A DNA stretch of 64,000 nucleotides from Candidatus Cloacimonadales bacterium (GCA_963665815.1 OY762463.1:928001-992000); one strand, 5' to 3'. Positions 1-64,000 are shown, counted from the first letter of the stretch. Numbers and translations are program-made. Notes: generated by a model not told the origin, from the sequence alone.

Positions 1-1
1 T

Positions 2-2005
2 GTTGATGTAAGTCTGCTATCTTTTGTGATAGTGGTTACTGACGATAACTGGATTGTTACAAGAACTCAGATTCAAGCCTGTGATAAATATTTCCGAGTT
101 CCAATGGAAATTGTTGTTGTCAGGAATGGAGTCTCAGACGAAACCGCAAAATCAATGCAATACCTCATAGACTACCACGAATACATTAATTTCAGATTAA
201 TCGATATAGATGAGACATCCTGGCACAATGCGTTTGAGAGGGGAGTGGAAGATACTTCTGGAAACATTGTTTTCACGATGAAAGAAAATGCTCAACTATT
301 CTCAAATTTCGACTTTGTTCTGGAAAAAACCTTCCGTAAAAACCCTGAAGTTCAATACCTTACTGGTATATCAACAAATCCCGATAGTTTTAATTTCTAT
401 GAGAAATATATCAAAAAAGAAGGAGGAGACAAGTCTGATCATGATTTTTCTTATGATGTTTACAACCATTTTAAAGGAGAGGAAGTTTCTGAATTATTCC
501 TCACAAGTATCCCTGAATTCTTTGCATTCAGGAAAGATGCAGTATCCGTACGAGAAGTATTCAGCAGCAGGAAAATATCAATAGCATTATCACTCCTATA
601 CCATGAAAGCAATATGACCAGCATAATGAAATACTGGAATCAGAGAGACAAGATTCCTCCAAAAGAATTTCTGGAGAGTATGCTGGATGTGCTTACATAT
701 TACATAATGCCTGATCTTGCACAATACATTGTAGACGAATATGTCAGAGGTCATATTGACGAAGCATTAATGTTTAAAGCCCTCCCTCTTGCATTGAGTG
801 GTAGATACTATGACATAAATTATAAAAAACATCTGATAAATGTAGTTAAAAATGAACCTATCAGAAAAACGCTGCAGAGCGACCTTGATCTGATTTCCCG
901 AATTGGAGGAAAAAGGAAAAGCAACACCAGCCTGAAAAATGGCTTTTCTGGCAAGAAAGCGCTCTTCTATTTCTTCAAGAACGTCCATATACCAATCCTT
1001 GAACCTGTTTACAGGAAACTAAAGGAATTACACCCCGAAATCGAAATCGGCTTCAGCATAATGGAATATGCTCCTCAGATCAGAGCAGGTTTTACTCCAT
1101 CCGAAAGAGAATACATTGTCGGAATGGGTGAAAGAGTATATGCATCACCACAGGCATTCAAGCCTGATATAACTTTCATTGCAGATTCGATTTACCCGAT
1201 TGTGAAAGGCTGCGGCAAAATTGTCAATATCGGTCATGGTGTTCTCTCAAAGGGACAATACTACACCGATACTCCTGTTGCAAGAAGAGAAGAAGAAGCC
1301 GACCTGGTATGCGTCCCGGGTAAGTTCCATGAAGACATAATGAGAAAGATCATCTCTACTCCGGTTAAAGCAACTGGTATGGCTAAACTTGATCCTGTTT
1401 TCTCCGGTGAAATAACTCGAGAATCAGTTATCAATAAATACGGACTTCCGGCAGACAAAAAATATATTCTTTTCGCTCCCACATTTAATGATGAACTATC
1501 TGCTCTACCCTATCTGGCAGACAGAATTAATGAAGTCATACCTGACGACAATACAATCATGATTGTGAAGCTGCATGGATCAACAGCAGAGCATTACAAA
1601 CATACCATTAGAGAATTGGTCAGCAGGGACATTAGAATTGTCTTTGCCGAAGCTGACGAGTATGATATTACACCTTTTATGGCTCTGGCTGATGTTCTTA
1701 TCTCAGATTTTTCTTCTGCTATGATGGAATTCGCAGCTCTTGATAAACCAGTCGTATTGTTCAATAATCCTAAATGGAGAAATTACAAGTATTTCAACCC
1801 GAATGATATTGGCTTCAAATGGCGTGATATCGGAATTGAAGTGAAATCGATTGAAGAGACTAAATATGCTGTAGAACAATGTTTTGCATCTCCTGAATTC
1901 AAGTCAGACATCAGAAAGAAATATACAGATCAATTATTCGCAAATAAATATGGCAGATCAGCTGCTGAAGCTATAATCAATGAGTCACTAACCCTGCTCA
2001 ATTAA
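2..2005 (+). CDS. CDP-glycerol glycerophosphotransferase (TagB/TagF-like) with N-terminal glycosyltransferase-like region; 5'-truncated by window
   Basis: Frame open from base 2; motifs GHG, ILFAPTF, VKLH, ADVLISDFSSAMMEFAALDKPVV. Confidence 0.8.
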   Translation, partial: VDVSLLSFVIVVTDDNWIVTRTQIQACDKYFRVPMEIVVVRNGVSDETAKSMQYLIDYHEYINFRLIDIDETSWHNAFERGVEDTSGNIVFTMKENAQLFSNFDFVLEKTFRKNPEVQYLTGISTNPDSFNFYEKYIKKEGGDKSDHDFSYDVYNHFKGEEVSELFLTSIPEFFAFRKDAVSVREVFSSRKISIALSLLYHESNMTSIMKYWNQRDKIPPKEFLESMLDVLTYYIMPDLAQYIVDEYVRGHIDEALMFKALPLALSGRYYDINYKKHLINVVKNEPIRKTLQSDLDLISRIGGKRKSNTSLKNGFSGKKALFYFFKNVHIPILEPVYRKLKELHPEIEIGFSIMEYAPQIRAGFTPSEREYIVGMGERVYASPQAFKPDITFIADSIYPIVKGCGKIVNIGHGVLSKGQYYTDTPVARREEEADLVCVPGKFHEDIMRKIISTPVKATGMAKLDPVFSGEITRESVINKYGLPADKKYILFAPTFNDELSALPYLADRINEVIPDDNTIMIVKLHGSTAEHYKHTIRELVSRDIRIVFAEADEYDITPFMALADVLISDFSSAMMEFAALDKPVVLFNNPKWRNYKYFNPNDIGFKWRDIGIEVKSIEETKYAVEQCFASPEFKSDIRKKYTDQLFANKYGRSAAEAIINESLTLLN

Positions 2006-2019
2006 TAAAGGATGCTGAT

Positions 2020-3048
2020 ATGGTTAAATTTTTAGTGCTGGCAACCCAGAGATCCGGAACAGTCTTTCTGGAATCCATCCTTAACAGTCACCCTGACATT
2101 TACTGTACAGGTGAAAGACTTCTTTATAACAATGTAAACTCTTTTATTGATTACTGGGAAGAGAAGGTTAAAGAAAATAAAATCAACCTGACCCCAAAGT
2201 ATTCATCAAAAGTACTATATGATTTTATGGATGAGTACTTTAATGCTCGAACAGAAAAAGCTGTTGGATTTGATATTAAATACAATCAGTACTTTACAAT
2301 TGCGAACATGCATTCTGTTTTGCAGAAACACAATATAAAAATTATTCATCTGGTAAGAGAAAACATCCTTAAGACTCTGATTTCACTCAGGTTAAATGTA
2401 ATGCAAAGAGAACTACACAGGAAATCTCACACAAAAGAAAAAGTCAAAGCAGTGAAAATCCGACTCGAAACCGGAAATAAACTGATTAAAGAACTGAATC
2501 GCAGAGATGAGCAGATTCAATATTTCAAACAGCTCTTGAGTAGTTATTTTCCATATCTTGAGCTTCATTATGAAAAGTTCTTCCCTGAGAATCAGGGAGA
2601 GGCTCAGACTATACGTCCTGAAATCCTCAGCAGTGTAACAGAATTTCTGGAAGTCGATCTGGGTGAAAACAAAATGTCTACACCATACCGTAAGACCAAT
2701 CCCGTAGGATTAAGAGATCTTCTTGAAAACTATGATGAAGTATATAATACTCTCATTAACACCAGATTTGCCCATCTCCTAAATGAATCTGTTCCCAATG
2801 ATAATTTTGTAAACAGGATTAATCAGGGAGAAAAGCTGTTTTCAGAAAATAGAATACAAGAAGCTCTTGACTCTTTCTACAAAATGTTCGAGACTTATCC
2901 GGAAAATGCCAGATTATGTAACAATATCGCAGTATGTTACTGGCAGCTGCATAATAATCAAAAAGCTGAGGAGTTCATGAAACACGCTATCCGTATTGAG
3001 CCTGAAAATCCTCAATACAGGCAAAACCTGCAAGATATGAAAATATGA
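2020..3048 (+). CDS. PAPS-dependent sulfotransferase (Stf0-like) with C-terminal TPR
   Basis: LATQRSGT 5'-PSB loop, LVRENILKTLIS 3'-PB motif, TPR-like NNIAVCYWQL. Confidence 0.8.
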   Translation: MVKFLVLATQRSGTVFLESILNSHPDIYCTGERLLYNNVNSFIDYWEEKVKENKINLTPKYSSKVLYDFMDEYFNARTEKAVGFDIKYNQYFTIANMHSVLQKHNIKIIHLVRENILKTLISLRLNVMQRELHRKSHTKEKVKAVKIRLETGNKLIKELNRRDEQIQYFKQLLSSYFPYLELHYEKFFPENQGEAQTIRPEILSSVTEFLEVDLGENKMSTPYRKTNPVGLRDLLENYDEVYNTLINTRFAHLLNESVPNDNFVNRINQGEKLFSENRIQEALDSFYKMFETYPENARLCNNIAVCYWQLHNNQKAEEFMKHAIRIEPENPQYRQNLQDMKI

Positions 3049-4169
3049 GACTACTTATTCTGAATTATGAATATCCTCCTATTGGTGGAGGTGCTGCAAT
3101 GCAGACAAAACTGCTTGCTGAGAAATTTGCAGAACGTGGTCATAAAGTAACTGTGATTACTTCTCACTTCAAGAACCTGCCATGGATAGAGCTGAAAGAA
3201 AACTTGCAGATTATCAGAGTACCGGCAGGACGTAAAAGAGCCGACCGCAGCACAATGCCAGAGATGCTTATGTATCTGATGATGGCGAAACTCGTCTATC
3301 TGTATCAGTTAGTCTTTAACAGACCTGTCGCTGTACTGAACTTTTTTCTTATGCCAACCGGAGCATTGGGATTCCTTTGCAAGATGTTGTTCAGAATACC
3401 CTTTATTGTATTGTTGAGAGGAGCTGATGTTCATGGATTCATTGTTCCGGAACACAGACGTAAACTTAAGTACTTCAAACCTTTTTCAACATTTCTGGCA
3501 CATTATGCTGATAAACTTGTTGCCGTCAGCAGAGATCTTGCTGATATGGCAGAAGATATATTTAATGTAAAAAACGTAAATGTTATAGAAAACTCAGTTC
3601 CTTTATGCCATGGAGAGCGAAAAATACCATCCGAATTTACCAGATTCCTTTTTGTTGGTAGACTTTCTCTGGAAAAAAGTATTGATGATATAATAACAGC
3701 ATTCTCAAAAACCGAAAACAGCGTTCTGGAAATACTGGGTGACGGACATATGAGAGAGAGTCTGGAAAGACTTGTTCATAAGCTGAGGATTGAGGACAGA
3801 GTCAACTTTCATGGCTGGGTTTCCCGAGAAGAAGTAAACAGCTGGATGTTAAAATCTCATTGTCTCGTACTCTACTCCAGAGTAGAAGGCATGTCGATGT
3901 CCGGGTTAACTGCTTTCAGCAGCGGTTTGCCAATTATTGGAAGCAATGCAGCCGGAATGAGAAATTTCGTGATTGACAAAGTGAATGGCTTCATAGTTGA
4001 ATTGGGTAACCCTGATGCACTCGCAGAGCTGATGATAGAAATCACCGAGAAAAAGTATAATCTTGAGGAAATGAGTGCAAATTGTCGCAGAATCGTTGAG
4101 GAAAAGTACTCAGTTGATAAAGCTGCTGATAAATATCTTACTCTGATAAATCAGATGATTGGGAGATAA
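3045..4169 (+). CDS. GT4 glycosyltransferase
   Basis: YEYPPIGGGA N-terminus, FVGRLSLEK, SRVEG. Confidence 0.9.
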   Translation: MRLLILNYEYPPIGGGAAMQTKLLAEKFAERGHKVTVITSHFKNLPWIELKENLQIIRVPAGRKRADRSTMPEMLMYLMMAKLVYLYQLVFNRPVAVLNFFLMPTGALGFLCKMLFRIPFIVLLRGADVHGFIVPEHRRKLKYFKPFSTFLAHYADKLVAVSRDLADMAEDIFNVKNVNVIENSVPLCHGERKIPSEFTRFLFVGRLSLEKSIDDIITAFSKTENSVLEILGDGHMRESLERLVHKLRIEDRVNFHGWVSREEVNSWMLKSHCLVLYSRVEGMSMSGLTAFSSGLPIIGSNAAGMRNFVIDKVNGFIVELGNPDALAELMIEITEKKYNLEEMSANCRRIVEEKYSVDKAADKYLTLINQMIGR

Positions 4170-4170
4170 A

Positions 4171-6012
4171 ATGAAAATAGATACCGCCGCTGAAAAACTG
4201 AAAGAGAAGATTTTAAATCTGGATATAAATTCCCTGAATGCATCAGATTACTTTAAAAACTACCTGAGATCTTATCAGGATGATATTGATGCCGTAATTC
4301 CGCGTTATGTACGGATTTTGAAAGAATCACTTAAAGGTCATAGACGTTCATGTACAGCCTTTCTGGACTATGGTGGAGGAAGCGGATTCCTGACGATGCT
4401 TGCCAAGCTGTCAGGTATCCACAGAGTAGTATATATGGATATCTCTGAGGAAATCCGCAATGGGGCGGCAGAACTTTCTTCCGTGCTGAGTATACCTGTT
4501 GACGCTTATTATACCGGCACCTATGAGAGTTTGGAGATCGATGAGAAGTTTGATGTTATAGCTAACTATGACGTACTTGAACATGTCTATGATCCGTTTA
4601 AGGCATTTAAAGCTTTATCTGAGCTGCTTACTGTAAATGGTACAATATACATGGCTTCCGGAAGTAACACTTACCATCCTGTAATCTACTGGATGATGAC
4701 AAAGAAGCACGAAATATCTGAATATTCAGGCACGGTATCCGGTAAAAAAATGGACGCCAAAGAACCTTTCTTTGAGATTAGAAAAACAATAATTAAAACA
4801 AATTTTCCATCTCTTTGTGAAGATGAAATTTCAAAGCTGGCAGAGAAAACCAGAGGTTTCAGAGAAGAAGATATCATCTCTATTGTTGATATGTATACTA
4901 AATCCGATTTGATGCCATTAAAAGTGCATAAAAACAATACCTGTGATCCATATACAGGAAACTGGGATGAAAACCTGATATCCTATTTCAGTCTGGCGCG
5001 CAAACTCAGAACGCTTTTTAAGAGAGTTGAAATTCTCCCGGGATACTATCCTGAAGTAGACGCGGAGTTCAAGCGAACTCCGGATGTTAAGGATAAAAAC
5101 ATTATAAACAAAGTTTATCCATATCTCAGCTACCTGTCTGTAAAGCTTGCTCCGTTTCTAAATTCCCTGATAAGACTTCTTCCGGGAAATTCGAAGTTTA
5201 CTGTTGCACCATATTATGTCATTAAAGCCTCTTATAAAAAGAACCATGCTGATGATTCTACCCAAAAAATAGCAGAAATTTATGATAAATGGGATGCTTG
5301 GAATGAAGATGTAAAGCCCATGGATATAACTCTACCATACACTCCGGGAATTTCATTGAAGAAAGTCGTGGAATTTCTTGATAAGAAGAAGTTTTCAAAA
5401 GAATCGGCTATACTTGATGCAGGTTGCGGCAATGGAAATGCTGTTTTAACAATGAAGAATATGGGCTACAATCCGGAAGCGTGCGATATATCGAAGCAGG
5501 CATCCGTTGTACTGAACAACTTTAAGCAGGGAAGTGTTACCGACTTACCATACAATGATGAAAACTTTGATCTGGTTTACTCACTTTCTGTTCTACACCA
5601 TCTGGATGATATAGAGCAGGGACTTCGGGAATTTGCCCGAGTACTGAAAACAGGTGGTTACTTCATTGCTTCCTTCCATACCAGAAATTCTCTTTACTAT
5701 CTGGAAACACTTGTTAAAAGAAAACTATTTCCGAAGAAGTTTAAACATTACGATTATGTGACTTTCTCTACCGTTTCGGAACTCCTTGATATGTTCCGTA
5801 AAAATGGTTTTGCCGTTGAAAGTTTTGATGGAATTCATCCTTTCTGGCTGATTAACAAGTTTATAGAGATAAGCGAGTTTCTTAAAAGAAAAGGTATTGT
5901 AAATTCTAACCCCTTTGTTAAGCTCGAAAAAATACTGTCCGGACTTATTCCACAAAGAATGAAAACCGAAATTTCTTATCACGCCATATTTGTATGTAAA
6001 AAGGTGAAATAA
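4171..6012 (+). CDS. Tandem two-domain class I SAM-dependent methyltransferase
   Basis: Two SAM motifs (LDYGGGSG, LDAGCGNG); ATG at 4171 after GGAG. Confidence 0.85.
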   Translation: MKIDTAAEKLKEKILNLDINSLNASDYFKNYLRSYQDDIDAVIPRYVRILKESLKGHRRSCTAFLDYGGGSGFLTMLAKLSGIHRVVYMDISEEIRNGAAELSSVLSIPVDAYYTGTYESLEIDEKFDVIANYDVLEHVYDPFKAFKALSELLTVNGTIYMASGSNTYHPVIYWMMTKKHEISEYSGTVSGKKMDAKEPFFEIRKTIIKTNFPSLCEDEISKLAEKTRGFREEDIISIVDMYTKSDLMPLKVHKNNTCDPYTGNWDENLISYFSLARKLRTLFKRVEILPGYYPEVDAEFKRTPDVKDKNIINKVYPYLSYLSVKLAPFLNSLIRLLPGNSKFTVAPYYVIKASYKKNHADDSTQKIAEIYDKWDAWNEDVKPMDITLPYTPGISLKKVVEFLDKKKFSKESAILDAGCGNGNAVLTMKNMGYNPEACDISKQASVVLNNFKQGSVTDLPYNDENFDLVYSLSVLHHLDDIEQGLREFARVLKTGGYFIASFHTRNSLYYLETLVKRKLFPKKFKHYDYVTFSTVSELLDMFRKNGFAVESFDGIHPFWLINKFIEISEFLKRKGIVNSNPFVKLEKILSGLIPQRMKTEISYHAIFVCKKVK

Positions 6013-6013
6013 G

Positions 6014-7231
6014 ATGGGAAAAAAGTTTTTGATTACTGGAGTATCCCTAAGGAGTAAAGGCGGTTCTGCCATGGTACAGGCTGCCTGTAATCTCATAGGT
6101 AAACAGCATAACTACAGTGTTCTCAGTTTCTATCCGGAGCTGGATAAGGCTGCAATATCAAGTATTCGGGATACCCACAGAATCAATGTAATATCCTATT
6201 CAACTTCATTAGGCAGAAAAATAGCTTTTAAATTAGAAGCATTATTGATGCTGCTTGATTACATATTTGGTTATATCTCAGGGAATAAGCTTCTTGTTAA
6301 ACTCAGCAGATACAGTAGAGAGATTTCAAATGTAAACGGAATTCTGGAGATTCACGGAATAGCTTTTTCGGATTACTATGGATTTAATGATGCTCTTACT
6401 TCATTTCTGAAAATGAAAATTGCCAAATTCAGTAAAACACCTTTTTTCTGCTTACCTCAGTCCTATGGTCCCATATCGTCTAATCTGAACAGAAAATTAG
6501 CTGAATATGCCCTTGAAAGTACGGAGTTAGTCCTTCCAAGAGGAATGAAATCACTGAAACTCGTTGAAGAGTTCAGATTGAATAATCCACATGTGGAATT
6601 CATGCCAGACCTAGCTTTTGCATTTAATAATCCACTTGAAGAAAACACACTTAATTTACTGAATAAATTAAATATAGACAAGCACAGTAAATACGCTGCA
6701 ATAATTCCAAACATACTTTTTCTGAGATGGGGATTTCCGGAAACTGTTACTTATTATGCTGAGATCATCGACCATTTTCATAATAAATACGGATATAAAT
6801 TGATCCTGATTCCACATCAGTATAATGACGCTGGAACAGACGACAGAACATTCAATCAGGAGATATACAATAAAGTATCTGACAAAAGCTGCCTGATTAA
6901 AATAGATGATATGCTGACAGCCAATGAGATAAAGTCACTGATTTCAGTTTGTGATTTCACATTGTGCTCAAGATTCCATGGTATGATCTCATCTCTGAAA
7001 ATGGGAGTTGAACCGTTTGTAATCAGCTGGGCAGAGAAATATCATGAGATCATGGATTTGTATGGTCTCATTGAAAACGTTCAGGACCATAAGCAAGTAA
7101 ATGTTAAAAACTTTATTGATAGAATAGAATCGCGTCTCAAAGTTGAATCAAAAGAACAGATAATGACTAAGAATGAGGAGTTTATGAAAACACTCAAGGA
7201 ACTCCGGGAATACCTACGTACGAGGTGTTAA
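6014..7231 (+). CDS. Polysaccharide pyruvyl transferase family
   Basis: PQSYGP, MPDLAF, SRFHGMISS motifs. Confidence 0.85.
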   Translation: MGKKFLITGVSLRSKGGSAMVQAACNLIGKQHNYSVLSFYPELDKAAISSIRDTHRINVISYSTSLGRKIAFKLEALLMLLDYIFGYISGNKLLVKLSRYSREISNVNGILEIHGIAFSDYYGFNDALTSFLKMKIAKFSKTPFFCLPQSYGPISSNLNRKLAEYALESTELVLPRGMKSLKLVEEFRLNNPHVEFMPDLAFAFNNPLEENTLNLLNKLNIDKHSKYAAIIPNILFLRWGFPETVTYYAEIIDHFHNKYGYKLILIPHQYNDAGTDDRTFNQEIYNKVSDKSCLIKIDDMLTANEIKSLISVCDFTLCSRFHGMISSLKMGVEPFVISWAEKYHEIMDLYGLIENVQDHKQVNVKNFIDRIESRLKVESKEQIMTKNEEFMKTLKELREYLRTRC

Positions 7232-7232
7232 A

Positions 7233-7883
7233 TTGCTGAAAAAACTATCTCAATATATAGCAAGAAAAAGATTCAGAAATCACATTATCCAACCCTGGAC
7301 AAGTTCTGAGTTCAAAGAGCAGCTTGTCAGAGCAAGATCAAGACTGGACAATGAGAGAAACCATATTCTCCGAGAATTCCTGCAGCATGCTTTAAAACAA
7401 CAGGGAGATGTCGCTGAATTCGGTGTATACAAAGGTGGAACAGCCTGGCTTATGGCTGAGATTATGCAAAAGACAGATAAAAAGCTGCACCTTTATGATA
7501 CGTTTGAAGGTTCCCCTGAAAAATCGGGAAATGATGTTGGTGAAAGAAAGGTCTTTTATCGTGATGTTAGCCTGAAAGAATTGAAAGATCAATTTCATAC
7601 ATTCAGCTTTGTTAATTTCCATGCAGGACTTTTGCCGGACTCAATCGGATCAGCGGATTTTACTCAATTATGCTTTGCCCACCTGCATCTGAATCTTCAT
7701 GAAGGCACCAGAGGTACTCTTGATTATATTTTCAGTAAAGTGGTTGATAAAGGAATCATTCTTATTGAAGATTATGGGATTATTGAATGCTCAGGTGTCA
7801 GAAAAGCTGTAGATGAGTTCTGTGAGTCGAATGAACTAAAACTAATCTATCTTCCAACATGTCAGGGAGTTATAATAAAATGA
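7233..7883 (+). CDS. TylF/MycF/NovP-family O-methyltransferase (variant motif)
   Basis: GDVAEFGVYKGG, YDTFEG, GVRKAVDEF. Confidence 0.8.
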   Translation: MLKKLSQYIARKRFRNHIIQPWTSSEFKEQLVRARSRLDNERNHILREFLQHALKQQGDVAEFGVYKGGTAWLMAEIMQKTDKKLHLYDTFEGSPEKSGNDVGERKVFYRDVSLKELKDQFHTFSFVNFHAGLLPDSIGSADFTQLCFAHLHLNLHEGTRGTLDYIFSKVVDKGIILIEDYGIIECSGVRKAVDEFCESNELKLIYLPTCQGVIIK

Positions 7884-9229
7884 AACACATAGGATTTGTA
7901 CCGGAGAATGGCTTATGTACCGGATGTGGTGCCTGCACAGGGATTTGCCCTGTTAATGCAATTACACCGGTATGGGATAAATACGGTGACAGAGTACCAG
8001 AAGTTGATAGCGCAAAATGTATTTCCTGCGGACTCTGCGTGAAGGTCTGTCCCGGGTACAAGGTTGACTATAAACATCTCAATCTAGAATGCCATATACA
8101 GGAATCTGACACGCTCAAAGTAGGTGTTGGCTCATGTAAATCCTGCGATATAATATACACTGAGAACAGAGAATCATTTCAGGAAGCAACATCCGGCGGA
8201 GTTGTGCGTGAATTACTTGCCACTCTTATTGAGAAAGGTGAAATCAACGGAGTATTGATGATAACAGCTCAGGAAAAATTGAGTTTTCCTTTCTATGCCC
8301 CATATAAAGTATTTACTGATCCCGATGAGATCCGCAAGCATAAAGTTCATTCCCGATATTGCCCTGCCCCACTTTTGGAAGGACTCAAGGAAATTGAGAG
8401 TGATGATAAAGTGTATGCTATTGTAACCCTCCCATGCCACACGCACGCAATACGGAATTTACAGGCTGAGAAGCCGGTCTGGAAGAAAAAGCTAAAATAC
8501 CTGTTTGGGCTGATATGCAGCGGCACACCAACAGCAAATGCCAATGCTTATCTATTTGCTGATAATGGGGTTGATGAAACTACCCTGGACTGGGTTGATT
8601 ATCGTTACGGTGAATGGCCCAAAGGTGTTTACGGTAGAGACAACGAAGGCAAAATGCACAACGTTCGTAAAATGGGTGGACTAAAAGAGCAGAACAGATT
8701 ATTCCAGATGATCGGAATGGTTTATATGAGTCCATACTTCTGGAGACGACGATGTCTTTTCTGTGCTGACTTTTTCAATCAATATGCAGATATAGCCTGC
8801 GGTGACCCTTGGGTCAGAAAGTACTGGAAAGGCTCGATAAAAGACGGTCTCAAGGGTGGAACTCTCACAATCATCAGAACTGAGCATGTTCAAAAGCTGG
8901 TAGATGAAATGCTTGCAGCCGGAAAGCTGGACAAAAGAATGGAAGTTGAACCTGACGACATTCATGTTTCCATGGGTGTTTTCCAGCATAAAAGAATCAA
9001 ACCGTTTGAATCATACAAAAAGCATGTACATAAATTTAACATGGAATTCCCTGATCATCAGCACTTTGAAAATCCATATAATGATTTGAATAAGCGGGAA
9101 GGATACTTCAATCTTTTGAAAAGTCAACTAACATTAAAGCGAAGTCGATGGTGGATATTTAAGTACATTCAATTTGTTGAAGAAGGCTTTGCTTTCATAA
9201 AACGTAAAATCAAACGAGAAATAGCATAG
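7880..9229 (+). CDS. FrhB/FdhB-family protein with N-terminal 2x[4Fe-4S] ferredoxin domain, copy 1
   Basis: Two CxxCxxCxxxCP motifs, TSGG, LPCH, GLIC, CLFCAD, DIACGDPW; ATGA overlap with upstream stop. Confidence 0.85.
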   Translation: MKHIGFVPENGLCTGCGACTGICPVNAITPVWDKYGDRVPEVDSAKCISCGLCVKVCPGYKVDYKHLNLECHIQESDTLKVGVGSCKSCDIIYTENRESFQEATSGGVVRELLATLIEKGEINGVLMITAQEKLSFPFYAPYKVFTDPDEIRKHKVHSRYCPAPLLEGLKEIESDDKVYAIVTLPCHTHAIRNLQAEKPVWKKKLKYLFGLICSGTPTANANAYLFADNGVDETTLDWVDYRYGEWPKGVYGRDNEGKMHNVRKMGGLKEQNRLFQMIGMVYMSPYFWRRRCLFCADFFNQYADIACGDPWVRKYWKGSIKDGLKGGTLTIIRTEHVQKLVDEMLAAGKLDKRMEVEPDDIHVSMGVFQHKRIKPFESYKKHVHKFNMEFPDHQHFENPYNDLNKREGYFNLLKSQLTLKRSRWWIFKYIQFVEEGFAFIKRKIKREIA

Positions 9230-9238
9230 GTAATATAG

Positions 9239-10591
9239 ATGGAACATATTGGATTTGTCCCTGAAAACGGAATGTGTACCGGATGCGGTGCCTGCACAGG
9301 AGTTTGCCCGACCGGAGCAATATCTTCCGTCTGGGATGAGTACGGTGACAGAGTCCCCAAAGTAGATGAAGACAAATGCATTGAGTGCTCTTTATGCGTA
9401 TTAGTGTGCCCCGGACATAATGTAGATTATGCAAAGCATGCTGAGCAATGCAGCTTTACTACCATGAAAAGTCTGCAGTCAGGTTTACAGAGTACCGATA
9501 AATGTTCTGTACTTTATGCAAAAGATGAAGAGTTACTCAGCACATCAACATCAGGAGGTCTGGCAAGAGAACTGGCAGCTTCTCTCATTGAAGAAGGAAA
9601 AGTAGACGGAGCATTGATGATTGTCTCTGAGAACCATGTAAAACTGCCGTTATATGCAAAATACAAAGTATTCACTGATCCTGAAGAGATCAGATCACAG
9701 GATAAACATTCCATGTATTGCCCTGCCCCACTTCTGGAAGGTTTGAAAGATATTGATGATGATGACAAAACCTATGTTATAGTTACACTCCCCTGTCATA
9801 CACATGCAATTCGAAAATTACAGGCAGAAATGCCACGCTGGCAGAAGAAGATAAAGTATGTTATTGGGCTTCTATGCGGAGGAACTCCCACTGCAAAAGC
9901 AAGCATGTTTCTGTTTGAAGAAAATGGAATTGACTACCACGACATTGACTGGATTGACTACCGATACAAAGGTGCGAGAGAAGGTGTTTACGGTCGAGAT
10001 TCATCAGGAGAACTGCACAACGTACGTATCTTTGGTGGACTGAACGACAACAGTCGAAAAAAGCAGATGACCGGAGCAATATTTATGAGCCCCTATTTCT
10101 ACCGCAGAAGATGCCTTTTTTGTGCAGACTATTTTAATGCTTATGCAGATGTTTCCTGCGGTGATCCATGGATAAAGAGCTTCTGGAAAGACTCTCTTAA
10201 AAAAGGAGATAACTGGGGAACACTTACAATCACCAGAAACCAGGAAATTGACGATTTTCTTAAAAAACTACAATCTAATGGCGTTCTGGAGACACGACTG
10301 GAACTGACTGCCGAACAAGTCACTGAATCAATGAGTCCTTTCCAGAGAAAAAAGATTAAGTTGTTCAACTGCTACAGAAAATATACCGGGTTGTTCAACA
10401 TGATGTTCCCGGAACATGTCGGACTGAAAAATCCACATAGAAACTACTCATCGTTCAGAGCTTTTATCAATCTTCTTAAAAACAAATTTGCACTGAATCA
10501 AGAGTTATGGTGGACATTCAAGTATGTTCAGTTCCTGGAAGAAGCTGCAGCTCTTATCAAAAGAAAACTAAGAATTAATTCTCCGGATTAA
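9239..10591 (+). CDS. FrhB/FdhB-family protein with ferredoxin domain, copy 2
   Basis: Colinear paralog of the preceding gene with the same motifs. Confidence 0.85.
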   Translation: MEHIGFVPENGMCTGCGACTGVCPTGAISSVWDEYGDRVPKVDEDKCIECSLCVLVCPGHNVDYAKHAEQCSFTTMKSLQSGLQSTDKCSVLYAKDEELLSTSTSGGLARELAASLIEEGKVDGALMIVSENHVKLPLYAKYKVFTDPEEIRSQDKHSMYCPAPLLEGLKDIDDDDKTYVIVTLPCHTHAIRKLQAEMPRWQKKIKYVIGLLCGGTPTAKASMFLFEENGIDYHDIDWIDYRYKGAREGVYGRDSSGELHNVRIFGGLNDNSRKKQMTGAIFMSPYFYRRRCLFCADYFNAYADVSCGDPWIKSFWKDSLKKGDNWGTLTITRNQEIDDFLKKLQSNGVLETRLELTAEQVTESMSPFQRKKIKLFNCYRKYTGLFNMMFPEHVGLKNPHRNYSSFRAFINLLKNKFALNQELWWTFKYVQFLEEAAALIKRKLRINSPD

Positions 10592-10593
10592 AC

Positions 10594-11889
10594 ATGTTTA
10601 TAATACACGTACCTGAATTTAATTACAATAAAATACAATATATATTTAAAGTTTTACTTGAAGTATGGTCAGACCTGAAACCAGTCTACTACAAGCATGA
10701 ATTTAACTACATTGAAATATCTTCTGAGCAAGGTAAAATCAGGCTGCATTCTGAGATGTTCAATATCATCAAAGAGCGGAATCTGGTAAAGGAAGACCTC
10801 AGTATTAATAATATTGAGGTTGAGAACATCAGAACTAAAACCCTGTTTAAATCCGACAAACCGGCTCTTGTCATAAAAGATGGATTGATTGAAGTAAATG
10901 CGGATATAATCGGATCAGCCTTTTTCCTGCTGACAGGATATGAATCCGCAATCCACAATCCTCTCGATAAGCATGGACGATTTGAAGCTAAAAACTCGCT
11001 CATTGAAGATGTAATAGATAAGCCTGTCGTTCACGATTATTGCAATATCATCCTTAGTCTACTGAGAAAAATCCATCTCAATATTGATGTTCCGAAAAAC
11101 GGTTTCAAAGTCATTCCAACTCACGATGTTGATCATCCGACTGAGTATATGAACCTACCTCTGCCCCACCTGCTCAAGAACTGTGCAGGAGATGTAATCC
11201 TGAGAAAGCAGAGCTTTGTTCCAAGGCTATTGAACTATACAAAGAGCAGATCATCAAGCTTTGCAGATCCTTTTGACACATTCGACTATATGCTCGATCA
11301 AGAGAAAGACTTTGAATCAATCTATTACTTTTTCTTTGGTGATTTTAACTGGGATAACCCATCATACAGAATCGATGAGTTTATACCATTGCTTGAAAGA
11401 ATAAGAAAGCAACTGAACAGTAATATAGGAATCCACTTTGGATTGGGGACATACAATAATCAAGCAAAGATGACAGCTGAGATGAAGAAAGCAATCTCGT
11501 TAGTTCCAGGGCTTAAACATTCAAGACAGCACTATTTATCGCTTAATGTTCCTGAAACTTTGTGTAATCTGTCAGAGACAGGAATCAAAATGGATTCTAC
11601 TTTTGCATTCAGGGATAAAGCCGGATTCCGCTGTGGCGCTTGCCGACCTTTCCCACTATACGACTATAAGAATGATTCAATACTGGAAACATGGGAGAAA
11701 CCCTTGATACTGATGGAGTCTCAAATAATCGATAACCCTGAATTAACCTGTTTAGAGAAAGCTGAGCAAATATTATCCGTTAAAAACACAGTAAAAGAAT
11801 ATGAAGGTGAGTTTGTATTCTTATGGCATAATCACAGGTTAGTTGAGGAGAATGAGAAACACCTTTATGAGCTGACAATTAAGGGATAA
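10594..11889 (+). CDS. Polysaccharide deacetylase-like protein
   Basis: THDVD, IGIH, RQHYL, GFRCG, LWHN motifs. Confidence 0.7.
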   Translation: MFIIHVPEFNYNKIQYIFKVLLEVWSDLKPVYYKHEFNYIEISSEQGKIRLHSEMFNIIKERNLVKEDLSINNIEVENIRTKTLFKSDKPALVIKDGLIEVNADIIGSAFFLLTGYESAIHNPLDKHGRFEAKNSLIEDVIDKPVVHDYCNIILSLLRKIHLNIDVPKNGFKVIPTHDVDHPTEYMNLPLPHLLKNCAGDVILRKQSFVPRLLNYTKSRSSSFADPFDTFDYMLDQEKDFESIYYFFFGDFNWDNPSYRIDEFIPLLERIRKQLNSNIGIHFGLGTYNNQAKMTAEMKKAISLVPGLKHSRQHYLSLNVPETLCNLSETGIKMDSTFAFRDKAGFRCGACRPFPLYDYKNDSILETWEKPLILMESQIIDNPELTCLEKAEQILSVKNTVKEYEGEFVFLWHNHRLVEENEKHLYELTIKG

Positions 11890-11900
11890 AGGGTAATGAA

Positions 11901-13076
11901 ATGAAAATAATTATGATTGGTCATATTAATTCGGAAACAAGTGATGCAACCAGCATCCACTTCAGCGAAACTGCAAACGCTTATAGCAGACTTGGACATT
12001 CTGTGAGTGTTATCAGTCCACAGGTAACACGAGATATTTACGATACTGAGATAGAAATCAAAGATTATCCTGTTAAGTATGAGGAATCGCTTAAAAATGC
12101 CTTCTTGCACAGCTTTTGGATATATAAAAAGTTGTTTAAGGTCATAACACCGGATACCGATCTGATACATGTTCGCTGGCGACTATTTCCTGCAATATTA
12201 GTCCGATTGCTCTGTTGGCTGAAGGGTTGTTTCCCGCATATTCTGACAGAACACAATGGTTGGCTTGATCTGGAAATTAAGATTCAGAGAAGCTCAAAAC
12301 TGATTGCCTGGATTGGCAAAGCGCTACAGATAGCTGACGCAATGACAGCCGACCAGACCCTGACTGTGACAGATGGAATTCGTAAACTGCTTATTGACTC
12401 TGGAATACTGCCTGATAAGATTTTCACAGTTGGAAACGGTACAAATATTTCTCACTTCTATCCTTTGGAAAACAAATCCGGATTGAAACAATCGCTACTG
12501 GGAGTAGATGGTACAATTATTGGTTTTATCGGCAATATTTCAAAGTGGCAAGGTATTGATGATATTGTTGATAGCTTTGCTAAAGTAAACTGTAACTTTA
12601 ATAATGTTTATCTGCTGATTGCCGGTTCCGGAATGTATAAGGAAGAGCTGGAGAAGAAAATCCGGCAGACTGATTATGCTGATAAAATCATACTTAAACC
12701 CAACATACCTTATGACAAGGTAAATGAATGGATGAATGTAATAGATATTGCTGTTGCTCCCAAAACGAAGAAGCTTAACATTGTGGGCTACTCCCCTCTC
12801 AAAATCCGTGATTATGCGGCAGCAGGTTGTGCTGTTGTTTCAACGGATGTAAACGGTATTTTAGAGCTGGAAGAGCATGGATGGCTCAAGACATATAATC
12901 CCGACAACCCGGAGAGCATGGAAATCCTGCTTTCCAACATGCTTCTGAACAATGATCATGAGGAAATGGGTAGAAAAGCCAGAAAATACGCCGAAGAGCA
13001 TTTCAGCTGGATTAAGATTGCAGAGGCTATAATCGGGAATTTACCTGTAAAGGTAACTAATTCGAGAAGTAGGTAG
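11901..13076 (+). CDS. GT4 glycosyltransferase
   Basis: GFIGNISKWQG, SPLKIRDYAAAG. Confidence 0.9.
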   Translation: MKIIMIGHINSETSDATSIHFSETANAYSRLGHSVSVISPQVTRDIYDTEIEIKDYPVKYEESLKNAFLHSFWIYKKLFKVITPDTDLIHVRWRLFPAILVRLLCWLKGCFPHILTEHNGWLDLEIKIQRSSKLIAWIGKALQIADAMTADQTLTVTDGIRKLLIDSGILPDKIFTVGNGTNISHFYPLENKSGLKQSLLGVDGTIIGFIGNISKWQGIDDIVDSFAKVNCNFNNVYLLIAGSGMYKEELEKKIRQTDYADKIILKPNIPYDKVNEWMNVIDIAVAPKTKKLNIVGYSPLKIRDYAAAGCAVVSTDVNGILELEEHGWLKTYNPDNPESMEILLSNMLLNNDHEEMGRKARKYAEEHFSWIKIAEAIIGNLPVKVTNSRSR

Positions 13077-13312
13077 AGGTAACGCTTCGTATCATCATGT
13101 GATCAGGTAAATCACGAGAATCAAGGTTCGGACATTAAGATGAGACAAACGGCTGTATCCCTCTAAGCGGTTGGTTGAGCTGTACAAGCTTTCACGATTT
13201 AGATGATTATTTCTACCAATACATCGACTGTGGATTATGGCTGATTAACGCACAGGTGGAGTATTCTTATAAGAGAACTTTAGTCATTCCTGATGTATTC
13301 ACCCAGAAACAT

Positions 13313-13755
13313 CTACGCTAGTTCTGGATGTGTTCCTTCTAATTTTATCTTTTGAATAAAATCCTCGGTAGTATACATAAAAAAAGTATTGTACTTGTTG
13401 ATTATCTCTTTTTTACCGTTTATTGCATTTATCTGCCTGAGAAAATCCCTATTATCTGACTTTACATGAACTTTGACATTGCCAATGAAAACAAAACCAA
13501 TCTGCTTTCCGCATACCGGTGTCATAAGATAAAAATATCCATTATAAAATGAAATATTTGCAGCATTATTGACATAATCCAGTTTTTTTACTTTATACAC
13601 CTGCGATTCATCAAAACTGATTTCAGATATATCTTCAATGAATCCATTAAGACTTACATTAGACTCATTCTGTAGTTCATCTCCCGAAAGACTTCCGAAT
13701 CCCATAAAATAATGACACATGACAGTAATATTTTACTGATTATAATGTTCTTCAT
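13313..13755 (-). pseudogene. Frameshifted, truncated paralog of the N-terminus of the adjacent M1-like protein
   Basis: ATG at 13755 overlaps upstream TAA; its signal-like peptide MKNIIISKILLSCVII is out of frame with ORF 13313-13720, which aligns by eye to the neighbour's N-terminus. Confidence 0.6.
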
Positions 13756-16037
13756 TATTTCTTCTCTTTTAATATCACAGTGTTAAACGGATCAAATATC
13801 AATTCTTTCATTTCCATAGGCAGCTTCAGTTTCTTTGTATATGTTTTACCAATCACATCCACATTGAATGTTGATGCTGCTCCATTCTGATAAACGACCT
13901 GTAGTGGAATTCTGGATATGAAGTTATCCCCCACTCCCGATTGTGTTATCTCTAAATTCAGATAGTTAACGCCATTTTCCTGAGTTCCGGAGTAATCATA
14001 CTCAATTTCAGGAAGCTTGTTACCATATACCCACTGATCGAAGAACCAACTCATGTCTGTACCGGTTATGCTATTTACAGTCCTAATGAAGTCTTTTGTA
14101 CTTGCTTTTTTCCCTTTGTATTCAGAGTAGAAATTCCTCAAGATTGTCAGGAAAACATCATCATTCTTCCCTTGAAGATTCATAAGGTAATATCGCAACA
14201 TGTGCATTACATAAGTAGATCTTGATCCTGAATTGTTATCGTATACAGCATCAGGAAGCATTCCGCAACTGACAGATGCTTTATAGTATTCTCTAACAGA
14301 ATCATTGGATAATGTAATATTATCATTATATATTTCTTCTCCGCTTGAATCACACTTATGTATAAGTAAAATAGACGTAATCTTCGCTAAAGAGTTTATA
14401 AGCCATGAATCATTTGATCTGAAAGGCTTAACACTTTTTCCCCACCAAAGCTCTGCAACTGAAACAACCGGATAAGCAATCAGCAAATTATTGAGCTGTT
14501 TTATATATAGTGGATTGCCAATGTTAGCGGGAAGCTCAGGAAATCCAAATACAACATAATCAGGTATTGCAATATCATATCCATACGATTCAATAAAGCT
14601 GACTTTACTTGATTCTAACTTCCCTAATATGTTAGACATAATCTCCATCAGATTCATTAGCCTTTCTACTTCATCATCCCTGTCCTTATCCATAAAAACT
14701 GTTACCTCCGGCACTCCCTCTCGAGTTTTAACGCTTTGTTTGCAATCTCCCAGAGAGAAATCAATGTGACCAACAGGTTGCCTTGTCTTCCAGACTGCTG
14801 TTTTCATTTTTCCAACTTTTTCTTCAGAAATTTTATCTCCGACACAAAACAAATTGTACTTCTTGGGATATGTGAATTTAAGATTAGCATGAAAGTATGT
14901 TTCTGATGGAATATAAGGGAACCAGAACAAATGAGATGCAGTTGTATTCAACGTGTAATGGTATGTATAAATGTATGGAGCCTGATATTTAATCTTCAAC
15001 TGATACTTCCCATCAGTAACATTCTCCGGTAATTTAACCCATAAGTATTCTTCTTTAAGAAAATGATCCAGAGGATAATCATTTGAATCTCTGACAAACT
15101 CAAGCTCGAATTTTTTCATATTTAACAAGTATCCAACTTCAATTTTCAACCATTGAGAATGCCCATCCCTTACATTAAAAAAAATACTCCCATCACACAC
15201 AAGAATTTTATTTCGGGTTATTTCAATATCCAGGTCATATTTCTCCACATCAGTAGAAAGGATTTTAACAGGGGCAGGAATATTGCCATACTTATGATAA
15301 TCTTCTAATTTGTTGAATAATATGTTATTGGAAAGAGATTTCTTGAACTTGTTATTTGCAGGTATAAAGTGAAGAAAATTCTCTCTGTCTCTTTCAGGAT
15401 CATACGAATAATTTACTACCTTTATTCTATTATGATTGTTCAGTAAGCAATATCTGATAAAACCTTTAGAGTTATCTTCAATTATCTTTTCAACAATGTA
15501 GTCCCATAATACTAAATCCGATCCATCACTAATGCTCATCTTGTTCATTCTCACATCGATGTTTTTGTATTCCGGATAATTATCTAACTTCTGAAACTTA
15601 CTTCTCACCTCATTAACTAATCCTCGTGTATCAGTTATAAATACCTCATCATAATCATCCTCAAAAAAATCTTTATTTGTTGCATTTCTGAATTGCCTGA
15701 CAGCCTCTTCTGCATCTGATTTAAGCATAAAATGTACATTACCTCTGAATGCACTGAAAACATTTTGATTGTTAACGGGGCAATATACATACAGAAATCC
15801 ATCCTTCAGCACCAGTATCGAAGCATCGACTTTAACTTCCAGACTATCTATCTGATAGACTTCCATATTTTTCGTGCTCAAATCTTTGAATTCAGTATAG
15901 ATTCGCTCTATCTCAGTCATCCCCTCATCAGCTCCCAGATTTACACATAATAATAAAATAGATATCAAAATCCCTAAAATCACAATAAACTCCTGAAAAA
16001 AAATATTTACTATGAAATCTTCGCATAAATGTTTCAA
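13755..16037 (-). CDS. Exported M1 aminopeptidase-fold protein lacking HEXXH
   Basis: WWG..V...WL, YVMHMLR, DF.R......DMSWFFDQWVYG..LP, IFDP typical of M1; zinc motif degenerate; start uncertain. Confidence 0.7.
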   Translation of the reverse strand: MKHLCEDFIVNIFFQEFIVILGILISILLLCVNLGADEGMTEIERIYTEFKDLSTKNMEVYQIDSLEVKVDASILVLKDGFLYVYCPVNNQNVFSAFRGNVHFMLKSDAEEAVRQFRNATNKDFFEDDYDEVFITDTRGLVNEVRSKFQKLDNYPEYKNIDVRMNKMSISDGSDLVLWDYIVEKIIEDNSKGFIRYCLLNNHNRIKVVNYSYDPERDRENFLHFIPANNKFKKSLSNNILFNKLEDYHKYGNIPAPVKILSTDVEKYDLDIEITRNKILVCDGSIFFNVRDGHSQWLKIEVGYLLNMKKFELEFVRDSNDYPLDHFLKEEYLWVKLPENVTDGKYQLKIKYQAPYIYTYHYTLNTTASHLFWFPYIPSETYFHANLKFTYPKKYNLFCVGDKISEEKVGKMKTAVWKTRQPVGHIDFSLGDCKQSVKTREGVPEVTVFMDKDRDDEVERLMNLMEIMSNILGKLESSKVSFIESYGYDIAIPDYVVFGFPELPANIGNPLYIKQLNNLLIAYPVVSVAELWWGKSVKPFRSNDSWLINSLAKITSILLIHKCDSSGEEIYNDNITLSNDSVREYYKASVSCGMLPDAVYDNNSGSRSTYVMHMLRYYLMNLQGKNDDVFLTILRNFYSEYKGKKASTKDFIRTVNSITGTDMSWFFDQWVYGNKLPEIEYDYSGTQENGVNYLNLEITQSGVGDNFISRIPLQVVYQNGAASTFNVDVIGKTYTKKLKLPMEMKELIFDPFNTVILKEKK

Positions 16038-16196
16038 TTTATCAGATGATGATTGACTCTACTATTGTGCAAAAATCTCACATTTCAGAATTTCATGATC
16101 AAATAATTTCAGTCAATAAATTAATTTTTCATTTGATCAATTTATATCGATAAAAACAATGACATCATATTATGATTTCTATTAGATGAGGTAAGT

Positions 16197-18137
16197 ATGA
16201 ACTTAAAAAAACTGAGGTTAGCCCCAACGGACACATTTTTCCTGAAAATGTATCTGCTGCTGCTGGCTTTCTTTGCATTGTTTAGAATTTTCTTTGTAAT
16301 AAGATATCATGGTCAATACTCAGGTGTCCCCTTTGGAGATATCCTTACAGCTTTTTTCTATGGAGCACGTTTCGACACTGTTATAATTGGCTATTATCTT
16401 GCACCCTTCTTCCTTATCGGGCACATTCCCTATATAGGAATCGAGTTTTCTAAGATAATGAGGATTACCGTTCAGGTATTGATGCTTATACTGCTTATAG
16501 TCTATACAGGAGCAATGATCGGGAATCTTGAGTTTTTCGAGGAATACAATTCTCATCTTGATTATACATCCATTGAATACTCCGATACACCGGATCTGAT
16601 TGTGTACACAATCTGGAATGAATATCCGGTTATACCTTATCTGTTTCTCATGTTCTTAGTTGTTGGATCATTTGGTTATCTTCAACACAGGTTGTTCAAA
16701 AAGCTGCAATATAAAAAAACTCACTATATAAACAGATCAGTCACATTCCTGATTTTAGCAGGACTATTGTTTCTTGGTGTCAGAGGACGAACCGGTACAG
16801 CGTCCATCAACTGGGGTGTAGGCTTCACAAGCCAGTACAACATTGCAAACCAGACTGCCGTTAACCCTATATTCAATTTTATTCGAGACGTTTATGACCA
16901 CGAAAAGCGTCCGCAATACATTTCTGATAAGGAAGCTATTGAAGTTACTAAAGAAATTATCATGCCGAATGAAGAGCCAATTGTGAAGGAATATCCTTTC
17001 TTTAGAGAGTTTAAAACTGATGAACCGCAAAAAAAGATGAATGTAGTGCTTATTCTTCTGGAATCGTTTTCTGCTGAATTTGTTGGCTGCCTCGGTTCGG
17101 ATCTTGGACTTACTCCAAATTTCGACAAGCTTTCTGAAGATGGCGTCCTGTTTACAAATTTCTACAGTAATGGACAGCGAAGTGCCAGAGCTTTTAATAC
17201 CAGCTATTGTTCTTATCCCGTACTTACAGGCAAATCTCTTATAAAGCAGGTACAGGCTCAGCAGAAGATACCTTCTATAAGTCAGATGCTAAAAGACTCA
17301 GGCTATTCAACTCACTTCATATATGGTGGGGATATTGAATTTGACAATATGAGAGGATTTCTGGTATCAAAGGGTGTAGATAACTTTGTAGGTCAGACAG
17401 ATTTTGATCCTGATACTTTCATCAATAAATGGGGAGCTCCCGATCATGTTGTTTTCGAAAGAACAATAGAAGAAATAGATAAATTACCTGCTGATAAGCC
17501 ATTCTTTTTATCTGTATTCTCAACAACAAACCATCCACCATATACAATCCCGGATGTTGATTTCGGAAAAGTAGAAACTGGTGGTGAGTTAAACGGAAAC
17601 TACAATACTTTTAAATACATGGACTATGCTCTCGGACAATTTTTTGATAAAATAAAAGGCAAACCGTATTTTAACAACACTCTATTTATTGTTACAGGTG
17701 ATCATTCCAAGAATTATCATCATGATATTCCTTTTGATCACAGAGCGTCCTATGTTCCATGCCTGTTCTACAGTCCGGGAAATCTTGCACCGGCAAGATA
17801 TGATTATGTAACGAGTCAGGTTGACATTCCACCAACACTTCTTAACTATTTGCATATTTCTGCCAGACATTCTTTCTTTGGAAAAGACATGTTGAATGGA
17901 AATCCCGACAACAGATTTGCCCTGATTGTTAAACACAACAACATTGGTTGGCTTGAAGACAAGTATTTTTTTAGTGGAAAAATCGGACAAGGATCTCAAC
18001 TGTATAATCTTGAAAATGAAAAGTTTATTGATATCAAGAATGCTGAGAAAGAGCTTCATGACAGGCTTCAGAGGAAAGCGTATTCAATGGAGCAGGCAGT
18101 GTTCTATCTTTTTAAGAAGCGAAGAATAGCATTTTGA
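16197..18137 (+). CDS. LTA synthase / sulfatase-superfamily membrane protein
   Basis: N-terminal TM helices, NVVLILLES, TPNFD, TTNHPPY, GDH. Confidence 0.85.
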   Translation: MNLKKLRLAPTDTFFLKMYLLLLAFFALFRIFFVIRYHGQYSGVPFGDILTAFFYGARFDTVIIGYYLAPFFLIGHIPYIGIEFSKIMRITVQVLMLILLIVYTGAMIGNLEFFEEYNSHLDYTSIEYSDTPDLIVYTIWNEYPVIPYLFLMFLVVGSFGYLQHRLFKKLQYKKTHYINRSVTFLILAGLLFLGVRGRTGTASINWGVGFTSQYNIANQTAVNPIFNFIRDVYDHEKRPQYISDKEAIEVTKEIIMPNEEPIVKEYPFFREFKTDEPQKKMNVVLILLESFSAEFVGCLGSDLGLTPNFDKLSEDGVLFTNFYSNGQRSARAFNTSYCSYPVLTGKSLIKQVQAQQKIPSISQMLKDSGYSTHFIYGGDIEFDNMRGFLVSKGVDNFVGQTDFDPDTFINKWGAPDHVVFERTIEEIDKLPADKPFFLSVFSTTNHPPYTIPDVDFGKVETGGELNGNYNTFKYMDYALGQFFDKIKGKPYFNNTLFIVTGDHSKNYHHDIPFDHRASYVPCLFYSPGNLAPARYDYVTSQVDIPPTLLNYLHISARHSFFGKDMLNGNPDNRFALIVKHNNIGWLEDKYFFSGKIGQGSQLYNLENEKFIDIKNAEKELHDRLQRKAYSMEQAVFYLFKKRRIAF

Positions 18138-18218
18138 ATAAAAACTTTATAAATAAAGCTGGACATTACAGCCGTGCCTTTAGGATTTTGACACACTGAT
18201 TAATCACAGGAGATTGTA

Positions 18219-19763
18219 ATGTTGGAAAACGTTGAAAAAAAACAAGATGAAATGGTTGGAACTGATACAGTTCAGAGTGAAAACAAAGTCGAAGAAAAAG
18301 TAGAAATTACTGAAACTGCAGATACTGCAACAGAAGAAAGTTCTGAAGACATGGAAACATTAATCGAGCAGTCAATTGCTGAAGCATTTGAAACAACTGA
18401 AGGTGACCTTGTAACAGGTACAGTTGTTAATGTTAACGATTCATATGTATTCGTAACCCTCGGAGATAAACTTGATGCACATGCTGAAGTTTCTGAATTT
18501 AAAGATGAAAATGGTAATGTTACCGTAAAAGTTGGTGATGAAATTACTGCTTACGTAGTTAAGAAAAATGATGTAGAAACTGTAATTTCCAAAAGATATT
18601 CAAAAGCTAATGTAGACAAGTCTGCATTGAAAGATGCTTTTGAAAGAAAAATTCCTGTGACTGGAAAAGTTGTCAAAATTATAAAAGGCGGATTCCAAAT
18701 AGATGTTCTTAATGCAAGAGCATTCTGTCCATCTTCACAAATCAGTTTATTCCCTCTTAAAGATCAAAATTCAGTTCTCGGACAAAGCTTTGACTTCCAG
18801 ATTATTGATTATACTGATAAAGGAAGAAACATTGTTGTTTCCCATAGAGTTCTTGCAGAACAAGAAGCAGCTGAGAAGAAAACTGAAGCACTTAAAAAGC
18901 TTGAAGTTGGTATGGTTATTGAAGGAATAGTGACCAGATTAACCGGTTTCGGTGCATTCATCGATCTCGGTGGAATCGAAGGTCTTGCTCATGTTTCTGA
19001 AATTTCATGGACAAGAATTGCTAAACCATCTGACGCACTTGAAACAGGTCAGAAAGTTCAAGTAAAAGTTATCAAACTCGATGGCGAAAAGATTTCTCTC
19101 AGTATCAAGCAACTTACAGAAAACCCTGTAAACGCAGCTATGAGAGAACTTAAAGAAGATCAGATTGTTAATTGCCGCGTAGTTAAAAACGAATCTTTCG
19201 GTTCATTCGTAGAAATCATGCCTGGCGTTCAAGGTCTTATTCCTATCTCAGAGATGAGAAGAGGTAAAAGAGTTAACAAGCCTTCAGAAGTTGTTTCAGT
19301 TGGACAACTTGTTGAAGCTCAGATCCTCAGAGTAGATGTAGAGAAAAAGAAAATTTCTCTTTCACTTAAAGCTCTCCAGCCTGATCCATGGGATAACATT
19401 GATGAATTCCTTAAAGAAGGTGAACTTGTTCAGGGAACAATCGATGGTGTATCTGAATTCGGTACATTCGTAAAAGTAGCTGAGGGTCTTACAGGATTAA
19501 TGCCTAAGTCTAAACTTGCAATTGCAAAAGTAGTTCATGCAAAAGAAAACGTTGGTGAAGCTATTACTGTAAGAGTTATCAACATTGATGAAGCTAAAAA
19601 GAGAATATCTCTTGAGCCTTCTGAAATGCCTGAACAGCCTCAACAGCAAGAAAGACCTCAGTACAACGAAAGACGAAGAAATAACGATAACAGAGGTGAA
19701 TGGAAACGTTATGCAAATGAAAACTGGGACAACCAGATTGACAGTCCATTCAAAGATTTATAG
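18219..19763 (+). CDS. rpsA: 30S ribosomal protein S1-like multi-S1-domain protein
   Basis: About five S1 repeats (AFCPSSQ, FGAFIDLGGIEGLAHVSEISW, DPW). Confidence 0.8.
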   Translation: MLENVEKKQDEMVGTDTVQSENKVEEKVEITETADTATEESSEDMETLIEQSIAEAFETTEGDLVTGTVVNVNDSYVFVTLGDKLDAHAEVSEFKDENGNVTVKVGDEITAYVVKKNDVETVISKRYSKANVDKSALKDAFERKIPVTGKVVKIIKGGFQIDVLNARAFCPSSQISLFPLKDQNSVLGQSFDFQIIDYTDKGRNIVVSHRVLAEQEAAEKKTEALKKLEVGMVIEGIVTRLTGFGAFIDLGGIEGLAHVSEISWTRIAKPSDALETGQKVQVKVIKLDGEKISLSIKQLTENPVNAAMRELKEDQIVNCRVVKNESFGSFVEIMPGVQGLIPISEMRRGKRVNKPSEVVSVGQLVEAQILRVDVEKKKISLSLKALQPDPWDNIDEFLKEGELVQGTIDGVSEFGTFVKVAEGLTGLMPKSKLAIAKVVHAKENVGEAITVRVINIDEAKKRISLEPSEMPEQPQQQERPQYNERRRNNDNRGEWKRYANENWDNQIDSPFKDL

Positions 19764-19788
19764 AAAATTAATTTCGATATAATAACTT

Positions 19789-19819
19789 AAGAGCTGCGTT
19801 TTAATACGCAGCTTTTTTT
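19789..19819 (+). terminator. Intrinsic terminator
   Basis: AGCTGCGT-tttaat-ACGCAGCT followed by T-run. Confidence 0.8.
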
Positions 19820-20379
19820 ATATGATATTGATCCATTAGATATATTGACTGAATACATTCTCAACAACAAGTATTTACATATAGTCAGGAGAAACATTAA
19901 TCACTCAAAACTCTGAACAGAACGAAAAACCCTTACATTCATACTGACAATTCAGATATTAAATTAATTCATTTTATGAGTTTTCTTGTAAAACTTATCT
20001 GCTCTGATTATAGATCTTACAGGAATCCACAATAATGAAAGAATAATTAGTAGTTTTATACTGAATTGAATTGGATGAGGTCTGTAAGCAAATGGCAGTT
20101 TAGCAAAGTCATCTTTCGTCAGATCATGCTCACCCAGTGTATCTGTGAATTCAAAATCCGCACCAGTATAATCCTTTAATGACCTTGATGTAACATGGTA
20201 AATCCTCAGAGCATCGCCAATAGTTGTCTCATCGTCTATATTGTGAACAATTATGAATTTGTTAATATCCGCAATAAATGTAGCAACGACAATTACAATG
20301 AACAAGATTGCATACAAAATCAACATCGTGTAAGGTGCACCCCATTGTCCAGACCATTATTTAATTTGTTTAAGTTTGT

Positions 20380-21243
20380 TTAAGATACATTTTTAAGTTC
20401 CAGATATTCAAAATATACTTCATTTGGTGTTTTGTATTTAAGAGATTGATGTAATCTTTTATTATTAAAGAAGTTGAAGTAATATTCCAGTGCGTTTCGA
20501 CATTTTCTCATGTTCTCATATTCATTGAGGTAGATTTCTTCATACTTTACTGACCTGAACGTCCTTTCAACAAATATGTTGTCCAGAGCTCTTCCTTTTC
20601 CATTCATACTTATATTGATCTGGTTGCTATTTAAAATTTCGGTAAATTCATTACTCGTAAACTGGCTGCCCTGATCGGTATTGAAAATCTCAGGATATCC
20701 ATATTTGCTGATTGCTTCCTGTAGGGCTTCAATGCAGAAAAATCTATCGAGGGTATTACTAACTTTCCAGCTTAGTATTTTTCTGCTGTACATATCCACG
20801 ACTATTACAAGGTACATCCTTCCGGAAGAAAGATTAATATAAGTAATATCTGCCCCCCATACCTGATTAATTCGACTTATATTTATACCTTTAAGAAGAT
20901 AAGGATATTTCTTATGAGCCTTATTAGGCTTGCTGAGATTAATCTTGGGATAAACTGCTTTTATATTCATTTCTTTCATCAGTCTTTGCACTTTCTTGTG
21001 ATTTACAAGAATTCCGTCTCGTTGTATACTTTTGGTTATCCTTCTATAGCCGTAAAATGGATATTGCAAATACAATTCCTCAATTTTACTCTGAACTTTA
21101 CTATCATCAGTATGCATGGTTTTCTTATAGTATAGGGTACTTCTGTTTACATCAAGTAGCTTACACTGCCGTCTTATAGATAATTTTTCATGATCCTTTT
21201 CAATTAATCCGGATCTTTCCCATATATTTGTCTGTACTTTTTT
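20380..21243 (-). CDS. IS3 transposase OrfB (DDE), fused to OrfA by -1 frameshift
   Basis: YGYRR, WGADITY, NTDQGSQFTS, KYEE; A-AAA-AAG at 21237-21243 with the -1 frame open into OrfB. Confidence 0.9.
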   Translation of the reverse strand, partial: KKVQTNIWERSGLIEKDHEKLSIRRQCKLLDVNRSTLYYKKTMHTDDSKVQSKIEELYLQYPFYGYRRITKSIQRDGILVNHKKVQRLMKEMNIKAVYPKINLSKPNKAHKKYPYLLKGINISRINQVWGADITYINLSSGRMYLVIVVDMYSRKILSWKVSNTLDRFFCIEALQEAISKYGYPEIFNTDQGSQFTSNEFTEILNSNQINISMNGKGRALDNIFVERTFRSVKYEEIYLNEYENMRKCRNALEYYFNFFNNKRLHQSLKYKTPNEVYFEYLELKNVS

Positions 21244-21500
21244 CGCAGGAAGTCCCTCTCAACTTGAAGCTGTCCGATCTTTTTATACAAATCATCCGTA
21301 GTTTCCTCCCTCTTCTTGTTTTCTTTTTTCCGCTTATCTGAAAATATACTTGAAGCACTCTCCAGAAACTTGGTTTTCCAGTTGGTTATCAAATTGGGGT
21401 GCACATCGAATTTCGCTCCAAGTTCTACAATACTCATCTCTCCCTTTATTGCTTCAATAGCTACTTTTGCCTTAAATTCAGACGTGTAGGACTTTCTCAT
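21204..21500 (-). CDS. IS3 transposase OrfA
   Basis: RKSYTSEFKAKVAIEA HTH; LYKKIGQLQVERDFL. Confidence 0.9.
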   Translation of the reverse strand: MRKSYTSEFKAKVAIEAIKGEMSIVELGAKFDVHPNLITNWKTKFLESASSIFSDKRKKENKKREETTDDLYKKIGQLQVERDFLRKKYRQIYGKDPD

Positions 21501-22008
21501 TATAATACTCCTTAATTTACTCTTTTACTCTGAAAATTTCTCTAAAATAAAAAAGAAAAATTGAAAAGAGAAATTTTCTGAGTTAATAGTTTAACGATCG
21601 AAAATCCAAACTTAAACACTGGTCTGAATTTCAGGGTGCATTATAGTGCTATGTGGATTTAGCGAAGATTCATCATTATAATCATCAAACATGAATAGTT
21701 CCCCCAGAATTCCGTTTATAGTTTTATATCAGTTTTAAAAATTTATATGTCAAGTAAAATGCCTGATAGTTTTTTACCATATATTTGTATCTACTTTCCT
21801 TTTATTTACTTTTATCCTCATTTCATATCTATATTCTATCTGCTTCAGTCATAAATTTATAGAATCATATACAGCAATTTTATCAAATTACTGCGGATAT
21901 CCAATTCTTATGATAAAGACTGAAACTAACATCTATAAATGTTTCTTGACAAACTGAAACGGTCAAATTATCATTTGAATGTGACGTGGAAGAGTCATAT
22001 TGTAAGGA

Positions 22009-22242
22009 GTGAAAATGCAAAACCAGTATATGGATAGACTTGATAAAATTATCGAAATCATGAAGCCAATCAGTGAATATTTTGAGCAGGAATTACTTGA
22101 AAAACTATCACCTGAGGAGAAAGAACTCAGGATAATTGAAGGAAACAACAAAGTTACAAGATCATTACCGGAGGGAGAACTAAGAAATCGCAGAATTGAA
22201 CTTGCGAGGAGTATCATAAAAAATCTTAATAAAGAATTGTAA
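22009..22242 (+). CDS. Small hypothetical protein
   Basis: AAGGAG RBS, followed by a terminator; start may be ATG 22015. Confidence 0.55.
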   Translation: MKMQNQYMDRLDKIIEIMKPISEYFEQELLEKLSPEEKELRIIEGNNKVTRSLPEGELRNRRIELARSIIKNLNKEL

Positions 22243-22273
22243 TCTATACCCGGCTCTTCCCAGCTTATAAAGC

Positions 22274-22302
22274 AAAAAAGGCTGCATAATCTGCAGCCTT
22301 TT
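22274..22302. terminator. Bidirectional terminator
   Basis: AAAAGGCTGCA-taatc-TGCAGCCTTTT between convergent genes. Confidence 0.75.
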
Positions 22303-22323
22303 AATGTTTATATGATTCTGATA

Positions 22324-23883
22324 TTATTTAATCATTATCATTTTCTTAACAACTGATGTTTCAGGAGTTTGAACTTTATAGAAGTATACACCTGATGTTA
22401 CATCGTTATTATTATTGTCTTTACCGTTCCAAACAACACTGCGTTCACCTGCTTTGTAAGCTTGCTTAGCAAAAGTCTTAACCAATTGACCTTTTACATT
22501 GTAAACACTTACTTCAACGTTTGTATCATTTTTAAGTGAAAAAGCAATGTTTGTCATTGGGTTGAAAGGATTTGGATAGTTGTTAACTGCAAATACTTTT
22601 GCTTTGTTAACATCTTCAAATGTAGCTGTTCCAGTTGTACCCATAACAAGAATATTATCAACTTCCCATGTAGCTGATTCAGTATCAGTTGATGTGAACT
22701 TAAAACCAACATAAATATTCTGATTTAAATAGTTCATAAGGTCAATATCACCTGATTCTGTCCATGTCCAGCTTCCAGGGCAAAGTGTAGCCTGAATTGG
22801 AGTCCATGTAGCAGTTGTAACGTTTCCTGCAAAATCTGTAGAAATGAAGACTTCAAGTGGATTACCTGTATAGCTCATTGCTGTCCAGAATGTCAATGTA
22901 GCAGCATTAACTGTTGAAAGATCAATAGCTGGAGTAATCATCCAGTCTTCATTAGCATTAAATCCATTATCATAACCAGAAACTTTAGCACAGCTTGATC
23001 CATCGACGCCATGAGTTGTATCCAATCCCCATGTTTGATTACCGGTAACGCTTATTGTTGTAACATTATCAATTCCATTTGCTTCGAAATCTTCTGTATA
23101 AAGAACTACTGATGAAGCAGAAGTTACTTCAATATAGTCTTCCATTGTTACAACTTCGTCACCTGAAGCATAACTTGCTGTAAGAACTACAGTATAAACA
23201 CCTTGATTCTGGTATGTGTAAGAAGGGTTAGCTGAAGTTGCATCTTCTGTACCGTCGTTATCGAAATCCCAGCTGTAAGCTGTTGGAGTTCCAACAGTAA
23301 TTGATGTGAATTGAACTGTAAGTGGAGCTGGTCCGAGAGTTACATCTGCAGTTAAGCCAGTCATTGAATTCATTTCACCTGGAGTTCCACCGAAAACAAA
23401 GCTTGCATGCCAGTTAGCAGCAACATTGTTGTCAGCAGCAGGATCGATAAGCTCAAGAGAGGCGTCTGAACCATTAGGTTCTGTTGGCCATGGAGCTGTT
23501 ACACCATAGTCAACGTTATCAATAAGATTACCTGCACCGTCTCTTAATTCAAGGTGTTTCCCTGAATTTCCAAGTCCGAAGTAAGTACCTGCAGCAATTA
23601 CCGGGCACTGAAGATTAGCATAAACTGAATCGTTTTGTGCGATAACTACATATCCGCCAGCTTGAATCTGAGCAGAAAATGCAACAGGAGTGCTCATTGT
23701 CGTATCAGCGATAGTCCAGTTTGTCATATCAACAACTGCAGTACCGGTGTTATACAGTTCGAGAAATTCATAGTAAGTGTCTGGTCCAACACTCGGATTA
23801 TAATGAATTTCATTAATTACTATGTCAGCAAAACAAGTTGCTGAAACTAAAAGTAGGATAAAAAGTATGAGACTATTTCTCAT
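22324..23883 (-). CDS. Secreted lamin-tail + PKD + beta-sandwich protein with FlgD-Ig C-terminal sorting domain
   Basis: Signal peptide, IVINEIHYNP, WDFDNDG PKD, NYPNPFNP...WNGKD...SGVYFY. Confidence 0.85.
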   Translation of the reverse strand: MRNSLILFILLLVSATCFADIVINEIHYNPSVGPDTYYEFLELYNTGTAVVDMTNWTIADTTMSTPVAFSAQIQAGGYVVIAQNDSVYANLQCPVIAAGTYFGLGNSGKHLELRDGAGNLIDNVDYGVTAPWPTEPNGSDASLELIDPAADNNVAANWHASFVFGGTPGEMNSMTGLTADVTLGPAPLTVQFTSITVGTPTAYSWDFDNDGTEDATSANPSYTYQNQGVYTVVLTASYASGDEVVTMEDYIEVTSASSVVLYTEDFEANGIDNVTTISVTGNQTWGLDTTHGVDGSSCAKVSGYDNGFNANEDWMITPAIDLSTVNAATLTFWTAMSYTGNPLEVFISTDFAGNVTTATWTPIQATLCPGSWTWTESGDIDLMNYLNQNIYVGFKFTSTDTESATWEVDNILVMGTTGTATFEDVNKAKVFAVNNYPNPFNPMTNIAFSLKNDTNVEVSVYNVKGQLVKTFAKQAYKAGERSVVWNGKDNNNNDVTSGVYFYKVQTPETSVVKKMIMIK

Positions 23884-24199
23884 TTTAAAACCTCCGTAAT
23901 ATTGTGTAGCTTTTCATAATGTTTATTGCGATCTTTCTTGTCAAGTTAATCTAACAGATATTGATATCAAATTATTATTATTTTAAATTAGTTAATTATA
24001 AACTGAATGTTAACTTTCGAAAATTATTATATTCTGAATACTTAAGTTTTTTAATGATTTTTTCTATTCCGTACTTCTATGCTTTTTTTTAGAATATTAC
24101 TCATTTAATGATTGTTAGTCAACTTTTTTCTCAAACTTCTCAGTATAGATATACCTCAAACAAAGCAGTATTCATTTCATATTGAAGATAACAGCTATA

Positions 24200-26107
24200 T
24201 TAAAACATTAGTTTAAGACTGAAAGTAGTACCTTTATCAACTTTGCTTTCTACTGTAATTTCACCGTTATGAATATCAATAAAATCTTTAACAAGAATTA
24301 ATCCCAGTCCCGAACCTTTCTCAAGATTTGTCCCTGAAGTTGTATATGGCTTGGATGTATCAAACAAGAAATGTAGTTTATCTTCTGGAATACCGAGTCC
24401 GCTATCTGCAATTTTTATGACCAGAAAATCATCTTTCGCTTCCCATCTGACATGCACTTCACTTTCAGGGTGACTAAATTTAAGAGCATTACTCATAAGA
24501 TTCCTGAAAACTGTCTTCATCATATTCGCATCAACTTTGATTTCATAATCAGGTCCATTGAATACAAAGTCTACCCTTTTCTTTTCTGAAGAAGTCTTTA
24601 TAAACGAAAAGGATTCCTGAACAAGTTTGTATATTGATACCGGTTCAGGAGAAAAAGTCAGTTTCCCGGTCTGGCTTCTCGCCCATTCGAGCAGGTTATT
24701 AAGAAGTTCTGTAACCCTGCTGCTAGCAGATTTAACTTTTCCAAATTTTTCCAGAAGTTCATCTCTTGAAATACTGTCTCTCGTCAATTCAATAAAGTCA
24801 GCAACCAGATTTATGTTATGTAAAGGGATTCTCAAGTCATGAGCAATGATAGACATGATTCTTGATTTAAGATCTATCGCTTCATTAAGTTCAATATTGA
24901 GCACTTCCAGTGTATGGTTCAGCTTTTCCAGTTCCCTGTTTTTGTTTCTGACAAGTTCGTTTTCTCTTTCTTTCTGATCAAGCTCAAATTCAGATCTCGA
25001 CTGAGCAATTCTTTCACTGAGGGTTTCATTAAAAATCTCATCTTTCACATTGACCATCATGTGCGAATACTCAAGAGCTTTTTCAAAGTTCTTTCTCTCA
25101 GCTTCAAGATCCGATAATGATTTATAACAGTTTATCAATTGATCCTTTGCCCCAATTTCTCTAGAGAGATTTACAACTATCTGAAAATATTCATTAGCTC
25201 TTTCCAGCATACCTTCCATAAGATAAGAGTCTCCAATATTAAGGGATGTTACAGTTTTCCCGTACATATCACCTAATTTCTCTCTAAGTTCCAATGACTT
25301 ATAGAGATATTCCCTGGCAAGTTCATAATTACCGGTAGCATTGTAAATAGCACCTATATTATTAGAAATGACAGCAATACCCTTCACTTCATTTATTTCC
25401 TGTTTTAGTTCAAGAGACTCATTGTAGAAATTTATTGCAGTAGAATAATCTTTTCTCCTGTTATAGATATTACCTATATTGTTCAAAGCTATGGACAAAC
25501 CTCTTTTATCACCTATTTCTCTTTTGATATCGATAGATTTTTGCAAGTATTCTTCGGCATCATTAAGTTTATCAAGTGCAAGATAGATTACAGCAATATT
25601 ACTATATGTGGTTGATATTGTTTCCTTTTCGCCAAGCTCTTCTCTTATTCTCAAGCTTTTTTGTAGTGTTTCAAGAGCATCTGCAAACTTGCCCTGCCTT
25701 TTATTGAGCATACCCAGATTGTTAAGAAGACTTGAATAGTCCCTCTTGTTTTTTACAGGATCAATCAAAACAAGAGCTTTATTCATGTACTCCTGAGACC
25801 TCTTATAGTCTCCTGTCTGCAGGTAACTGTTTGATTTTAACTGATAAAGATTTCTCATGATGGAAGGGAATTCACCTTTATAATTCAGTAAAAGCCTTTC
25901 TGCTTCAGAAACAATTCTGATTGTATCGAGAAAATCAGATTTAACAGCAAGAGCCACTGCGTAATAATAGTAGGCCGCAAATGTTTCTTTGACAGGTTTT
26001 GCCTTACTTTCATTGATAAAGTCTAAAGCAGCCTTGCCGTATACATCAGGCTTTTTCTCTTTAAAAGCTGTTCGCAGAATTTCAATCAATTCATTAGTAT
26101 CTTGCAA
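24200..26107 (-). CDS. TPR-containing sensor histidine kinase
   Basis: Multiple TPRs, AHDLR H-box, NLMSNALKF, GSGLGL. Confidence 0.9.
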   Translation of the reverse strand: MQDTNELIEILRTAFKEKKPDVYGKAALDFINESKAKPVKETFAAYYYYAVALAVKSDFLDTIRIVSEAERLLLNYKGEFPSIMRNLYQLKSNSYLQTGDYKRSQEYMNKALVLIDPVKNKRDYSSLLNNLGMLNKRQGKFADALETLQKSLRIREELGEKETISTTYSNIAVIYLALDKLNDAEEYLQKSIDIKREIGDKRGLSIALNNIGNIYNRRKDYSTAINFYNESLELKQEINEVKGIAVISNNIGAIYNATGNYELAREYLYKSLELREKLGDMYGKTVTSLNIGDSYLMEGMLERANEYFQIVVNLSREIGAKDQLINCYKSLSDLEAERKNFEKALEYSHMMVNVKDEIFNETLSERIAQSRSEFELDQKERENELVRNKNRELEKLNHTLEVLNIELNEAIDLKSRIMSIIAHDLRIPLHNINLVADFIELTRDSISRDELLEKFGKVKSASSRVTELLNNLLEWARSQTGKLTFSPEPVSIYKLVQESFSFIKTSSEKKRVDFVFNGPDYEIKVDANMMKTVFRNLMSNALKFSHPESEVHVRWEAKDDFLVIKIADSGLGIPEDKLHFLFDTSKPYTTSGTNLEKGSGLGLILVKDFIDIHNGEITVESKVDKGTTFSLKLMF

Positions 26108-26140
26108 TCTATCTTACTCCAACGTAAATATCATTCGGTA

Positions 26141-27133
26141 TTAAATAACTCCGATTGTTTTTCTCAATTTTTGTATTTTACGATCCGCAATATTTCTTGC
26201 TTTTTCAGATCCTTCTTTTAACACTCTGTCTATATAGGCTGTATCGGCCATCAGATCATTGTACTTCTCTCTGATCGGAGTCAGCACGGAATTCAGTTTT
26301 TCGAACAGAATCTGCTTCGCAGTCCCCCAGCCCATTCCACCTGCTCTGTATTGCTCCGCAAGAGCTTTCTGTTCCTCTTCAGTTGCAAAAAGTTTGTATA
26401 AGGTAAACACATTACAGTTCTCGGGATCTTTAGGTTCATCAACAGTCTGTGAATTAGTAACTATTTTCATTATTGTTTTTCTAAGCTTCTTTTCTGTCAA
26501 GAACATTGGTATTGTGTTGCTGTAACTTTTACTCATTTTCCGGCCGTCCAATCCTGTAACAGTCATTGAGTTCTCTCTGAGTAAAGGCTGAGGAAGTTTG
26601 AATACCTGTTTTCCGTAATTATGATTTATAGTCTGGGCTATATCATTTGTCATTTCCACATGCTGAAGCTGATCTTTTCCCACCGGGATTATATCGGCAT
26701 CAAATAACAGAATATCGGCTGCCATAAGAACTGGATAAGTAAACAACCCAATATTTACACCATCATCAATGTCTTTGTTCATTTCTTTATTATTGGCAAT
26801 CATAGCTTTGTACGCATGAGCCCTGTTCATCAGTCCTTTAGGTGTGAAAGCTGCGAGTAATGTAGCCAGTTCAAATGTTTCGGGCACGTGAGACTGTTTA
26901 TAAAATACAACTTTTTCAGTATCTAATCCACAGGCAAGCCAGGCAGCAGCGATCTCAAGACTCATCTTTCTGAGTTCTTTAGGATCTCTCATTGAATTCA
27001 GTGCATGATAATCTGCAATGAAATAAAAACTTTTGTACTGCTCAGATAATTCCAGACCCGGTTTTATTGCTCCGAGATAATTTCCGATATGCGGATCACC
27101 GGTCGGCTTTATTCCTGTTAAAGATACTTTCAT
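26141..27133 (-). CDS. trpS: Tryptophanyl-tRNA synthetase
   Basis: TGIKPTG, HIGN, YPVLMAADIL, GKDQ, KMSKS; ATG 27133 after GGAG. Confidence 0.97.
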   Translation of the reverse strand: MKVSLTGIKPTGDPHIGNYLGAIKPGLELSEQYKSFYFIADYHALNSMRDPKELRKMSLEIAAAWLACGLDTEKVVFYKQSHVPETFELATLLAAFTPKGLMNRAHAYKAMIANNKEMNKDIDDGVNIGLFTYPVLMAADILLFDADIIPVGKDQLQHVEMTNDIAQTINHNYGKQVFKLPQPLLRENSMTVTGLDGRKMSKSYSNTIPMFLTEKKLRKTIMKIVTNSQTVDEPKDPENCNVFTLYKLFATEEEQKALAEQYRAGGMGWGTAKQILFEKLNSVLTPIREKYNDLMADTAYIDRVLKEGSEKARNIADRKIQKLRKTIGVI

Positions 27134-27462
27134 TAGATTCTCCAAATTATTTTTTGAGAACTTGCATAAATCAATAGTGCACACCCTATATTTCTCTCTA
27201 TATATACGAGTAAATGAAGTTTTCTGTATCAAGGTTACATCTAAAATTCATTAATTTAAAAGAACTTTCAGGAGTAGTCAGAATTTTTTCATAAAACCTC
27301 TTATGCCGCAACCGACTGTTCCTGCATTTATGCAAAGTTCTCTTTTGTAAAAAAAAATTCCCTGACATTTTTAGTCAATGATTTCTCACTTGAAAAAAGT
27401 ACTTGCTATAAATCAGTTACGAAAAATATTAGGGAAAAACAATAAAATTGAAGGAGATAAAC

Positions 27463-29061
27463 ATGCAAAAACTGCTTTTGTTAGGCGATGAAGCTTTTGC
27501 GCAGGGAACTCTTGATGCTGGTTTATCTGGATTCTACGGTTATCCGGGAACTCCATCAACCGAGATCGGTGAGTATATTCAGCATTCTAAGCAGGCAAAG
27601 GAAAGAAACGTACACAGAACCTGGTCTGCAAATGAAAAAACAGCTATGGAAGCTGCTATCGGTATGTCTTATGCCGGTAAAAGAGCTATTGTAACCATGA
27701 AACACGTTGGACTTAATGTAGCGGCTGATCCTTACATGAATTCAGCTCTTACCGGAGCTAATGGAGGATTAATCGTTGCTGTTGCAGACGATCCATCTAT
27801 GCACTCTTCCCAAAACGAACAGGATTCAAGATTTTACGGCAAGTTCGCATTACTACCTTATTTTGAGCCGGCAAATCAGCAGGAAGCCTATGACATGGCA
27901 AGACATGGTTTCGAACTTTCTGAGAAATATAACATTCCTGTACTCTTCCGTCTCACAACAAGATTAGCTCACTCCAGAGCCGGTGTTAAGAGAATTGAAG
28001 AAATTGCTGAAAATGAAATGCATCTTCCTGAAAACAGAAGACAATTCATGCTCTTACCAGCTATAGCAAGACAGAAATATAAAAGACATCTTAAAATACA
28101 GGACGATCTTGTAACTGAGTCAGAAAACTCTCCATTCAATTCTTATCGTGATGGTGAAGATAAAAAACTCGGTGTTATTGCCTGTGGATTAGCATACAAT
28201 TATCTTATGGAAAACGTTGATGAAAACTTCAACCACCCAATCCTTAAAGTTTGTCAATACCCATTACCTAAAAAATATGTAGAAAAGATTTCTGCAGAAT
28301 GTGACGAAGTTTTAGTACTTGAAGAAGGTATGCCGCTCGTAGAAGAAATGCTGAAAGGTTATTTCGGAGCCGGAACAAGGATTACAGGTAGATTAAGCGG
28401 AGCTATACCACGTGATGGTGAATTAAATCCTGCAATCGTCAGAAAAGGACTTGGACTTCCTGAATATGATAACAACCCTATGCCTGAACTCGTTACAGGC
28501 AGACCACCTGCACTTTGTGTTGGCTGTCCTCATATCGACTCTTATGTTGCCCTTAATGAAGCTCTTGAACCATACGGTAAAGGTCATGTATTCTCAGATA
28601 TTGGTTGTTACACACTCGGTTATCAACCACCTTACGATGCAATTGATTCATGTGTTGATATGGGTGCTTCAGTTACTATGGCTATCGGTGCTGCAGATGC
28701 AGGTTTATTCCCATCTGTTGCTGCAATCGGTGATTCAACTTTCGGTCACTCAGGTATTACCGGTCTCCTTGATGCAGTTGAAAAGAATGCAAATGTTGTA
28801 ATCCTTATTCTGGATAATGACACTACTGCAATGACAGGTATGCAAGACTCGGCAGTTACAGGAAAACTTGAAAAAATCTGCCTTGGTCTCGGAGTAGAAG
28901 AAGAACACCTCAGAGTAATTACTCCTCTTAAAAACAAACACGACGAAAACGTAAAAGTGTTTACCGAAGAATTCAATTACAATGGTGTTTCAGTTGTTAT
29001 TGCAAGAAGACCTTGTATTCATGTATTTGCTAAAAGAAAGCGTGCCGGAGGTAACAAATGA
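27463..29061 (+). CDS. iorA: Indolepyruvate:ferredoxin oxidoreductase alpha subunit
   Basis: GYPGTPSTE, MKHVGLNVAAD, SSQNEQD, LCVGCPH, GDSTF. Confidence 0.93.
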   Translation: MQKLLLLGDEAFAQGTLDAGLSGFYGYPGTPSTEIGEYIQHSKQAKERNVHRTWSANEKTAMEAAIGMSYAGKRAIVTMKHVGLNVAADPYMNSALTGANGGLIVAVADDPSMHSSQNEQDSRFYGKFALLPYFEPANQQEAYDMARHGFELSEKYNIPVLFRLTTRLAHSRAGVKRIEEIAENEMHLPENRRQFMLLPAIARQKYKRHLKIQDDLVTESENSPFNSYRDGEDKKLGVIACGLAYNYLMENVDENFNHPILKVCQYPLPKKYVEKISAECDEVLVLEEGMPLVEEMLKGYFGAGTRITGRLSGAIPRDGELNPAIVRKGLGLPEYDNNPMPELVTGRPPALCVGCPHIDSYVALNEALEPYGKGHVFSDIGCYTLGYQPPYDAIDSCVDMGASVTMAIGAADAGLFPSVAAIGDSTFGHSGITGLLDAVEKNANVVILILDNDTTAMTGMQDSAVTGKLEKICLGLGVEEEHLRVITPLKNKHDENVKVFTEEFNYNGVSVVIARRPCIHVFAKRKRAGGNK

Positions 29062-29627
29062 AAATAGATATAATTTTAGCCGGAGTCGGTGGACAGGGAA
29101 TCCTCTCTATCGCTGCAATCATTGGTTATGCTGCTGTTGAATCCGGACTGCACCTGAAGCAGGCTGAAGTTCATGGTATGAGCCAGCGAGGAGGAGACGT
29201 TCAATCTCACCTCAGAATCTCCGATACAGAAGTATTCTCAGATCTCGTTCCATTAGGTCAGGCAGATATGATTCTCTCCGTTGAACCTATGGAAGCCCTC
29301 AGATATATGCCTTATCTTGCTACAAACGGCTGGATTGTTACCAACACAACACCTGTACTTAACATTCCTAATTACCCGGAAGTTGACTCTGTACTTGGTG
29401 AAGTTAAAAATGTTAAAAATCATGTTGCTTTCGATGCAGACTCACTCGCAGCAGAACTTGGATCAAAAAGATCCATGAACATGGTTATCCTTGGTGCTGC
29501 CAGTAAACATATAGACATCCCTGTTGAAAAATTCGAAGAAGGAATCAAATTCCTCTTTGGACGTAAAGGTGATGAAGTTGTTGAATCTAACATCAAGGCA
29601 TTCCATGCAGGAAGAGAAAAAGCATAA
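29058..29627 (+). CDS. iorB: Indolepyruvate oxidoreductase beta subunit
   Basis: GVGGQG, EVHGMSQRGG; coupled to iorA. Confidence 0.93.
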   Translation: MKIDIILAGVGGQGILSIAAIIGYAAVESGLHLKQAEVHGMSQRGGDVQSHLRISDTEVFSDLVPLGQADMILSVEPMEALRYMPYLATNGWIVTNTTPVLNIPNYPEVDSVLGEVKNVKNHVAFDADSLAAELGSKRSMNMVILGAASKHIDIPVEKFEEGIKFLFGRKGDEVVESNIKAFHAGREKA

Positions 29628-29649
29628 TCGTTAATTCGTATTATATATC

Positions 29650-29680
29650 AAGGAACCCGATTTGATCGGGTTCTTTTTTT
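29650..29680 (+). terminator. Intrinsic terminator
   Basis: GAACCCGAT-ttg-ATCGGGTTC plus T-run. Confidence 0.8.
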
Positions 29681-29931
29681 ATGTAGACTATAGAGAAAAC
29701 ACAAATATTTTGCTTTACAGGTCTTGATTGCACAGACATTGCTCATCACTTCAGCTATATGAACTATTTTTTCCTTATAACCCAATAATGTATTTAACTA
29801 ATATTCAATCTTCTGCAACAAGAATTGTCTTGACAAATTGGATAACGGATAACTCTTTTTGAAAATAATCTCTAATGAATCTCATTCCTGAATCATGTTG
29901 AAATTTCAAATGCAAATATAGAGGAGAAAAA

Positions 29932-30612
29932 ATGAAGATAATCAAAATATTATTTCTATTAATAATTATTTCTCTTATTATCGGCTGTGCTTCGATGGTT
30001 CCTTATTCCATTCCAAAAGAGAATTGTTTTTATTATGAAGATTTTCGTAGCACACAGGAAGGAACACTTCCCCAAAACTGGATAGGTGGTTCTACGCTTG
30101 CTGTAAACTCATCAAATCGCTTAACTCCCTTCAAAGAAGCTGATTGGAAAACAGGACATCAAGTAACAGTTGATAACATCGAATTTCCAGATAACTTTGT
30201 ATTTGAATTCGATATTGCATCATATAAAACCAAAACTAATATATTTAACAAAGGTATGAACTTCTCTATAGGAAATCTATCTCTCAGCATTTCTTCAAGA
30301 GGAGTATATTTCGGAGAAAGCAAGTTAAATACAAAACATGGTATTCATAAATTTTATGTCATACCGGAAGATAATAGTGGTAATGTTCTTTATTGGGACA
30401 CAAACTTCCAGGGAGCTATTTACATGAGAAACATGAAAATCAGAATAGAAAGAAAAGCTCAGGTCTTCACACTATATATATATGGCAAAAAATGCAAAGT
30501 AATACGAAAAGATGATTTCTCCGGCTCAACATTCTCTATTAACTCATTTGTTGATTTTTCAATACGTAAAATATATGGTTATGACCCAGGTGAAGTAGGT
30601 ACCAATGAATAA
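29932..30612 (+). CDS. Putative lipoprotein, beta-rich
   Basis: Lipobox-like IIG-C after a hydrophobic stretch. Confidence 0.65.
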   Translation: MKIIKILFLLIIISLIIGCASMVPYSIPKENCFYYEDFRSTQEGTLPQNWIGGSTLAVNSSNRLTPFKEADWKTGHQVTVDNIEFPDNFVFEFDIASYKTKTNIFNKGMNFSIGNLSLSISSRGVYFGESKLNTKHGIHKFYVIPEDNSGNVLYWDTNFQGAIYMRNMKIRIERKAQVFTLYIYGKKCKVIRKDDFSGSTFSINSFVDFSIRKIYGYDPGEVGTNE

Positions 30613-31651
30613 AATAATAATCGCAGTATTAATTTTCATCACCATTTCATGCTCAACGCAGCAGATTTCAGCAAATGTGAGTCAAAATGAATCGAACAAC
30701 ACTTTTAGTTACAATATTAACGTTATAGCCAATCAACTCATTGATGGACTGAATAATGGTGGATATAAAAGAATTGCTATCCTTACATTCTATGATATTG
30801 ATAATAATCAGACTAACCTGAGTAAATTGTTGGTTGAAGAGTTAACAACTAAGCTATTCATGACAAAGAAATTTGTTTTAATTGAAAGAAATTTAATAAA
30901 TTCCTTACTTGAAGAACAGAGTATGAATTTAAGCGGAAATATTGATGAAGAAACTTCTGTAAGTATTGGGAAAATTTTGGGTGTTGAAGCTGTTGTAGTT
31001 GGAACAACAATTTTATTAAATGATGGGATCAAAGTTAATGCAAGATTGATTTCAGCAGAAACAGGTGAGTTAATATCTGTGGCATCATCAAGTTTACCAA
31101 AGAATAACCAGCTAACCACAATGTTAAGCACCATTACTAACAAATCTACAGTCTCTTCCATATCCCACAATTCCACAATTAAATCCGGTTCCAGTAATAG
31201 TGATTTTTATTTCGAAGACTTTTCATCAACTGAAGAGGGAATGCTTCCAGGTAATTGGATAGGTGGTTCAACATTGATGGTAAAGAAAGTTAATGCAAAA
31301 TCAGTTTTATCAACTTTCAAAGGTAAAAAGCATAATTTTACTATACCGGAAGTTAATTTCCCTGAAAATTTCAAGCTTTCATTTTACTTAAAGAATAATG
31401 ATAATGATTTAAAGATAACGGTAGGTAACTTAAGTTTTGGTGTGAGTCAGCTAAACGGAAATAAATTCCATTCCTCACAAAGTAATGAACTTTTTATATT
31501 AGAATTAGTAAAAGACAAATCAATATTCAAGGTTTTCATCAATGGTAAAGAAAAGAAAATGATAAGATTCTCTGAATTCAAACATGATAATACAATTGAG
31601 TTTAAGTCATCAAATTGCTATATTGATAAAATTGTTGGGAAATACTTATAA
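30605..31651 (+). CDS. Lipoprotein with FlgO/CsgG-like domain and a C-terminal domain similar to the upstream protein
   Basis: LIERNLINSLLEEQ, GKILGVEAVVVG, VNARLISAETG. Confidence 0.75.
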   Translation: MNKIIIAVLIFITISCSTQQISANVSQNESNNTFSYNINVIANQLIDGLNNGGYKRIAILTFYDIDNNQTNLSKLLVEELTTKLFMTKKFVLIERNLINSLLEEQSMNLSGNIDEETSVSIGKILGVEAVVVGTTILLNDGIKVNARLISAETGELISVASSSLPKNNQLTTMLSTITNKSTVSSISHNSTIKSGSSNSDFYFEDFSSTEEGMLPGNWIGGSTLMVKKVNAKSVLSTFKGKKHNFTIPEVNFPENFKLSFYLKNNDNDLKITVGNLSFGVSQLNGNKFHSSQSNELFILELVKDKSIFKVFINGKEKKMIRFSEFKHDNTIEFKSSNCYIDKIVGKYL

Positions 31652-31674
31652 ATATAATGTTTTAAATTTCAAGC

Positions 31675-31704
31675 AGGAACCTGATAATGTCGGGTTTCTT
31701 TTTT
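31675..31704 (+). terminator. Intrinsic terminator
   Basis: GGAACCTGAT/GTCGGGTTTC stem plus T-run. Confidence 0.6.
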
Positions 31705-31906
31705 GATGATACAAATGTCACACCATTGCCAAAGGTTCTCAACCATTGGAAAGGTGTCCAAGAGAGCAATCCTGCTTTCAGTGTCATTTCGTTTTTTTCC
31801 GTTGTTTAATTGTCATGAGTCAACCGTCCGGTTGCCTCTACGCGTCAGGCAGATCAGCACAAGCCAGTGCAGAATAGTAAATCCTACAGGGCGATGAAAG
31901 CCTTAA

Positions 31907-33124
31907 TCACTTCATCAATACAATCTTGCGTGTTTCCACCTGTTGACCGGATACCAGTCTGAGAAAATAAACACCGGATGAAACATCCTTACCGGAATCA
32001 GTCTCACCATTCCAGATTGTGCTGTGAGATCCGGCAGAAACCTGAGCGTCTACCAGAGTCTTTACTTTTTGTCCTTTGAGATTATAAATCTCAAGACATA
32101 CTTCTCCGGGATTGTTCAGACTGTATTGTATGGTTGTTTCAGGATTGAATGGGTTCGGGTAGTTGGTCAGTAAAAATACAGGTGCTGGTGCATTTTCAGT
32201 TACAACGGTTACTGCCACATATGTAAAAACATCCCTGAAGGATTCAAGCCACAGTCCTCCAGAATAAATTTCAGAATCAAGCCGCACAAGTCGCATTTCG
32301 TTATCATAGCTATATCTATATCTCATTTCAGGAGTCCACAAACTGTCCTGCCAGACATAATAATTACATACTGACGGTAAATCTCCATTTAGTTGATATT
32401 CAAGCTTTGATCTGTTGTATAATATTGTGTCATCATTTATATCATAATTCTGCTTAAGTCTTTCGGTAATTGCAGTACCATTGTGAGTAATTGTATAAAG
32501 TGTGCTACTTATCCATGTTCCACTGAAGTACTTTCTACATATTCCAATTGTGTTTGCTGAATATGTCAGTTCGTATTTTGTGTAGTTTTCCCACTGCCCG
32601 GCATTTTTTATTTCATGTAGAACCTCTGTAATTCTATCCTGATCGTAAGTAAAGATTCTTCTTTCTGTATCAAACCAGCTTGGATCCTGAAAGTTCTGTT
32701 TAGTTATCCGTGTCAGATTACCATTTGAATCATGAGCTAAAATGTATCTGCATTGCAAAACACTACTCAAATCATCAATCACATAGTTATATAATTCATC
32801 AATATTACCATTACTCCACACTACACCATAAATTTTTTGAGAGCCAATTATGTTTGGATATGCTCCTGAGACCGAGTCTATTTTCCCATTTGAGTAATAC
32901 ATGTTTACATCTGTAAAGATTGAATCATTAGAATCTAAAAGTGTCCACGAGCTAACAGCCTTTTCATTCCAGTTAAAAACATCAACATAATGACCTTCAC
33001 CGACATAACCCATGATCGTTTTGTAAAAAGCCTGTCTTTCACTGTTTTGAGAAAATAAGCTTCCAACAGGCACAAGCAATAAAACTACAAGGAAAAAGTT
33101 AAATCTTTTCATAATTTCCTCCAT
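31907..33124 (-). CDS. Secreted beta-repeat protein with FlgD-Ig C-terminal domain
   Basis: Signal peptide, YD/W-rich repeats, NYPNPFNP...SSGVYF. Confidence 0.8.
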   Translation of the reverse strand: MEEIMKRFNFFLVVLLLVPVGSLFSQNSERQAFYKTIMGYVGEGHYVDVFNWNEKAVSSWTLLDSNDSIFTDVNMYYSNGKIDSVSGAYPNIIGSQKIYGVVWSNGNIDELYNYVIDDLSSVLQCRYILAHDSNGNLTRITKQNFQDPSWFDTERRIFTYDQDRITEVLHEIKNAGQWENYTKYELTYSANTIGICRKYFSGTWISSTLYTITHNGTAITERLKQNYDINDDTILYNRSKLEYQLNGDLPSVCNYYVWQDSLWTPEMRYRYSYDNEMRLVRLDSEIYSGGLWLESFRDVFTYVAVTVVTENAPAPVFLLTNYPNPFNPETTIQYSLNNPGEVCLEIYNLKGQKVKTLVDAQVSAGSHSTIWNGETDSGKDVSSGVYFLRLVSGQQVETRKIVLMK

Positions 33125-33303
33125 TTATCCAAGATCGTAGCTTATCTTATATTATTGTCAAGCAATCTTTTATTGCATTAAATTGAGATTTTATATAAAA
33201 ATGGTCGCAACTTAGTAAACTTCATAAGTCTCTTGAGGCAGAATAGGTATTCTTACAAAAGGTCGTTTGTCTCCAGAGGAGAATCCTTAAATCAGGTTAG
33301 AAC

Positions 33304-33334
33304 AAAAAAGGCTGTCAGAATACTAACAGCCTTT
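33304..33334 (-). terminator. Intrinsic terminator of the XRE gene
   Basis: AAAGGCTGT...ACAGCCTTT stem with A-run on the left. Confidence 0.65.
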
Positions 33335-33376
33335 GTTCAAATCTTGTACAAAGCAAGTCTTAACAGTAGTCACACC

Positions 33377-33706
33377 TTAACGATTACGTCTTAATTCATC
33401 AATAAGAATATCCTGCAGTTTGATAATTTTATCTTTTTCTGCAATTATTGCATCCTTGTTATCGATGATTCTTTCATAGAACTTTGTCTTTTCGTCATCA
33501 AGTTCCTCAACAGGTGATTTGTAAAAATAAGACTCTTCAACGTCAAAGAATTCGGCAAGTTTCTGAGCATTTCTTTTGCTGATTTTACTTCCGTTTTCAT
33601 AAGCTGACAGAGTAGGTCTGGATATTTGAACTTCACTGCTTAATGCATGTTGAGAAAGACCACTTTTAATCCTGAGTACGCGTAAACGATCACCTGAACC
33701 TCTCAT
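33377..33706 (-). CDS. XRE/Cro-CI family HTH regulator with C-terminal coiled coil
   Basis: LRIKSGLSQ..L...SRPTLSAYENG; GGAG RBS. Confidence 0.85.
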   Translation of the reverse strand: MRGSGDRLRVLRIKSGLSQHALSSEVQISRPTLSAYENGSKISKRNAQKLAEFFDVEESYFYKSPVEELDDEKTKFYERIIDNKDAIIAEKDKIIKLQDILIDELRRNR

Positions 33707-34311
33707 AATATCTCCATTAGTTTAATATTGGGTTAAATATGAAGGGACATGACAAATTGTCAATAAGAATTTACATTGTCAGTCATAAAAATCTTACATC
33801 TTTTGTATCTCATTACATATTATGTTATATCACAATATGTTATAATGTTTACTTTTGCTTGACACTCAATCAATTTTATTATCATAGCATTATTCAAAGC
33901 ATGCTTAAAAATGAATATACTTTCAATAAAACGTTCTTTTTTCAGACATGATTCGACATTTTTGTACACTTTGAGTTATCGACGCATTTACAATAGATAC
34001 TGCTTTCTGATCCACTTTTTCAATCTTGAAAATTTAGCCCGAGTATAATAACGGGATAATTATAGTTTGTCTCAAATACCTCGATGATATTGCTGAATAT
34101 GGATGTTTTTTTGTAACTATAAAAGCAGGGCTCCGTTAAAAAGACGACTGGGGATTTTTGACTTATAATTTTTAAATATGCAAAGATTTCAGCAGCATAC
34201 AATCTCGTTTTACTATCTTTAGAAAACCTGAATATTGTGAAACAGTTAAAAAATGCTTTACTTTAATGAATTATTGAAAATTCATGACTTGAATAATTCC
34301 ACGGGGGATCC

Positions 34312-36540
34312 ATGAAGAAGTTTATTGTCTTAATTGTAATATTATTAAGCCTGAGCGGGGCAATTTATGCAGCCGGCTCAAATGTTATTTCTGAAATTAA
34401 AATTCAGGGAACAACAGTAATTGATGAAGATCTTATCAGATCGGTAATCACATTTAAAATTGGTGAATTTATTGATCAGAATGAAGTATCTAAATCAATT
34501 CGTAACCTTTATCAGCTTGGTGTTTTCGATAACATTAATATCAGTGCAGACGAAACTGATCTTGGTATTGGTATTGTAATAACGGTTAAAGAGTATCCTG
34601 TAATAAAGAAGACCAAAATCAAGGGTAACAAAAAATACTCAAAGGATAAAATTGAGAATGAAGCAGGTTTTGTGGAAGGAGCTTACTGGTCTCCATTCCT
34701 GAAAGCAGAGATTACCAAAGAAGTTAAAAAACACTATAGAGATCTTAGTTACCATTATGCTGAAGTTGAATTTGAAATTGAAGAAAACGAAGACAACACT
34801 GTGAATATTCTTCTTCAGGTCAATGAAGGGCAGAAAGTTAAAATTAAGAAAGTAAGTATAAACGGTAATAAACTTGTAACTGCAAAAGAATTGATTAAAA
34901 AGATGAAAACCAAGAAATCCAGTCTTTTCAGAAGCGGGAAATTCAAGGAAGAAGATTTCAATGAAGATCTGGAAAAAATCATTGCATATTATAACAAAAA
35001 GGGATTCATTGATGCCAGAATCATTTCTCATAATAAAGAAATTGAAGGCAAACACATGTTTATTGAAATCAATCTTTTTGAAGGACAGCAGTTTAAGTTT
35101 GGTAAACTTGAAATAACAGGTAATGAAAGATTTATAACAGATGTATTAATGGAAAAATTCACATTCGAAAAAGGCGATATATTTGATCTTGGACAATTCG
35201 ATATGGAACTCCAGAGTTTATCGGAAATGTATTATGAAGACGGTTATATCTACTCCAGCTTCGATCATATTATTGAGAAAAACGGTGATTTTATTAATAT
35301 TATTATTGAAGTAAGAGAAAACACAAGAGCAAAAATTCACAAGATACATATTGCAGGAAACAGGAAAACAAAAGAAAAAGTTATCAGAAGACAAATTACT
35401 CTTTCCCCGGGAGAATACTATAAACAGTCAAAAGTAATTCAATCATTAAGAAATGTTTACAACCTGGGATTTTTTGAAGCAGATCTTCATCATACTCCGG
35501 AACCAATAAATTCTAACGGTGATATTGATCTGACATTCCATTTGAATGACAAACCTTCAGGTACAGCAAATGGCGGGATTGGATACAACAGCCAGGACAG
35601 TTTTGTGGGAATGCTCAGCATGTCTATGAACAACCTCCTTGGCAATGCCTGGTCATCAAGTTTTTCATGGGAATTCGGTGGATCAACTCAGGACTTTGAG
35701 CTCGATTTTACCAATCCTTACGTATACGATACAAATATACTTGCAGGATTAAGCCTGCACCATACTAAAAAAGAATGGGACTCCTTTAACTATAATGTAC
35801 TTACAAGCGGAGGATCAGTCAGAGTAGGTAAACACCTTGAATCACTGAATTTCTCAAAGCTGATATTCTCCTACTCCCTTACATCGAAAAAATACGAATT
35901 ACAGGACGATGACGATGACGCTTCATCATACCTTCTGGAATTAACTGAAAAGGGTTATCAGCATAACAGCTCAGTAAGTGTTACATTCTCTCGTGACAGC
36001 AGAGATAATTATTTCTTTGCAACCGGAGGAACTCAACTCACACTTTATAATGAGATTGCAGGCGGAGCACTTCAGGGAGACTTTGATTACTACAAAGCTA
36101 TAGGGGAATTCAGATGGTATGTTCCCACATTCTGGAAGCTTGTACTCAGATCTAAGCTCAGAATGGGATACGCAACTGCTTTCGGCAGTTCAGAAGAAGT
36201 TCCACCTGAAGAAAGATTCTATCTTGGCGGAACAGGTTCTGACGGTATCAGAGGTTATGCGGACAGATCTATTGGACCTCAGGATGGAGGTATTAGAGAG
36301 ATCTTATTCTCGACAGAATATGCATTCCCTATAGCCCCGGAAACTGTCATAGGGCTCTTATTCTTTGATTCAGGTAACAGTTATAATAATTTTGAAGAAT
36401 TTAATCTCTGGGAGCTTAAAAAAGGTGCAGGGGCAGGTGTAAGAATAAAAACACCTCTCGGACTCATAGGATTTGACTTAGCTCGCAATTTTGAAGACAA
36501 ATCATGGGAACCTCACTTTCAGTTCGGTACAACTTTCTAA
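34312..36540 (+). CDS. bamA: Outer membrane protein assembly factor BamA
   Basis: POTRA repeats, ERFYLGG, IRGY, C-terminal FQFGTTF. Confidence 0.95.
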   Translation: MKKFIVLIVILLSLSGAIYAAGSNVISEIKIQGTTVIDEDLIRSVITFKIGEFIDQNEVSKSIRNLYQLGVFDNINISADETDLGIGIVITVKEYPVIKKTKIKGNKKYSKDKIENEAGFVEGAYWSPFLKAEITKEVKKHYRDLSYHYAEVEFEIEENEDNTVNILLQVNEGQKVKIKKVSINGNKLVTAKELIKKMKTKKSSLFRSGKFKEEDFNEDLEKIIAYYNKKGFIDARIISHNKEIEGKHMFIEINLFEGQQFKFGKLEITGNERFITDVLMEKFTFEKGDIFDLGQFDMELQSLSEMYYEDGYIYSSFDHIIEKNGDFINIIIEVRENTRAKIHKIHIAGNRKTKEKVIRRQITLSPGEYYKQSKVIQSLRNVYNLGFFEADLHHTPEPINSNGDIDLTFHLNDKPSGTANGGIGYNSQDSFVGMLSMSMNNLLGNAWSSSFSWEFGGSTQDFELDFTNPYVYDTNILAGLSLHHTKKEWDSFNYNVLTSGGSVRVGKHLESLNFSKLIFSYSLTSKKYELQDDDDDASSYLLELTEKGYQHNSSVSVTFSRDSRDNYFFATGGTQLTLYNEIAGGALQGDFDYYKAIGEFRWYVPTFWKLVLRSKLRMGYATAFGSSEEVPPEERFYLGGTGSDGIRGYADRSIGPQDGGIREILFSTEYAFPIAPETVIGLLFFDSGNSYNNFEEFNLWELKKGAGAGVRIKTPLGLIGFDLARNFEDKSWEPHFQFGTTF

Positions 36541-36625
36541 AAAAAGTTGAAATAAATATTGACACAGAAACGTCGGTTTTATTTGTTGTCAGAGTGCTTC
36601 AGCAATGAGGTTTGACTAAATGCTA

Positions 36626-36704
<79 letters not shown>

Positions 36705-36711
36705 TTTTAAT

Positions 36712-36787
36712 GGGTGTTTAGCTCAGTTGGGAGAGCACCTGCCTTACAAGCAGGCTGTCAGGGGTTCAAGTCCCTTAACACCCACCA
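36712..36787 (+). tRNA. tRNA-Val(TAC)
   Basis: Cloverleaf, anticodon loop CTTACAA, GTTCAAGTC, encoded CCA. Confidence 0.95.
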
Positions 36788-36791
36788 TTTT

Positions 36792-36821
36792 AAAGGAAGT
36801 CTTTTGACTTCCTTTTTTTTT
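36792..36821 (+). terminator. tRNA operon terminator
   Basis: AAAGGAAGTC-tttt-GACTTCCTTT plus T-run. Confidence 0.85.
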
Positions 36822-36877
36822 ATTTACATTTTCGAAGCTGTATTTTACATTCTACAAAAAAAAATGAGGACTCTCAC

Positions 36878-38047
36878 ATGAACATAAATATCAAATCCTT
36901 CTACTCCGAGTTTACTCAGCCGGAACAGATACGCAGAATCACCTCTGCCCTGTCAGCTATCATGTCTGAAAACGATATTACTTTTTCCGAAGCAGATAAT
37001 CCTGATGCTCTTCTCATCCTCTCGGGAGGAACAGAGAATCTCGTCATAGAATTCCTGAACAATTTAGCTGTAAGTAATACAGTTTACTTACTCACACACC
37101 GCAGTAATAATTCACTCCCAGCTGCTCTGGAAATATCAGCCTGGCTGCAGCAGAATGATATTGATTCACATATCATTGATCTGGAATATGCAAATGCTTC
37201 AGAAGAACTGAGAGAAATCATTGTTGAGAAACAACCGCTTTCCGGAAAGAGAATCGGTGTTATAGGCAAACCTTCCGACTGGCTTATTGCCAGCTCACAT
37301 TCTGCGGACATCGTTAAAAGCCAATGGGGAGCTGATTTGGTAGAAATCTCTCTTGCTGATTTCATAAAGAATTTTCAGACAGAAATGCAATTAATCAAAT
37401 CTCATTCACTCGATAGATTTTCAGAAAACTATGTTGAACCGGATAATCTGGATAAACTCAGGGCCCAAGCTGTATATAATGTCTTAAAAGCAATGATAAA
37501 CATTGAAAAACTTGATGCAATCACTATCCGATGCTTTGATCTTGTTAAAGAGCTCAAAACAACCGCCTGTTACGCTCTTGCCAGACTCAATAGTGAAAAT
37601 ATACCTGCAGGCTGCGAAGGCGATATACCAAGCATTATCGGAATGCTGTGGGCAAAGGAACTTACAGGCAAGATTCCATGGATGGCTAATCCATCTGTAA
37701 TAAACAGCGAAACCGGATCAATTATTCTGGCACACTGCACTGCACCACTCCAATATTTAAGCAATATTGTCTACAGATCTCATTACGAATCATCCTGTGC
37801 AGTAGGAATACAGGGTAATCTTAATTTCAAAGAAGTAACTATCTTCAGACTTGGTGGTAAAAAACTGGATAAGATATTCTGTTTCGAAAGCAAAGTAATA
37901 CGTCACCAGAATAAACAGGATTTATGCAGAACACAGATAGAATTATCAATACCGGACAATGCAGTGAAGGAACTGCTGAGAAATCCACTGGGGAATCACT
38001 TACTTGTATTACCGGGAAAACACAGCACGTTATTGTTAAAAAATTGA
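36878..38047 (+). CDS. L-fucose/L-arabinose isomerase-like protein
   Basis: TIRCFDL, GCEGD, AHCT, HYES, LGNH. Confidence 0.7.
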   Translation: MNINIKSFYSEFTQPEQIRRITSALSAIMSENDITFSEADNPDALLILSGGTENLVIEFLNNLAVSNTVYLLTHRSNNSLPAALEISAWLQQNDIDSHIIDLEYANASEELREIIVEKQPLSGKRIGVIGKPSDWLIASSHSADIVKSQWGADLVEISLADFIKNFQTEMQLIKSHSLDRFSENYVEPDNLDKLRAQAVYNVLKAMINIEKLDAITIRCFDLVKELKTTACYALARLNSENIPAGCEGDIPSIIGMLWAKELTGKIPWMANPSVINSETGSIILAHCTAPLQYLSNIVYRSHYESSCAVGIQGNLNFKEVTIFRLGGKKLDKIFCFESKVIRHQNKQDLCRTQIELSIPDNAVKELLRNPLGNHLLVLPGKHSTLLLKN

Positions 38048-38059
38048 ATCACCTGAGTT

Positions 38060-38974
38060 TTAGACTACTTTAGTCTTTGATGCTTTCTTCGTCTTATGTG
38101 TTATCAGGTATCCTGCGGCAATGATAAGTATTCCACCTATTACAAGGTTTGTGTTAAGCTGCAGATTAAGGAAAAGATACTCGTTTATTGTAGTAAACAG
38201 AATAGTGAAGACAAATAGAATAGATGTCAGATTTACCGGCAGATATTTCATTGCATAGTTCCAGAACAGATATGATAAACCACTCTGGAAAACTCCCATT
38301 TCAATCAGCCAGAACCATTGTACGGCTGTATATGGCTTTTGTCCGGAAGTAAATATGAAAGGAATCATTGTAACAGATGAGATGACAAATATCTTGAACA
38401 GGAATTGAATTACTCCAACCGGATTCCCCTGCACGGCTTTAACCAGAACAGATGAGAAAAACGTATAGAATCCAAATGTTATTCCAGTAGCTGCTCCGAG
38501 TATGACTCCAACCAGATATTTATCCGAGGACAAATCGAGATTCCCTTTACCGTATACAATCAGGATCAATCCCGCAAAGGCCGTGAGGAATGAAAATATT
38601 TCTTTCTTGGCAGGAGCTATTTTATAGATAGCAAAACTCATCATAAAAACAAATATCGGTGACAGATTTTCCAGAATCATCACCAGTGTCCCCGGTAAAT
38701 ACTTTAGAGCCATATGATAAATGATTGAGTTCCCTGTAAGTCCAATCAGGGAAACGAAAATAGTCAGTTTAGCATTGCTTTTCCAATTTATTTTCATTTC
38801 TCTTTTAGCGAGAAGAAATAATCCGAAGACAATTGTCCCAATCCAGAACCTGAAACCTGTCACGAAATACATATCTACACCCTGTAAAGCAAGATACCGG
38901 CCTGCGGGTCCGTGTATACCCCATGAAAACAATGCTATAAAAGCAAATAACAATCCTTTAGTTCTATCACTCAT
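38060..38974 (-). CDS. DMT/EamA family transporter
   Basis: About ten TM segments in two repeats. Confidence 0.85.
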   Translation of the reverse strand: MSDRTKGLLFAFIALFSWGIHGPAGRYLALQGVDMYFVTGFRFWIGTIVFGLFLLAKREMKINWKSNAKLTIFVSLIGLTGNSIIYHMALKYLPGTLVMILENLSPIFVFMMSFAIYKIAPAKKEIFSFLTAFAGLILIVYGKGNLDLSSDKYLVGVILGAATGITFGFYTFFSSVLVKAVQGNPVGVIQFLFKIFVISSVTMIPFIFTSGQKPYTAVQWFWLIEMGVFQSGLSYLFWNYAMKYLPVNLTSILFVFTILFTTINEYLFLNLQLNTNLVIGGILIIAAGYLITHKTKKASKTKVV

Positions 38975-39233
38975 AATTTGCTACCTGATATCTTCGCATA
39001 ACTACGAAAATTTACCGATTTTTGATAAATCCAAAAGGTAGAAACCGAAAATCTTTGTCTATAAGTAATTAACAAACTGAGAGAGGTCTTTATATATTTT
39101 GTGTTTTCCCAATTAATAAGATTCAAGTTATACTTTGTTGACAAAGCTGTTTATAATGCTATTGAAGATAGAATACAGTTGGATAGAGTTTGAAATATTG
39201 AAGTGTAATTATGCAATAAGAGACTGAAAACCC

Positions 39234-39267
39234 AAAGCAGAGAGCTCTCCTTATCTCTGCTTTTTTT
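39234..39267. terminator. Terminator-like hairpin at the 3' end of the DUF1801 gene
   Basis: AAAGCAGAGA...TCTCTGCTTT. Confidence 0.55.
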
Positions 39268-39718
39268 ATTTCCTGCTCTCTTTATAAATGTCAACCCATT
39301 CATCAGCAGTCAGAACACGACATACTTCACCAATGAGTTCATAAGGTATATCGTTCATTCTCTTTAGACGGAGACAGCTCTTCCCCATATCCACCTTGTA
39401 TCTGGAGGTCTTGCTGTATTCTTCTTTAAACCAGTCATAGAGCTTGTCTCCCATGTACATTCCCATGTGATAAAATCCTATGAAGTTCTTCTGATTAGCA
39501 ATACTTATAAATGGTAGAGGCTGATCAGGATTATTCAGGTAACCTTCCGGATACTCACTTAAAGGTACTACATAACCAATCATACCATAGTTTATAGCCT
39601 CATTGAACCCCTCAGGAAGATTCTCAAGAATAACCTGTCTGAGTTTATTGAAGGCATCTTTCCTTTCATCTGGAATTTTTGTGATATATTCTTCGGGTGT
39701 AGCGGCTTCAATTCTCAT
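39266..39718 (-). CDS. DUF1801 (YdhG-like) protein
   Basis: YGMIGYVVP..YP.GY, DMGKSC. Confidence 0.8.
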   Translation of the reverse strand: MRIEAATPEEYITKIPDERKDAFNKLRQVILENLPEGFNEAINYGMIGYVVPLSEYPEGYLNNPDQPLPFISIANQKNFIGFYHMGMYMGDKLYDWFKEEYSKTSRYKVDMGKSCLRLKRMNDIPYELIGEVCRVLTADEWVDIYKESRK

Positions 39719-39767
39719 AATTATCTCCTTGAATATATATGATAATCAAAGTCACACTTCTTAACAA

Positions 39768-40616
39768 CTATCTTTTTTCTAAAGCACTTAGAATCTCTTT
39801 CTTTTCATCATCTGTCAAATTTGAAATCTTATTAATAAGTCGTTTCACTCTGGATTTATCACGACACGAGTATTCTTCAATAGCTTCATTGAAACCTGAA
39901 GCCAGAATTCCTGCCGGTAATGCATACATACCTATCCCTAAAGAAGCTATAATTGATCCTATTATTTTGCCAATAGTTGTCACAGGATATACATCTCCAT
40001 ACCCCACAGAGGTTAATGCTGCCACTCCCCACCACATTGCAGCCGGGATACTGCCAAATGCTTGAGGTTGTGCCTGATTCTCCACAATATATAATACAGA
40101 TGAAGCAATAATCAAAATAACAAGCATGGTTGCTGCTGTCATTACAAGTTGTTCTTTTTTGTTTTTAAGAACTATACTGAATATTGTTAAAGACTCAATA
40201 TAGCGTCCCATCTTAAGAACTCTGAACATTCTGAATAACCTGAGAATTCTCAACATACGGAGATCAACTTTTATCAGTACCGGAAGATAGAATGGCAGTA
40301 TAGCAAGAAGATCAATTATAGCAGATAGTGAAAAAAAATATTTTACTCTACCAGGCATACCTGAATACTTATTATCGTTTTCAGCAGCAGTCCACAGTCG
40401 CAGAAAATATTCAATAGTGAAAACGACAATGGAGAAAACCTCAAATTTTCTGAAATAATTTCCCATAGAGCTTTCAATGCTCTTCACGGTTCCGAGAATA
40501 ACAGTCAGTAAATTCAGGATAATCAACAGCATGATAAAAATATCTACAACTTTACTCATTGACTTTGAGTCTTGTGACGGATTCAATAATTCGTTTATAT
40601 AGGCTTTCAACACCAT
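39768..40616 (-). CDS. Voltage-gated potassium channel family ion transporter
   Basis: S4 LRMLRILRLFRMFRVLK, pore TSVGYGD. Confidence 0.9.
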   Translation of the reverse strand: MVLKAYINELLNPSQDSKSMSKVVDIFIMLLIILNLLTVILGTVKSIESSMGNYFRKFEVFSIVVFTIEYFLRLWTAAENDNKYSGMPGRVKYFFSLSAIIDLLAILPFYLPVLIKVDLRMLRILRLFRMFRVLKMGRYIESLTIFSIVLKNKKEQLVMTAATMLVILIIASSVLYIVENQAQPQAFGSIPAAMWWGVAALTSVGYGDVYPVTTIGKIIGSIIASLGIGMYALPAGILASGFNEAIEEYSCRDKSRVKRLINKISNLTDDEKKEILSALEKR

Positions 40617-40783
40617 TTTTCCTCCTTAGTACAATAATGCTTAAGAATTTAACCGGTTTTAAAAAAGTCAATTCATTACCAAATCATAACCATTCAAACT
40701 TTATTAATGCCCCTTCATTATTTTTTTTAAGACAATTAGTAAAAATAACGTACTATTGATTAAACATTGTCAGGAGTTTTAAA

Positions 40784-42708
40784 ATGAATACAACAGAAAC
40801 AGCACAGCAATCGATATTGTTCATAAATTTTTCTCAAGGATGGGGTGGTGGAGAAAACTGGCACCTTTTAAACTGTATGCAAATGATTGCCAAAGGTCTA
40901 AACGCCATATTGCTGGTAACAAGAAATTCTAAGTTGGAGCAGAAGGCCAGAGCACAAAATATTCGGGTCTACTCAATTGATAAGCCTTCACTCTGGAATC
41001 CTGCAACTCTGCTTATGGTGAATAAAATTTTAAAAGAGCTAAAACCCTCTGTAGTTATACTTAACGGAACAAAAGAATTAAAAATCTGTTCCAGGATTGC
41101 AAAGTCCACAGGAGTTCAAAAAGTTATATTCAGACGAGGTATTCAAAAATGTGTCAGTAAATCAAGTACAAAATACCTTAAGAAATATGTGACCGATGTT
41201 GTTCTGAACTCACAAGCAACATATATTGCTATGCGAAATTCTCTTAAATGCTCAGGACTATATCCCGGGGTAATCATACACAACGGAATAATAATCTAAA
41301 AGGTTATAAAATGAATGCAAAACATTTTGTTTCCAATGATGCTGTTAAAAGTACTTTGTGTAAAAAGACAGATTTAAGAGAGTTTACAATCGCAGTAATT
41401 GCCAGACTTTCCTGTGAGAAAGGCATAGATATTGCAATAAGAAGTATGGTCAATATTGTAAGCATTTTTCCGTACACGAAAATGTTAATTGTTGGAAATG
41501 GTAAGCAGGAAGAACAGCTGAAGACGTTAGCTGTCGACATGGGTTTATCAGGAAACATTGAATTTACTGGTTTTGTGGAAAATGTCGATAGATATATTGA
41601 AGCATGTAATGTTTTTCTGTTGCCTTCGAGATCTGAAGGTTTCGGATTTGTTCTTCTGGAAGCTATGAAGCATAAGAAAGCATGTATAGCTTTCGAAGAT
41701 ACGGCTGCCAGAGAAATAATTGACCATATGGGTACTGGAATACTTTTACCAAGAAATGAAAATCCTGAAGCTGCAATATCATCAGCAGTAAGAATGTTGA
41801 TAGAGAAACCTGAATTATCAAAAGCATTGGGTATTAAGGGATATGAAAAATTATGCAGAAGATTCACTGTCAGCAAATCAACAGATAAACTTGAAAGAGT
41901 CTTTAAGCCTGAGCAACAGCTGAAGCTTCCAAATCTACATATATTTATGTATCATTACGTGAAACGGGCTCCAAAATCAAATGACAATAAGAAAATAATA
42001 AAAGGTCTCTATGTGAAACCGGAGCATTTTTCTTATCAGATGCACATATTGGAGAAGTACAAAATAAACGTCATGAACACGAATGAGTTAGGGAATAAAG
42101 AAATGAAGTCTCCAAATGTGATGATTACTTTTGATGATGGTTGCTCATCAATTTATGAGTATGCATATCCGTTTTTGAAGAAACATAACTTCAGTGCAAT
42201 TGTTTTTCCTATTGTTGAGCTGATAAACAAAAAAGAAGTGTATCCTGGTGGTACTAATCAGGCAAAAACAAATATGCTAACGGAATCAGAAATTAAGGAA
42301 ATGCACTCGAATAGTATTGAGATTGGATCTCACATGATGAATCATGTCCACCTGGACAGTGTCAATCCAGAAAATCTCAATTTTGAGATGAAAGCATCAA
42401 AAATAATTCTTGAAAAAATGACAGGAAGTAAGGTTAATTTGATATGCTATCCCTTTGGTAGTTATAACTCATTTGTACTTGAAAAAGCGGAATCTCTGGG
42501 CTACAAGTACGGATTCACTACAAAATCTGAGCCAAATACTCTCGTGAAACCACTTGAGTTAAGAAGAGTACCGGTTAAAGGACAATCTAACAGAGACATG
42601 TATAAGTTCCTTTATATGGTAAACAGCAAAATTTTGAGACGTAATCCTATCAGCAGTTGCATCAATTCAGTAATTGAATTGTTTAATTTTATCTTCTCAA
42701 ACTCATAA
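40784..42708 (+). pseudogene. GT4 glycosyltransferase-polysaccharide deacetylase fusion split by a 1-nt frameshift near 41290
   Basis: ORF1 is the GT4 N-domain (WGGGE...IIHNGI*); ORF2 is the GT4 C-domain (EGFGFVLLEAM) plus NodB domain (MYH, TFDDG, GSH...H, YPFG). Confidence 0.65.
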
Positions 42709-42825
42709 ACTATATTAAGCAAAAGGATAGCATGTTCAATCCCGAAAGTATGTATCAATCAATATTCCTTGACATATTTTGGCAGAGTGCAATAAATTCA
42801 GCAAAACATGAAGAAGTAGGAATAA

Positions 42826-43809
42826 ATGACAAAAATTGCTGCTATTGATATTGGTTTTTCCAGAATTAAGATTTTATCAGGAACTAAAAGCAAAAAAGAC
42901 ATCTCAATTGATGAATTCAGAACAATTGCGTTCAGGAATGAGCTTCTTGAGAATGTCGGTCACTTAAAGTTCGATCCTGTAGAATTTTACAGAATCAATA
43001 TAGAATCAATACTGGAAATACTGATGGCTGAAATTGAGACACTGCACCCTAAAACAAGATATTACTTCACTTTCAACAGCTTATACTCGGATATCTATCT
43101 CAAATCAATTGATGCCGGAAACATGAAGAAGCTCAAGTATATCTGCGAATTCTACATGGATAAAATCAAAGGTGTTGACTCAGAATCTAATTACCAGATA
43201 ATCAATTATGATAAATCCAGCAAAACCGGTGAAGTCCTGTTATTTAACTATCAGGTAAGTCCGTTTGAAAACCTTCTTGAGATTATTAATCAGCTTGGAG
43301 TACATGTTGAAGGAGTAGAGTTTGATGCTTTATGTCTCGCTAATGCTCTGGATAACATGTCAGAATTTTCCGACAATACGAACCTGCTTATTGATTTCGG
43401 ATCATCCAAAACCACTCTGATTACCATGAAGTATCAGAAGATCATCTCCCTGAAGATCCTGCCTGTTTCCCTGCTTAATGTCTGGGAAAAAATCAGCAAG
43501 CGAAACAATGTAACACTTGCAGTTGCAGAAAATCTGATGAGAGAAGAATCAAGAGTAATCTTACCGGAGACACCTATTTTCTTCCTTTCAAAATTCTTCT
43601 CAAAAGTATGCGAAGAAATACAGGAGCTGGAAGAATTTGATTCAATCAATCAGGTATTCGTTTCCGGTGGTGCAATGAATTCAAACCATTATATCACTAT
43701 GCTCAGTGATTTAATTAATAAAAAAGTCATGGTATTCGATCCGTTTTCAGACTCATCCACGACTAATCTCACCGGTTATTCTGCAGCATACGGGCTATTC
43801 ATAAGGTAA
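42826..43809 (+). CDS. PilM/FtsA-like actin-fold protein
   Basis: AIDIG..RIK, LIDFGSSKT, VSGG. Confidence 0.65.
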   Translation: MTKIAAIDIGFSRIKILSGTKSKKDISIDEFRTIAFRNELLENVGHLKFDPVEFYRINIESILEILMAEIETLHPKTRYYFTFNSLYSDIYLKSIDAGNMKKLKYICEFYMDKIKGVDSESNYQIINYDKSSKTGEVLLFNYQVSPFENLLEIINQLGVHVEGVEFDALCLANALDNMSEFSDNTNLLIDFGSSKTTLITMKYQKIISLKILPVSLLNVWEKISKRNNVTLAVAENLMREESRVILPETPIFFLSKFFSKVCEEIQELEEFDSINQVFVSGGAMNSNHYITMLSDLINKKVMVFDPFSDSSTTNLTGYSAAYGLFIR

Positions 43810-43814
43810 GTAAT

Positions 43815-44264
43815 ATGGGAAAATATTCTTTTAATCTTATTAATAAATTCGAAAAGATGAATAATTCAATAAAATGGATTATAATAAGCCTTTCCGTTGT
43901 TGTTATAACCGTTGTACTCCTTATTGGAGTTGTACCAAAACTGAGAAGTTCAAAACCAAAGATCAAACAACCTGTACATCAACAGGTAGCATCCAATGCT
44001 ACAGTAGATGTTAATCCGGATCTTCTGTCTACCAACGAGCAAATGCTTCAGGTAAATTTTGTCAATGAGTTCCAGGGATACCGAATTACAGGTATAAGCG
44101 TTGAGAAGAATAACTCTGTTGTCTATCTGGAAAAAGATCAATCTACTCAGGAATACAGAATCGGTGATGTTGTAATCGGGAACTTCTTTATCAATGATAT
44201 TCACTGGGCTCATATTATTCTGACAGACAATAATACTATTGTACATCTGAATAACACTAACTAA
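43815..44264 (+). CDS. Single-TM hypothetical protein (PilP/GspC-like periplasmic domain possible)
   Basis: N-terminal TM; ITGI...YRIGD pattern. Confidence 0.45.
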   Translation: MGKYSFNLINKFEKMNNSIKWIIISLSVVVITVVLLIGVVPKLRSSKPKIKQPVHQQVASNATVDVNPDLLSTNEQMLQVNFVNEFQGYRITGISVEKNNSVVYLEKDQSTQEYRIGDVVIGNFFINDIHWAHIILTDNNTIVHLNNTN

Positions 44265-44285
44265 ACTTTATAAACTCTTATCAGC

Positions 44286-44948
44286 ATGTTTTTAACAGAT
44301 ATTCATAATCTGCTTCTCAGGCATTACGGAAATCTTAACTGGTGGCCAGGAGACTCGCAGGACGAAATCATCATCGGAGCAATTCTCACTCAAAATACAT
44401 CCTGGACACAAGTAGAAAAAGCAATTCAAAACCTTAAAGATGCAAATTTGTTATCTCTGAATAAACTTCTTATTTCTGAAGCTGCCGTGATTGAAGAAGC
44501 AATTAAGCCAAGCGGTTTCTTCAAGCAGAAAACAGGCTACCTGAAAAACACGGCTGAGTTCTTTACTAAAACAGAAGTAAAAGAGCTAAACAATAAGGTA
44601 TTCAGAAAAAAACTTCTGTCTGTAAAAGGAATCGGACAGGAAACAGCAGATTCTATTCTACTTTACGCATTCAATATCCCATTTTTCGTCATAGATGCCT
44701 ATACTAAGAGGATATTTTCCCGTCTTGGATTCTGTGACAAAACGATTAAATATACTAACCTGCAAAAGCGTTTTATGCAGGAAATAGAGCCTGATCACGA
44801 ACATTACAACAATTATCACGCAATGATAGTCAATCTGGCAAAGGACAACTGCCGAACTAAACCAATCTGCAGTTCATGCTGCTTGAGATCAAAATGCAGA
44901 ACATATAAGGAGATAAAGACTAATGAAAGCTGTAATACAAAGAGTTAA
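44286..44948 (+). CDS. HhH-GPD endonuclease III-related DNA glycosylase
   Basis: GAILTQNT.W, GIGQETADSI, C-terminal Cys cluster. Confidence 0.88.
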   Translation: MFLTDIHNLLLRHYGNLNWWPGDSQDEIIIGAILTQNTSWTQVEKAIQNLKDANLLSLNKLLISEAAVIEEAIKPSGFFKQKTGYLKNTAEFFTKTEVKELNNKVFRKKLLSVKGIGQETADSILLYAFNIPFFVIDAYTKRIFSRLGFCDKTIKYTNLQKRFMQEIEPDHEHYNNYHAMIVNLAKDNCRTKPICSSCCLRSKCRTYKEIKTNESCNTKS

Positions 44949-45372
44949 ATCGGCATCAGTAATGGTGGATAATGAAATTGTCGGCGATATAGGCACCGGA
45001 CTTCTTATACTTCTCGGAGTAACACATAACGATACAGATATAGATCTGGAAAAATTCTGCCAGAAAATTACTGATCTGAGAATCTTTCCGGATGATAAAA
45101 AACCTATGAATCAGTCTGTAACCGATATCGGTGGTGAACTCCTTATCGTTTCCCAGTTTACACTGTATGCAGGATGCAAAAAAGGTCGTCGCCCTGATTT
45201 CATGCAGGCAGCAAAACCTGATGTTGCAGAAGATATTTATGAAGAAGTTATTGACATTCTTCAGAGAACAGGTTTAAAATTAGAAACAGGTGTCTTTGGA
45301 GCTCATATGGATGTATCGCTTGTGAATGACGGACCTGTAACAATAATACTGGATTCTGAAGATATCTGTTAA
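44923..45372 (+). CDS. dtd: D-aminoacyl-tRNA deacylase
   Basis: MKAVIQRV, SQFTL, NDGPVT. Confidence 0.96.
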   Translation: MKAVIQRVKSASVMVDNEIVGDIGTGLLILLGVTHNDTDIDLEKFCQKITDLRIFPDDKKPMNQSVTDIGGELLIVSQFTLYAGCKKGRRPDFMQAAKPDVAEDIYEEVIDILQRTGLKLETGVFGAHMDVSLVNDGPVTIILDSEDIC

Positions 45373-45417
45373 TGTTATCACTTAGCAAAGGCATAATTGT
45401 AAAAGGTAGAGGATTTA

Positions 45418-46443
45418 ATGAGAAAAAACTCAGAATGCAGAAAGGTTAGACCAATCACAATAATTTTAAAGCCATTTCAATTGGCATTATACATAATTAT
45501 TCAATTATTATTCATACCGTTAGCAATAGCAGGTTTAATCGTAGCCGTCCATAAAGAATTTAAACTAAGCAAGAAATACAAAGTCTCATTCTCAGGCATA
45601 AAAGCTTTGCAGTACAGGTGGTTTATGCACTATTTCGAAACAAGACCGGATTCATTATCTGTCAATTTCACAAAACACTTCCCCTGTGAATCCCACTGGG
45701 GTATGATGTCGCTTATGGGGCCATTAATCATAGCTCAAAAGTTTTTCGGATTCAGGACAAAGATAGGAAAACTGGTTGAGCCCGGTGAAGAAACTATTGA
45801 GTCAGCCTCCGGCATAAGGGTTCTCAGGTTTGACACGATCATGGAGAAATACATTGATCAGGTTGAACAGGTAGTAATCCCGGGAGCAGGTTTCGATCTG
45901 ATTGCTCTACACTACACTAAAAACAGGAATGTGAAGGTCTATGAGTTGGACCAGACGCATACTCTACAGATAAAGCTTGATACAATGAGGAAAGCTGGAA
46001 TTGCTCATGACTGGATTACATATATTCCTGTGGACTATTCAACGGAATTCTGGATTGATAAACTTCTCGAAGCAGGATTTGATAAAACAAAGAAAACTTT
46101 ATTCCTCTGGCAGAGCGTATCACTTTATCTTGATGAGCAAACAGTAAAACAAACTCTCAGAGAAATGGCAGAGTTAAGCTGCCCGGGCAGTATTATTGCT
46201 CAGGACTTCTATTCTACAGCTTTGTTTACGGGTGAAATATCCAAATCAGCAATGAGAATAATGAATATGATAAACAAAATGGGAGAGCCCTGGAAATTCA
46301 CTATTGATATGTCAGAAGGTGCAGACAATGCGATTGGAACGTTTCTCAGCGAATGTGGATTAAAAATGACATCCTGCGATCAGTTTGGGAAAAAACTGGA
46401 TATACCCCCATATTATTGTATTATTGAGTGTGAGAAGGAGTAG
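45418..46443 (+). CDS. LCM-family SAM-dependent methyltransferase
   Basis: QVVIPGAGFD, YELD, LWQSVSLYL. Confidence 0.8.
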   Translation: MRKNSECRKVRPITIILKPFQLALYIIIQLLFIPLAIAGLIVAVHKEFKLSKKYKVSFSGIKALQYRWFMHYFETRPDSLSVNFTKHFPCESHWGMMSLMGPLIIAQKFFGFRTKIGKLVEPGEETIESASGIRVLRFDTIMEKYIDQVEQVVIPGAGFDLIALHYTKNRNVKVYELDQTHTLQIKLDTMRKAGIAHDWITYIPVDYSTEFWIDKLLEAGFDKTKKTLFLWQSVSLYLDEQTVKQTLREMAELSCPGSIIAQDFYSTALFTGEISKSAMRIMNMINKMGEPWKFTIDMSEGADNAIGTFLSECGLKMTSCDQFGKKLDIPPYYCIIECEKE

Positions 46444-46493
46444 ATGTTATGCATATCTAGGATATTAAAAAAATGAATCTCGATACTCTTTGA

Positions 46494-47414
46494 TCATTTA
46501 CTTTCTTTCGCTTCTCGTTCAATCTTTTTAATCTCGCTTAGTTCAATATTTACTCTGCCATCGCTGGTTCTTGGAGTATTGTTAATTATCTTTTTAATTT
46601 TTTTGACAGCTTTTTCTTCCTTAATTACTATACCTTTTGAATATAAGTCTTTTATGGACAATACCCTTAAGTGTTTGTTCTGTATAGAAAACATTATAAC
46701 CAGACATAAGTAGTTTTCTTCATCATCCTGATATACTAATACAATGCTGTAAAGGTTGTTATCAACAATCTGGAATAAGTATTTCTTTATTACAGAAATG
46801 CTTTTTAACATATCTATTTCATCTTGATTCACGAGAGATAAATAATTCTTCATCATTGCTAAATTTTTGTTTTTTAGCGCTTTTTTAAGTGATCTTAAAA
46901 AAAATGTAATTTTCTGATCAATTTCTGGAAGAATCAGATCGTTTCCATATTTGTAACCTTTATCGATATTGATTCTTGCATTAATCTTTTTCTTCAGAAT
47001 TGAAACTTTTTTCCTTATCGAATCATTTGAGAGTCCATATTCCGAAATTAACTCTGATCTTTCTATGTTAGAAAAATACTTCAGAAGAAATTCCAATTCA
47101 TCAGTTTCAAGATAAGTGCTAATCTGATTAAAACATCTGAGTGGCTCTTCAGTTTCAAAATCAATAATCAGCTTTTTTTGCTCTAAAATTTCTTCTTCTT
47201 TCAAATATTTCTTATAGCTTTTCTTGAAGAGATTAGAGCTGACTTTAATAATCCATGCATCTGGATTTTTTATTGAATCCTTACTTAAGTAGTATTGATA
47301 TATTGCACTTGCAGAAATTTCTCTTGCTAAGTCATGGTTTGACGTTAAAGAATATGTGTATGTAAAACTTCTTTTCAGTAATTTTTTTATCTTTTTTTCT
47401 TCAAACTCAATCAC
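46494..47414 (-). CDS. Divergent ECF sigma factor-like protein with C-terminal extension
   Basis: Region 2-like (DLAREI...NPDAWIIKVSSN) and region 4-like HTH (SDSIRKKVSILKKKI). Confidence 0.5.
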   Translation of the reverse strand: MIEFEEKKIKKLLKRSFTYTYSLTSNHDLAREISASAIYQYYLSKDSIKNPDAWIIKVSSNLFKKSYKKYLKEEEILEQKKLIIDFETEEPLRCFNQISTYLETDELEFLLKYFSNIERSELISEYGLSNDSIRKKVSILKKKINARINIDKGYKYGNDLILPEIDQKITFFLRSLKKALKNKNLAMMKNYLSLVNQDEIDMLKSISVIKKYLFQIVDNNLYSIVLVYQDDEENYLCLVIMFSIQNKHLRVLSIKDLYSKGIVIKEEKAVKKIKKIINNTPRTSDGRVNIELSEIKKIEREAKESK

Positions 47415-48020
47415 AAATCATCCACCTTTCGACACTATAATTATAAAAAGAGATTATTTTCACACAAAAATCTTATTAATTTTACTATGTTGTCAATAAT
47501 TTTTCAGCCTATCGAACCAGTATAAGGCTATCGGGATGAGGCTTATTGATAGTATGTTGCAAAAAGAAAAAAATAAGAAATATCGTCAGATCAGGGTCAG
47601 AAACTTGTAATCAGAAATGATAATTTTTTGTTAAGAAAAGGTGGCATAAATACCTGTAGTGGCAATCTGAAACATGGGAGGGCATTTCCAGTTTCGCATT
47701 GGACTCTGTATGTACACAACTAAACGGAATAAGTATAATGTTAAAATATCCCCTCACTACTCACGAGTAATCAGAGATTTAATACCCATGGAATAATCTC
47801 CAAATATACTTAAAAAAAGGCTAATAATTAGGCTATCTTTACAACATGCATCCCCCCGAAACCCAAATACAATGTATGTATAACCTATTATAAATAAAAG
47901 TTTTGAAACAGTAAATCAGTGGAAAATATAAATCAATGTAATAGCTTTGAACTAAGTATGATTGTTTTTAATTGATGGTATTTTATCTTTTTTGTCCGTA
48001 TAGTAAATTTTCCCGCTAAG

Positions 48021-48252
48021 AAATCCTGAAGCCTTGGAAGGATTTTAGGGAGGATTTACGGTTTCAGCTTGCTGAAAATACATTTAGATGAAATTCACTA
48101 ATTTCATCAACTATTACAACTGTTCTTTTGCTTCGTTTTCTTTGGCACCAAAGAAAATGAAGAGTGCATTTTTCTAAGAAATGTCTGCTAAAAATCCTTC
48201 CAGTTATCTTGAATTCAGATTTTCAAGAAAAAACGGGAGGATTCAAAATCCT
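48021..48252. repeat. Multi-hairpin palindromic intergenic element (REP/MITE-like or structured RNA)
   Basis: Outer IR 48035-48 / 48188-202 enclosing several hairpins. Confidence 0.5.
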
Positions 48253-48317
48253 TACAAACATTGACAAGAAACATTGAATATGTCAATTGTTGTCCAATTC
48301 TTAATAAAGGAGAAACT

Positions 48318-49175
48318 ATGTTTTATGTATTTATTTCAATCATAGCATTTCTATTTGTTTTTGTTATGGGTGCTAAAATTGTTCGTCCAACCGAAAGAGC
48401 TTTAATTGAGACCCTCGGACGCTATTCAAGATTTTCGTTACCCGGATTTCACTGGATATTTCCCGGTATACAAAAAATGTTCAAAGTGAATGTAACAGAA
48501 ATTATGGCAGATATAGAGCCTCAGGAGATAATTACTAAAAATAGAATGAATGCTCAGGTAGATCTGGTCATATATTACAGAGTAAGAGCTGACGAAGAAT
48601 CCGTTAAAAAATCTCAATATAACGTAAACGACTTTCACTCCGAAATTGTAATGCTTGCTAAAACAACAGCAAGAAACGTAATCGGTGAGTTAATTTTTGA
48701 AGATGTAAACAGCAAGAGAAATGAGTTGAACAAGAAACTGCAGTTGATTCTGGACCATGAAAGCGATGCCTGGGGTGTTCAAGTTGTAAGAGTTGAGCTA
48801 AAAGAGATTCTACCACCTCACGATGTTCAGGAAACAATGAACAACGTAATTAAGGGCGAGAATAAAAAAACTGCAGCTATTGATTTTGCTTCTGCAAAGG
48901 AAATTGAAGCTGACGGAACAAGAAGAGCTCTAGTTAAAGTTGCCGAAGGTAAAAAACAGGCTGCAATTCTGGAAGCTGAAGGAAAGGCAAAATCTTATGA
49001 ATTGATTAACAAATCATTTATAGGAAATGCACAGGAGCTGAAACGATACGAAATCACCGAGAATTCTCTGGTGAATAACTCGAAAATCATCCTGACCGAT
49101 AAAGGTATCTCTCCACAATTAATTCTGGGAGATATCCCGATTACTAAGAAAACCGAAGCTCCTGCAGACAGTTAG
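48318..49175 (+). CDS. SPFH/band-7 (stomatin-like) protein
   Basis: IVRPTER, PQEIITK, WGVQVVRVELKEI, AEGKKQAAILEAEG; ATG 48318 after AAGGAG. Confidence 0.9.
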   Translation: MFYVFISIIAFLFVFVMGAKIVRPTERALIETLGRYSRFSLPGFHWIFPGIQKMFKVNVTEIMADIEPQEIITKNRMNAQVDLVIYYRVRADEESVKKSQYNVNDFHSEIVMLAKTTARNVIGELIFEDVNSKRNELNKKLQLILDHESDAWGVQVVRVELKEILPPHDVQETMNNVIKGENKKTAAIDFASAKEIEADGTRRALVKVAEGKKQAAILEAEGKAKSYELINKSFIGNAQELKRYEITENSLVNNSKIILTDKGISPQLILGDIPITKKTEAPADS

Positions 49176-49241
49176 GAGTGAACACTGACCAGACAGATAA
49201 TAAATCAGACTGTTTGAGTTAATAAATCAATTATCATCAAT

Positions 49242-49272
49242 AGCAATGAGACCAAAAACTCATTGCTTTTTT
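49242..49272 (+). terminator. Intrinsic terminator
   Basis: AGCAATGAG...CTCATTGCT plus T-run. Confidence 0.75.
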
Positions 49273-49393
49273 GGTAATTCTCACGAAATTAGAGATTGGT
49301 CATCAATAAAAGAAGCTATTTTAACAACACTTTTATTGACAGGCTGTGATGAGAGAGAGTTTCTACCAATTCAATCTGTGTTAACTTTGCCTC

Positions 49394-50014
49394 TTACTCC
49401 TCACAGGTAATCAGATATTTAATACCCATGGAATGGTCCTCAAATCGCCTCAACTTGATAATCATATTATCTTCTGATTTGGACAAGCTGACACAATTCA
49501 GTTGAATGTCCATCCCTATTGACGGCTTTTTATCGTATTTTATAAATTTCTCTTTATCAACACAGCTATAGTAATTCCCAACATACACACCAAAGTATTT
49601 CTTGTTTATGTTTGAGCCGTCCTCTCTGCCCTCAGAAAGCAATTTCATCGACTCTCTATAGAGGTTGATACAGATTGTCTCATGGACATCGTACTTTACG
49701 TTACATTGATCCAGATTAGAAAACATCACAACACCATTCTTGTCCGTTTTTTTTGTGTCGGTAGTAGAAAAGTACTTCAGATCGGCTCCACCTAAAGGCA
49801 TCAGGTTGATGCATCTGGCACGCATCTTTCTTTCAACAAGAGAATAAAAGACTTCAATGTTCTCTAAAGGCTTTCCTGTCTTCGCATCAACTACGGTTAT
49901 CTTTAATGGCCGTGTTTTCCCGGCTATTGTACAACCGAATATGAGTACCATAACCAGGAGCAGGAACATTATCTTTATGCATTTGAGCTTTGCAAGCCTT
50001 ATCTTATCATTCAT
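49394..50014 (-). CDS. Putative lipoprotein with carboxypeptidase-regulatory-like domain
   Basis: IFG-C lipobox; VVDAKTGKPLENIEV...TDKNG. Confidence 0.6.
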   Translation of the reverse strand: MNDKIRLAKLKCIKIMFLLLVMVLIFGCTIAGKTRPLKITVVDAKTGKPLENIEVFYSLVERKMRARCINLMPLGGADLKYFSTTDTKKTDKNGVVMFSNLDQCNVKYDVHETICINLYRESMKLLSEGREDGSNINKKYFGVYVGNYYSCVDKEKFIKYDKKPSIGMDIQLNCVSLSKSEDNMIIKLRRFEDHSMGIKYLITCEE

Positions 50015-50255
50015 TTCATCTCCTTTCTGTCCAGATCTGTTTATCAGAAAGAAATTGCAGATATTGTCTATAATGAGAGAGACTCATAAAAACAGCAAGA
50101 TAATTTTTTGCAGCTCTTAATTACTCCCAAAACAAAAAACTTGCCCTCATGCTCTATACATTCATATTTTAGTTATAGTGACAATATGTGTTCTTTGCAT
50201 AATTGCAGTAGCTGACTCGATTTCAGACAGCAACCAATAGTTAGAAGGTGTTAAG

Positions 50256-52091
50256 ATGGAACTAAAAAAAGATATAAATTTTTTCGGGGTTTTCAGTATT
50301 GCCACCGGAGCAATGATCAGCTCAGGTATTTTCATTCTTCCGGGATTAGCGTTCACTATGGCAGGTCCTGCAATATTCCTTACCTACCTGCTGGCAGGTG
50401 TTCTTGCTCTGGCGGGAGTATTAAGCGTTATTGAACTGGCAACAGCCATGCCAAAATCCGGTGGAGATTTCTACTTCATCAACAAAACATTCGGTCCGTT
50501 GTTGGGGACAATTTCCGGATTCCTCGGTTGGTTTACCCTCTCACTAAAAAGTGCGTTTGCAATCTTCGGTATATCGGAGATTGTGTTCCTGTTCTGGGGT
50601 ATCAGTCCGTTAATATCCGGTCTTGTATTATGTACAATCTTTGTGATTATCAACATATTCGGAGTCAAGGAAGCTGTAGCCTTTCAGAATATACTTGTTG
50701 CCGGTTTACTGGCTTTAATGCTGGCTTACATCTCTTTCGGGCTGCCAAATGTGGATGCATCCAGAATAACAAATGTGCTCTCAACAGGTTTTAACACAAT
50801 CGTTATCACTGCCGGATTCGTTTTTATAGCCTATGGCGGCCTACTCCAGGTTGTAAACGTTTCCGAGGAAATAAATAACCCTAAAAGGAATATACCGCTG
50901 GGAATTATCTCCTCAATCACCGTAGTAACAATTATTTATACTATCATAACTTATATCATTACAGGTACACTACCTGCAAAAGAGTTCAGCGGATCTCTCA
51001 CACCGGTCGCTGACTCTGCCAGATTATTCATGGGAAGCCCCGGATTCTGGGCAATCAGTATTGCCTCACTCATTGCTTTTGTTACAACTGCCAATGCCGG
51101 AATTATGGCTGCTTCCAGATATCCTTTGGCTCTCAGTAGAGAACACCTTCTTCCGAGTGCGATCTCGAAAATCAACAAGAAGTTTAAGACTCCGTCCATA
51201 GCAATTATCCTGACAGGTGTCTTCATATATGTTTCACTCCTTCTACCTCTGGAGATGCTTGTAAAAGCAGCGTCTACAGTCGTTCTCACATCCTATGTAC
51301 TGACTAATATAGCTGTGATAATCTTTAGAGAAAGCAGAATCACAAACTATAAGCCAAGCTTTAAATCACCCTTTTATCCATGGCTGCAGATTATTACAAT
51401 TATATCATTCCTGCTGATCATTGCTGATATCGGAATGCAGGCTGTGGAAATCAGTTTGTCCCTGTTGGTCATCAGTATAGGTATCTACTTTGCCTATGGA
51501 AGGAAAGCCAAAAACAAGGAATACGCCTTCCTTCACCTGATGAAACGCTTTGTTGATGATAAGCTGACCGATAATCTTCTCGAAGACGAACTCAGGGATG
51601 TAGTTATTAATAGAGACAGTATTGAGCAGGATAGCTTCGATAAACTGATCAAGTCTGCAGAAATCATTGATATGGAGAACCAGGGTGATTACGAATATAT
51701 GCTGAAGTCAATAATGAATCAACTTGTGGAAAAGACTCAGATGGATCCGAAAGAACTGCTGAATAAATACTTGAATGCTCAGAAGGAAACTAATTTTGCT
51801 ATATCAGAATTTCTGGCTATCCCCCACATTGTTATAGATGGAACAGATAAATGCTTCCTGCTGATTATCAGAAACAAAAAGGGGATTAAGTTCACCGAGA
51901 ATGAGAATAAGGTTAATGCAGTTTTCGTGCTTGGTGGAACTAAAGACAAACGAGTCGTTCACCTGAGAAACATTGCATCAATCGCCTCCCTGGTGTATGA
52001 AGAGGACTTCCAAAAGAAGTGGATTAATGCTGAGAATGAGACTGAATTGAAAAACCTGATGCTTCTGAGTAGTAGGAAGAGGTATTTTTAG
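50256..52091 (+). CDS. APC amino acid permease fused to PTS EIIA-type domain
   Basis: GAMISSGIF, PKSGG, EEINNPKRNIP; C-terminal AIPH. Confidence 0.9.
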   Translation: MELKKDINFFGVFSIATGAMISSGIFILPGLAFTMAGPAIFLTYLLAGVLALAGVLSVIELATAMPKSGGDFYFINKTFGPLLGTISGFLGWFTLSLKSAFAIFGISEIVFLFWGISPLISGLVLCTIFVIINIFGVKEAVAFQNILVAGLLALMLAYISFGLPNVDASRITNVLSTGFNTIVITAGFVFIAYGGLLQVVNVSEEINNPKRNIPLGIISSITVVTIIYTIITYIITGTLPAKEFSGSLTPVADSARLFMGSPGFWAISIASLIAFVTTANAGIMAASRYPLALSREHLLPSAISKINKKFKTPSIAIILTGVFIYVSLLLPLEMLVKAASTVVLTSYVLTNIAVIIFRESRITNYKPSFKSPFYPWLQIITIISFLLIIADIGMQAVEISLSLLVISIGIYFAYGRKAKNKEYAFLHLMKRFVDDKLTDNLLEDELRDVVINRDSIEQDSFDKLIKSAEIIDMENQGDYEYMLKSIMNQLVEKTQMDPKELLNKYLNAQKETNFAISEFLAIPHIVIDGTDKCFLLIIRNKKGIKFTENENKVNAVFVLGGTKDKRVVHLRNIASIASLVYEEDFQKKWINAENETELKNLMLLSSRKRYF

Positions 52092-52097
52092 GGGGAG

Positions 52098-52319
52098 TCA
52101 ATCCACCCTCAGCTTCCCCATGAAACGGATATAGTTTGTTTCTTTCGCCCCAATACGATGACCACAGTTTGGACAAAGGACATCATCATTTTCCTCTATG
52201 CAGTAGCTTTTCCGGATACAGGAATAATACATGCGGATTAGAGAGCCTTTCCCCACTTTCCTGTAGCGAAAGAGCTTCTGCTTGCAATCAGGACATTTGA
52301 TAGTTATGATTTTTTCCAT
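52098..52319 (-). CDS. Small zinc-ribbon protein
   Basis: CPDC...LFRYRKVGKG...CPNCG. Confidence 0.65.
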   Translation of the reverse strand: MEKIITIKCPDCKQKLFRYRKVGKGSLIRMYYSCIRKSYCIEENDDVLCPNCGHRIGAKETNYIRFMGKLRVD

Positions 52320-52402
52320 ACCTTATCTAAGCTGAGTATACAATAGAGTCAAGGATTTATAAGTTGGTGCTAAAACATGACTTTTTCCCTTGGGATCAGC
52401 AC

Positions 52403-52590
52403 ACAGTGTGTATAAAAACAGATTTTGTCGCTTCACTCACTCAAAAACTACTTCCCTTCGACTCCGCTCAGGGTACTTACAACTCTAACTTTTTCAGTAA
52501 GTTAAGCTGATTGAGTCCCGAATAATCGGGAAAATCTACGACATAAATTATTGAAAATTTCAAGATATTTCGCGTTTTCACACAGTCTGT
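52403..52590. mobile_element. Possible MITE with IS1182-like ends
   Basis: 17-bp imperfect IRs (13/17) and an internal REP-like hairpin; no ORF. Confidence 0.35.
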
Positions 52591-52633
52591 CAATCAACAT
52601 AGATTATTCATCAAGAATTCTTATTCACTTCTT

Positions 52634-52667
52634 ATAACTTCACTTAACATAACTTAAGAAAAGTTAT
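52634..52667. promoter_or_regulatory. 13-8-13 inverted repeat (loxP-like recombination site or operator)
   Basis: ATAACTTCACTTA-acataact-TAAGAAAAGTTAT; arms 11/13 complementary. Confidence 0.35.
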
Positions 52668-52861
52668 TTTATATTAAGTATATTTTCTTTAATTTAAATT
52701 TTTGCTTGACAAATTATATGAATTATGTTTTCTGTCTCATCGAATGTTTTTAAACAACGAGAGCATGGTTCAACACAAATCAATATGGTGTGACATTGAT
52801 TAGATTTCAATCGAGTTAAAACTTACAAAGATAATAATTACTTTATGCAGGAGGTGACAAC

Positions 52862-53308
52862 ATGACCCATGAAGACTACAGTAACACAGCAAATGAGGAA
52901 ACTCAGGATATTCAGCATTCAGAACAGCATGCAGATAGTGAGAGATCTGTAGAGCAATCCAGAATTGATCTTTTGGAGAATGAAGTTGCGAGATATCGTG
53001 AGCAGGAATGGAATAAGTATGTTAAGTACTTCAAGGATGATGAGTACAGCAGAGACTTTGCCTTTCTACAAAAACGAACAGACGAATTTTCATTTTCCGA
53101 AAATGGAAAATCGCTTACTCCGGTTCAGTTAAAAAACAACCTTGAAAAGCTTAAGCCCTACATTGAAGCAGATGTATTCGGAGTCCTCAACAATCGTGTA
53201 AGACAAAAGACCGGGGCATTTAATCATTCGGAAAATAAACGTGCAATTCCATTCAAGAGTAACCAGAAAACAAGTTTTGCAGAGATTTTCAACATCTTTG
53301 ACAACTAA
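52862..53308 (+). CDS. Putative capsid scaffold protein
   Basis: Acidic N-terminus, helical, directly upstream of MCP; strong GGAGG RBS. Confidence 0.55.
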   Translation: MTHEDYSNTANEETQDIQHSEQHADSERSVEQSRIDLLENEVARYREQEWNKYVKYFKDDEYSRDFAFLQKRTDEFSFSENGKSLTPVQLKNNLEKLKPYIEADVFGVLNNRVRQKTGAFNHSENKRAIPFKSNQKTSFAEIFNIFDN

Positions 53309-53325
53309 TACAAAGGAGAGCAAAT

Positions 53326-54282
53326 ATGCAACAGGCAACATTAATCAAACTTGCAGCAGCACATTCATTACCTGATCAGAAATCGATTATCGATTCTCTC
53401 GTTAACGAGTCCGGATTACTGAGAACCATGCCGTTCCAGAAGGCGAGTCACGGATTATTCCACAAGTACAAGGTGAAAACAGAGCTGCCTTCCGGTGGAT
53501 TCAGGAATGTAAATGGATCTATCACTCCTCATTCTACCAATGAAGAGGTTAAACAGATTGATCTTAAGATCCTGACCGATATTCAGCAGGAAGACAAAGC
53601 AATCTGCGAAGCCTATCCGGGTGGTGTGAAGAAGTTCTTTGCAGATGAGTTACCTGCTTTTGTGGAGGGGCTTGGACAGACTGCTGCCAAGCAATTCATT
53701 TATGGAACCGATCATGTGGGGTCAGAAGATGGTTTCAAAGGATTGCGTCAGTATGCACAGCAATTTGGTAACGAGATCAAACTCGGTGGATCAACAGGAA
53801 ATTCCACTTCCATACTCGTTGTCAGATGGAAAAAAGGTGTATGCTCGGGCTTATACAATGAACAGGCTTTTTCCAGGGGGCAATTGATTACTATCAAACC
53901 TATGAACAACGGAAATCCGGTAATGCTACCGTCCGATGCCGCAGCAGGTTCCATGAAACCGGTATATCAGGCATTGTATGAATCTTATCTTGGGCTTCTG
54001 GTAGCTGACAAGAAATGTACAGGGATGATCTCAGAGATATGCGAAGCCGAAAGCAAGAAACCAACTTCAGGTCAGATTGATCAGCTTATCGACCTTGTTA
54101 ACGGATCTGCCAACGACACGTTCATCTATCTTAACCGTGCATCGAGAAGACTTCTCTGGGAACTCAAGAATTCAAAAATGCAAACTGCTCCATCTGACAG
54201 GAACTACTCGACATCTATTGAGCTCTGGAATGGCATTCCGTTAGTTCTGGAAGAAAACATCACCTCAAACGAGACCGTATAG
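53326..54282 (+). CDS. Major capsid protein (HK97 fold, BPP-1 Bbp17-like)
   Basis: LP...FRNVNG, FIYG......GFKGL, GNSTSILVVRW, WNGIPL...I...E. Confidence 0.8.
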   Translation: MQQATLIKLAAAHSLPDQKSIIDSLVNESGLLRTMPFQKASHGLFHKYKVKTELPSGGFRNVNGSITPHSTNEEVKQIDLKILTDIQQEDKAICEAYPGGVKKFFADELPAFVEGLGQTAAKQFIYGTDHVGSEDGFKGLRQYAQQFGNEIKLGGSTGNSTSILVVRWKKGVCSGLYNEQAFSRGQLITIKPMNNGNPVMLPSDAAAGSMKPVYQALYESYLGLLVADKKCTGMISEICEAESKKPTSGQIDQLIDLVNGSANDTFIYLNRASRRLLWELKNSKMQTAPSDRNYSTSIELWNGIPLVLEENITSNETV

Positions 54283-54290
54283 GAGGAAGC

Positions 54291-54740
54291 ATGAAGACAG
54301 GTAAAACAATTGATAATCTGATGGTTCTCAGTAACAGCCAGAACCTTCCGAACAACGGCAATTTACTTTCTGAGAAAGCAGTATTCGTGGGCAATCAAAA
54401 CAGTATAGCTGAAGTACAAGTTTATGCTGCTACAGACATAAATATTCCTGATGCCGGTGAATTCTCAATATCAGTACATGTATGCGAGGATCAGGAAAAA
54501 ACAAACGTCTCTTCCCCGTTCAATCCGGTTCTTTCCGGCTGGACAGACTCTCTTGCCATGAAAATCATTCAGCATGAAGCAGGGGCTGGAGATGTAGTAT
54601 TCAAGCAGGGAGAGAAAATTGCATCTTTCACTGTTCCGGAAGACTTTGCTCCTGACAAACCTTATTTATGTCTCAAGTATCAATCATCAGCTGACATGAG
54701 TTCTGCAAAAGTAGATGCTTTTGTACATGTAAGCGTATAG
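54291..54740 (+). CDS. Capsid cement/decoration protein (Bbp16-like)
   Basis: IDNLMVLSNSQ N-terminus, YLCLKY...KVDAF C-terminus, directly after MCP. Confidence 0.65.
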   Translation: MKTGKTIDNLMVLSNSQNLPNNGNLLSEKAVFVGNQNSIAEVQVYAATDINIPDAGEFSISVHVCEDQEKTNVSSPFNPVLSGWTDSLAMKIIQHEAGAGDVVFKQGEKIASFTVPEDFAPDKPYLCLKYQSSADMSSAKVDAFVHVSV

Positions 54741-54747
54741 TGTAAGC

Positions 54748-54786
54748 ATGGTTCGGATAGTAGTACTTTGCTGTCCGAACCATTTT
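54748..54786 (+). terminator. Internal terminator/attenuator after the head genes
   Basis: ATGGTTCGGATAGTA / TGCTGTCCGAACCAT stem plus short T-run. Confidence 0.6.
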
Positions 54787-54801
54787 AAAAAGGAGGGATT
54801 T

Positions 54802-55209
54802 GTGAATTGGAGTGAATTATCTGCATCAGCTAATCAGCGTGTTCTGAATCTTGAAAATGAACTATCGGGCTTGGCAAAGGAAAAACTCGCTGAGAAAACA
54901 GATGCTGCAGTAACATTTCTGAAAGAAGAAATAATCAGAAATTGTGATATTGAAAGCGATTTCGATTTTTCCACCATTGATAATGCTGAAAATGCAGTAT
55001 ATATAGCTACGGTAAAGGCTCTGGAACTAATATTTTCTGATCTCTATACTGGATCAGGAAATAGTGTTTATAGAGAGAAGTCAATCAAATTCGGTTCTAT
55101 ATACAGAAGGGATTTCAAAATGAGTGTTGAGAATCTGACATATTCAACAGAAACATCTTCTGGAAGATTCTATCTGAAGAATACATTCTCAAGTATTTTT
55201 ATAAGGTAA
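54802..55209 (+). CDS. Putative head-tail adaptor
   Basis: GTG start after AAGGAGG; helical ~135 aa; position in cluster. Confidence 0.5.
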   Translation: MNWSELSASANQRVLNLENELSGLAKEKLAEKTDAAVTFLKEEIIRNCDIESDFDFSTIDNAENAVYIATVKALELIFSDLYTGSGNSVYREKSIKFGSIYRRDFKMSVENLTYSTETSSGRFYLKNTFSSIFIR

Positions 55210-55213
55210 AACA

Positions 55214-55645
55214 ATGTTCAGCATAATTAACAATATTAACTCACGTTTAGCTGAAATACTGCCTGAAACAGGATTACCTGTGCATATCCTTTCAGAAGAT
55301 GGTATGCAGACAAATCATGATATAAGTTCGTCTGTGATATTAGCAGATATAAGTTCTGTTTCCGATATAGAGGAAAAACCCGGATTAAGAACATGTTTCT
55401 CAGCAGATCTGAGCATCTGGCTTATATGCAGAAAGACAGGAAAGGTTGATGTGAACAAGATTCTGAGCAATATAAATGACATTATCTTGAATACTCTAAA
55501 GGACAGAGTTTTCAGATATCCACCAGCATTGAAAAGCATCGAGACCGTGAAGAAAGCACCAGTCTTGAGCAGTTCAGACTATAATCATTTCTTCATAAAA
55601 AAAGCAATTTATAAAATTGAGATTGAACAAAGCAACAGGAGCTAA
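55214..55645 (+). CDS. Putative tail terminator/neck protein
   Basis: Size, alpha/beta pattern, position before tail tube. Confidence 0.45.
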   Translation: MFSIINNINSRLAEILPETGLPVHILSEDGMQTNHDISSSVILADISSVSDIEEKPGLRTCFSADLSIWLICRKTGKVDVNKILSNINDIILNTLKDRVFRYPPALKSIETVKKAPVLSSSDYNHFFIKKAIYKIEIEQSNRS

Positions 55646-55647
55646 AC

Positions 55648-56586
55648 ATGGATGGAATCCGATATGGTAATTCTTACAGAATACACATTTTCAATGAAAA
55701 CAGCTATGGTAAGTTATCCGGCAACTATGTTGATGATTACAGAGTTCTATGTAACTCTATATCTATCAAACCGGAAACTGAAACAATCGAAGTAAATGTA
55801 AAAACCAATAAAATTGAGCAAAAGCATTCAGAAAAGCTTGCAGGCAGAAAAAATGTAATTGTCACAATAAAAGGTGACTTATCACCAGATCATACTATCC
55901 TGCTTGAAGCATATTCAGGTAAAACAACATTTCCTTATGAACATCAGAACTCAAATGTTCCGCGATCTTATGAAATCCACCAGTTTTTCCTCAAAGATAG
56001 TAAAGCCAACATCATCAAAGGATGTGTTCTGGAAACATTGAAGCTTTCCGGAGATAATGGCAAAACAATTGAGTTTGAAGCAGTTTTCAGAGGACAATTA
56101 TTTGAATCGGAAATTGATTGTACAAAGGACAGATTCACTGAGTTTGTATTACTTGATCATACACCTGCTGTTCCGTTCGTCTGGGGAAATAGCGTTTCAA
56201 TATCTTTACTGGAAATGGCAGAATTTAACACATTCAATAAGTTCTCTATGAACATTTCAAATACTTTTATCAACGATGAGCTTCTTTATCAGAATTCATT
56301 TCTTAAACAATGCGAACTGATCAGCTGCTCCAGCGGTGAATTTGAGTTCTCATCCAATTATCTAATAAATGAAAAAGGATGGATGGAGCAGGAAATTCTC
56401 AAAGACACTCCATTCTACAATACTTTCACCTTGTCGAACGGTTCAGATTCCTGGAAACTTGAATTCTACAGCAAGATAACAGAGATTAATCCGTCTGATC
56501 CTGAGAAACAGATTTTCCAGTTTTCGGCCAAAACATCGTTATGTGCAACAGAGACAAATCCAATGCTGAAAATAAGCAATGTGTAG
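55648..56586 (+). CDS. Tail tube (major tail) protein
   Basis: E.SYG N-terminus, GCVLETLKLSG, FSMNISN; precedes chaperone and tape measure. Confidence 0.7.
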   Translation: MDGIRYGNSYRIHIFNENSYGKLSGNYVDDYRVLCNSISIKPETETIEVNVKTNKIEQKHSEKLAGRKNVIVTIKGDLSPDHTILLEAYSGKTTFPYEHQNSNVPRSYEIHQFFLKDSKANIIKGCVLETLKLSGDNGKTIEFEAVFRGQLFESEIDCTKDRFTEFVLLDHTPAVPFVWGNSVSISLLEMAEFNTFNKFSMNISNTFINDELLYQNSFLKQCELISCSSGEFEFSSNYLINEKGWMEQEILKDTPFYNTFTLSNGSDSWKLEFYSKITEINPSDPEKQIFQFSAKTSLCATETNPMLKISNV

Positions 56587-56594
56587 GAGTGATT

Positions 56595-56996
56595 ATGAGT
56601 ATAGATATGAAAAGTTGTTTCGCAGACCATGGAGCATTCTTCATCAAACCGGTATACTATAAAGATACTAAGATTGCAGATATCAGGGCACTAAGACCTT
56701 TGGACAAGGATATGCTGCAGACGTATCTCGGGGAAATCTGTATTGTTGAAGGAGAACCGGTATACAAGAATATACAACCGGAGCATCTAAGGATAGCACG
56801 AATTGTACTTTCTCTTGGAGGAGAATTACACGGCAGAAAACACCGAATAAGCTCTGAAGGATGGACATTCGACAGAGATATCACAATGAATAATGTAAAT
56901 ATGCTGGACGAAGACATTATTGATACACTCGACAAAGCAATTTACGAGTTGGAAAAAGAGTACAATTCCAATAGGGAAATGTTAAAAAAAAACTAA
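56595..56996 (+). CDS. Tail assembly chaperone (gpG-like)
   Basis: ATG after AGGAG; ends KKN* on a slippery A-AAA-AAC. Confidence 0.75.
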   Translation: MSIDMKSCFADHGAFFIKPVYYKDTKIADIRALRPLDKDMLQTYLGEICIVEGEPVYKNIQPEHLRIARIVLSLGGELHGRKHRISSEGWTFDRDITMNNVNMLDEDIIDTLDKAIYELEKEYNSNREMLKKN

Positions 56997-57301
56997 AGGC
57001 AGCAGTAAGATTCCTGATTCTGAATGATAATGCTGATAAGCTGCTCTTTGAGGAAGCTGGAAGTATTACATTCTGTAAATATTGCTCAAACAACAGATAC
57101 TGTAGTAAGGATATGCGTTATCCGCGTATTCCGACAAACATTATGAAGGTGATCAAATACATATTTCTCAAACAGAAAGATATAACATTTCTGCCCTGGG
57201 GTAATATGCTGAGTAATCAACCGGTGTGGTTTCTTGAACTAAGTATGGCAGGACTGCAGATATTGCAGGAGATTAAGAACGAATCCGAGAAATCAGGTTG
57301 A
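56990..57301 (+). CDS. gpT-like extension expressed as G-T fusion via -1 frameshift
   Basis: -1 frame open 56990-57301 (checked codon by codon to 57113); LPWGNMLSNQPVW motif. Confidence 0.7.
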   Translation, partial: KLKAAVRFLILNDNADKLLFEEAGSITFCKYCSNNRYCSKDMRYPRIPTNIMKVIKYIFLKQKDITFLPWGNMLSNQPVWFLELSMAGLQILQEIKNESEKSG

Positions 57302-57317
57302 TACAGGTGGAGGGTAA

Positions 57318-58271
57318 ATGCAAGATATAAAACTTAATGTAGATATACAGACAGATAAAGGCAGAAGAAATCTAGGTAAGCTGGAAAACAATATTGATTC
57401 TGTGATAAAGAAGCTGATTGAAGCAAATCGGGAAATAACCAGAACACATGCTCAGTCAGAAAAGTCCGGGATAAAAAGTAAGGATAACGGTTTATACCAA
57501 TCCGGTTCGCATGGTTCAGGAGGCAAATCACTTGAAATGCAGAATCTGGATAGCATGGTTCAGATTCGTAAAGAAAAAGATCTGGAATATATTGAATGGA
57601 GAAAAGAACTGTGGATACAGGAGCACCAGTTTGAATATGCTCTTTTTCAGAGATCGATGGCTTCAGTTGAGAAAATGTACTCTAAGGCAATTGATTTGAT
57701 GATAGACAAAGATATGTCATGGAAAAAAGCTAATCAATTAGTAAAGGATTCATTGAAGGATCTGGCAAAATCTCTCCTGAAAGCAGTCGTTAAAACGTTA
57801 GTGCAGGCAGCAGTGCAATCTATTGCGTCCGGGCTGATAATTGAACGGGCTATGAAGAAACCGGCAATATTGACATCTCTCGCAACAGGTGGAACTAATT
57901 CCATTGGAGCTGTTGCAGGTATAAGAGCAACTCAGAGAGCAATGATGTTTTCTCAGGGCGGATATGTATCCGGTCAGGGTTCAGGTATTTCAGATTCTAT
58001 CCCTGCCTTTCTCTCTCACGGTGAATACGTCGTCAACGCGCAGGCAACCAGATCGAATAAAGATGTGCTCAATGATATCAACTCCGGATCTGGAGGAAGT
58101 ATCAGTGCAGGATTAGATAAAGTAGCCGGGCTCCTGAAAACAATCAACATGAATCTGGTGCGCAAGAACATGAGTGTGAATATTGTTAATGATCGCTTAG
58201 ATAATGAAACTGCTGTAATAAATCACGATCTTACCAGAAGAAAGATGATCCGCGGAGGATATAATGCATAA
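57318..58271 (+). CDS. Very short tape measure protein (317 aa)
   Basis: Helical/amphipathic; GGYVSG.GSG.SDSIPA.LS.GEYVVNA C-terminal motif; follows chaperones. Confidence 0.75.
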   Translation: MQDIKLNVDIQTDKGRRNLGKLENNIDSVIKKLIEANREITRTHAQSEKSGIKSKDNGLYQSGSHGSGGKSLEMQNLDSMVQIRKEKDLEYIEWRKELWIQEHQFEYALFQRSMASVEKMYSKAIDLMIDKDMSWKKANQLVKDSLKDLAKSLLKAVVKTLVQAAVQSIASGLIIERAMKKPAILTSLATGGTNSIGAVAGIRATQRAMMFSQGGYVSGQGSGISDSIPAFLSHGEYVVNAQATRSNKDVLNDINSGSGGSISAGLDKVAGLLKTINMNLVRKNMSVNIVNDRLDNETAVINHDLTRRKMIRGGYNA

Positions 58272-60030
58272 ATGGCAGATTATCAAGTATGAAAATGGCG
58301 GTATAGGAGGTAAATTCAATGGTAACTGCTATGTAAATCCTGATGGACGACTATCTGATAATCTACTGGCAATTCCGATTAAAATCAGGTACAGACATTA
58401 CAGATCCGGTGAATCAGAACAATATCTCTGGGGCGGAATGTATTACGGATTGAAAGTAATTGATGACATTGATTGCTACAATCTTCAGCTTAATATTGCA
58501 GGAGATGTATATTACATTCAAGACTTTTCAATGCACTACAACGAAACATATAATGTAGAAACATTCATTGTAAATGATGAGTTTACCTGCATAATAAGGG
58601 ATAAATGGAATAATCTAAGGTTTAAACATGTCACATCCGTCACAAATTCTTCTTTTGGCAGTATTCTTTTCTATATAGGCGCAGGAAGAATGTCTGATGC
58701 ATCTGCAGCACTTTGCTTCAAGGGAGTTATCTTCGCTTTTCAGTATTATGATGCAGTTGAAAATGAATATGCGAAACTGATATTCAGAAAAAACTATCTA
58801 AACGTGCAGGATTATGAGGTTGCAGATCATTTCAGGATTAAGAATGCAATCCTCTATAATGAATCTCCGGCTTTATTCTGGTCCGGGAAAACTGATATAT
58901 CAGATTATGTTGTCAGTCTTTCAAAGCTTAAATACAGAACAGACGATTATCATATTCCTCTAATCCAGAGAGCATCAATAACCTTGAAGAACGGAACTGA
59001 TCTGAAAATAGATGATATTGTAAGCATAAAGGATTCACTGACAGACAGCATACAGTATATATATCGAGTCAAATCCATAAAATCTGAGGAATACAATCAG
59101 AGTGTCATTGAAATGGAAGATATACTGGGAGATCTGTCAGATGTATACATGAGAAACATCCTTCGTAACACAAACTCTTTTTCTGTGCTTCGTTACGACT
59201 GGTGGAATACACTTGATCCGATATATTTCACAGGGAACTACCAGATAACAGAATACTTTCATGATCCGTTCAATCCGGATTACTGCTGGATATCATTTCT
59301 GTTTCTGATTAAAATGCTGTATGGTGTTCTGGAAATTGATTACATGTTAAATATTGATGTTTCCGAACTTGAAAGCAGTATATCCTATCTTAAGCAAAAT
59401 CAAAGTAATATCAGTTTCAAAGCGATTGCATTGAATCTCTATATTCTTAGAAGCATTGGCAATAATAAAGATGGCGATTGTCAGACAAATATATTACAGA
59501 TTGTCAGAAGCCTTTTCAACGCATTGAGGATTTCATACAGAATTTTTGATTCATCTATAAAACTTGAAGAAATTGATAACTCAGATATTCTTTATCCTGT
59601 CACAAATCGTCTAACATATCGTGAAACAATCACAGACAGCGTAAACGGTTATGCAATAAGCTGTAATCGACTAAGCACTTCACAAGATTACTGGAATAAC
59701 GATATTGACTGGAGTAATACTGTTTCAAACGAGTATTTTGTATCTCCATCAGATGAAATGCTGAGAAACAGTCTGGAAAAACTCACCCTGCCTGATCATT
59801 TCAACATTGGCATACATGGATCAGTTAATAATCATTTTTCAGTTGTGAATCCTGCCATTGAACAGCAGTTAGCAGTGAAACTTAACGAATTGTACACGGG
59901 GAAGAAACTGGAAACAGAATACTCCCATTGTTTCACTCCAACACATTTGTGCAGTTATTCAATTAAGGAAGATGATATTGTAAACAATATCAGTGAAGTT
60001 AAACTTCAAAGCTATCAAGGAGGATTATAA
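58264..60030 (+). CDS. Putative tail tip/hub protein
   Basis: Follows tape measure; TDISDYVVS...ASITLKN pattern; possible LamG-like N-terminus. Confidence 0.45.
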   Translation: MHKWQIIKYENGGIGGKFNGNCYVNPDGRLSDNLLAIPIKIRYRHYRSGESEQYLWGGMYYGLKVIDDIDCYNLQLNIAGDVYYIQDFSMHYNETYNVETFIVNDEFTCIIRDKWNNLRFKHVTSVTNSSFGSILFYIGAGRMSDASAALCFKGVIFAFQYYDAVENEYAKLIFRKNYLNVQDYEVADHFRIKNAILYNESPALFWSGKTDISDYVVSLSKLKYRTDDYHIPLIQRASITLKNGTDLKIDDIVSIKDSLTDSIQYIYRVKSIKSEEYNQSVIEMEDILGDLSDVYMRNILRNTNSFSVLRYDWWNTLDPIYFTGNYQITEYFHDPFNPDYCWISFLFLIKMLYGVLEIDYMLNIDVSELESSISYLKQNQSNISFKAIALNLYILRSIGNNKDGDCQTNILQIVRSLFNALRISYRIFDSSIKLEEIDNSDILYPVTNRLTYRETITDSVNGYAISCNRLSTSQDYWNNDIDWSNTVSNEYFVSPSDEMLRNSLEKLTLPDHFNIGIHGSVNNHFSVVNPAIEQQLAVKLNELYTGKKLETEYSHCFTPTHLCSYSIKEDDIVNNISEVKLQSYQGGL

Positions 60031-60464
60031 TGGCTTTCTGGGGCAAAAAATCACCGGTTATACTTTATGGAGGAAGTTTTTCTCTGGAATGGAACCTGAA
60101 TCAGCTTGATTGTACTTACAACTATTCATGGAATAAAGAAAGAGTTCTGCACAAATCTGTAATCACAGGTAAAATGTGGTCTTATGACCTTTCCCAAAAT
60201 CCTGAACAAGGAAGAATGCACATAGATATCACAATGTTTAACATGACTGAAGCAGATATGGCAATATTTCTGTCACTACGCAACAACACGTCCATTAAAG
60301 TGAGAATGCACGATGATGGTGATGCAGCACCATGGGAGGAAGTATTTCTGATTGAGCAGTATCAGCCATTTGCAGGTACAGAAGCTGAAATTCCCTATCC
60401 AGCTTTTGACTGTGGTTTTCTTAAACTTGTATCAGAGAACTATATTAATCTGCCTGATACATAA
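60030..60464 (+). CDS. Putative distal tail/structural protein
   Basis: Translationally coupled (TAATG), beta-rich, 144 aa. Confidence 0.4.
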   Translation: MAFWGKKSPVILYGGSFSLEWNLNQLDCTYNYSWNKERVLHKSVITGKMWSYDLSQNPEQGRMHIDITMFNMTEADMAIFLSLRNNTSIKVRMHDDGDAAPWEEVFLIEQYQPFAGTEAEIPYPAFDCGFLKLVSENYINLPDT

Positions 60465-60509
60465 TTTTTTATGACTATTGCAAAGCAAATCAATAATAAA
60501 GGAGGACAT

Positions 60510-60845
60510 ATGATTATTGAATGGAAGACAATAGCTGTAATTTTGTCGCTTTCAGGTACACTGGTGAATATTGTTATATCATTCTCCAAGCATTCGGCAA
60601 TGATAAAGAGAAATTCCGAGAAAATTAAAGAGCATTCAGAAACTTTAAAAAACTCGAATAATGATATAAGGGCAATCAATAAAAACTGCCAGAAAAATCA
60701 GCTCCATTTTGAGGGAAAGTATATCAGTCGTGAAGCTCTTGAGCTAAAATTTGATAATCTTGAAAACAAGATTGACGAGTTAAGTAAACAGATACATTAT
60801 ATGAACACTAATTTTGTAAAACAGTATATTGAATTGAACTGCTGA
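60510..60845 (+). CDS. Single-TM coiled-coil protein (holin/spanin-like)
   Basis: GGAGG RBS, N-terminal TM followed by coiled coil, end of tail operon. Confidence 0.4.
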   Translation: MIIEWKTIAVILSLSGTLVNIVISFSKHSAMIKRNSEKIKEHSETLKNSNNDIRAINKNCQKNQLHFEGKYISREALELKFDNLENKIDELSKQIHYMNTNFVKQYIELNC

Positions 60846-61077
60846 GCAATGAAAAAAGTGAGTTTTAACAGTCAGAATATTATCCTAATAATGTTTTCTG
60901 AGGCAATATTCAAAAAAATCAGCTGTAAAACACTGTTAGTTAAAGATCTGTTGATTTCTGCAAATCAAACATCAAATAGTTGTAAATTGTAATATTCCGC
61001 ATAACAACTATTGTTCATGACTTATAATATGTCGATTCATTCTTTACACGAAAAAACAGACTGTAGATATTTTTTGA

Positions 61078-61106
61078 TTGACAAAAACCTTGTTAAGACA
61101 TAATTT
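61078..61106 (+). promoter_or_regulatory. Sigma70-like promoter for the lipoprotein pair
   Basis: TTGACA-17 bp-TAATTT. Confidence 0.4.
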
Positions 61107-61121
61107 ATATATGAGGTAATT

Positions 61122-61508
61122 ATGAAATCCATGAAAATATTTGTTATCTTAATAATGAGTATCTTTCTTTTTAATTGTGCTGTTTCTTCAGGTTCTACAA
61201 GAAGATCCGGAGGAAACACGAATTATCGTCAATACATGACAAATGCAAAAGATTTTGCAAAGAATTATGAATGGAAGCAAGCTGCGGATGAGATGGAGAA
61301 TTCTCTGGATTTATATGAAACAGGAGAAGGTTACTATCTTGCAGGAGTATACTACATTAAAGCTTCCATAAATTCTGACAATGATTACACAGCGAAGAGC
61401 CTTTATAAAAAAGGAAAGAAATACTTAAAGATTTCTGCAACTGATTTTGGGTATAAACCTGCAGAAAAAACACTAGAAGATATAAAAAGCCTTAAAACCT
61501 ATAAATAA
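61122..61508 (+). CDS. Putative lipoprotein, TPR-like
   Basis: LFN-C after hydrophobic stretch, helical repeat. Confidence 0.6.
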   Translation: MKSMKIFVILIMSIFLFNCAVSSGSTRRSGGNTNYRQYMTNAKDFAKNYEWKQAADEMENSLDLYETGEGYYLAGVYYIKASINSDNDYTAKSLYKKGKKYLKISATDFGYKPAEKTLEDIKSLKTYK

Positions 61509-61567
61509 AAAACATCGTAAATAATAGATATTCAAACTATCAACCAATCAAACTCTTTGGAGAAACC

Positions 61568-61948
61568 ATGAAGAGAATGGCTATTATTATTTTACTGATT
61601 ACTGTATTTTTTTTAGTTGGATGCAGCAGATTCAAAACGTTGTCTAACAACACTGCGACTTATCCGGATGGAAAGGTTGCAAGAGCTTTTTCTTTTTATG
61701 TGAAAGACTTTCAGAATGATAACCTTACATGGTCTGAAATCGAAAAATTTTCATCAGAACAATACACTTCAGATGTTGATACTCTCTACATATACTATTT
61801 TGATGAAGAAATGGTCGGATCAACTATCAGAGGTTTAAAACTGAAAAGAAGTTACAGAAAAAAATGTATTGCGATTTTTAAACAAATACCGGGCAATAAA
61901 AGTCGTTTAATTCAATTTCCTTTCGAGGAGTCCAGACTTAATCAATAA
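61568..61948 (+). CDS. Putative lipoprotein
   Basis: LVG-C lipobox. Confidence 0.65.
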   Translation: MKRMAIIILLITVFFLVGCSRFKTLSNNTATYPDGKVARAFSFYVKDFQNDNLTWSEIEKFSSEQYTSDVDTLYIYYFDEEMVGSTIRGLKLKRSYRKKCIAIFKQIPGNKSRLIQFPFEESRLNQ

Positions 61949-62141
61949 ATGGTAGAATTCTGTGAGTAAGATTTCCAATTGCTGAATTAGTAATAATCAT
62001 TATGGAAGCAATTATTGTTATAATTGTGATAATTACAGCAGCATAAGTTATTTTATTCTCATATTTCCGAAGCAAGTGGGGTTGGAAATACCAGATATAT
62101 CCAATAACTATAATCAAAACTAAAGCAATAATCTCTATCAT
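61938..62141 (-). CDS. Small two-TM membrane protein
   Basis: AAGGAG RBS, two hydrophobic segments. Confidence 0.5.
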   Translation of the reverse strand: MIEIIALVLIIVIGYIWYFQPHLLRKYENKITYAAVIITIITIIASIMIITNSAIGNLTHRILPFID

Positions 62142-62192
62142 TTACGGAATCTTCTCCTTTTAAAAATTACATGTTTATCTAAGAGGGCAAAA

Positions 62193-62519
62193 ATGGCAAG
62201 TAATTTAAAAAAACAAGTAACAAATATTTATCCGAAAAACAATGAAAACAGAAAAACCGAATATAATTGTTCCAAGACAGTTGAAACTGAGATAAAAGCT
62301 GCTCAGGAAAATGATTTAAAAGTTGTAAGTACTCTTATCCTGACTCTTGAAGAACTGTTTTCAAGCAATGAACTTGACCTGAAAACTGCATCATCAATAT
62401 TGAATCAGCTTGTTACAACCAGAAAAAATATTCTGTCATACAATATTGTTGAAAACAGCTCAGGTCAGAACTGGATCAATTCCATGCAGATAAGGGATTT
62501 ACATGGAAAATCAATATAA
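62193..62519 (+). CDS. Putative terminase small subunit
   Basis: 108 aa helical ORF overlapping the terL start. Confidence 0.45.
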   Translation: MASNLKKQVTNIYPKNNENRKTEYNCSKTVETEIKAAQENDLKVVSTLILTLEELFSSNELDLKTASSILNQLVTTRKNILSYNIVENSSGQNWINSMQIRDLHGKSI

Positions 62520-63930
62520 CAAACTCCTCAGCTCAGGAAATAGTTACATCCAGCTCAACAGAAACCAGATTGTATTTTTTAATTCAATAAGTAATTATGA
62601 TATTGTTGTTGATTCCGGGACCTGGCGAAGTGGAAAATCCTTCGGGCTCTGTCTTTTTGCAATTCTTCGAATGAAGAAATATCCGGGTATCAGACAGTTC
62701 ATTGGTCGCAAGGAAATGTCATCTCTGAAAGAAACCACATTCCTTAAATTTCTGGAAATTCTTACGGTGTTCTTCAACTTAACTGAGAAAACAGACTTTA
62801 AAGTTGTTACTACTCCAAGACCACAGATTACTTTCCCAAATGGATCTGTCTGTGTTTTCGGTGATTTGGATACAACCCGTGTAAATAAATGGCTTTCTGC
62901 CGAATATTCTGATGTCATGATAGATGAAGGACAAGAAATCTCAGAGATTGCCTTTGATAAAATCAGATCCAGACAAACTCAAACAATTATTGAGAAGCAT
63001 TCAAAAGGAAAATCCTGCAATAAATGTATCATGGTAATGAATCCCCCGGAAACAGCCGAGAGACATTGGACACACAGTAAATTCAGAAATCCTGCCACGA
63101 AAGTAAAGAATTCAATCATTATCTACTCAACACTTAAAAATAATACTCAGAATATTCCGGGAAATTATCTCGAAAATATGCTGAACTCTGTGGACAAAAA
63201 CATTGCTGACATTTACTTGAATGGAATGTGGAAGCCACTTAATACACACCTTGTTTATCCTGATTACAATTTTCATCAGGACTCTGACGGTAACTATAAT
63301 GAAGGTGGTAATCTTAAGTTTCTTAACTACAGAGACGATCTTGATAACTATATGTCTATTGATTTTGGCTGGGTGCATCCAATGTCAATAGGCTGCTGGC
63401 AATACGACAGAAACAATAACAAATTGTACAGACTTTATGAGGTTGTAGAATCATTCATGAAACCTGAAAAATACTGTACTCTTCTGCAAGGTGAAAAGAT
63501 CATTCATAACAATCGAGAATATAAGCTCCCTTTCTCAATTATGGATTCAGTTATAGTTGTTGGACCCGAATGCAGACAGAGAAGACAGGAAAGCAGCGGT
63601 AAAAGCAATCTTGATATAATGAAATCGCACTTCAAAAACAAGTTCAAGATAAATATAAAAATTGTGAGTACTTCTATACAGAAATCCATACTTGCAGTCA
63701 GAGCCATGATTCTTGATGCATCAGGGAACAGACATCTTTTCATTGATCCAAGGCATAATACAAGATTTATAAAAGACTGCTGCAGTTATCATTATCCTGT
63801 AGATAAAGAAGGTAATATAACGAGTGAAGACCCGGAAAAAGACAATATTTCTGATCATACACAGGATGAAACACGATATTTAATAAGCTACTTATATAAA
63901 AGAGGAAACACAAACTGGCAAACATCATAG
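62503..63930 (+). CDS. terL: Terminase large subunit (PBSX-like)
   Basis: Walker A GTWRSGKS, Walker B VMIDE, MNP, nuclease SIDFG and DHTQDETRY. Confidence 0.9.
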   Translation: MENQYNKLLSSGNSYIQLNRNQIVFFNSISNYDIVVDSGTWRSGKSFGLCLFAILRMKKYPGIRQFIGRKEMSSLKETTFLKFLEILTVFFNLTEKTDFKVVTTPRPQITFPNGSVCVFGDLDTTRVNKWLSAEYSDVMIDEGQEISEIAFDKIRSRQTQTIIEKHSKGKSCNKCIMVMNPPETAERHWTHSKFRNPATKVKNSIIIYSTLKNNTQNIPGNYLENMLNSVDKNIADIYLNGMWKPLNTHLVYPDYNFHQDSDGNYNEGGNLKFLNYRDDLDNYMSIDFGWVHPMSIGCWQYDRNNNKLYRLYEVVESFMKPEKYCTLLQGEKIIHNNREYKLPFSIMDSVIVVGPECRQRRQESSGKSNLDIMKSHFKNKFKINIKIVSTSIQKSILAVRAMILDASGNRHLFIDPRHNTRFIKDCCSYHYPVDKEGNITSEDPEKDNISDHTQDETRYLISYLYKRGNTNWQTS

Positions 63931-63944
63931 AAAAAGGAGGGATT

Positions 63945-64000
63945 ATGAGTTTAATAAGAGAATCATTAATGAGGGCAAAATGGAATGATGACATGGCAAG
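63945..64000 (+). CDS. 5' end of next gene (portal expected by synteny), truncated by window
   Basis: AAGGAGG RBS, then MSLIRESLMRAKWNDDMA; product inferred from position only. Confidence 0.35.
   Translation, partial: MSLIRESLMRAKWNDDMA

Follow-up and report, generated by a model that had tools for sequence, protein, structure and literature searches.

A phage-derived particle gene set, most likely gene-transfer-agent-like, in one family of Cloacimonadales

One family of Cloacimonadales probably carries, as a fixed and host-owned possession, a phage-derived set of particle genes (a viriform) that most likely resembles a gene transfer agent (GTA). Intact particle genes occur throughout the family without genes for replication or integration, which makes a host-owned, GTA-like particle maker the likeliest explanation; the best reading is of a vertically inherited GTA-like element, whose particles are predicted to package and transfer DNA. 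The analysis establishes which genes the element contains, that selfish modules are missing from it, and that it is inherited vertically throughout the family, kept by purifying selection and split between loci in most genera. The element was recognized in a stretch of 64,000 nucleotides (the window) from a 3.96-Mb genome, G000. A preliminary description had proposed a GTA-like particle system there, and the computational checks that it suggested (downstream sequence, synteny, trees and dN/dS) all fell on the GTA side; the split loci in related genera and a GC content that follows the host strengthen the case further. The family (f1) comprises eight species genomes (G000–G007), which are mutually related and not independent. 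Genus g1 contains G000 and its sister species G001, and G003, G005 and G006 belong to genus g3.

Head, tail and packaging genes

The phage-type cluster extends from position 52862 to ~65321 in window-equivalent coordinates, that is, beyond the window edge (~12.5 kb in G000). Seventeen genes are counted as phage-type, 16 co-directional plus-strand ORFs lie between 52862 and 63930, and GGAGG-like sites precede most cluster genes, in line with the strong ribosome-binding sites first reported. The clustering of head, tail and packaging genes proved real, and the major capsid protein, tail tube, G/GT chaperones, tape measure and large terminase (TerL) named in the preliminary description were borne out by profile, structure or frameshift evidence. 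The block is not 'uninterrupted', as had been claimed: a lipoprotein-like gene pair and a minus-strand ORF separate the tail genes from the packaging genes. Coordinates below refer to the plus strand unless stated otherwise.

The first gene, g01 (52862..53308; 148 aa, acidic), had zero matches in PHROG, Pfam and NCBIfam family searches; by position, it is possibly the scaffold. Weak orthologs (22-27% identity) precede the capsid gene in G003-G007, and dN/dS against G001 is 0.12. The major capsid protein (53326..54282) is of the epsilon15 gp7/BPP-1 Bbp17 type, matching Pfam PF20911 GP7 (1.5e-25), NCBIfam MCP_gp7_epsi_15 (NF045672; 138 bits, cut-off 75) and the PDB profiles 3j4u (6.8e-21) and 3j40 (3.7e-17). 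Its identity is 99.4% between G000 and G001 (dS 0.55, dN/dS 0.005) and only 24-30% to named phages. The conserved head-associated protein g03 (54291..54740; 149 aa) has orthologs in 8/8 family genomes and also in phage contigs. A sequence search of the PDB gave no match for it, and the sole lead, a weak one from an Atlas cluster with PF21190 (Bbp16) in 25% of its members, suggests that it is possibly a cement or decoration protein. Genes g04 (153 aa as called, with the true start probably ~18 codons downstream) and g05 (143 aa), together spanning 54748..55645, are presumed head–tail connectors from their position; where measurable, their dN/dS is 0.17. The former is weakly similar to the C-terminus of a 237-245-aa protein at the equivalent position in phage contigs, and PHROG, Pfam and further searches returned no matches for either.

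The tail tube (55648..56586) has the duplicated tube domain of the T5 pb6/P74-26 type. Foldseek comparison of its AF2 model (pLDDT 70.4, pTM 0.75) gave best matches to 8xan_A (E 2.4e-13, TM 0.67), T5 pb6 and the P74-26 tube, with additional matches to 5ngj_B, 9iny_A and 8ed0_A, and the protein matches phrog_290 at 2.9e-08. The model points to a tail of the non-contractile tube type, and PHROG and Pfam searches found no sheath gene among the G000 cluster genes. The tail assembly chaperones G and GT (56595..57301) were recognized from a slippery A9 sequence (56984-56992) just ahead of the G stop (G ends at 56996) and a -1 frame that stays open for 100 further codons, the T part, to 57301. Seven of the eight family genomes directly show the poly-A site and open -1 frame; the remaining one, G004, has a mis-called G ORF but a conserved T peptide, so that the peptide is kept in all eight. 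The tape measure gene follows (57318..58271; 317 aa; phrog_25241 at 8.9e-18), with products of 317-402 aa across the family element versus 713-962 aa in phage relatives. Tube, G/GT by -1 frameshift and tape measure thus occur in the order that marks the tail module of a long-tailed phage.

Downstream, g10 (58264..60030; 588 aa) is presumed to encode a tail tip or receptor-binding protein, its Atlas neighbours being viral Laminin_G_3 proteins; its AF2 model is of low confidence (pLDDT 39.9). Its identity is 61.5% with the G001 counterpart and falls to 24-30% in other genera, which places it among the fastest-evolving genes of the cluster. The conserved tail-associated protein g11 (60030..60464; 144 aa) has orthologs of 39-45% identity in G003-G007 and a dN/dS of 0.028. 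Confined to genus g1, g12 (60471..60845) encodes a protein with a single membrane segment and, after it, a polar region with a heptad-like pattern; weak PHROG matches to a family of unknown function, a lipoprotein and an Rz-like spanin hint that it may be holin- or spanin-like.

The intervening genes g13 (61122-61508) and g14 (61568-61948), each encoding a signal peptide followed by Cys, are small, lipoprotein-like, confined to G000 and G001 (dN/dS 0.12 and 0.045) and probably not virion parts. The minus-strand ORF (61938..62141) encodes a 67-aa, two-segment membrane protein with 75% identity in G001. Packaging genes begin with g15 (62193..62519; 108 aa), a presumed small terminase from its position; it overlaps the TerL start, family searches gave no match, and its ortholog adjoins TerL in G002. 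TerL (62503..63930) is of the phrog_979 type (2.4e-18) and its ATPase residues are intact, as first described, with the Walker motifs GTWRSGKS (A, residue 39) and VMIDE (B, residue 138) both present. The portal gene (PF05133, 8.5e-07; phrog_533, 9.1e-09) occupies 63945..64000 in the window and continues to window-equivalent 65321 (G000:991945-993321).

Flanks, absent modules and split loci

Host genes flank the G000 cluster on both sides. On the left, the APC permease–EIIA fusion and Zn-ribbon genes adjoin it, as the preliminary description had noted; on the right, which that description could not see, the portal gene is followed by ordinary host genes, with no integrase, replication genes or att sites. 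A promoter-like 14-mer with a perfect -35 hexamer (TTGACA) lies at 52699..52712, 163 nt 5' of the first gene, and a hairpin terminator 3' of the portal gene (window-equivalent 65355-65373) closes the cluster. The 14-mer occurs once in the 3.96-Mb genome, and G003, G005, G006 and G007 each have an identical copy 5' of their head-tail modules. Near-matches are frequent in these genomes ahead of ordinary host genes, and the motif is therefore better read as a general strong host-type promoter than as the mark of a specific regulon. No dedicated regulator was found, and an Rfam search returned no element. A search of sequencing runs identified only three holders, all from one study and none on record as RNA.

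No integrase, replication, repressor or tRNA gene and no att repeat was found near the cluster. Genome-wide, G000 has no serine recombinase and four tyrosine recombinase matches, of which even the closest is over 1.06 Mb from the cluster; none of the 20 repeat families listed, of 28 detected, flanks the cluster. The G000 cluster has no endolysin, and the only G000 homolog of the cluster-adjacent lysin of g3, an M15 peptidase, lies 876 kb off beside another phage-like module. By contrast, another phage-like head module of these genomes is multi-copy, fragmentary and patchily distributed: G005 has up to six matches, G004 none. The cluster thus holds phage-derived structural and packaging genes without the replication, integration or lysogeny genes, as GTAs do, and lacks the integrase, att repeats, repressor and replication modules of an integrated temperate prophage. 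Two further classes were rejected: a phage satellite (PICI or capsid-forming PICI), as the element has no integrase or replication gene and has its own tail, terminase and portal, and a tailocin, since tailocins have tail genes only and this element retains conserved capsid, portal and terminase genes.

The head-tail and packaging modules are adjacent only in genus g1 and lie apart in G002-G006, so that the genes are spread over several loci, as in GTAs; in the three other genera the packaging genes form a separate locus, up to megabases distant. Specifically, in G003 a single contig carries both the portal (189,910) and the capsid gene (2,506,928), the two are 383 kb apart in G005, and in G006, G004 and G002 the modules are on separate contigs, each beside host genes. 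No packaging module was detected in G007, where the flank stops exactly at a contig end, and no portal in G002, a genome 81% complete. BPP-1 and epsilon15 heads are T=7; if the head of the element is built likewise, it could hold the whole 12.5-kb G000 cluster, and the GTA trait of a head too small for its own gene set therefore may not apply to G000. The g3 loci, at least 0.38 Mb apart, exceed the capacity of any capsid. Terminase type also differs by genus: phrog_979 in g1 and g2, and phrog_2 in g3 and g4, with orthologs of the G000 TerL only in G001 (85%) and G002 (66%) among 40 relatives. This non-orthology points to later exchange with phages.

Distribution, inheritance and selection

Among 232 Cloacimonadota genomes, a capsid profile search gave ten matches, comprising 8/8 genomes of family f1 and 2/224 others (10/203 genomes at the order level), and the epsilon15 gp7-type capsid gene is single copy per genome. 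Orthologs are accordingly present in every family member, and in G001 the full complement of 17 genes is intact and colinear, with the same flanks on either side. Where measurable, dN/dS between G000 and G001 is 0.005-0.17 (pS 0.39-0.86). For G003 versus G006, dN/dS is 0.03-0.30 for head-tail genes, 0.078 for TerS, 0.059 for TerL and 0.060 for the portal; as an internal control, spurious overlapping ORFs in this comparison give dN/dS >1. In the same pair of genomes, the dS of the cluster genes (0.45-2.2) is similar to that of flanking host genes (0.95-2.6). The genes are thus intact and under purifying selection. The restriction to structural and packaging genes, and the lack of a lysin or regulator in the G000 cluster, might also suggest a decaying defective prophage remnant without present function. 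We regard this as scarcely credible: two species retain all 17 ORFs intact even though synonymous divergence is nearly saturated, dN/dS stays at or below 0.17, the genes are likewise intact and selected in genus g3, the element is present in the whole family, the programmed frameshift is conserved, and GC has adjusted to each host (0.38-0.63). A remnant is therefore already strongly disfavoured.

The topology of a head-tail tree (seven genes concatenated, 2257 columns) equals that of RpoB for seven genomes, unrooted, and the portal tree agrees with RpoB for the six genomes having portal sequence. The GC pairs for module and host are 0.38/0.38 in G000 and G001, 0.46/0.42 in G002, 0.52/0.51 in G003, 0.565/0.548 in G006 and 0.63/0.57 in G004, such that the module tracks each host across 0.38 to 0.63; compared with genome windows, the G000 cluster is at the 60th percentile for GC and the 65th for tetranucleotide distance. 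Inheritance is vertical, although the terminase type has been swapped between genera. The G000 and G001 clusters share 76% nucleotide identity, with dS often saturated, whereas sampled ordinary DNA is 81-92% identical and the rpoB neighbourhood has dS 0.14-0.32. This excess divergence indicates faster evolution or recombination with other lineages, not simple clock-like co-divergence.

Both that divergence and the differing terminases could reflect exchange or re-acquisition, as expected of a still-mobile element, either a phage with unusual integration or a helper-dependent satellite, re-entering the same sites in related hosts. We consider this very improbable, given one copy per genome, a tree equal to that of RpoB, GC that follows the host, g3 modules 0.38 Mb to megabases apart, and no integrase, excisionase, replication or repressor gene or att repeats; in addition, no capsid closer than 38% identity was found in IMG/VR, JGI metagenome contigs or named phages. 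Neither of two outcomes named beforehand as refuting a GTA-like system, namely patchy presence or integrase, replication and repressor modules with att sites, was seen.

These comparisons reveal selection for the host and not the function selected, and dN/dS, trees, distribution and GC therefore also fit a host-owned, DNA-containing tailed particle with another function, such as a PBSX-like killer, released by lysis of its producer to kill competitors, or a decoy or defence against related phages. The rapid evolution of g10 (61.5% identity within g1) and of an LRR-like 299-aa protein in g3 (44% identity, dN/dS 0.30) fits proteins that recognize their targets in an arms race, but fast-evolving receptor binders are equally expected of a GTA, and the sequence offers nothing that separates killing from transfer. 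PBSX of Bacillus subtilis has a contractile tail and its own repressor and lysis genes; the tail here is of the non-contractile tube type, and a sheath gene and repressor were not found in the cluster. Like the element, PBSX is phage-like and chromosomally fixed; it stands for killer-particle function and also packages host DNA, being cited as GTA-like with 13.4-kb chromosomal fragments in a recent report (PMC12946183). Overall, we judge such another function unlikely and favour the GTA-like reading.

Relatives, known systems and the predicted particle

Uncultured phages in IMG/VR and metagenome contigs (e.g. loci L050, L059, L064 and L066), together with probable prophages (one in G119, one on contig C13 of G001), share capsid, portal, tube and connector families with the element in the same relative order, at 34-38% capsid and 26-29% portal identity. 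These likely represent the ancestral phage lineage. IMG/VR contigs in this range of capsid identity encode TerL, portal, scaffold and capsid, and have in addition a 293-aa head-morphogenesis gene as well as methyltransferase/ParB-like and other extra genes. TerL, portal, the 293-aa gene and scaffold are contiguous in the phages; the element of the family, by comparison, has no 293-aa gene and is both reduced and split. The element resembles BPP-1 and epsilon15, two short-tailed phages with genomes of ~40 kb, in its capsid, and T5 pb6 and P74-26 in its tube, but unlike the former two it pairs such a capsid with a long-tail module.

As outlined in a 2024 review (PMC11841831), GTAs typically have structural and packaging genes only, multiple loci and vertical inheritance. 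According to that source, RcGTA of Rhodobacter capsulatus (Rhodogtaviriformidae) resembles the element in having head, tail and packaging genes in a compact cluster that lacks genes for replication or integration, and RcGTA-like elements in vertical inheritance within a host clade, purifying selection, a short non-contractile tail (predicted here from genes) and, for most members, multiple loci. No sequence relationship or RcGTA-type homology was detected; in an NCBIfam scan of ten cluster proteins, no model beyond the capsid NF045672, GTA models included, exceeded its cut-off. The element also differs from RcGTA in its epsilon15 gp7/BPP-1 capsid family, gene order and duplicated-domain T5-like tube, and is known from one family of eight species versus a whole class, the Alphaproteobacteria. 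FpGTA of Faecalibacterium is described in a Nat Commun 2026 report (PMC12946183) as a GTA-like system of strict anaerobes outside the Alphaproteobacteria, with two operons ~125 kb apart that are conserved across species of the genus. By that description, FpGTA is podovirus-like and packages 8.4-8.9-kb fragments, whereas the genes of the element predict a siphovirus-type tail (tube, G/GT, tape measure).

In the proposed mechanism, a host-type promoter would drive the genes for scaffold, capsid, connectors, tube, G/GT, the short tape measure and the tip, whose products would assemble into a small particle bearing a non-contractile tail; its head would be filled with DNA by the terS-like gene product, TerL and portal. 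Since the element does not itself encode replication or integration functions and its loci are distant in most genera, the packaged DNA would have to be mostly host chromosome. We infer that particles form, package DNA by a random headful mechanism, are released and deliver their contents to recipients. On this reading, the element is the first GTA candidate in the phylum Cloacimonadota.

Gene content and boundaries of the cluster

The genome that holds the window (G000) is a single contig of 3.96 Mb, and from window position 52862 to 63930 it carries 16 ORFs, all in the same direction, as part of an element that spans ~12.5 kb (52862 to the equivalent of 65321) and comprises 17 phage-type genes. 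The major capsid protein (53326-54282) matches PF20911 (1.5e-25) and the NCBIfam model MCP_gp7_epsi_15 (138 bits; cut-off 75), and a capsid profile search of the PDB recovered the capsid chains of BPP-1 (3j4u) and epsilon15 (3j40). The tail tube (55648-56586) has a duplicated tube domain, and the best Foldseek matches to its AF2 model (pLDDT 70.4, pTM 0.75) are 8xan_A (E 2.4e-13), T5 pb6, and the P74-26 tube. In the G/GT tail chaperones, nine consecutive A immediately precede the stop of G, with the –1 frame open for 100 further codons; the tape measure is short (317 aa; phrog_25241, 8.9e-18), and TerL (phrog_979, 2.4e-18) possesses Walker A and B motifs. The portal (458 aa; PF05133, 8.5e-07; phrog_533, 9.1e-09) lies outside the window, directly 3′ of TerL. 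These family, profile, and structure-model matches, together with the reading frames, support the capsid, tube, G/GT, tape measure, and TerL assignments of the preliminary description; the names scaffold, cement, neck, tip, holin-like, and terS derive from position or weak leads only. For the 588-aa tip protein, AF2 modeling from a 7-row alignment reached a pLDDT of only 39.9 and gave no usable fold. PDB sequence-profile searches with the tube, tip, g03, and g05 alignments (the latter two being head-tail genes) gave no meaningful match, and Rfam returned 0 matches in 60 kb that spanned the G000 cluster plus the two loci of G003 (a family member from another genus). The cluster had also been described as uninterrupted, which does not hold: tail and packaging genes are separated in G000 by a pair of lipoprotein-like genes plus, on the minus strand, an ORF for a 67-aa membrane protein.

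The left flank consists of an APC permease-EIIA fusion and a Zn-ribbon gene. On the right, where an integrase or attachment site might have been expected from a prophage, the contig continues with the portal, a hairpin terminator 3′ of it, and then host genes (a TPR gene on the minus strand, a beta-helix protein of 1320 aa, then FeMo-cofactor-type, MinD/Fe-S, and DUF134 genes), with no integrase or att repeat nearby. The whole G000 genome yields four tyrosine recombinase matches, the nearest at 2,058,028 (>1.06 Mb away), and no serine recombinases; no tRNA gene occurs in the 20-kb region around the cluster, and none of the 20 repeat families examined (28 found) links the intergenic region on the left to the cluster's right end. 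Composition is that of the host, with a GC content of 0.364 for the cluster vs 0.360 for G000, and a tetranucleotide distance at the 65th percentile among 318 G000 windows. The beta-helix surface-type protein (~1300 aa) adjoins the packaging module in G000 (G000:C1:994583-998545; L002 4583-8545), in the sister species G001, and in G005 of another genus (L035 172-5703), with ~24% identity between genera; it may be a chance neighbor or, possibly, an accessory fibre of the particle system.

A 14-mer upstream of g01, the first head-tail gene, occurs once in G000; of the 5 other genomes searched, 4 have an exact copy at their head-tail locus, and near-matches number 6-13 per genome vs 0-5 for a reversed control. 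It was rejected as a system-specific regulon signal because similar copies precede ordinary genes, including additional exact copies in G003 and G004. The sole M15 peptidase homolog in G000 lies 876 kb from the cluster, beside a second phage-like head module (G000:C1:104983-110481; L038 4983-10481) outside the window. Besides the M15 peptidase, the latter encodes a portal (PF04860), an XkdF-type protease fusion of 582 aa, an ORF of 180 aa, and three small ORFs; across the family, the 582-aa protein occurs in multiple, fragmentary copies, with 6 matches in G005 and none in G004. The behavior of this module is that of a mobile element or satellite, in contrast to the fixed cluster, and its patchiness provides a useful contrast to the single-copy element.

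Distribution and arrangement across the family

The capsid profile matched 10 of 232 Cloacimonadota genomes (10 of 203 at order level). These comprise all eight genomes of f1, the four-genus family to which the window belongs, and 2 of the 224 others: G011, on a short contig with 49% identity, and G119, with 36%. Orthologs had been proposed as a means of recognizing a domesticated cluster, and one copy of the element is indeed present in each sampled f1 genome rather than patchily. A pattern-based scan of 185,579 species genomes found only the same Cloacimonadota loci, and the closest capsids elsewhere have 38% (IMG/VR), 36% (JGI metagenome contigs), and 30% (named phages) identity; a metagenome-contig scan added no close members, its matches being phage-type relatives with identities of 28-36%. 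Matching sequencing runs numbered three, all stored as contigs from a single study, possibly that of the source sample, with no RNA run among them. The capsid gene of G011, from another family, lies on a 7.8-kb contig where connector genes are as numerous as in phages and the tape measure has 423 aa or more; this locus may be either phage or domesticated. G001 carries a second, distant copy of the capsid family (35% identity; G001:C13:74983-75897; L114 about 9983-10909) adjoining a 989-aa tape measure; the locus is probably an ordinary prophage that belongs to the ancestral lineage of phages.

The head-tail module (g01 to g11, scaffold to tail) is colinear in G003-G007, but its host neighbors differ; in G003, the module follows an ammonium transporter, and to its right are an LRR-like gene (299 aa), an M15 peptidase gene, and one for a phosphate-binding protein. 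In these genera, the portal ortholog (51-55% identity) occurs at a locus apart from the head-tail module: in G003 the portal starts at 189,910 of a contig that has the capsid gene at 2,506,928, in G005 the positions are 1,735,316 vs 1,352,332, and in G006 and G004 the two genes are on different contigs. At this second locus, the portal is preceded by TerS (phrog_309) and by a TerL from a different family (phrog_2, 1.1e-39; the type of genera g3 and g4), and host genes bound both sides (dnaX-like and glycosyltransferase genes in G003), with downstream neighbors common to G003, G005, and G006. In G002, a g1-type TerL and its small partner adjoin four host genes on a contig other than that of the head-tail module. 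Neither TerL nor portal was found in G007; the host flank there has 92-95% identity to its G006 counterpart and breaks off exactly at the locus end on contig C5, making an assembly gap the likelier cause. Only genus g1, which includes the window's genome, has the two modules side by side. The portal-TerL spacer of G006 (L036 about 10480-10610) holds a short REP-like repeat with dozens of copies across G007. In G003 (L021 3785-4806), G006, and G007, the head-tail module is immediately preceded by a pair of paralogous, possibly pilin-like proteins of 133 aa whose N-terminus is hydrophobic; neither was found at the G005 head-tail locus, and the G000 homolog (G000:C1:3571858-3572301) adjoins T2SS F and E genes.

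Selection and co-divergence with the hosts

In the sister species G001, 17 of 17 genes are intact and colinear with the same flanking genes. Between G000 and G001, dN/dS (NG86 implementation, reported where dS was estimable) ranges from 0.005 to 0.17, with pS of 0.39-0.86 and six genes saturated; the capsid protein retains 99.4% identity at a dS of 0.55. The cluster has 76% nucleotide identity vs 81-92% over 40 kb of ordinary window DNA, and divergence around rpoB (dS 0.14-0.32) is below that of the cluster. Left-flank host genes (48261-52319) have a dS of 0.11-0.60 and 88-96% nucleotide identity, while dS exceeds 1 for most genes of the cluster and right flank, the right-hand neighbors having diverged about as much as the cluster (TPR gene, dS 2.1; beta-helix gene, dS 3.5). 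The abrupt change at the left edge suggests past recombination, and the region has either evolved rapidly or recombined. Elsewhere in the window, a 1.3-kb repeat (20324-21646), probably an insertion sequence, has at least 7 copies at 95% identity on several G001 contigs, and 13292-13342 resembles tandem copies with 35-nt spacing at G001:C8:1275046-1275186, plus other sites.

Similar constraint is evident between G003 and G006, both of genus g3, for which dN/dS is 0.03-0.30 across the head-tail genes, 0.078 for TerS, 0.059 for TerL, and 0.060 for the portal, and >1 for control spurious overlapping ORFs; element dS (0.45-2.2) is like that of adjoining host genes (0.95-2.6) and rpoB (0.76). The unrooted topology of seven concatenated head-tail genes (2257 columns, seven genomes) equals that of RpoB, three splits having bootstrap values of 100 and the remaining one 62-71, and the portal tree agrees with RpoB for six genomes. 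The proposed test of synteny, host-congruent phylogeny, and low dN/dS is therefore borne out, with the element at the same site in G001 and beside different neighbors in other genera. In addition, head-tail GC tracks each host from 0.38 to 0.63, and the frameshift site and T peptide are conserved in all eight f1 genomes; like the agreement of the trees, both speak for a long stay in these hosts.

Ancestry of the element and its possible role

In all four IMG/VR contigs that extend upstream of the portal, a g3-type TerL adjoins a portal related to that of the f1 element, which indicates that the g3/g4 terminase is probably ancestral, and that the g1/g2 branch probably had terS and terL replaced while retaining the portal. 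The phage contigs have methyltransferase/ParB-like genes upstream, and the portal is followed by a 293-aa head-morphogenesis gene (phrog_595/4728), one gene, scaffold, capsid, four connectors, tube, G/GT, and tape measure. The f1 element lacks the 293-aa gene, and its tape measures are 317-402 aa vs 713-962 aa. As a rule, each tape-measure residue accounts for ~0.15 nm of tail length, implying a predicted f1 tail about one third as long as those of the phages. These unreduced free relatives offer a natural control for the reduction.

Given the absence of selfish modules, one copy per f1 genome, purifying selection, agreement with host tree and GC, and parts that are megabases apart in most genera, such a gene set is very unlikely to be a mobile phage or a decaying remnant. 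These traits are listed for gene transfer agents (GTAs) in a review from 2024, which stresses the need for experiments (PMC11841831); since the traits of the cluster match, we consider it, as a gene-based candidate, rather likely to be a GTA-like viriform. The main rival is that the same particles are put to another host-beneficial use, such as a PBSX-like killer, and the G000 cluster has neither lysin nor regulator, a weak point of the GTA reading. If GTA-like, the viriform is not of the RcGTA type, as its capsid family differs and none of the 10 proteins scanned matched an NCBIfam GTA model. FpGTA is encoded by two operons 125 kb apart (PMC12946183, 2026), comparable to the two separated modules in most f1 genera. 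Proven GTAs are few, most of them alphaproteobacterial, and according to reviews, the difficulty of detecting others is what chiefly hinders an estimate of how widespread such gene exchange is (PMC11841831, PMC12946183). Full-text searches returned no paper that pairs 'gene transfer agent' with Cloacimonadota or Cloacimonetes; seven papers were listed as mentioning both Cloacimonadota and prophage, one of them using the latter word only in a COG legend.

Together, these observations could describe the first GTA of the Cloacimonadota, whose phage ancestor, domesticated independently, combined a BPP-1/epsilon15-type capsid with a T5-type tube. Subsequently, the tape measure would have been cut to about one third and the head-morphogenesis gene lost, the packaging operon would have relocated around the chromosome, and one branch would have taken an unrelated terminase. 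We advance this combined reading tentatively, at slightly worse than even chances. Replacement of a terminase within a domesticated element would be an unusual event and, if true, the terminase would be a replaceable part that sets which host DNA is packaged.
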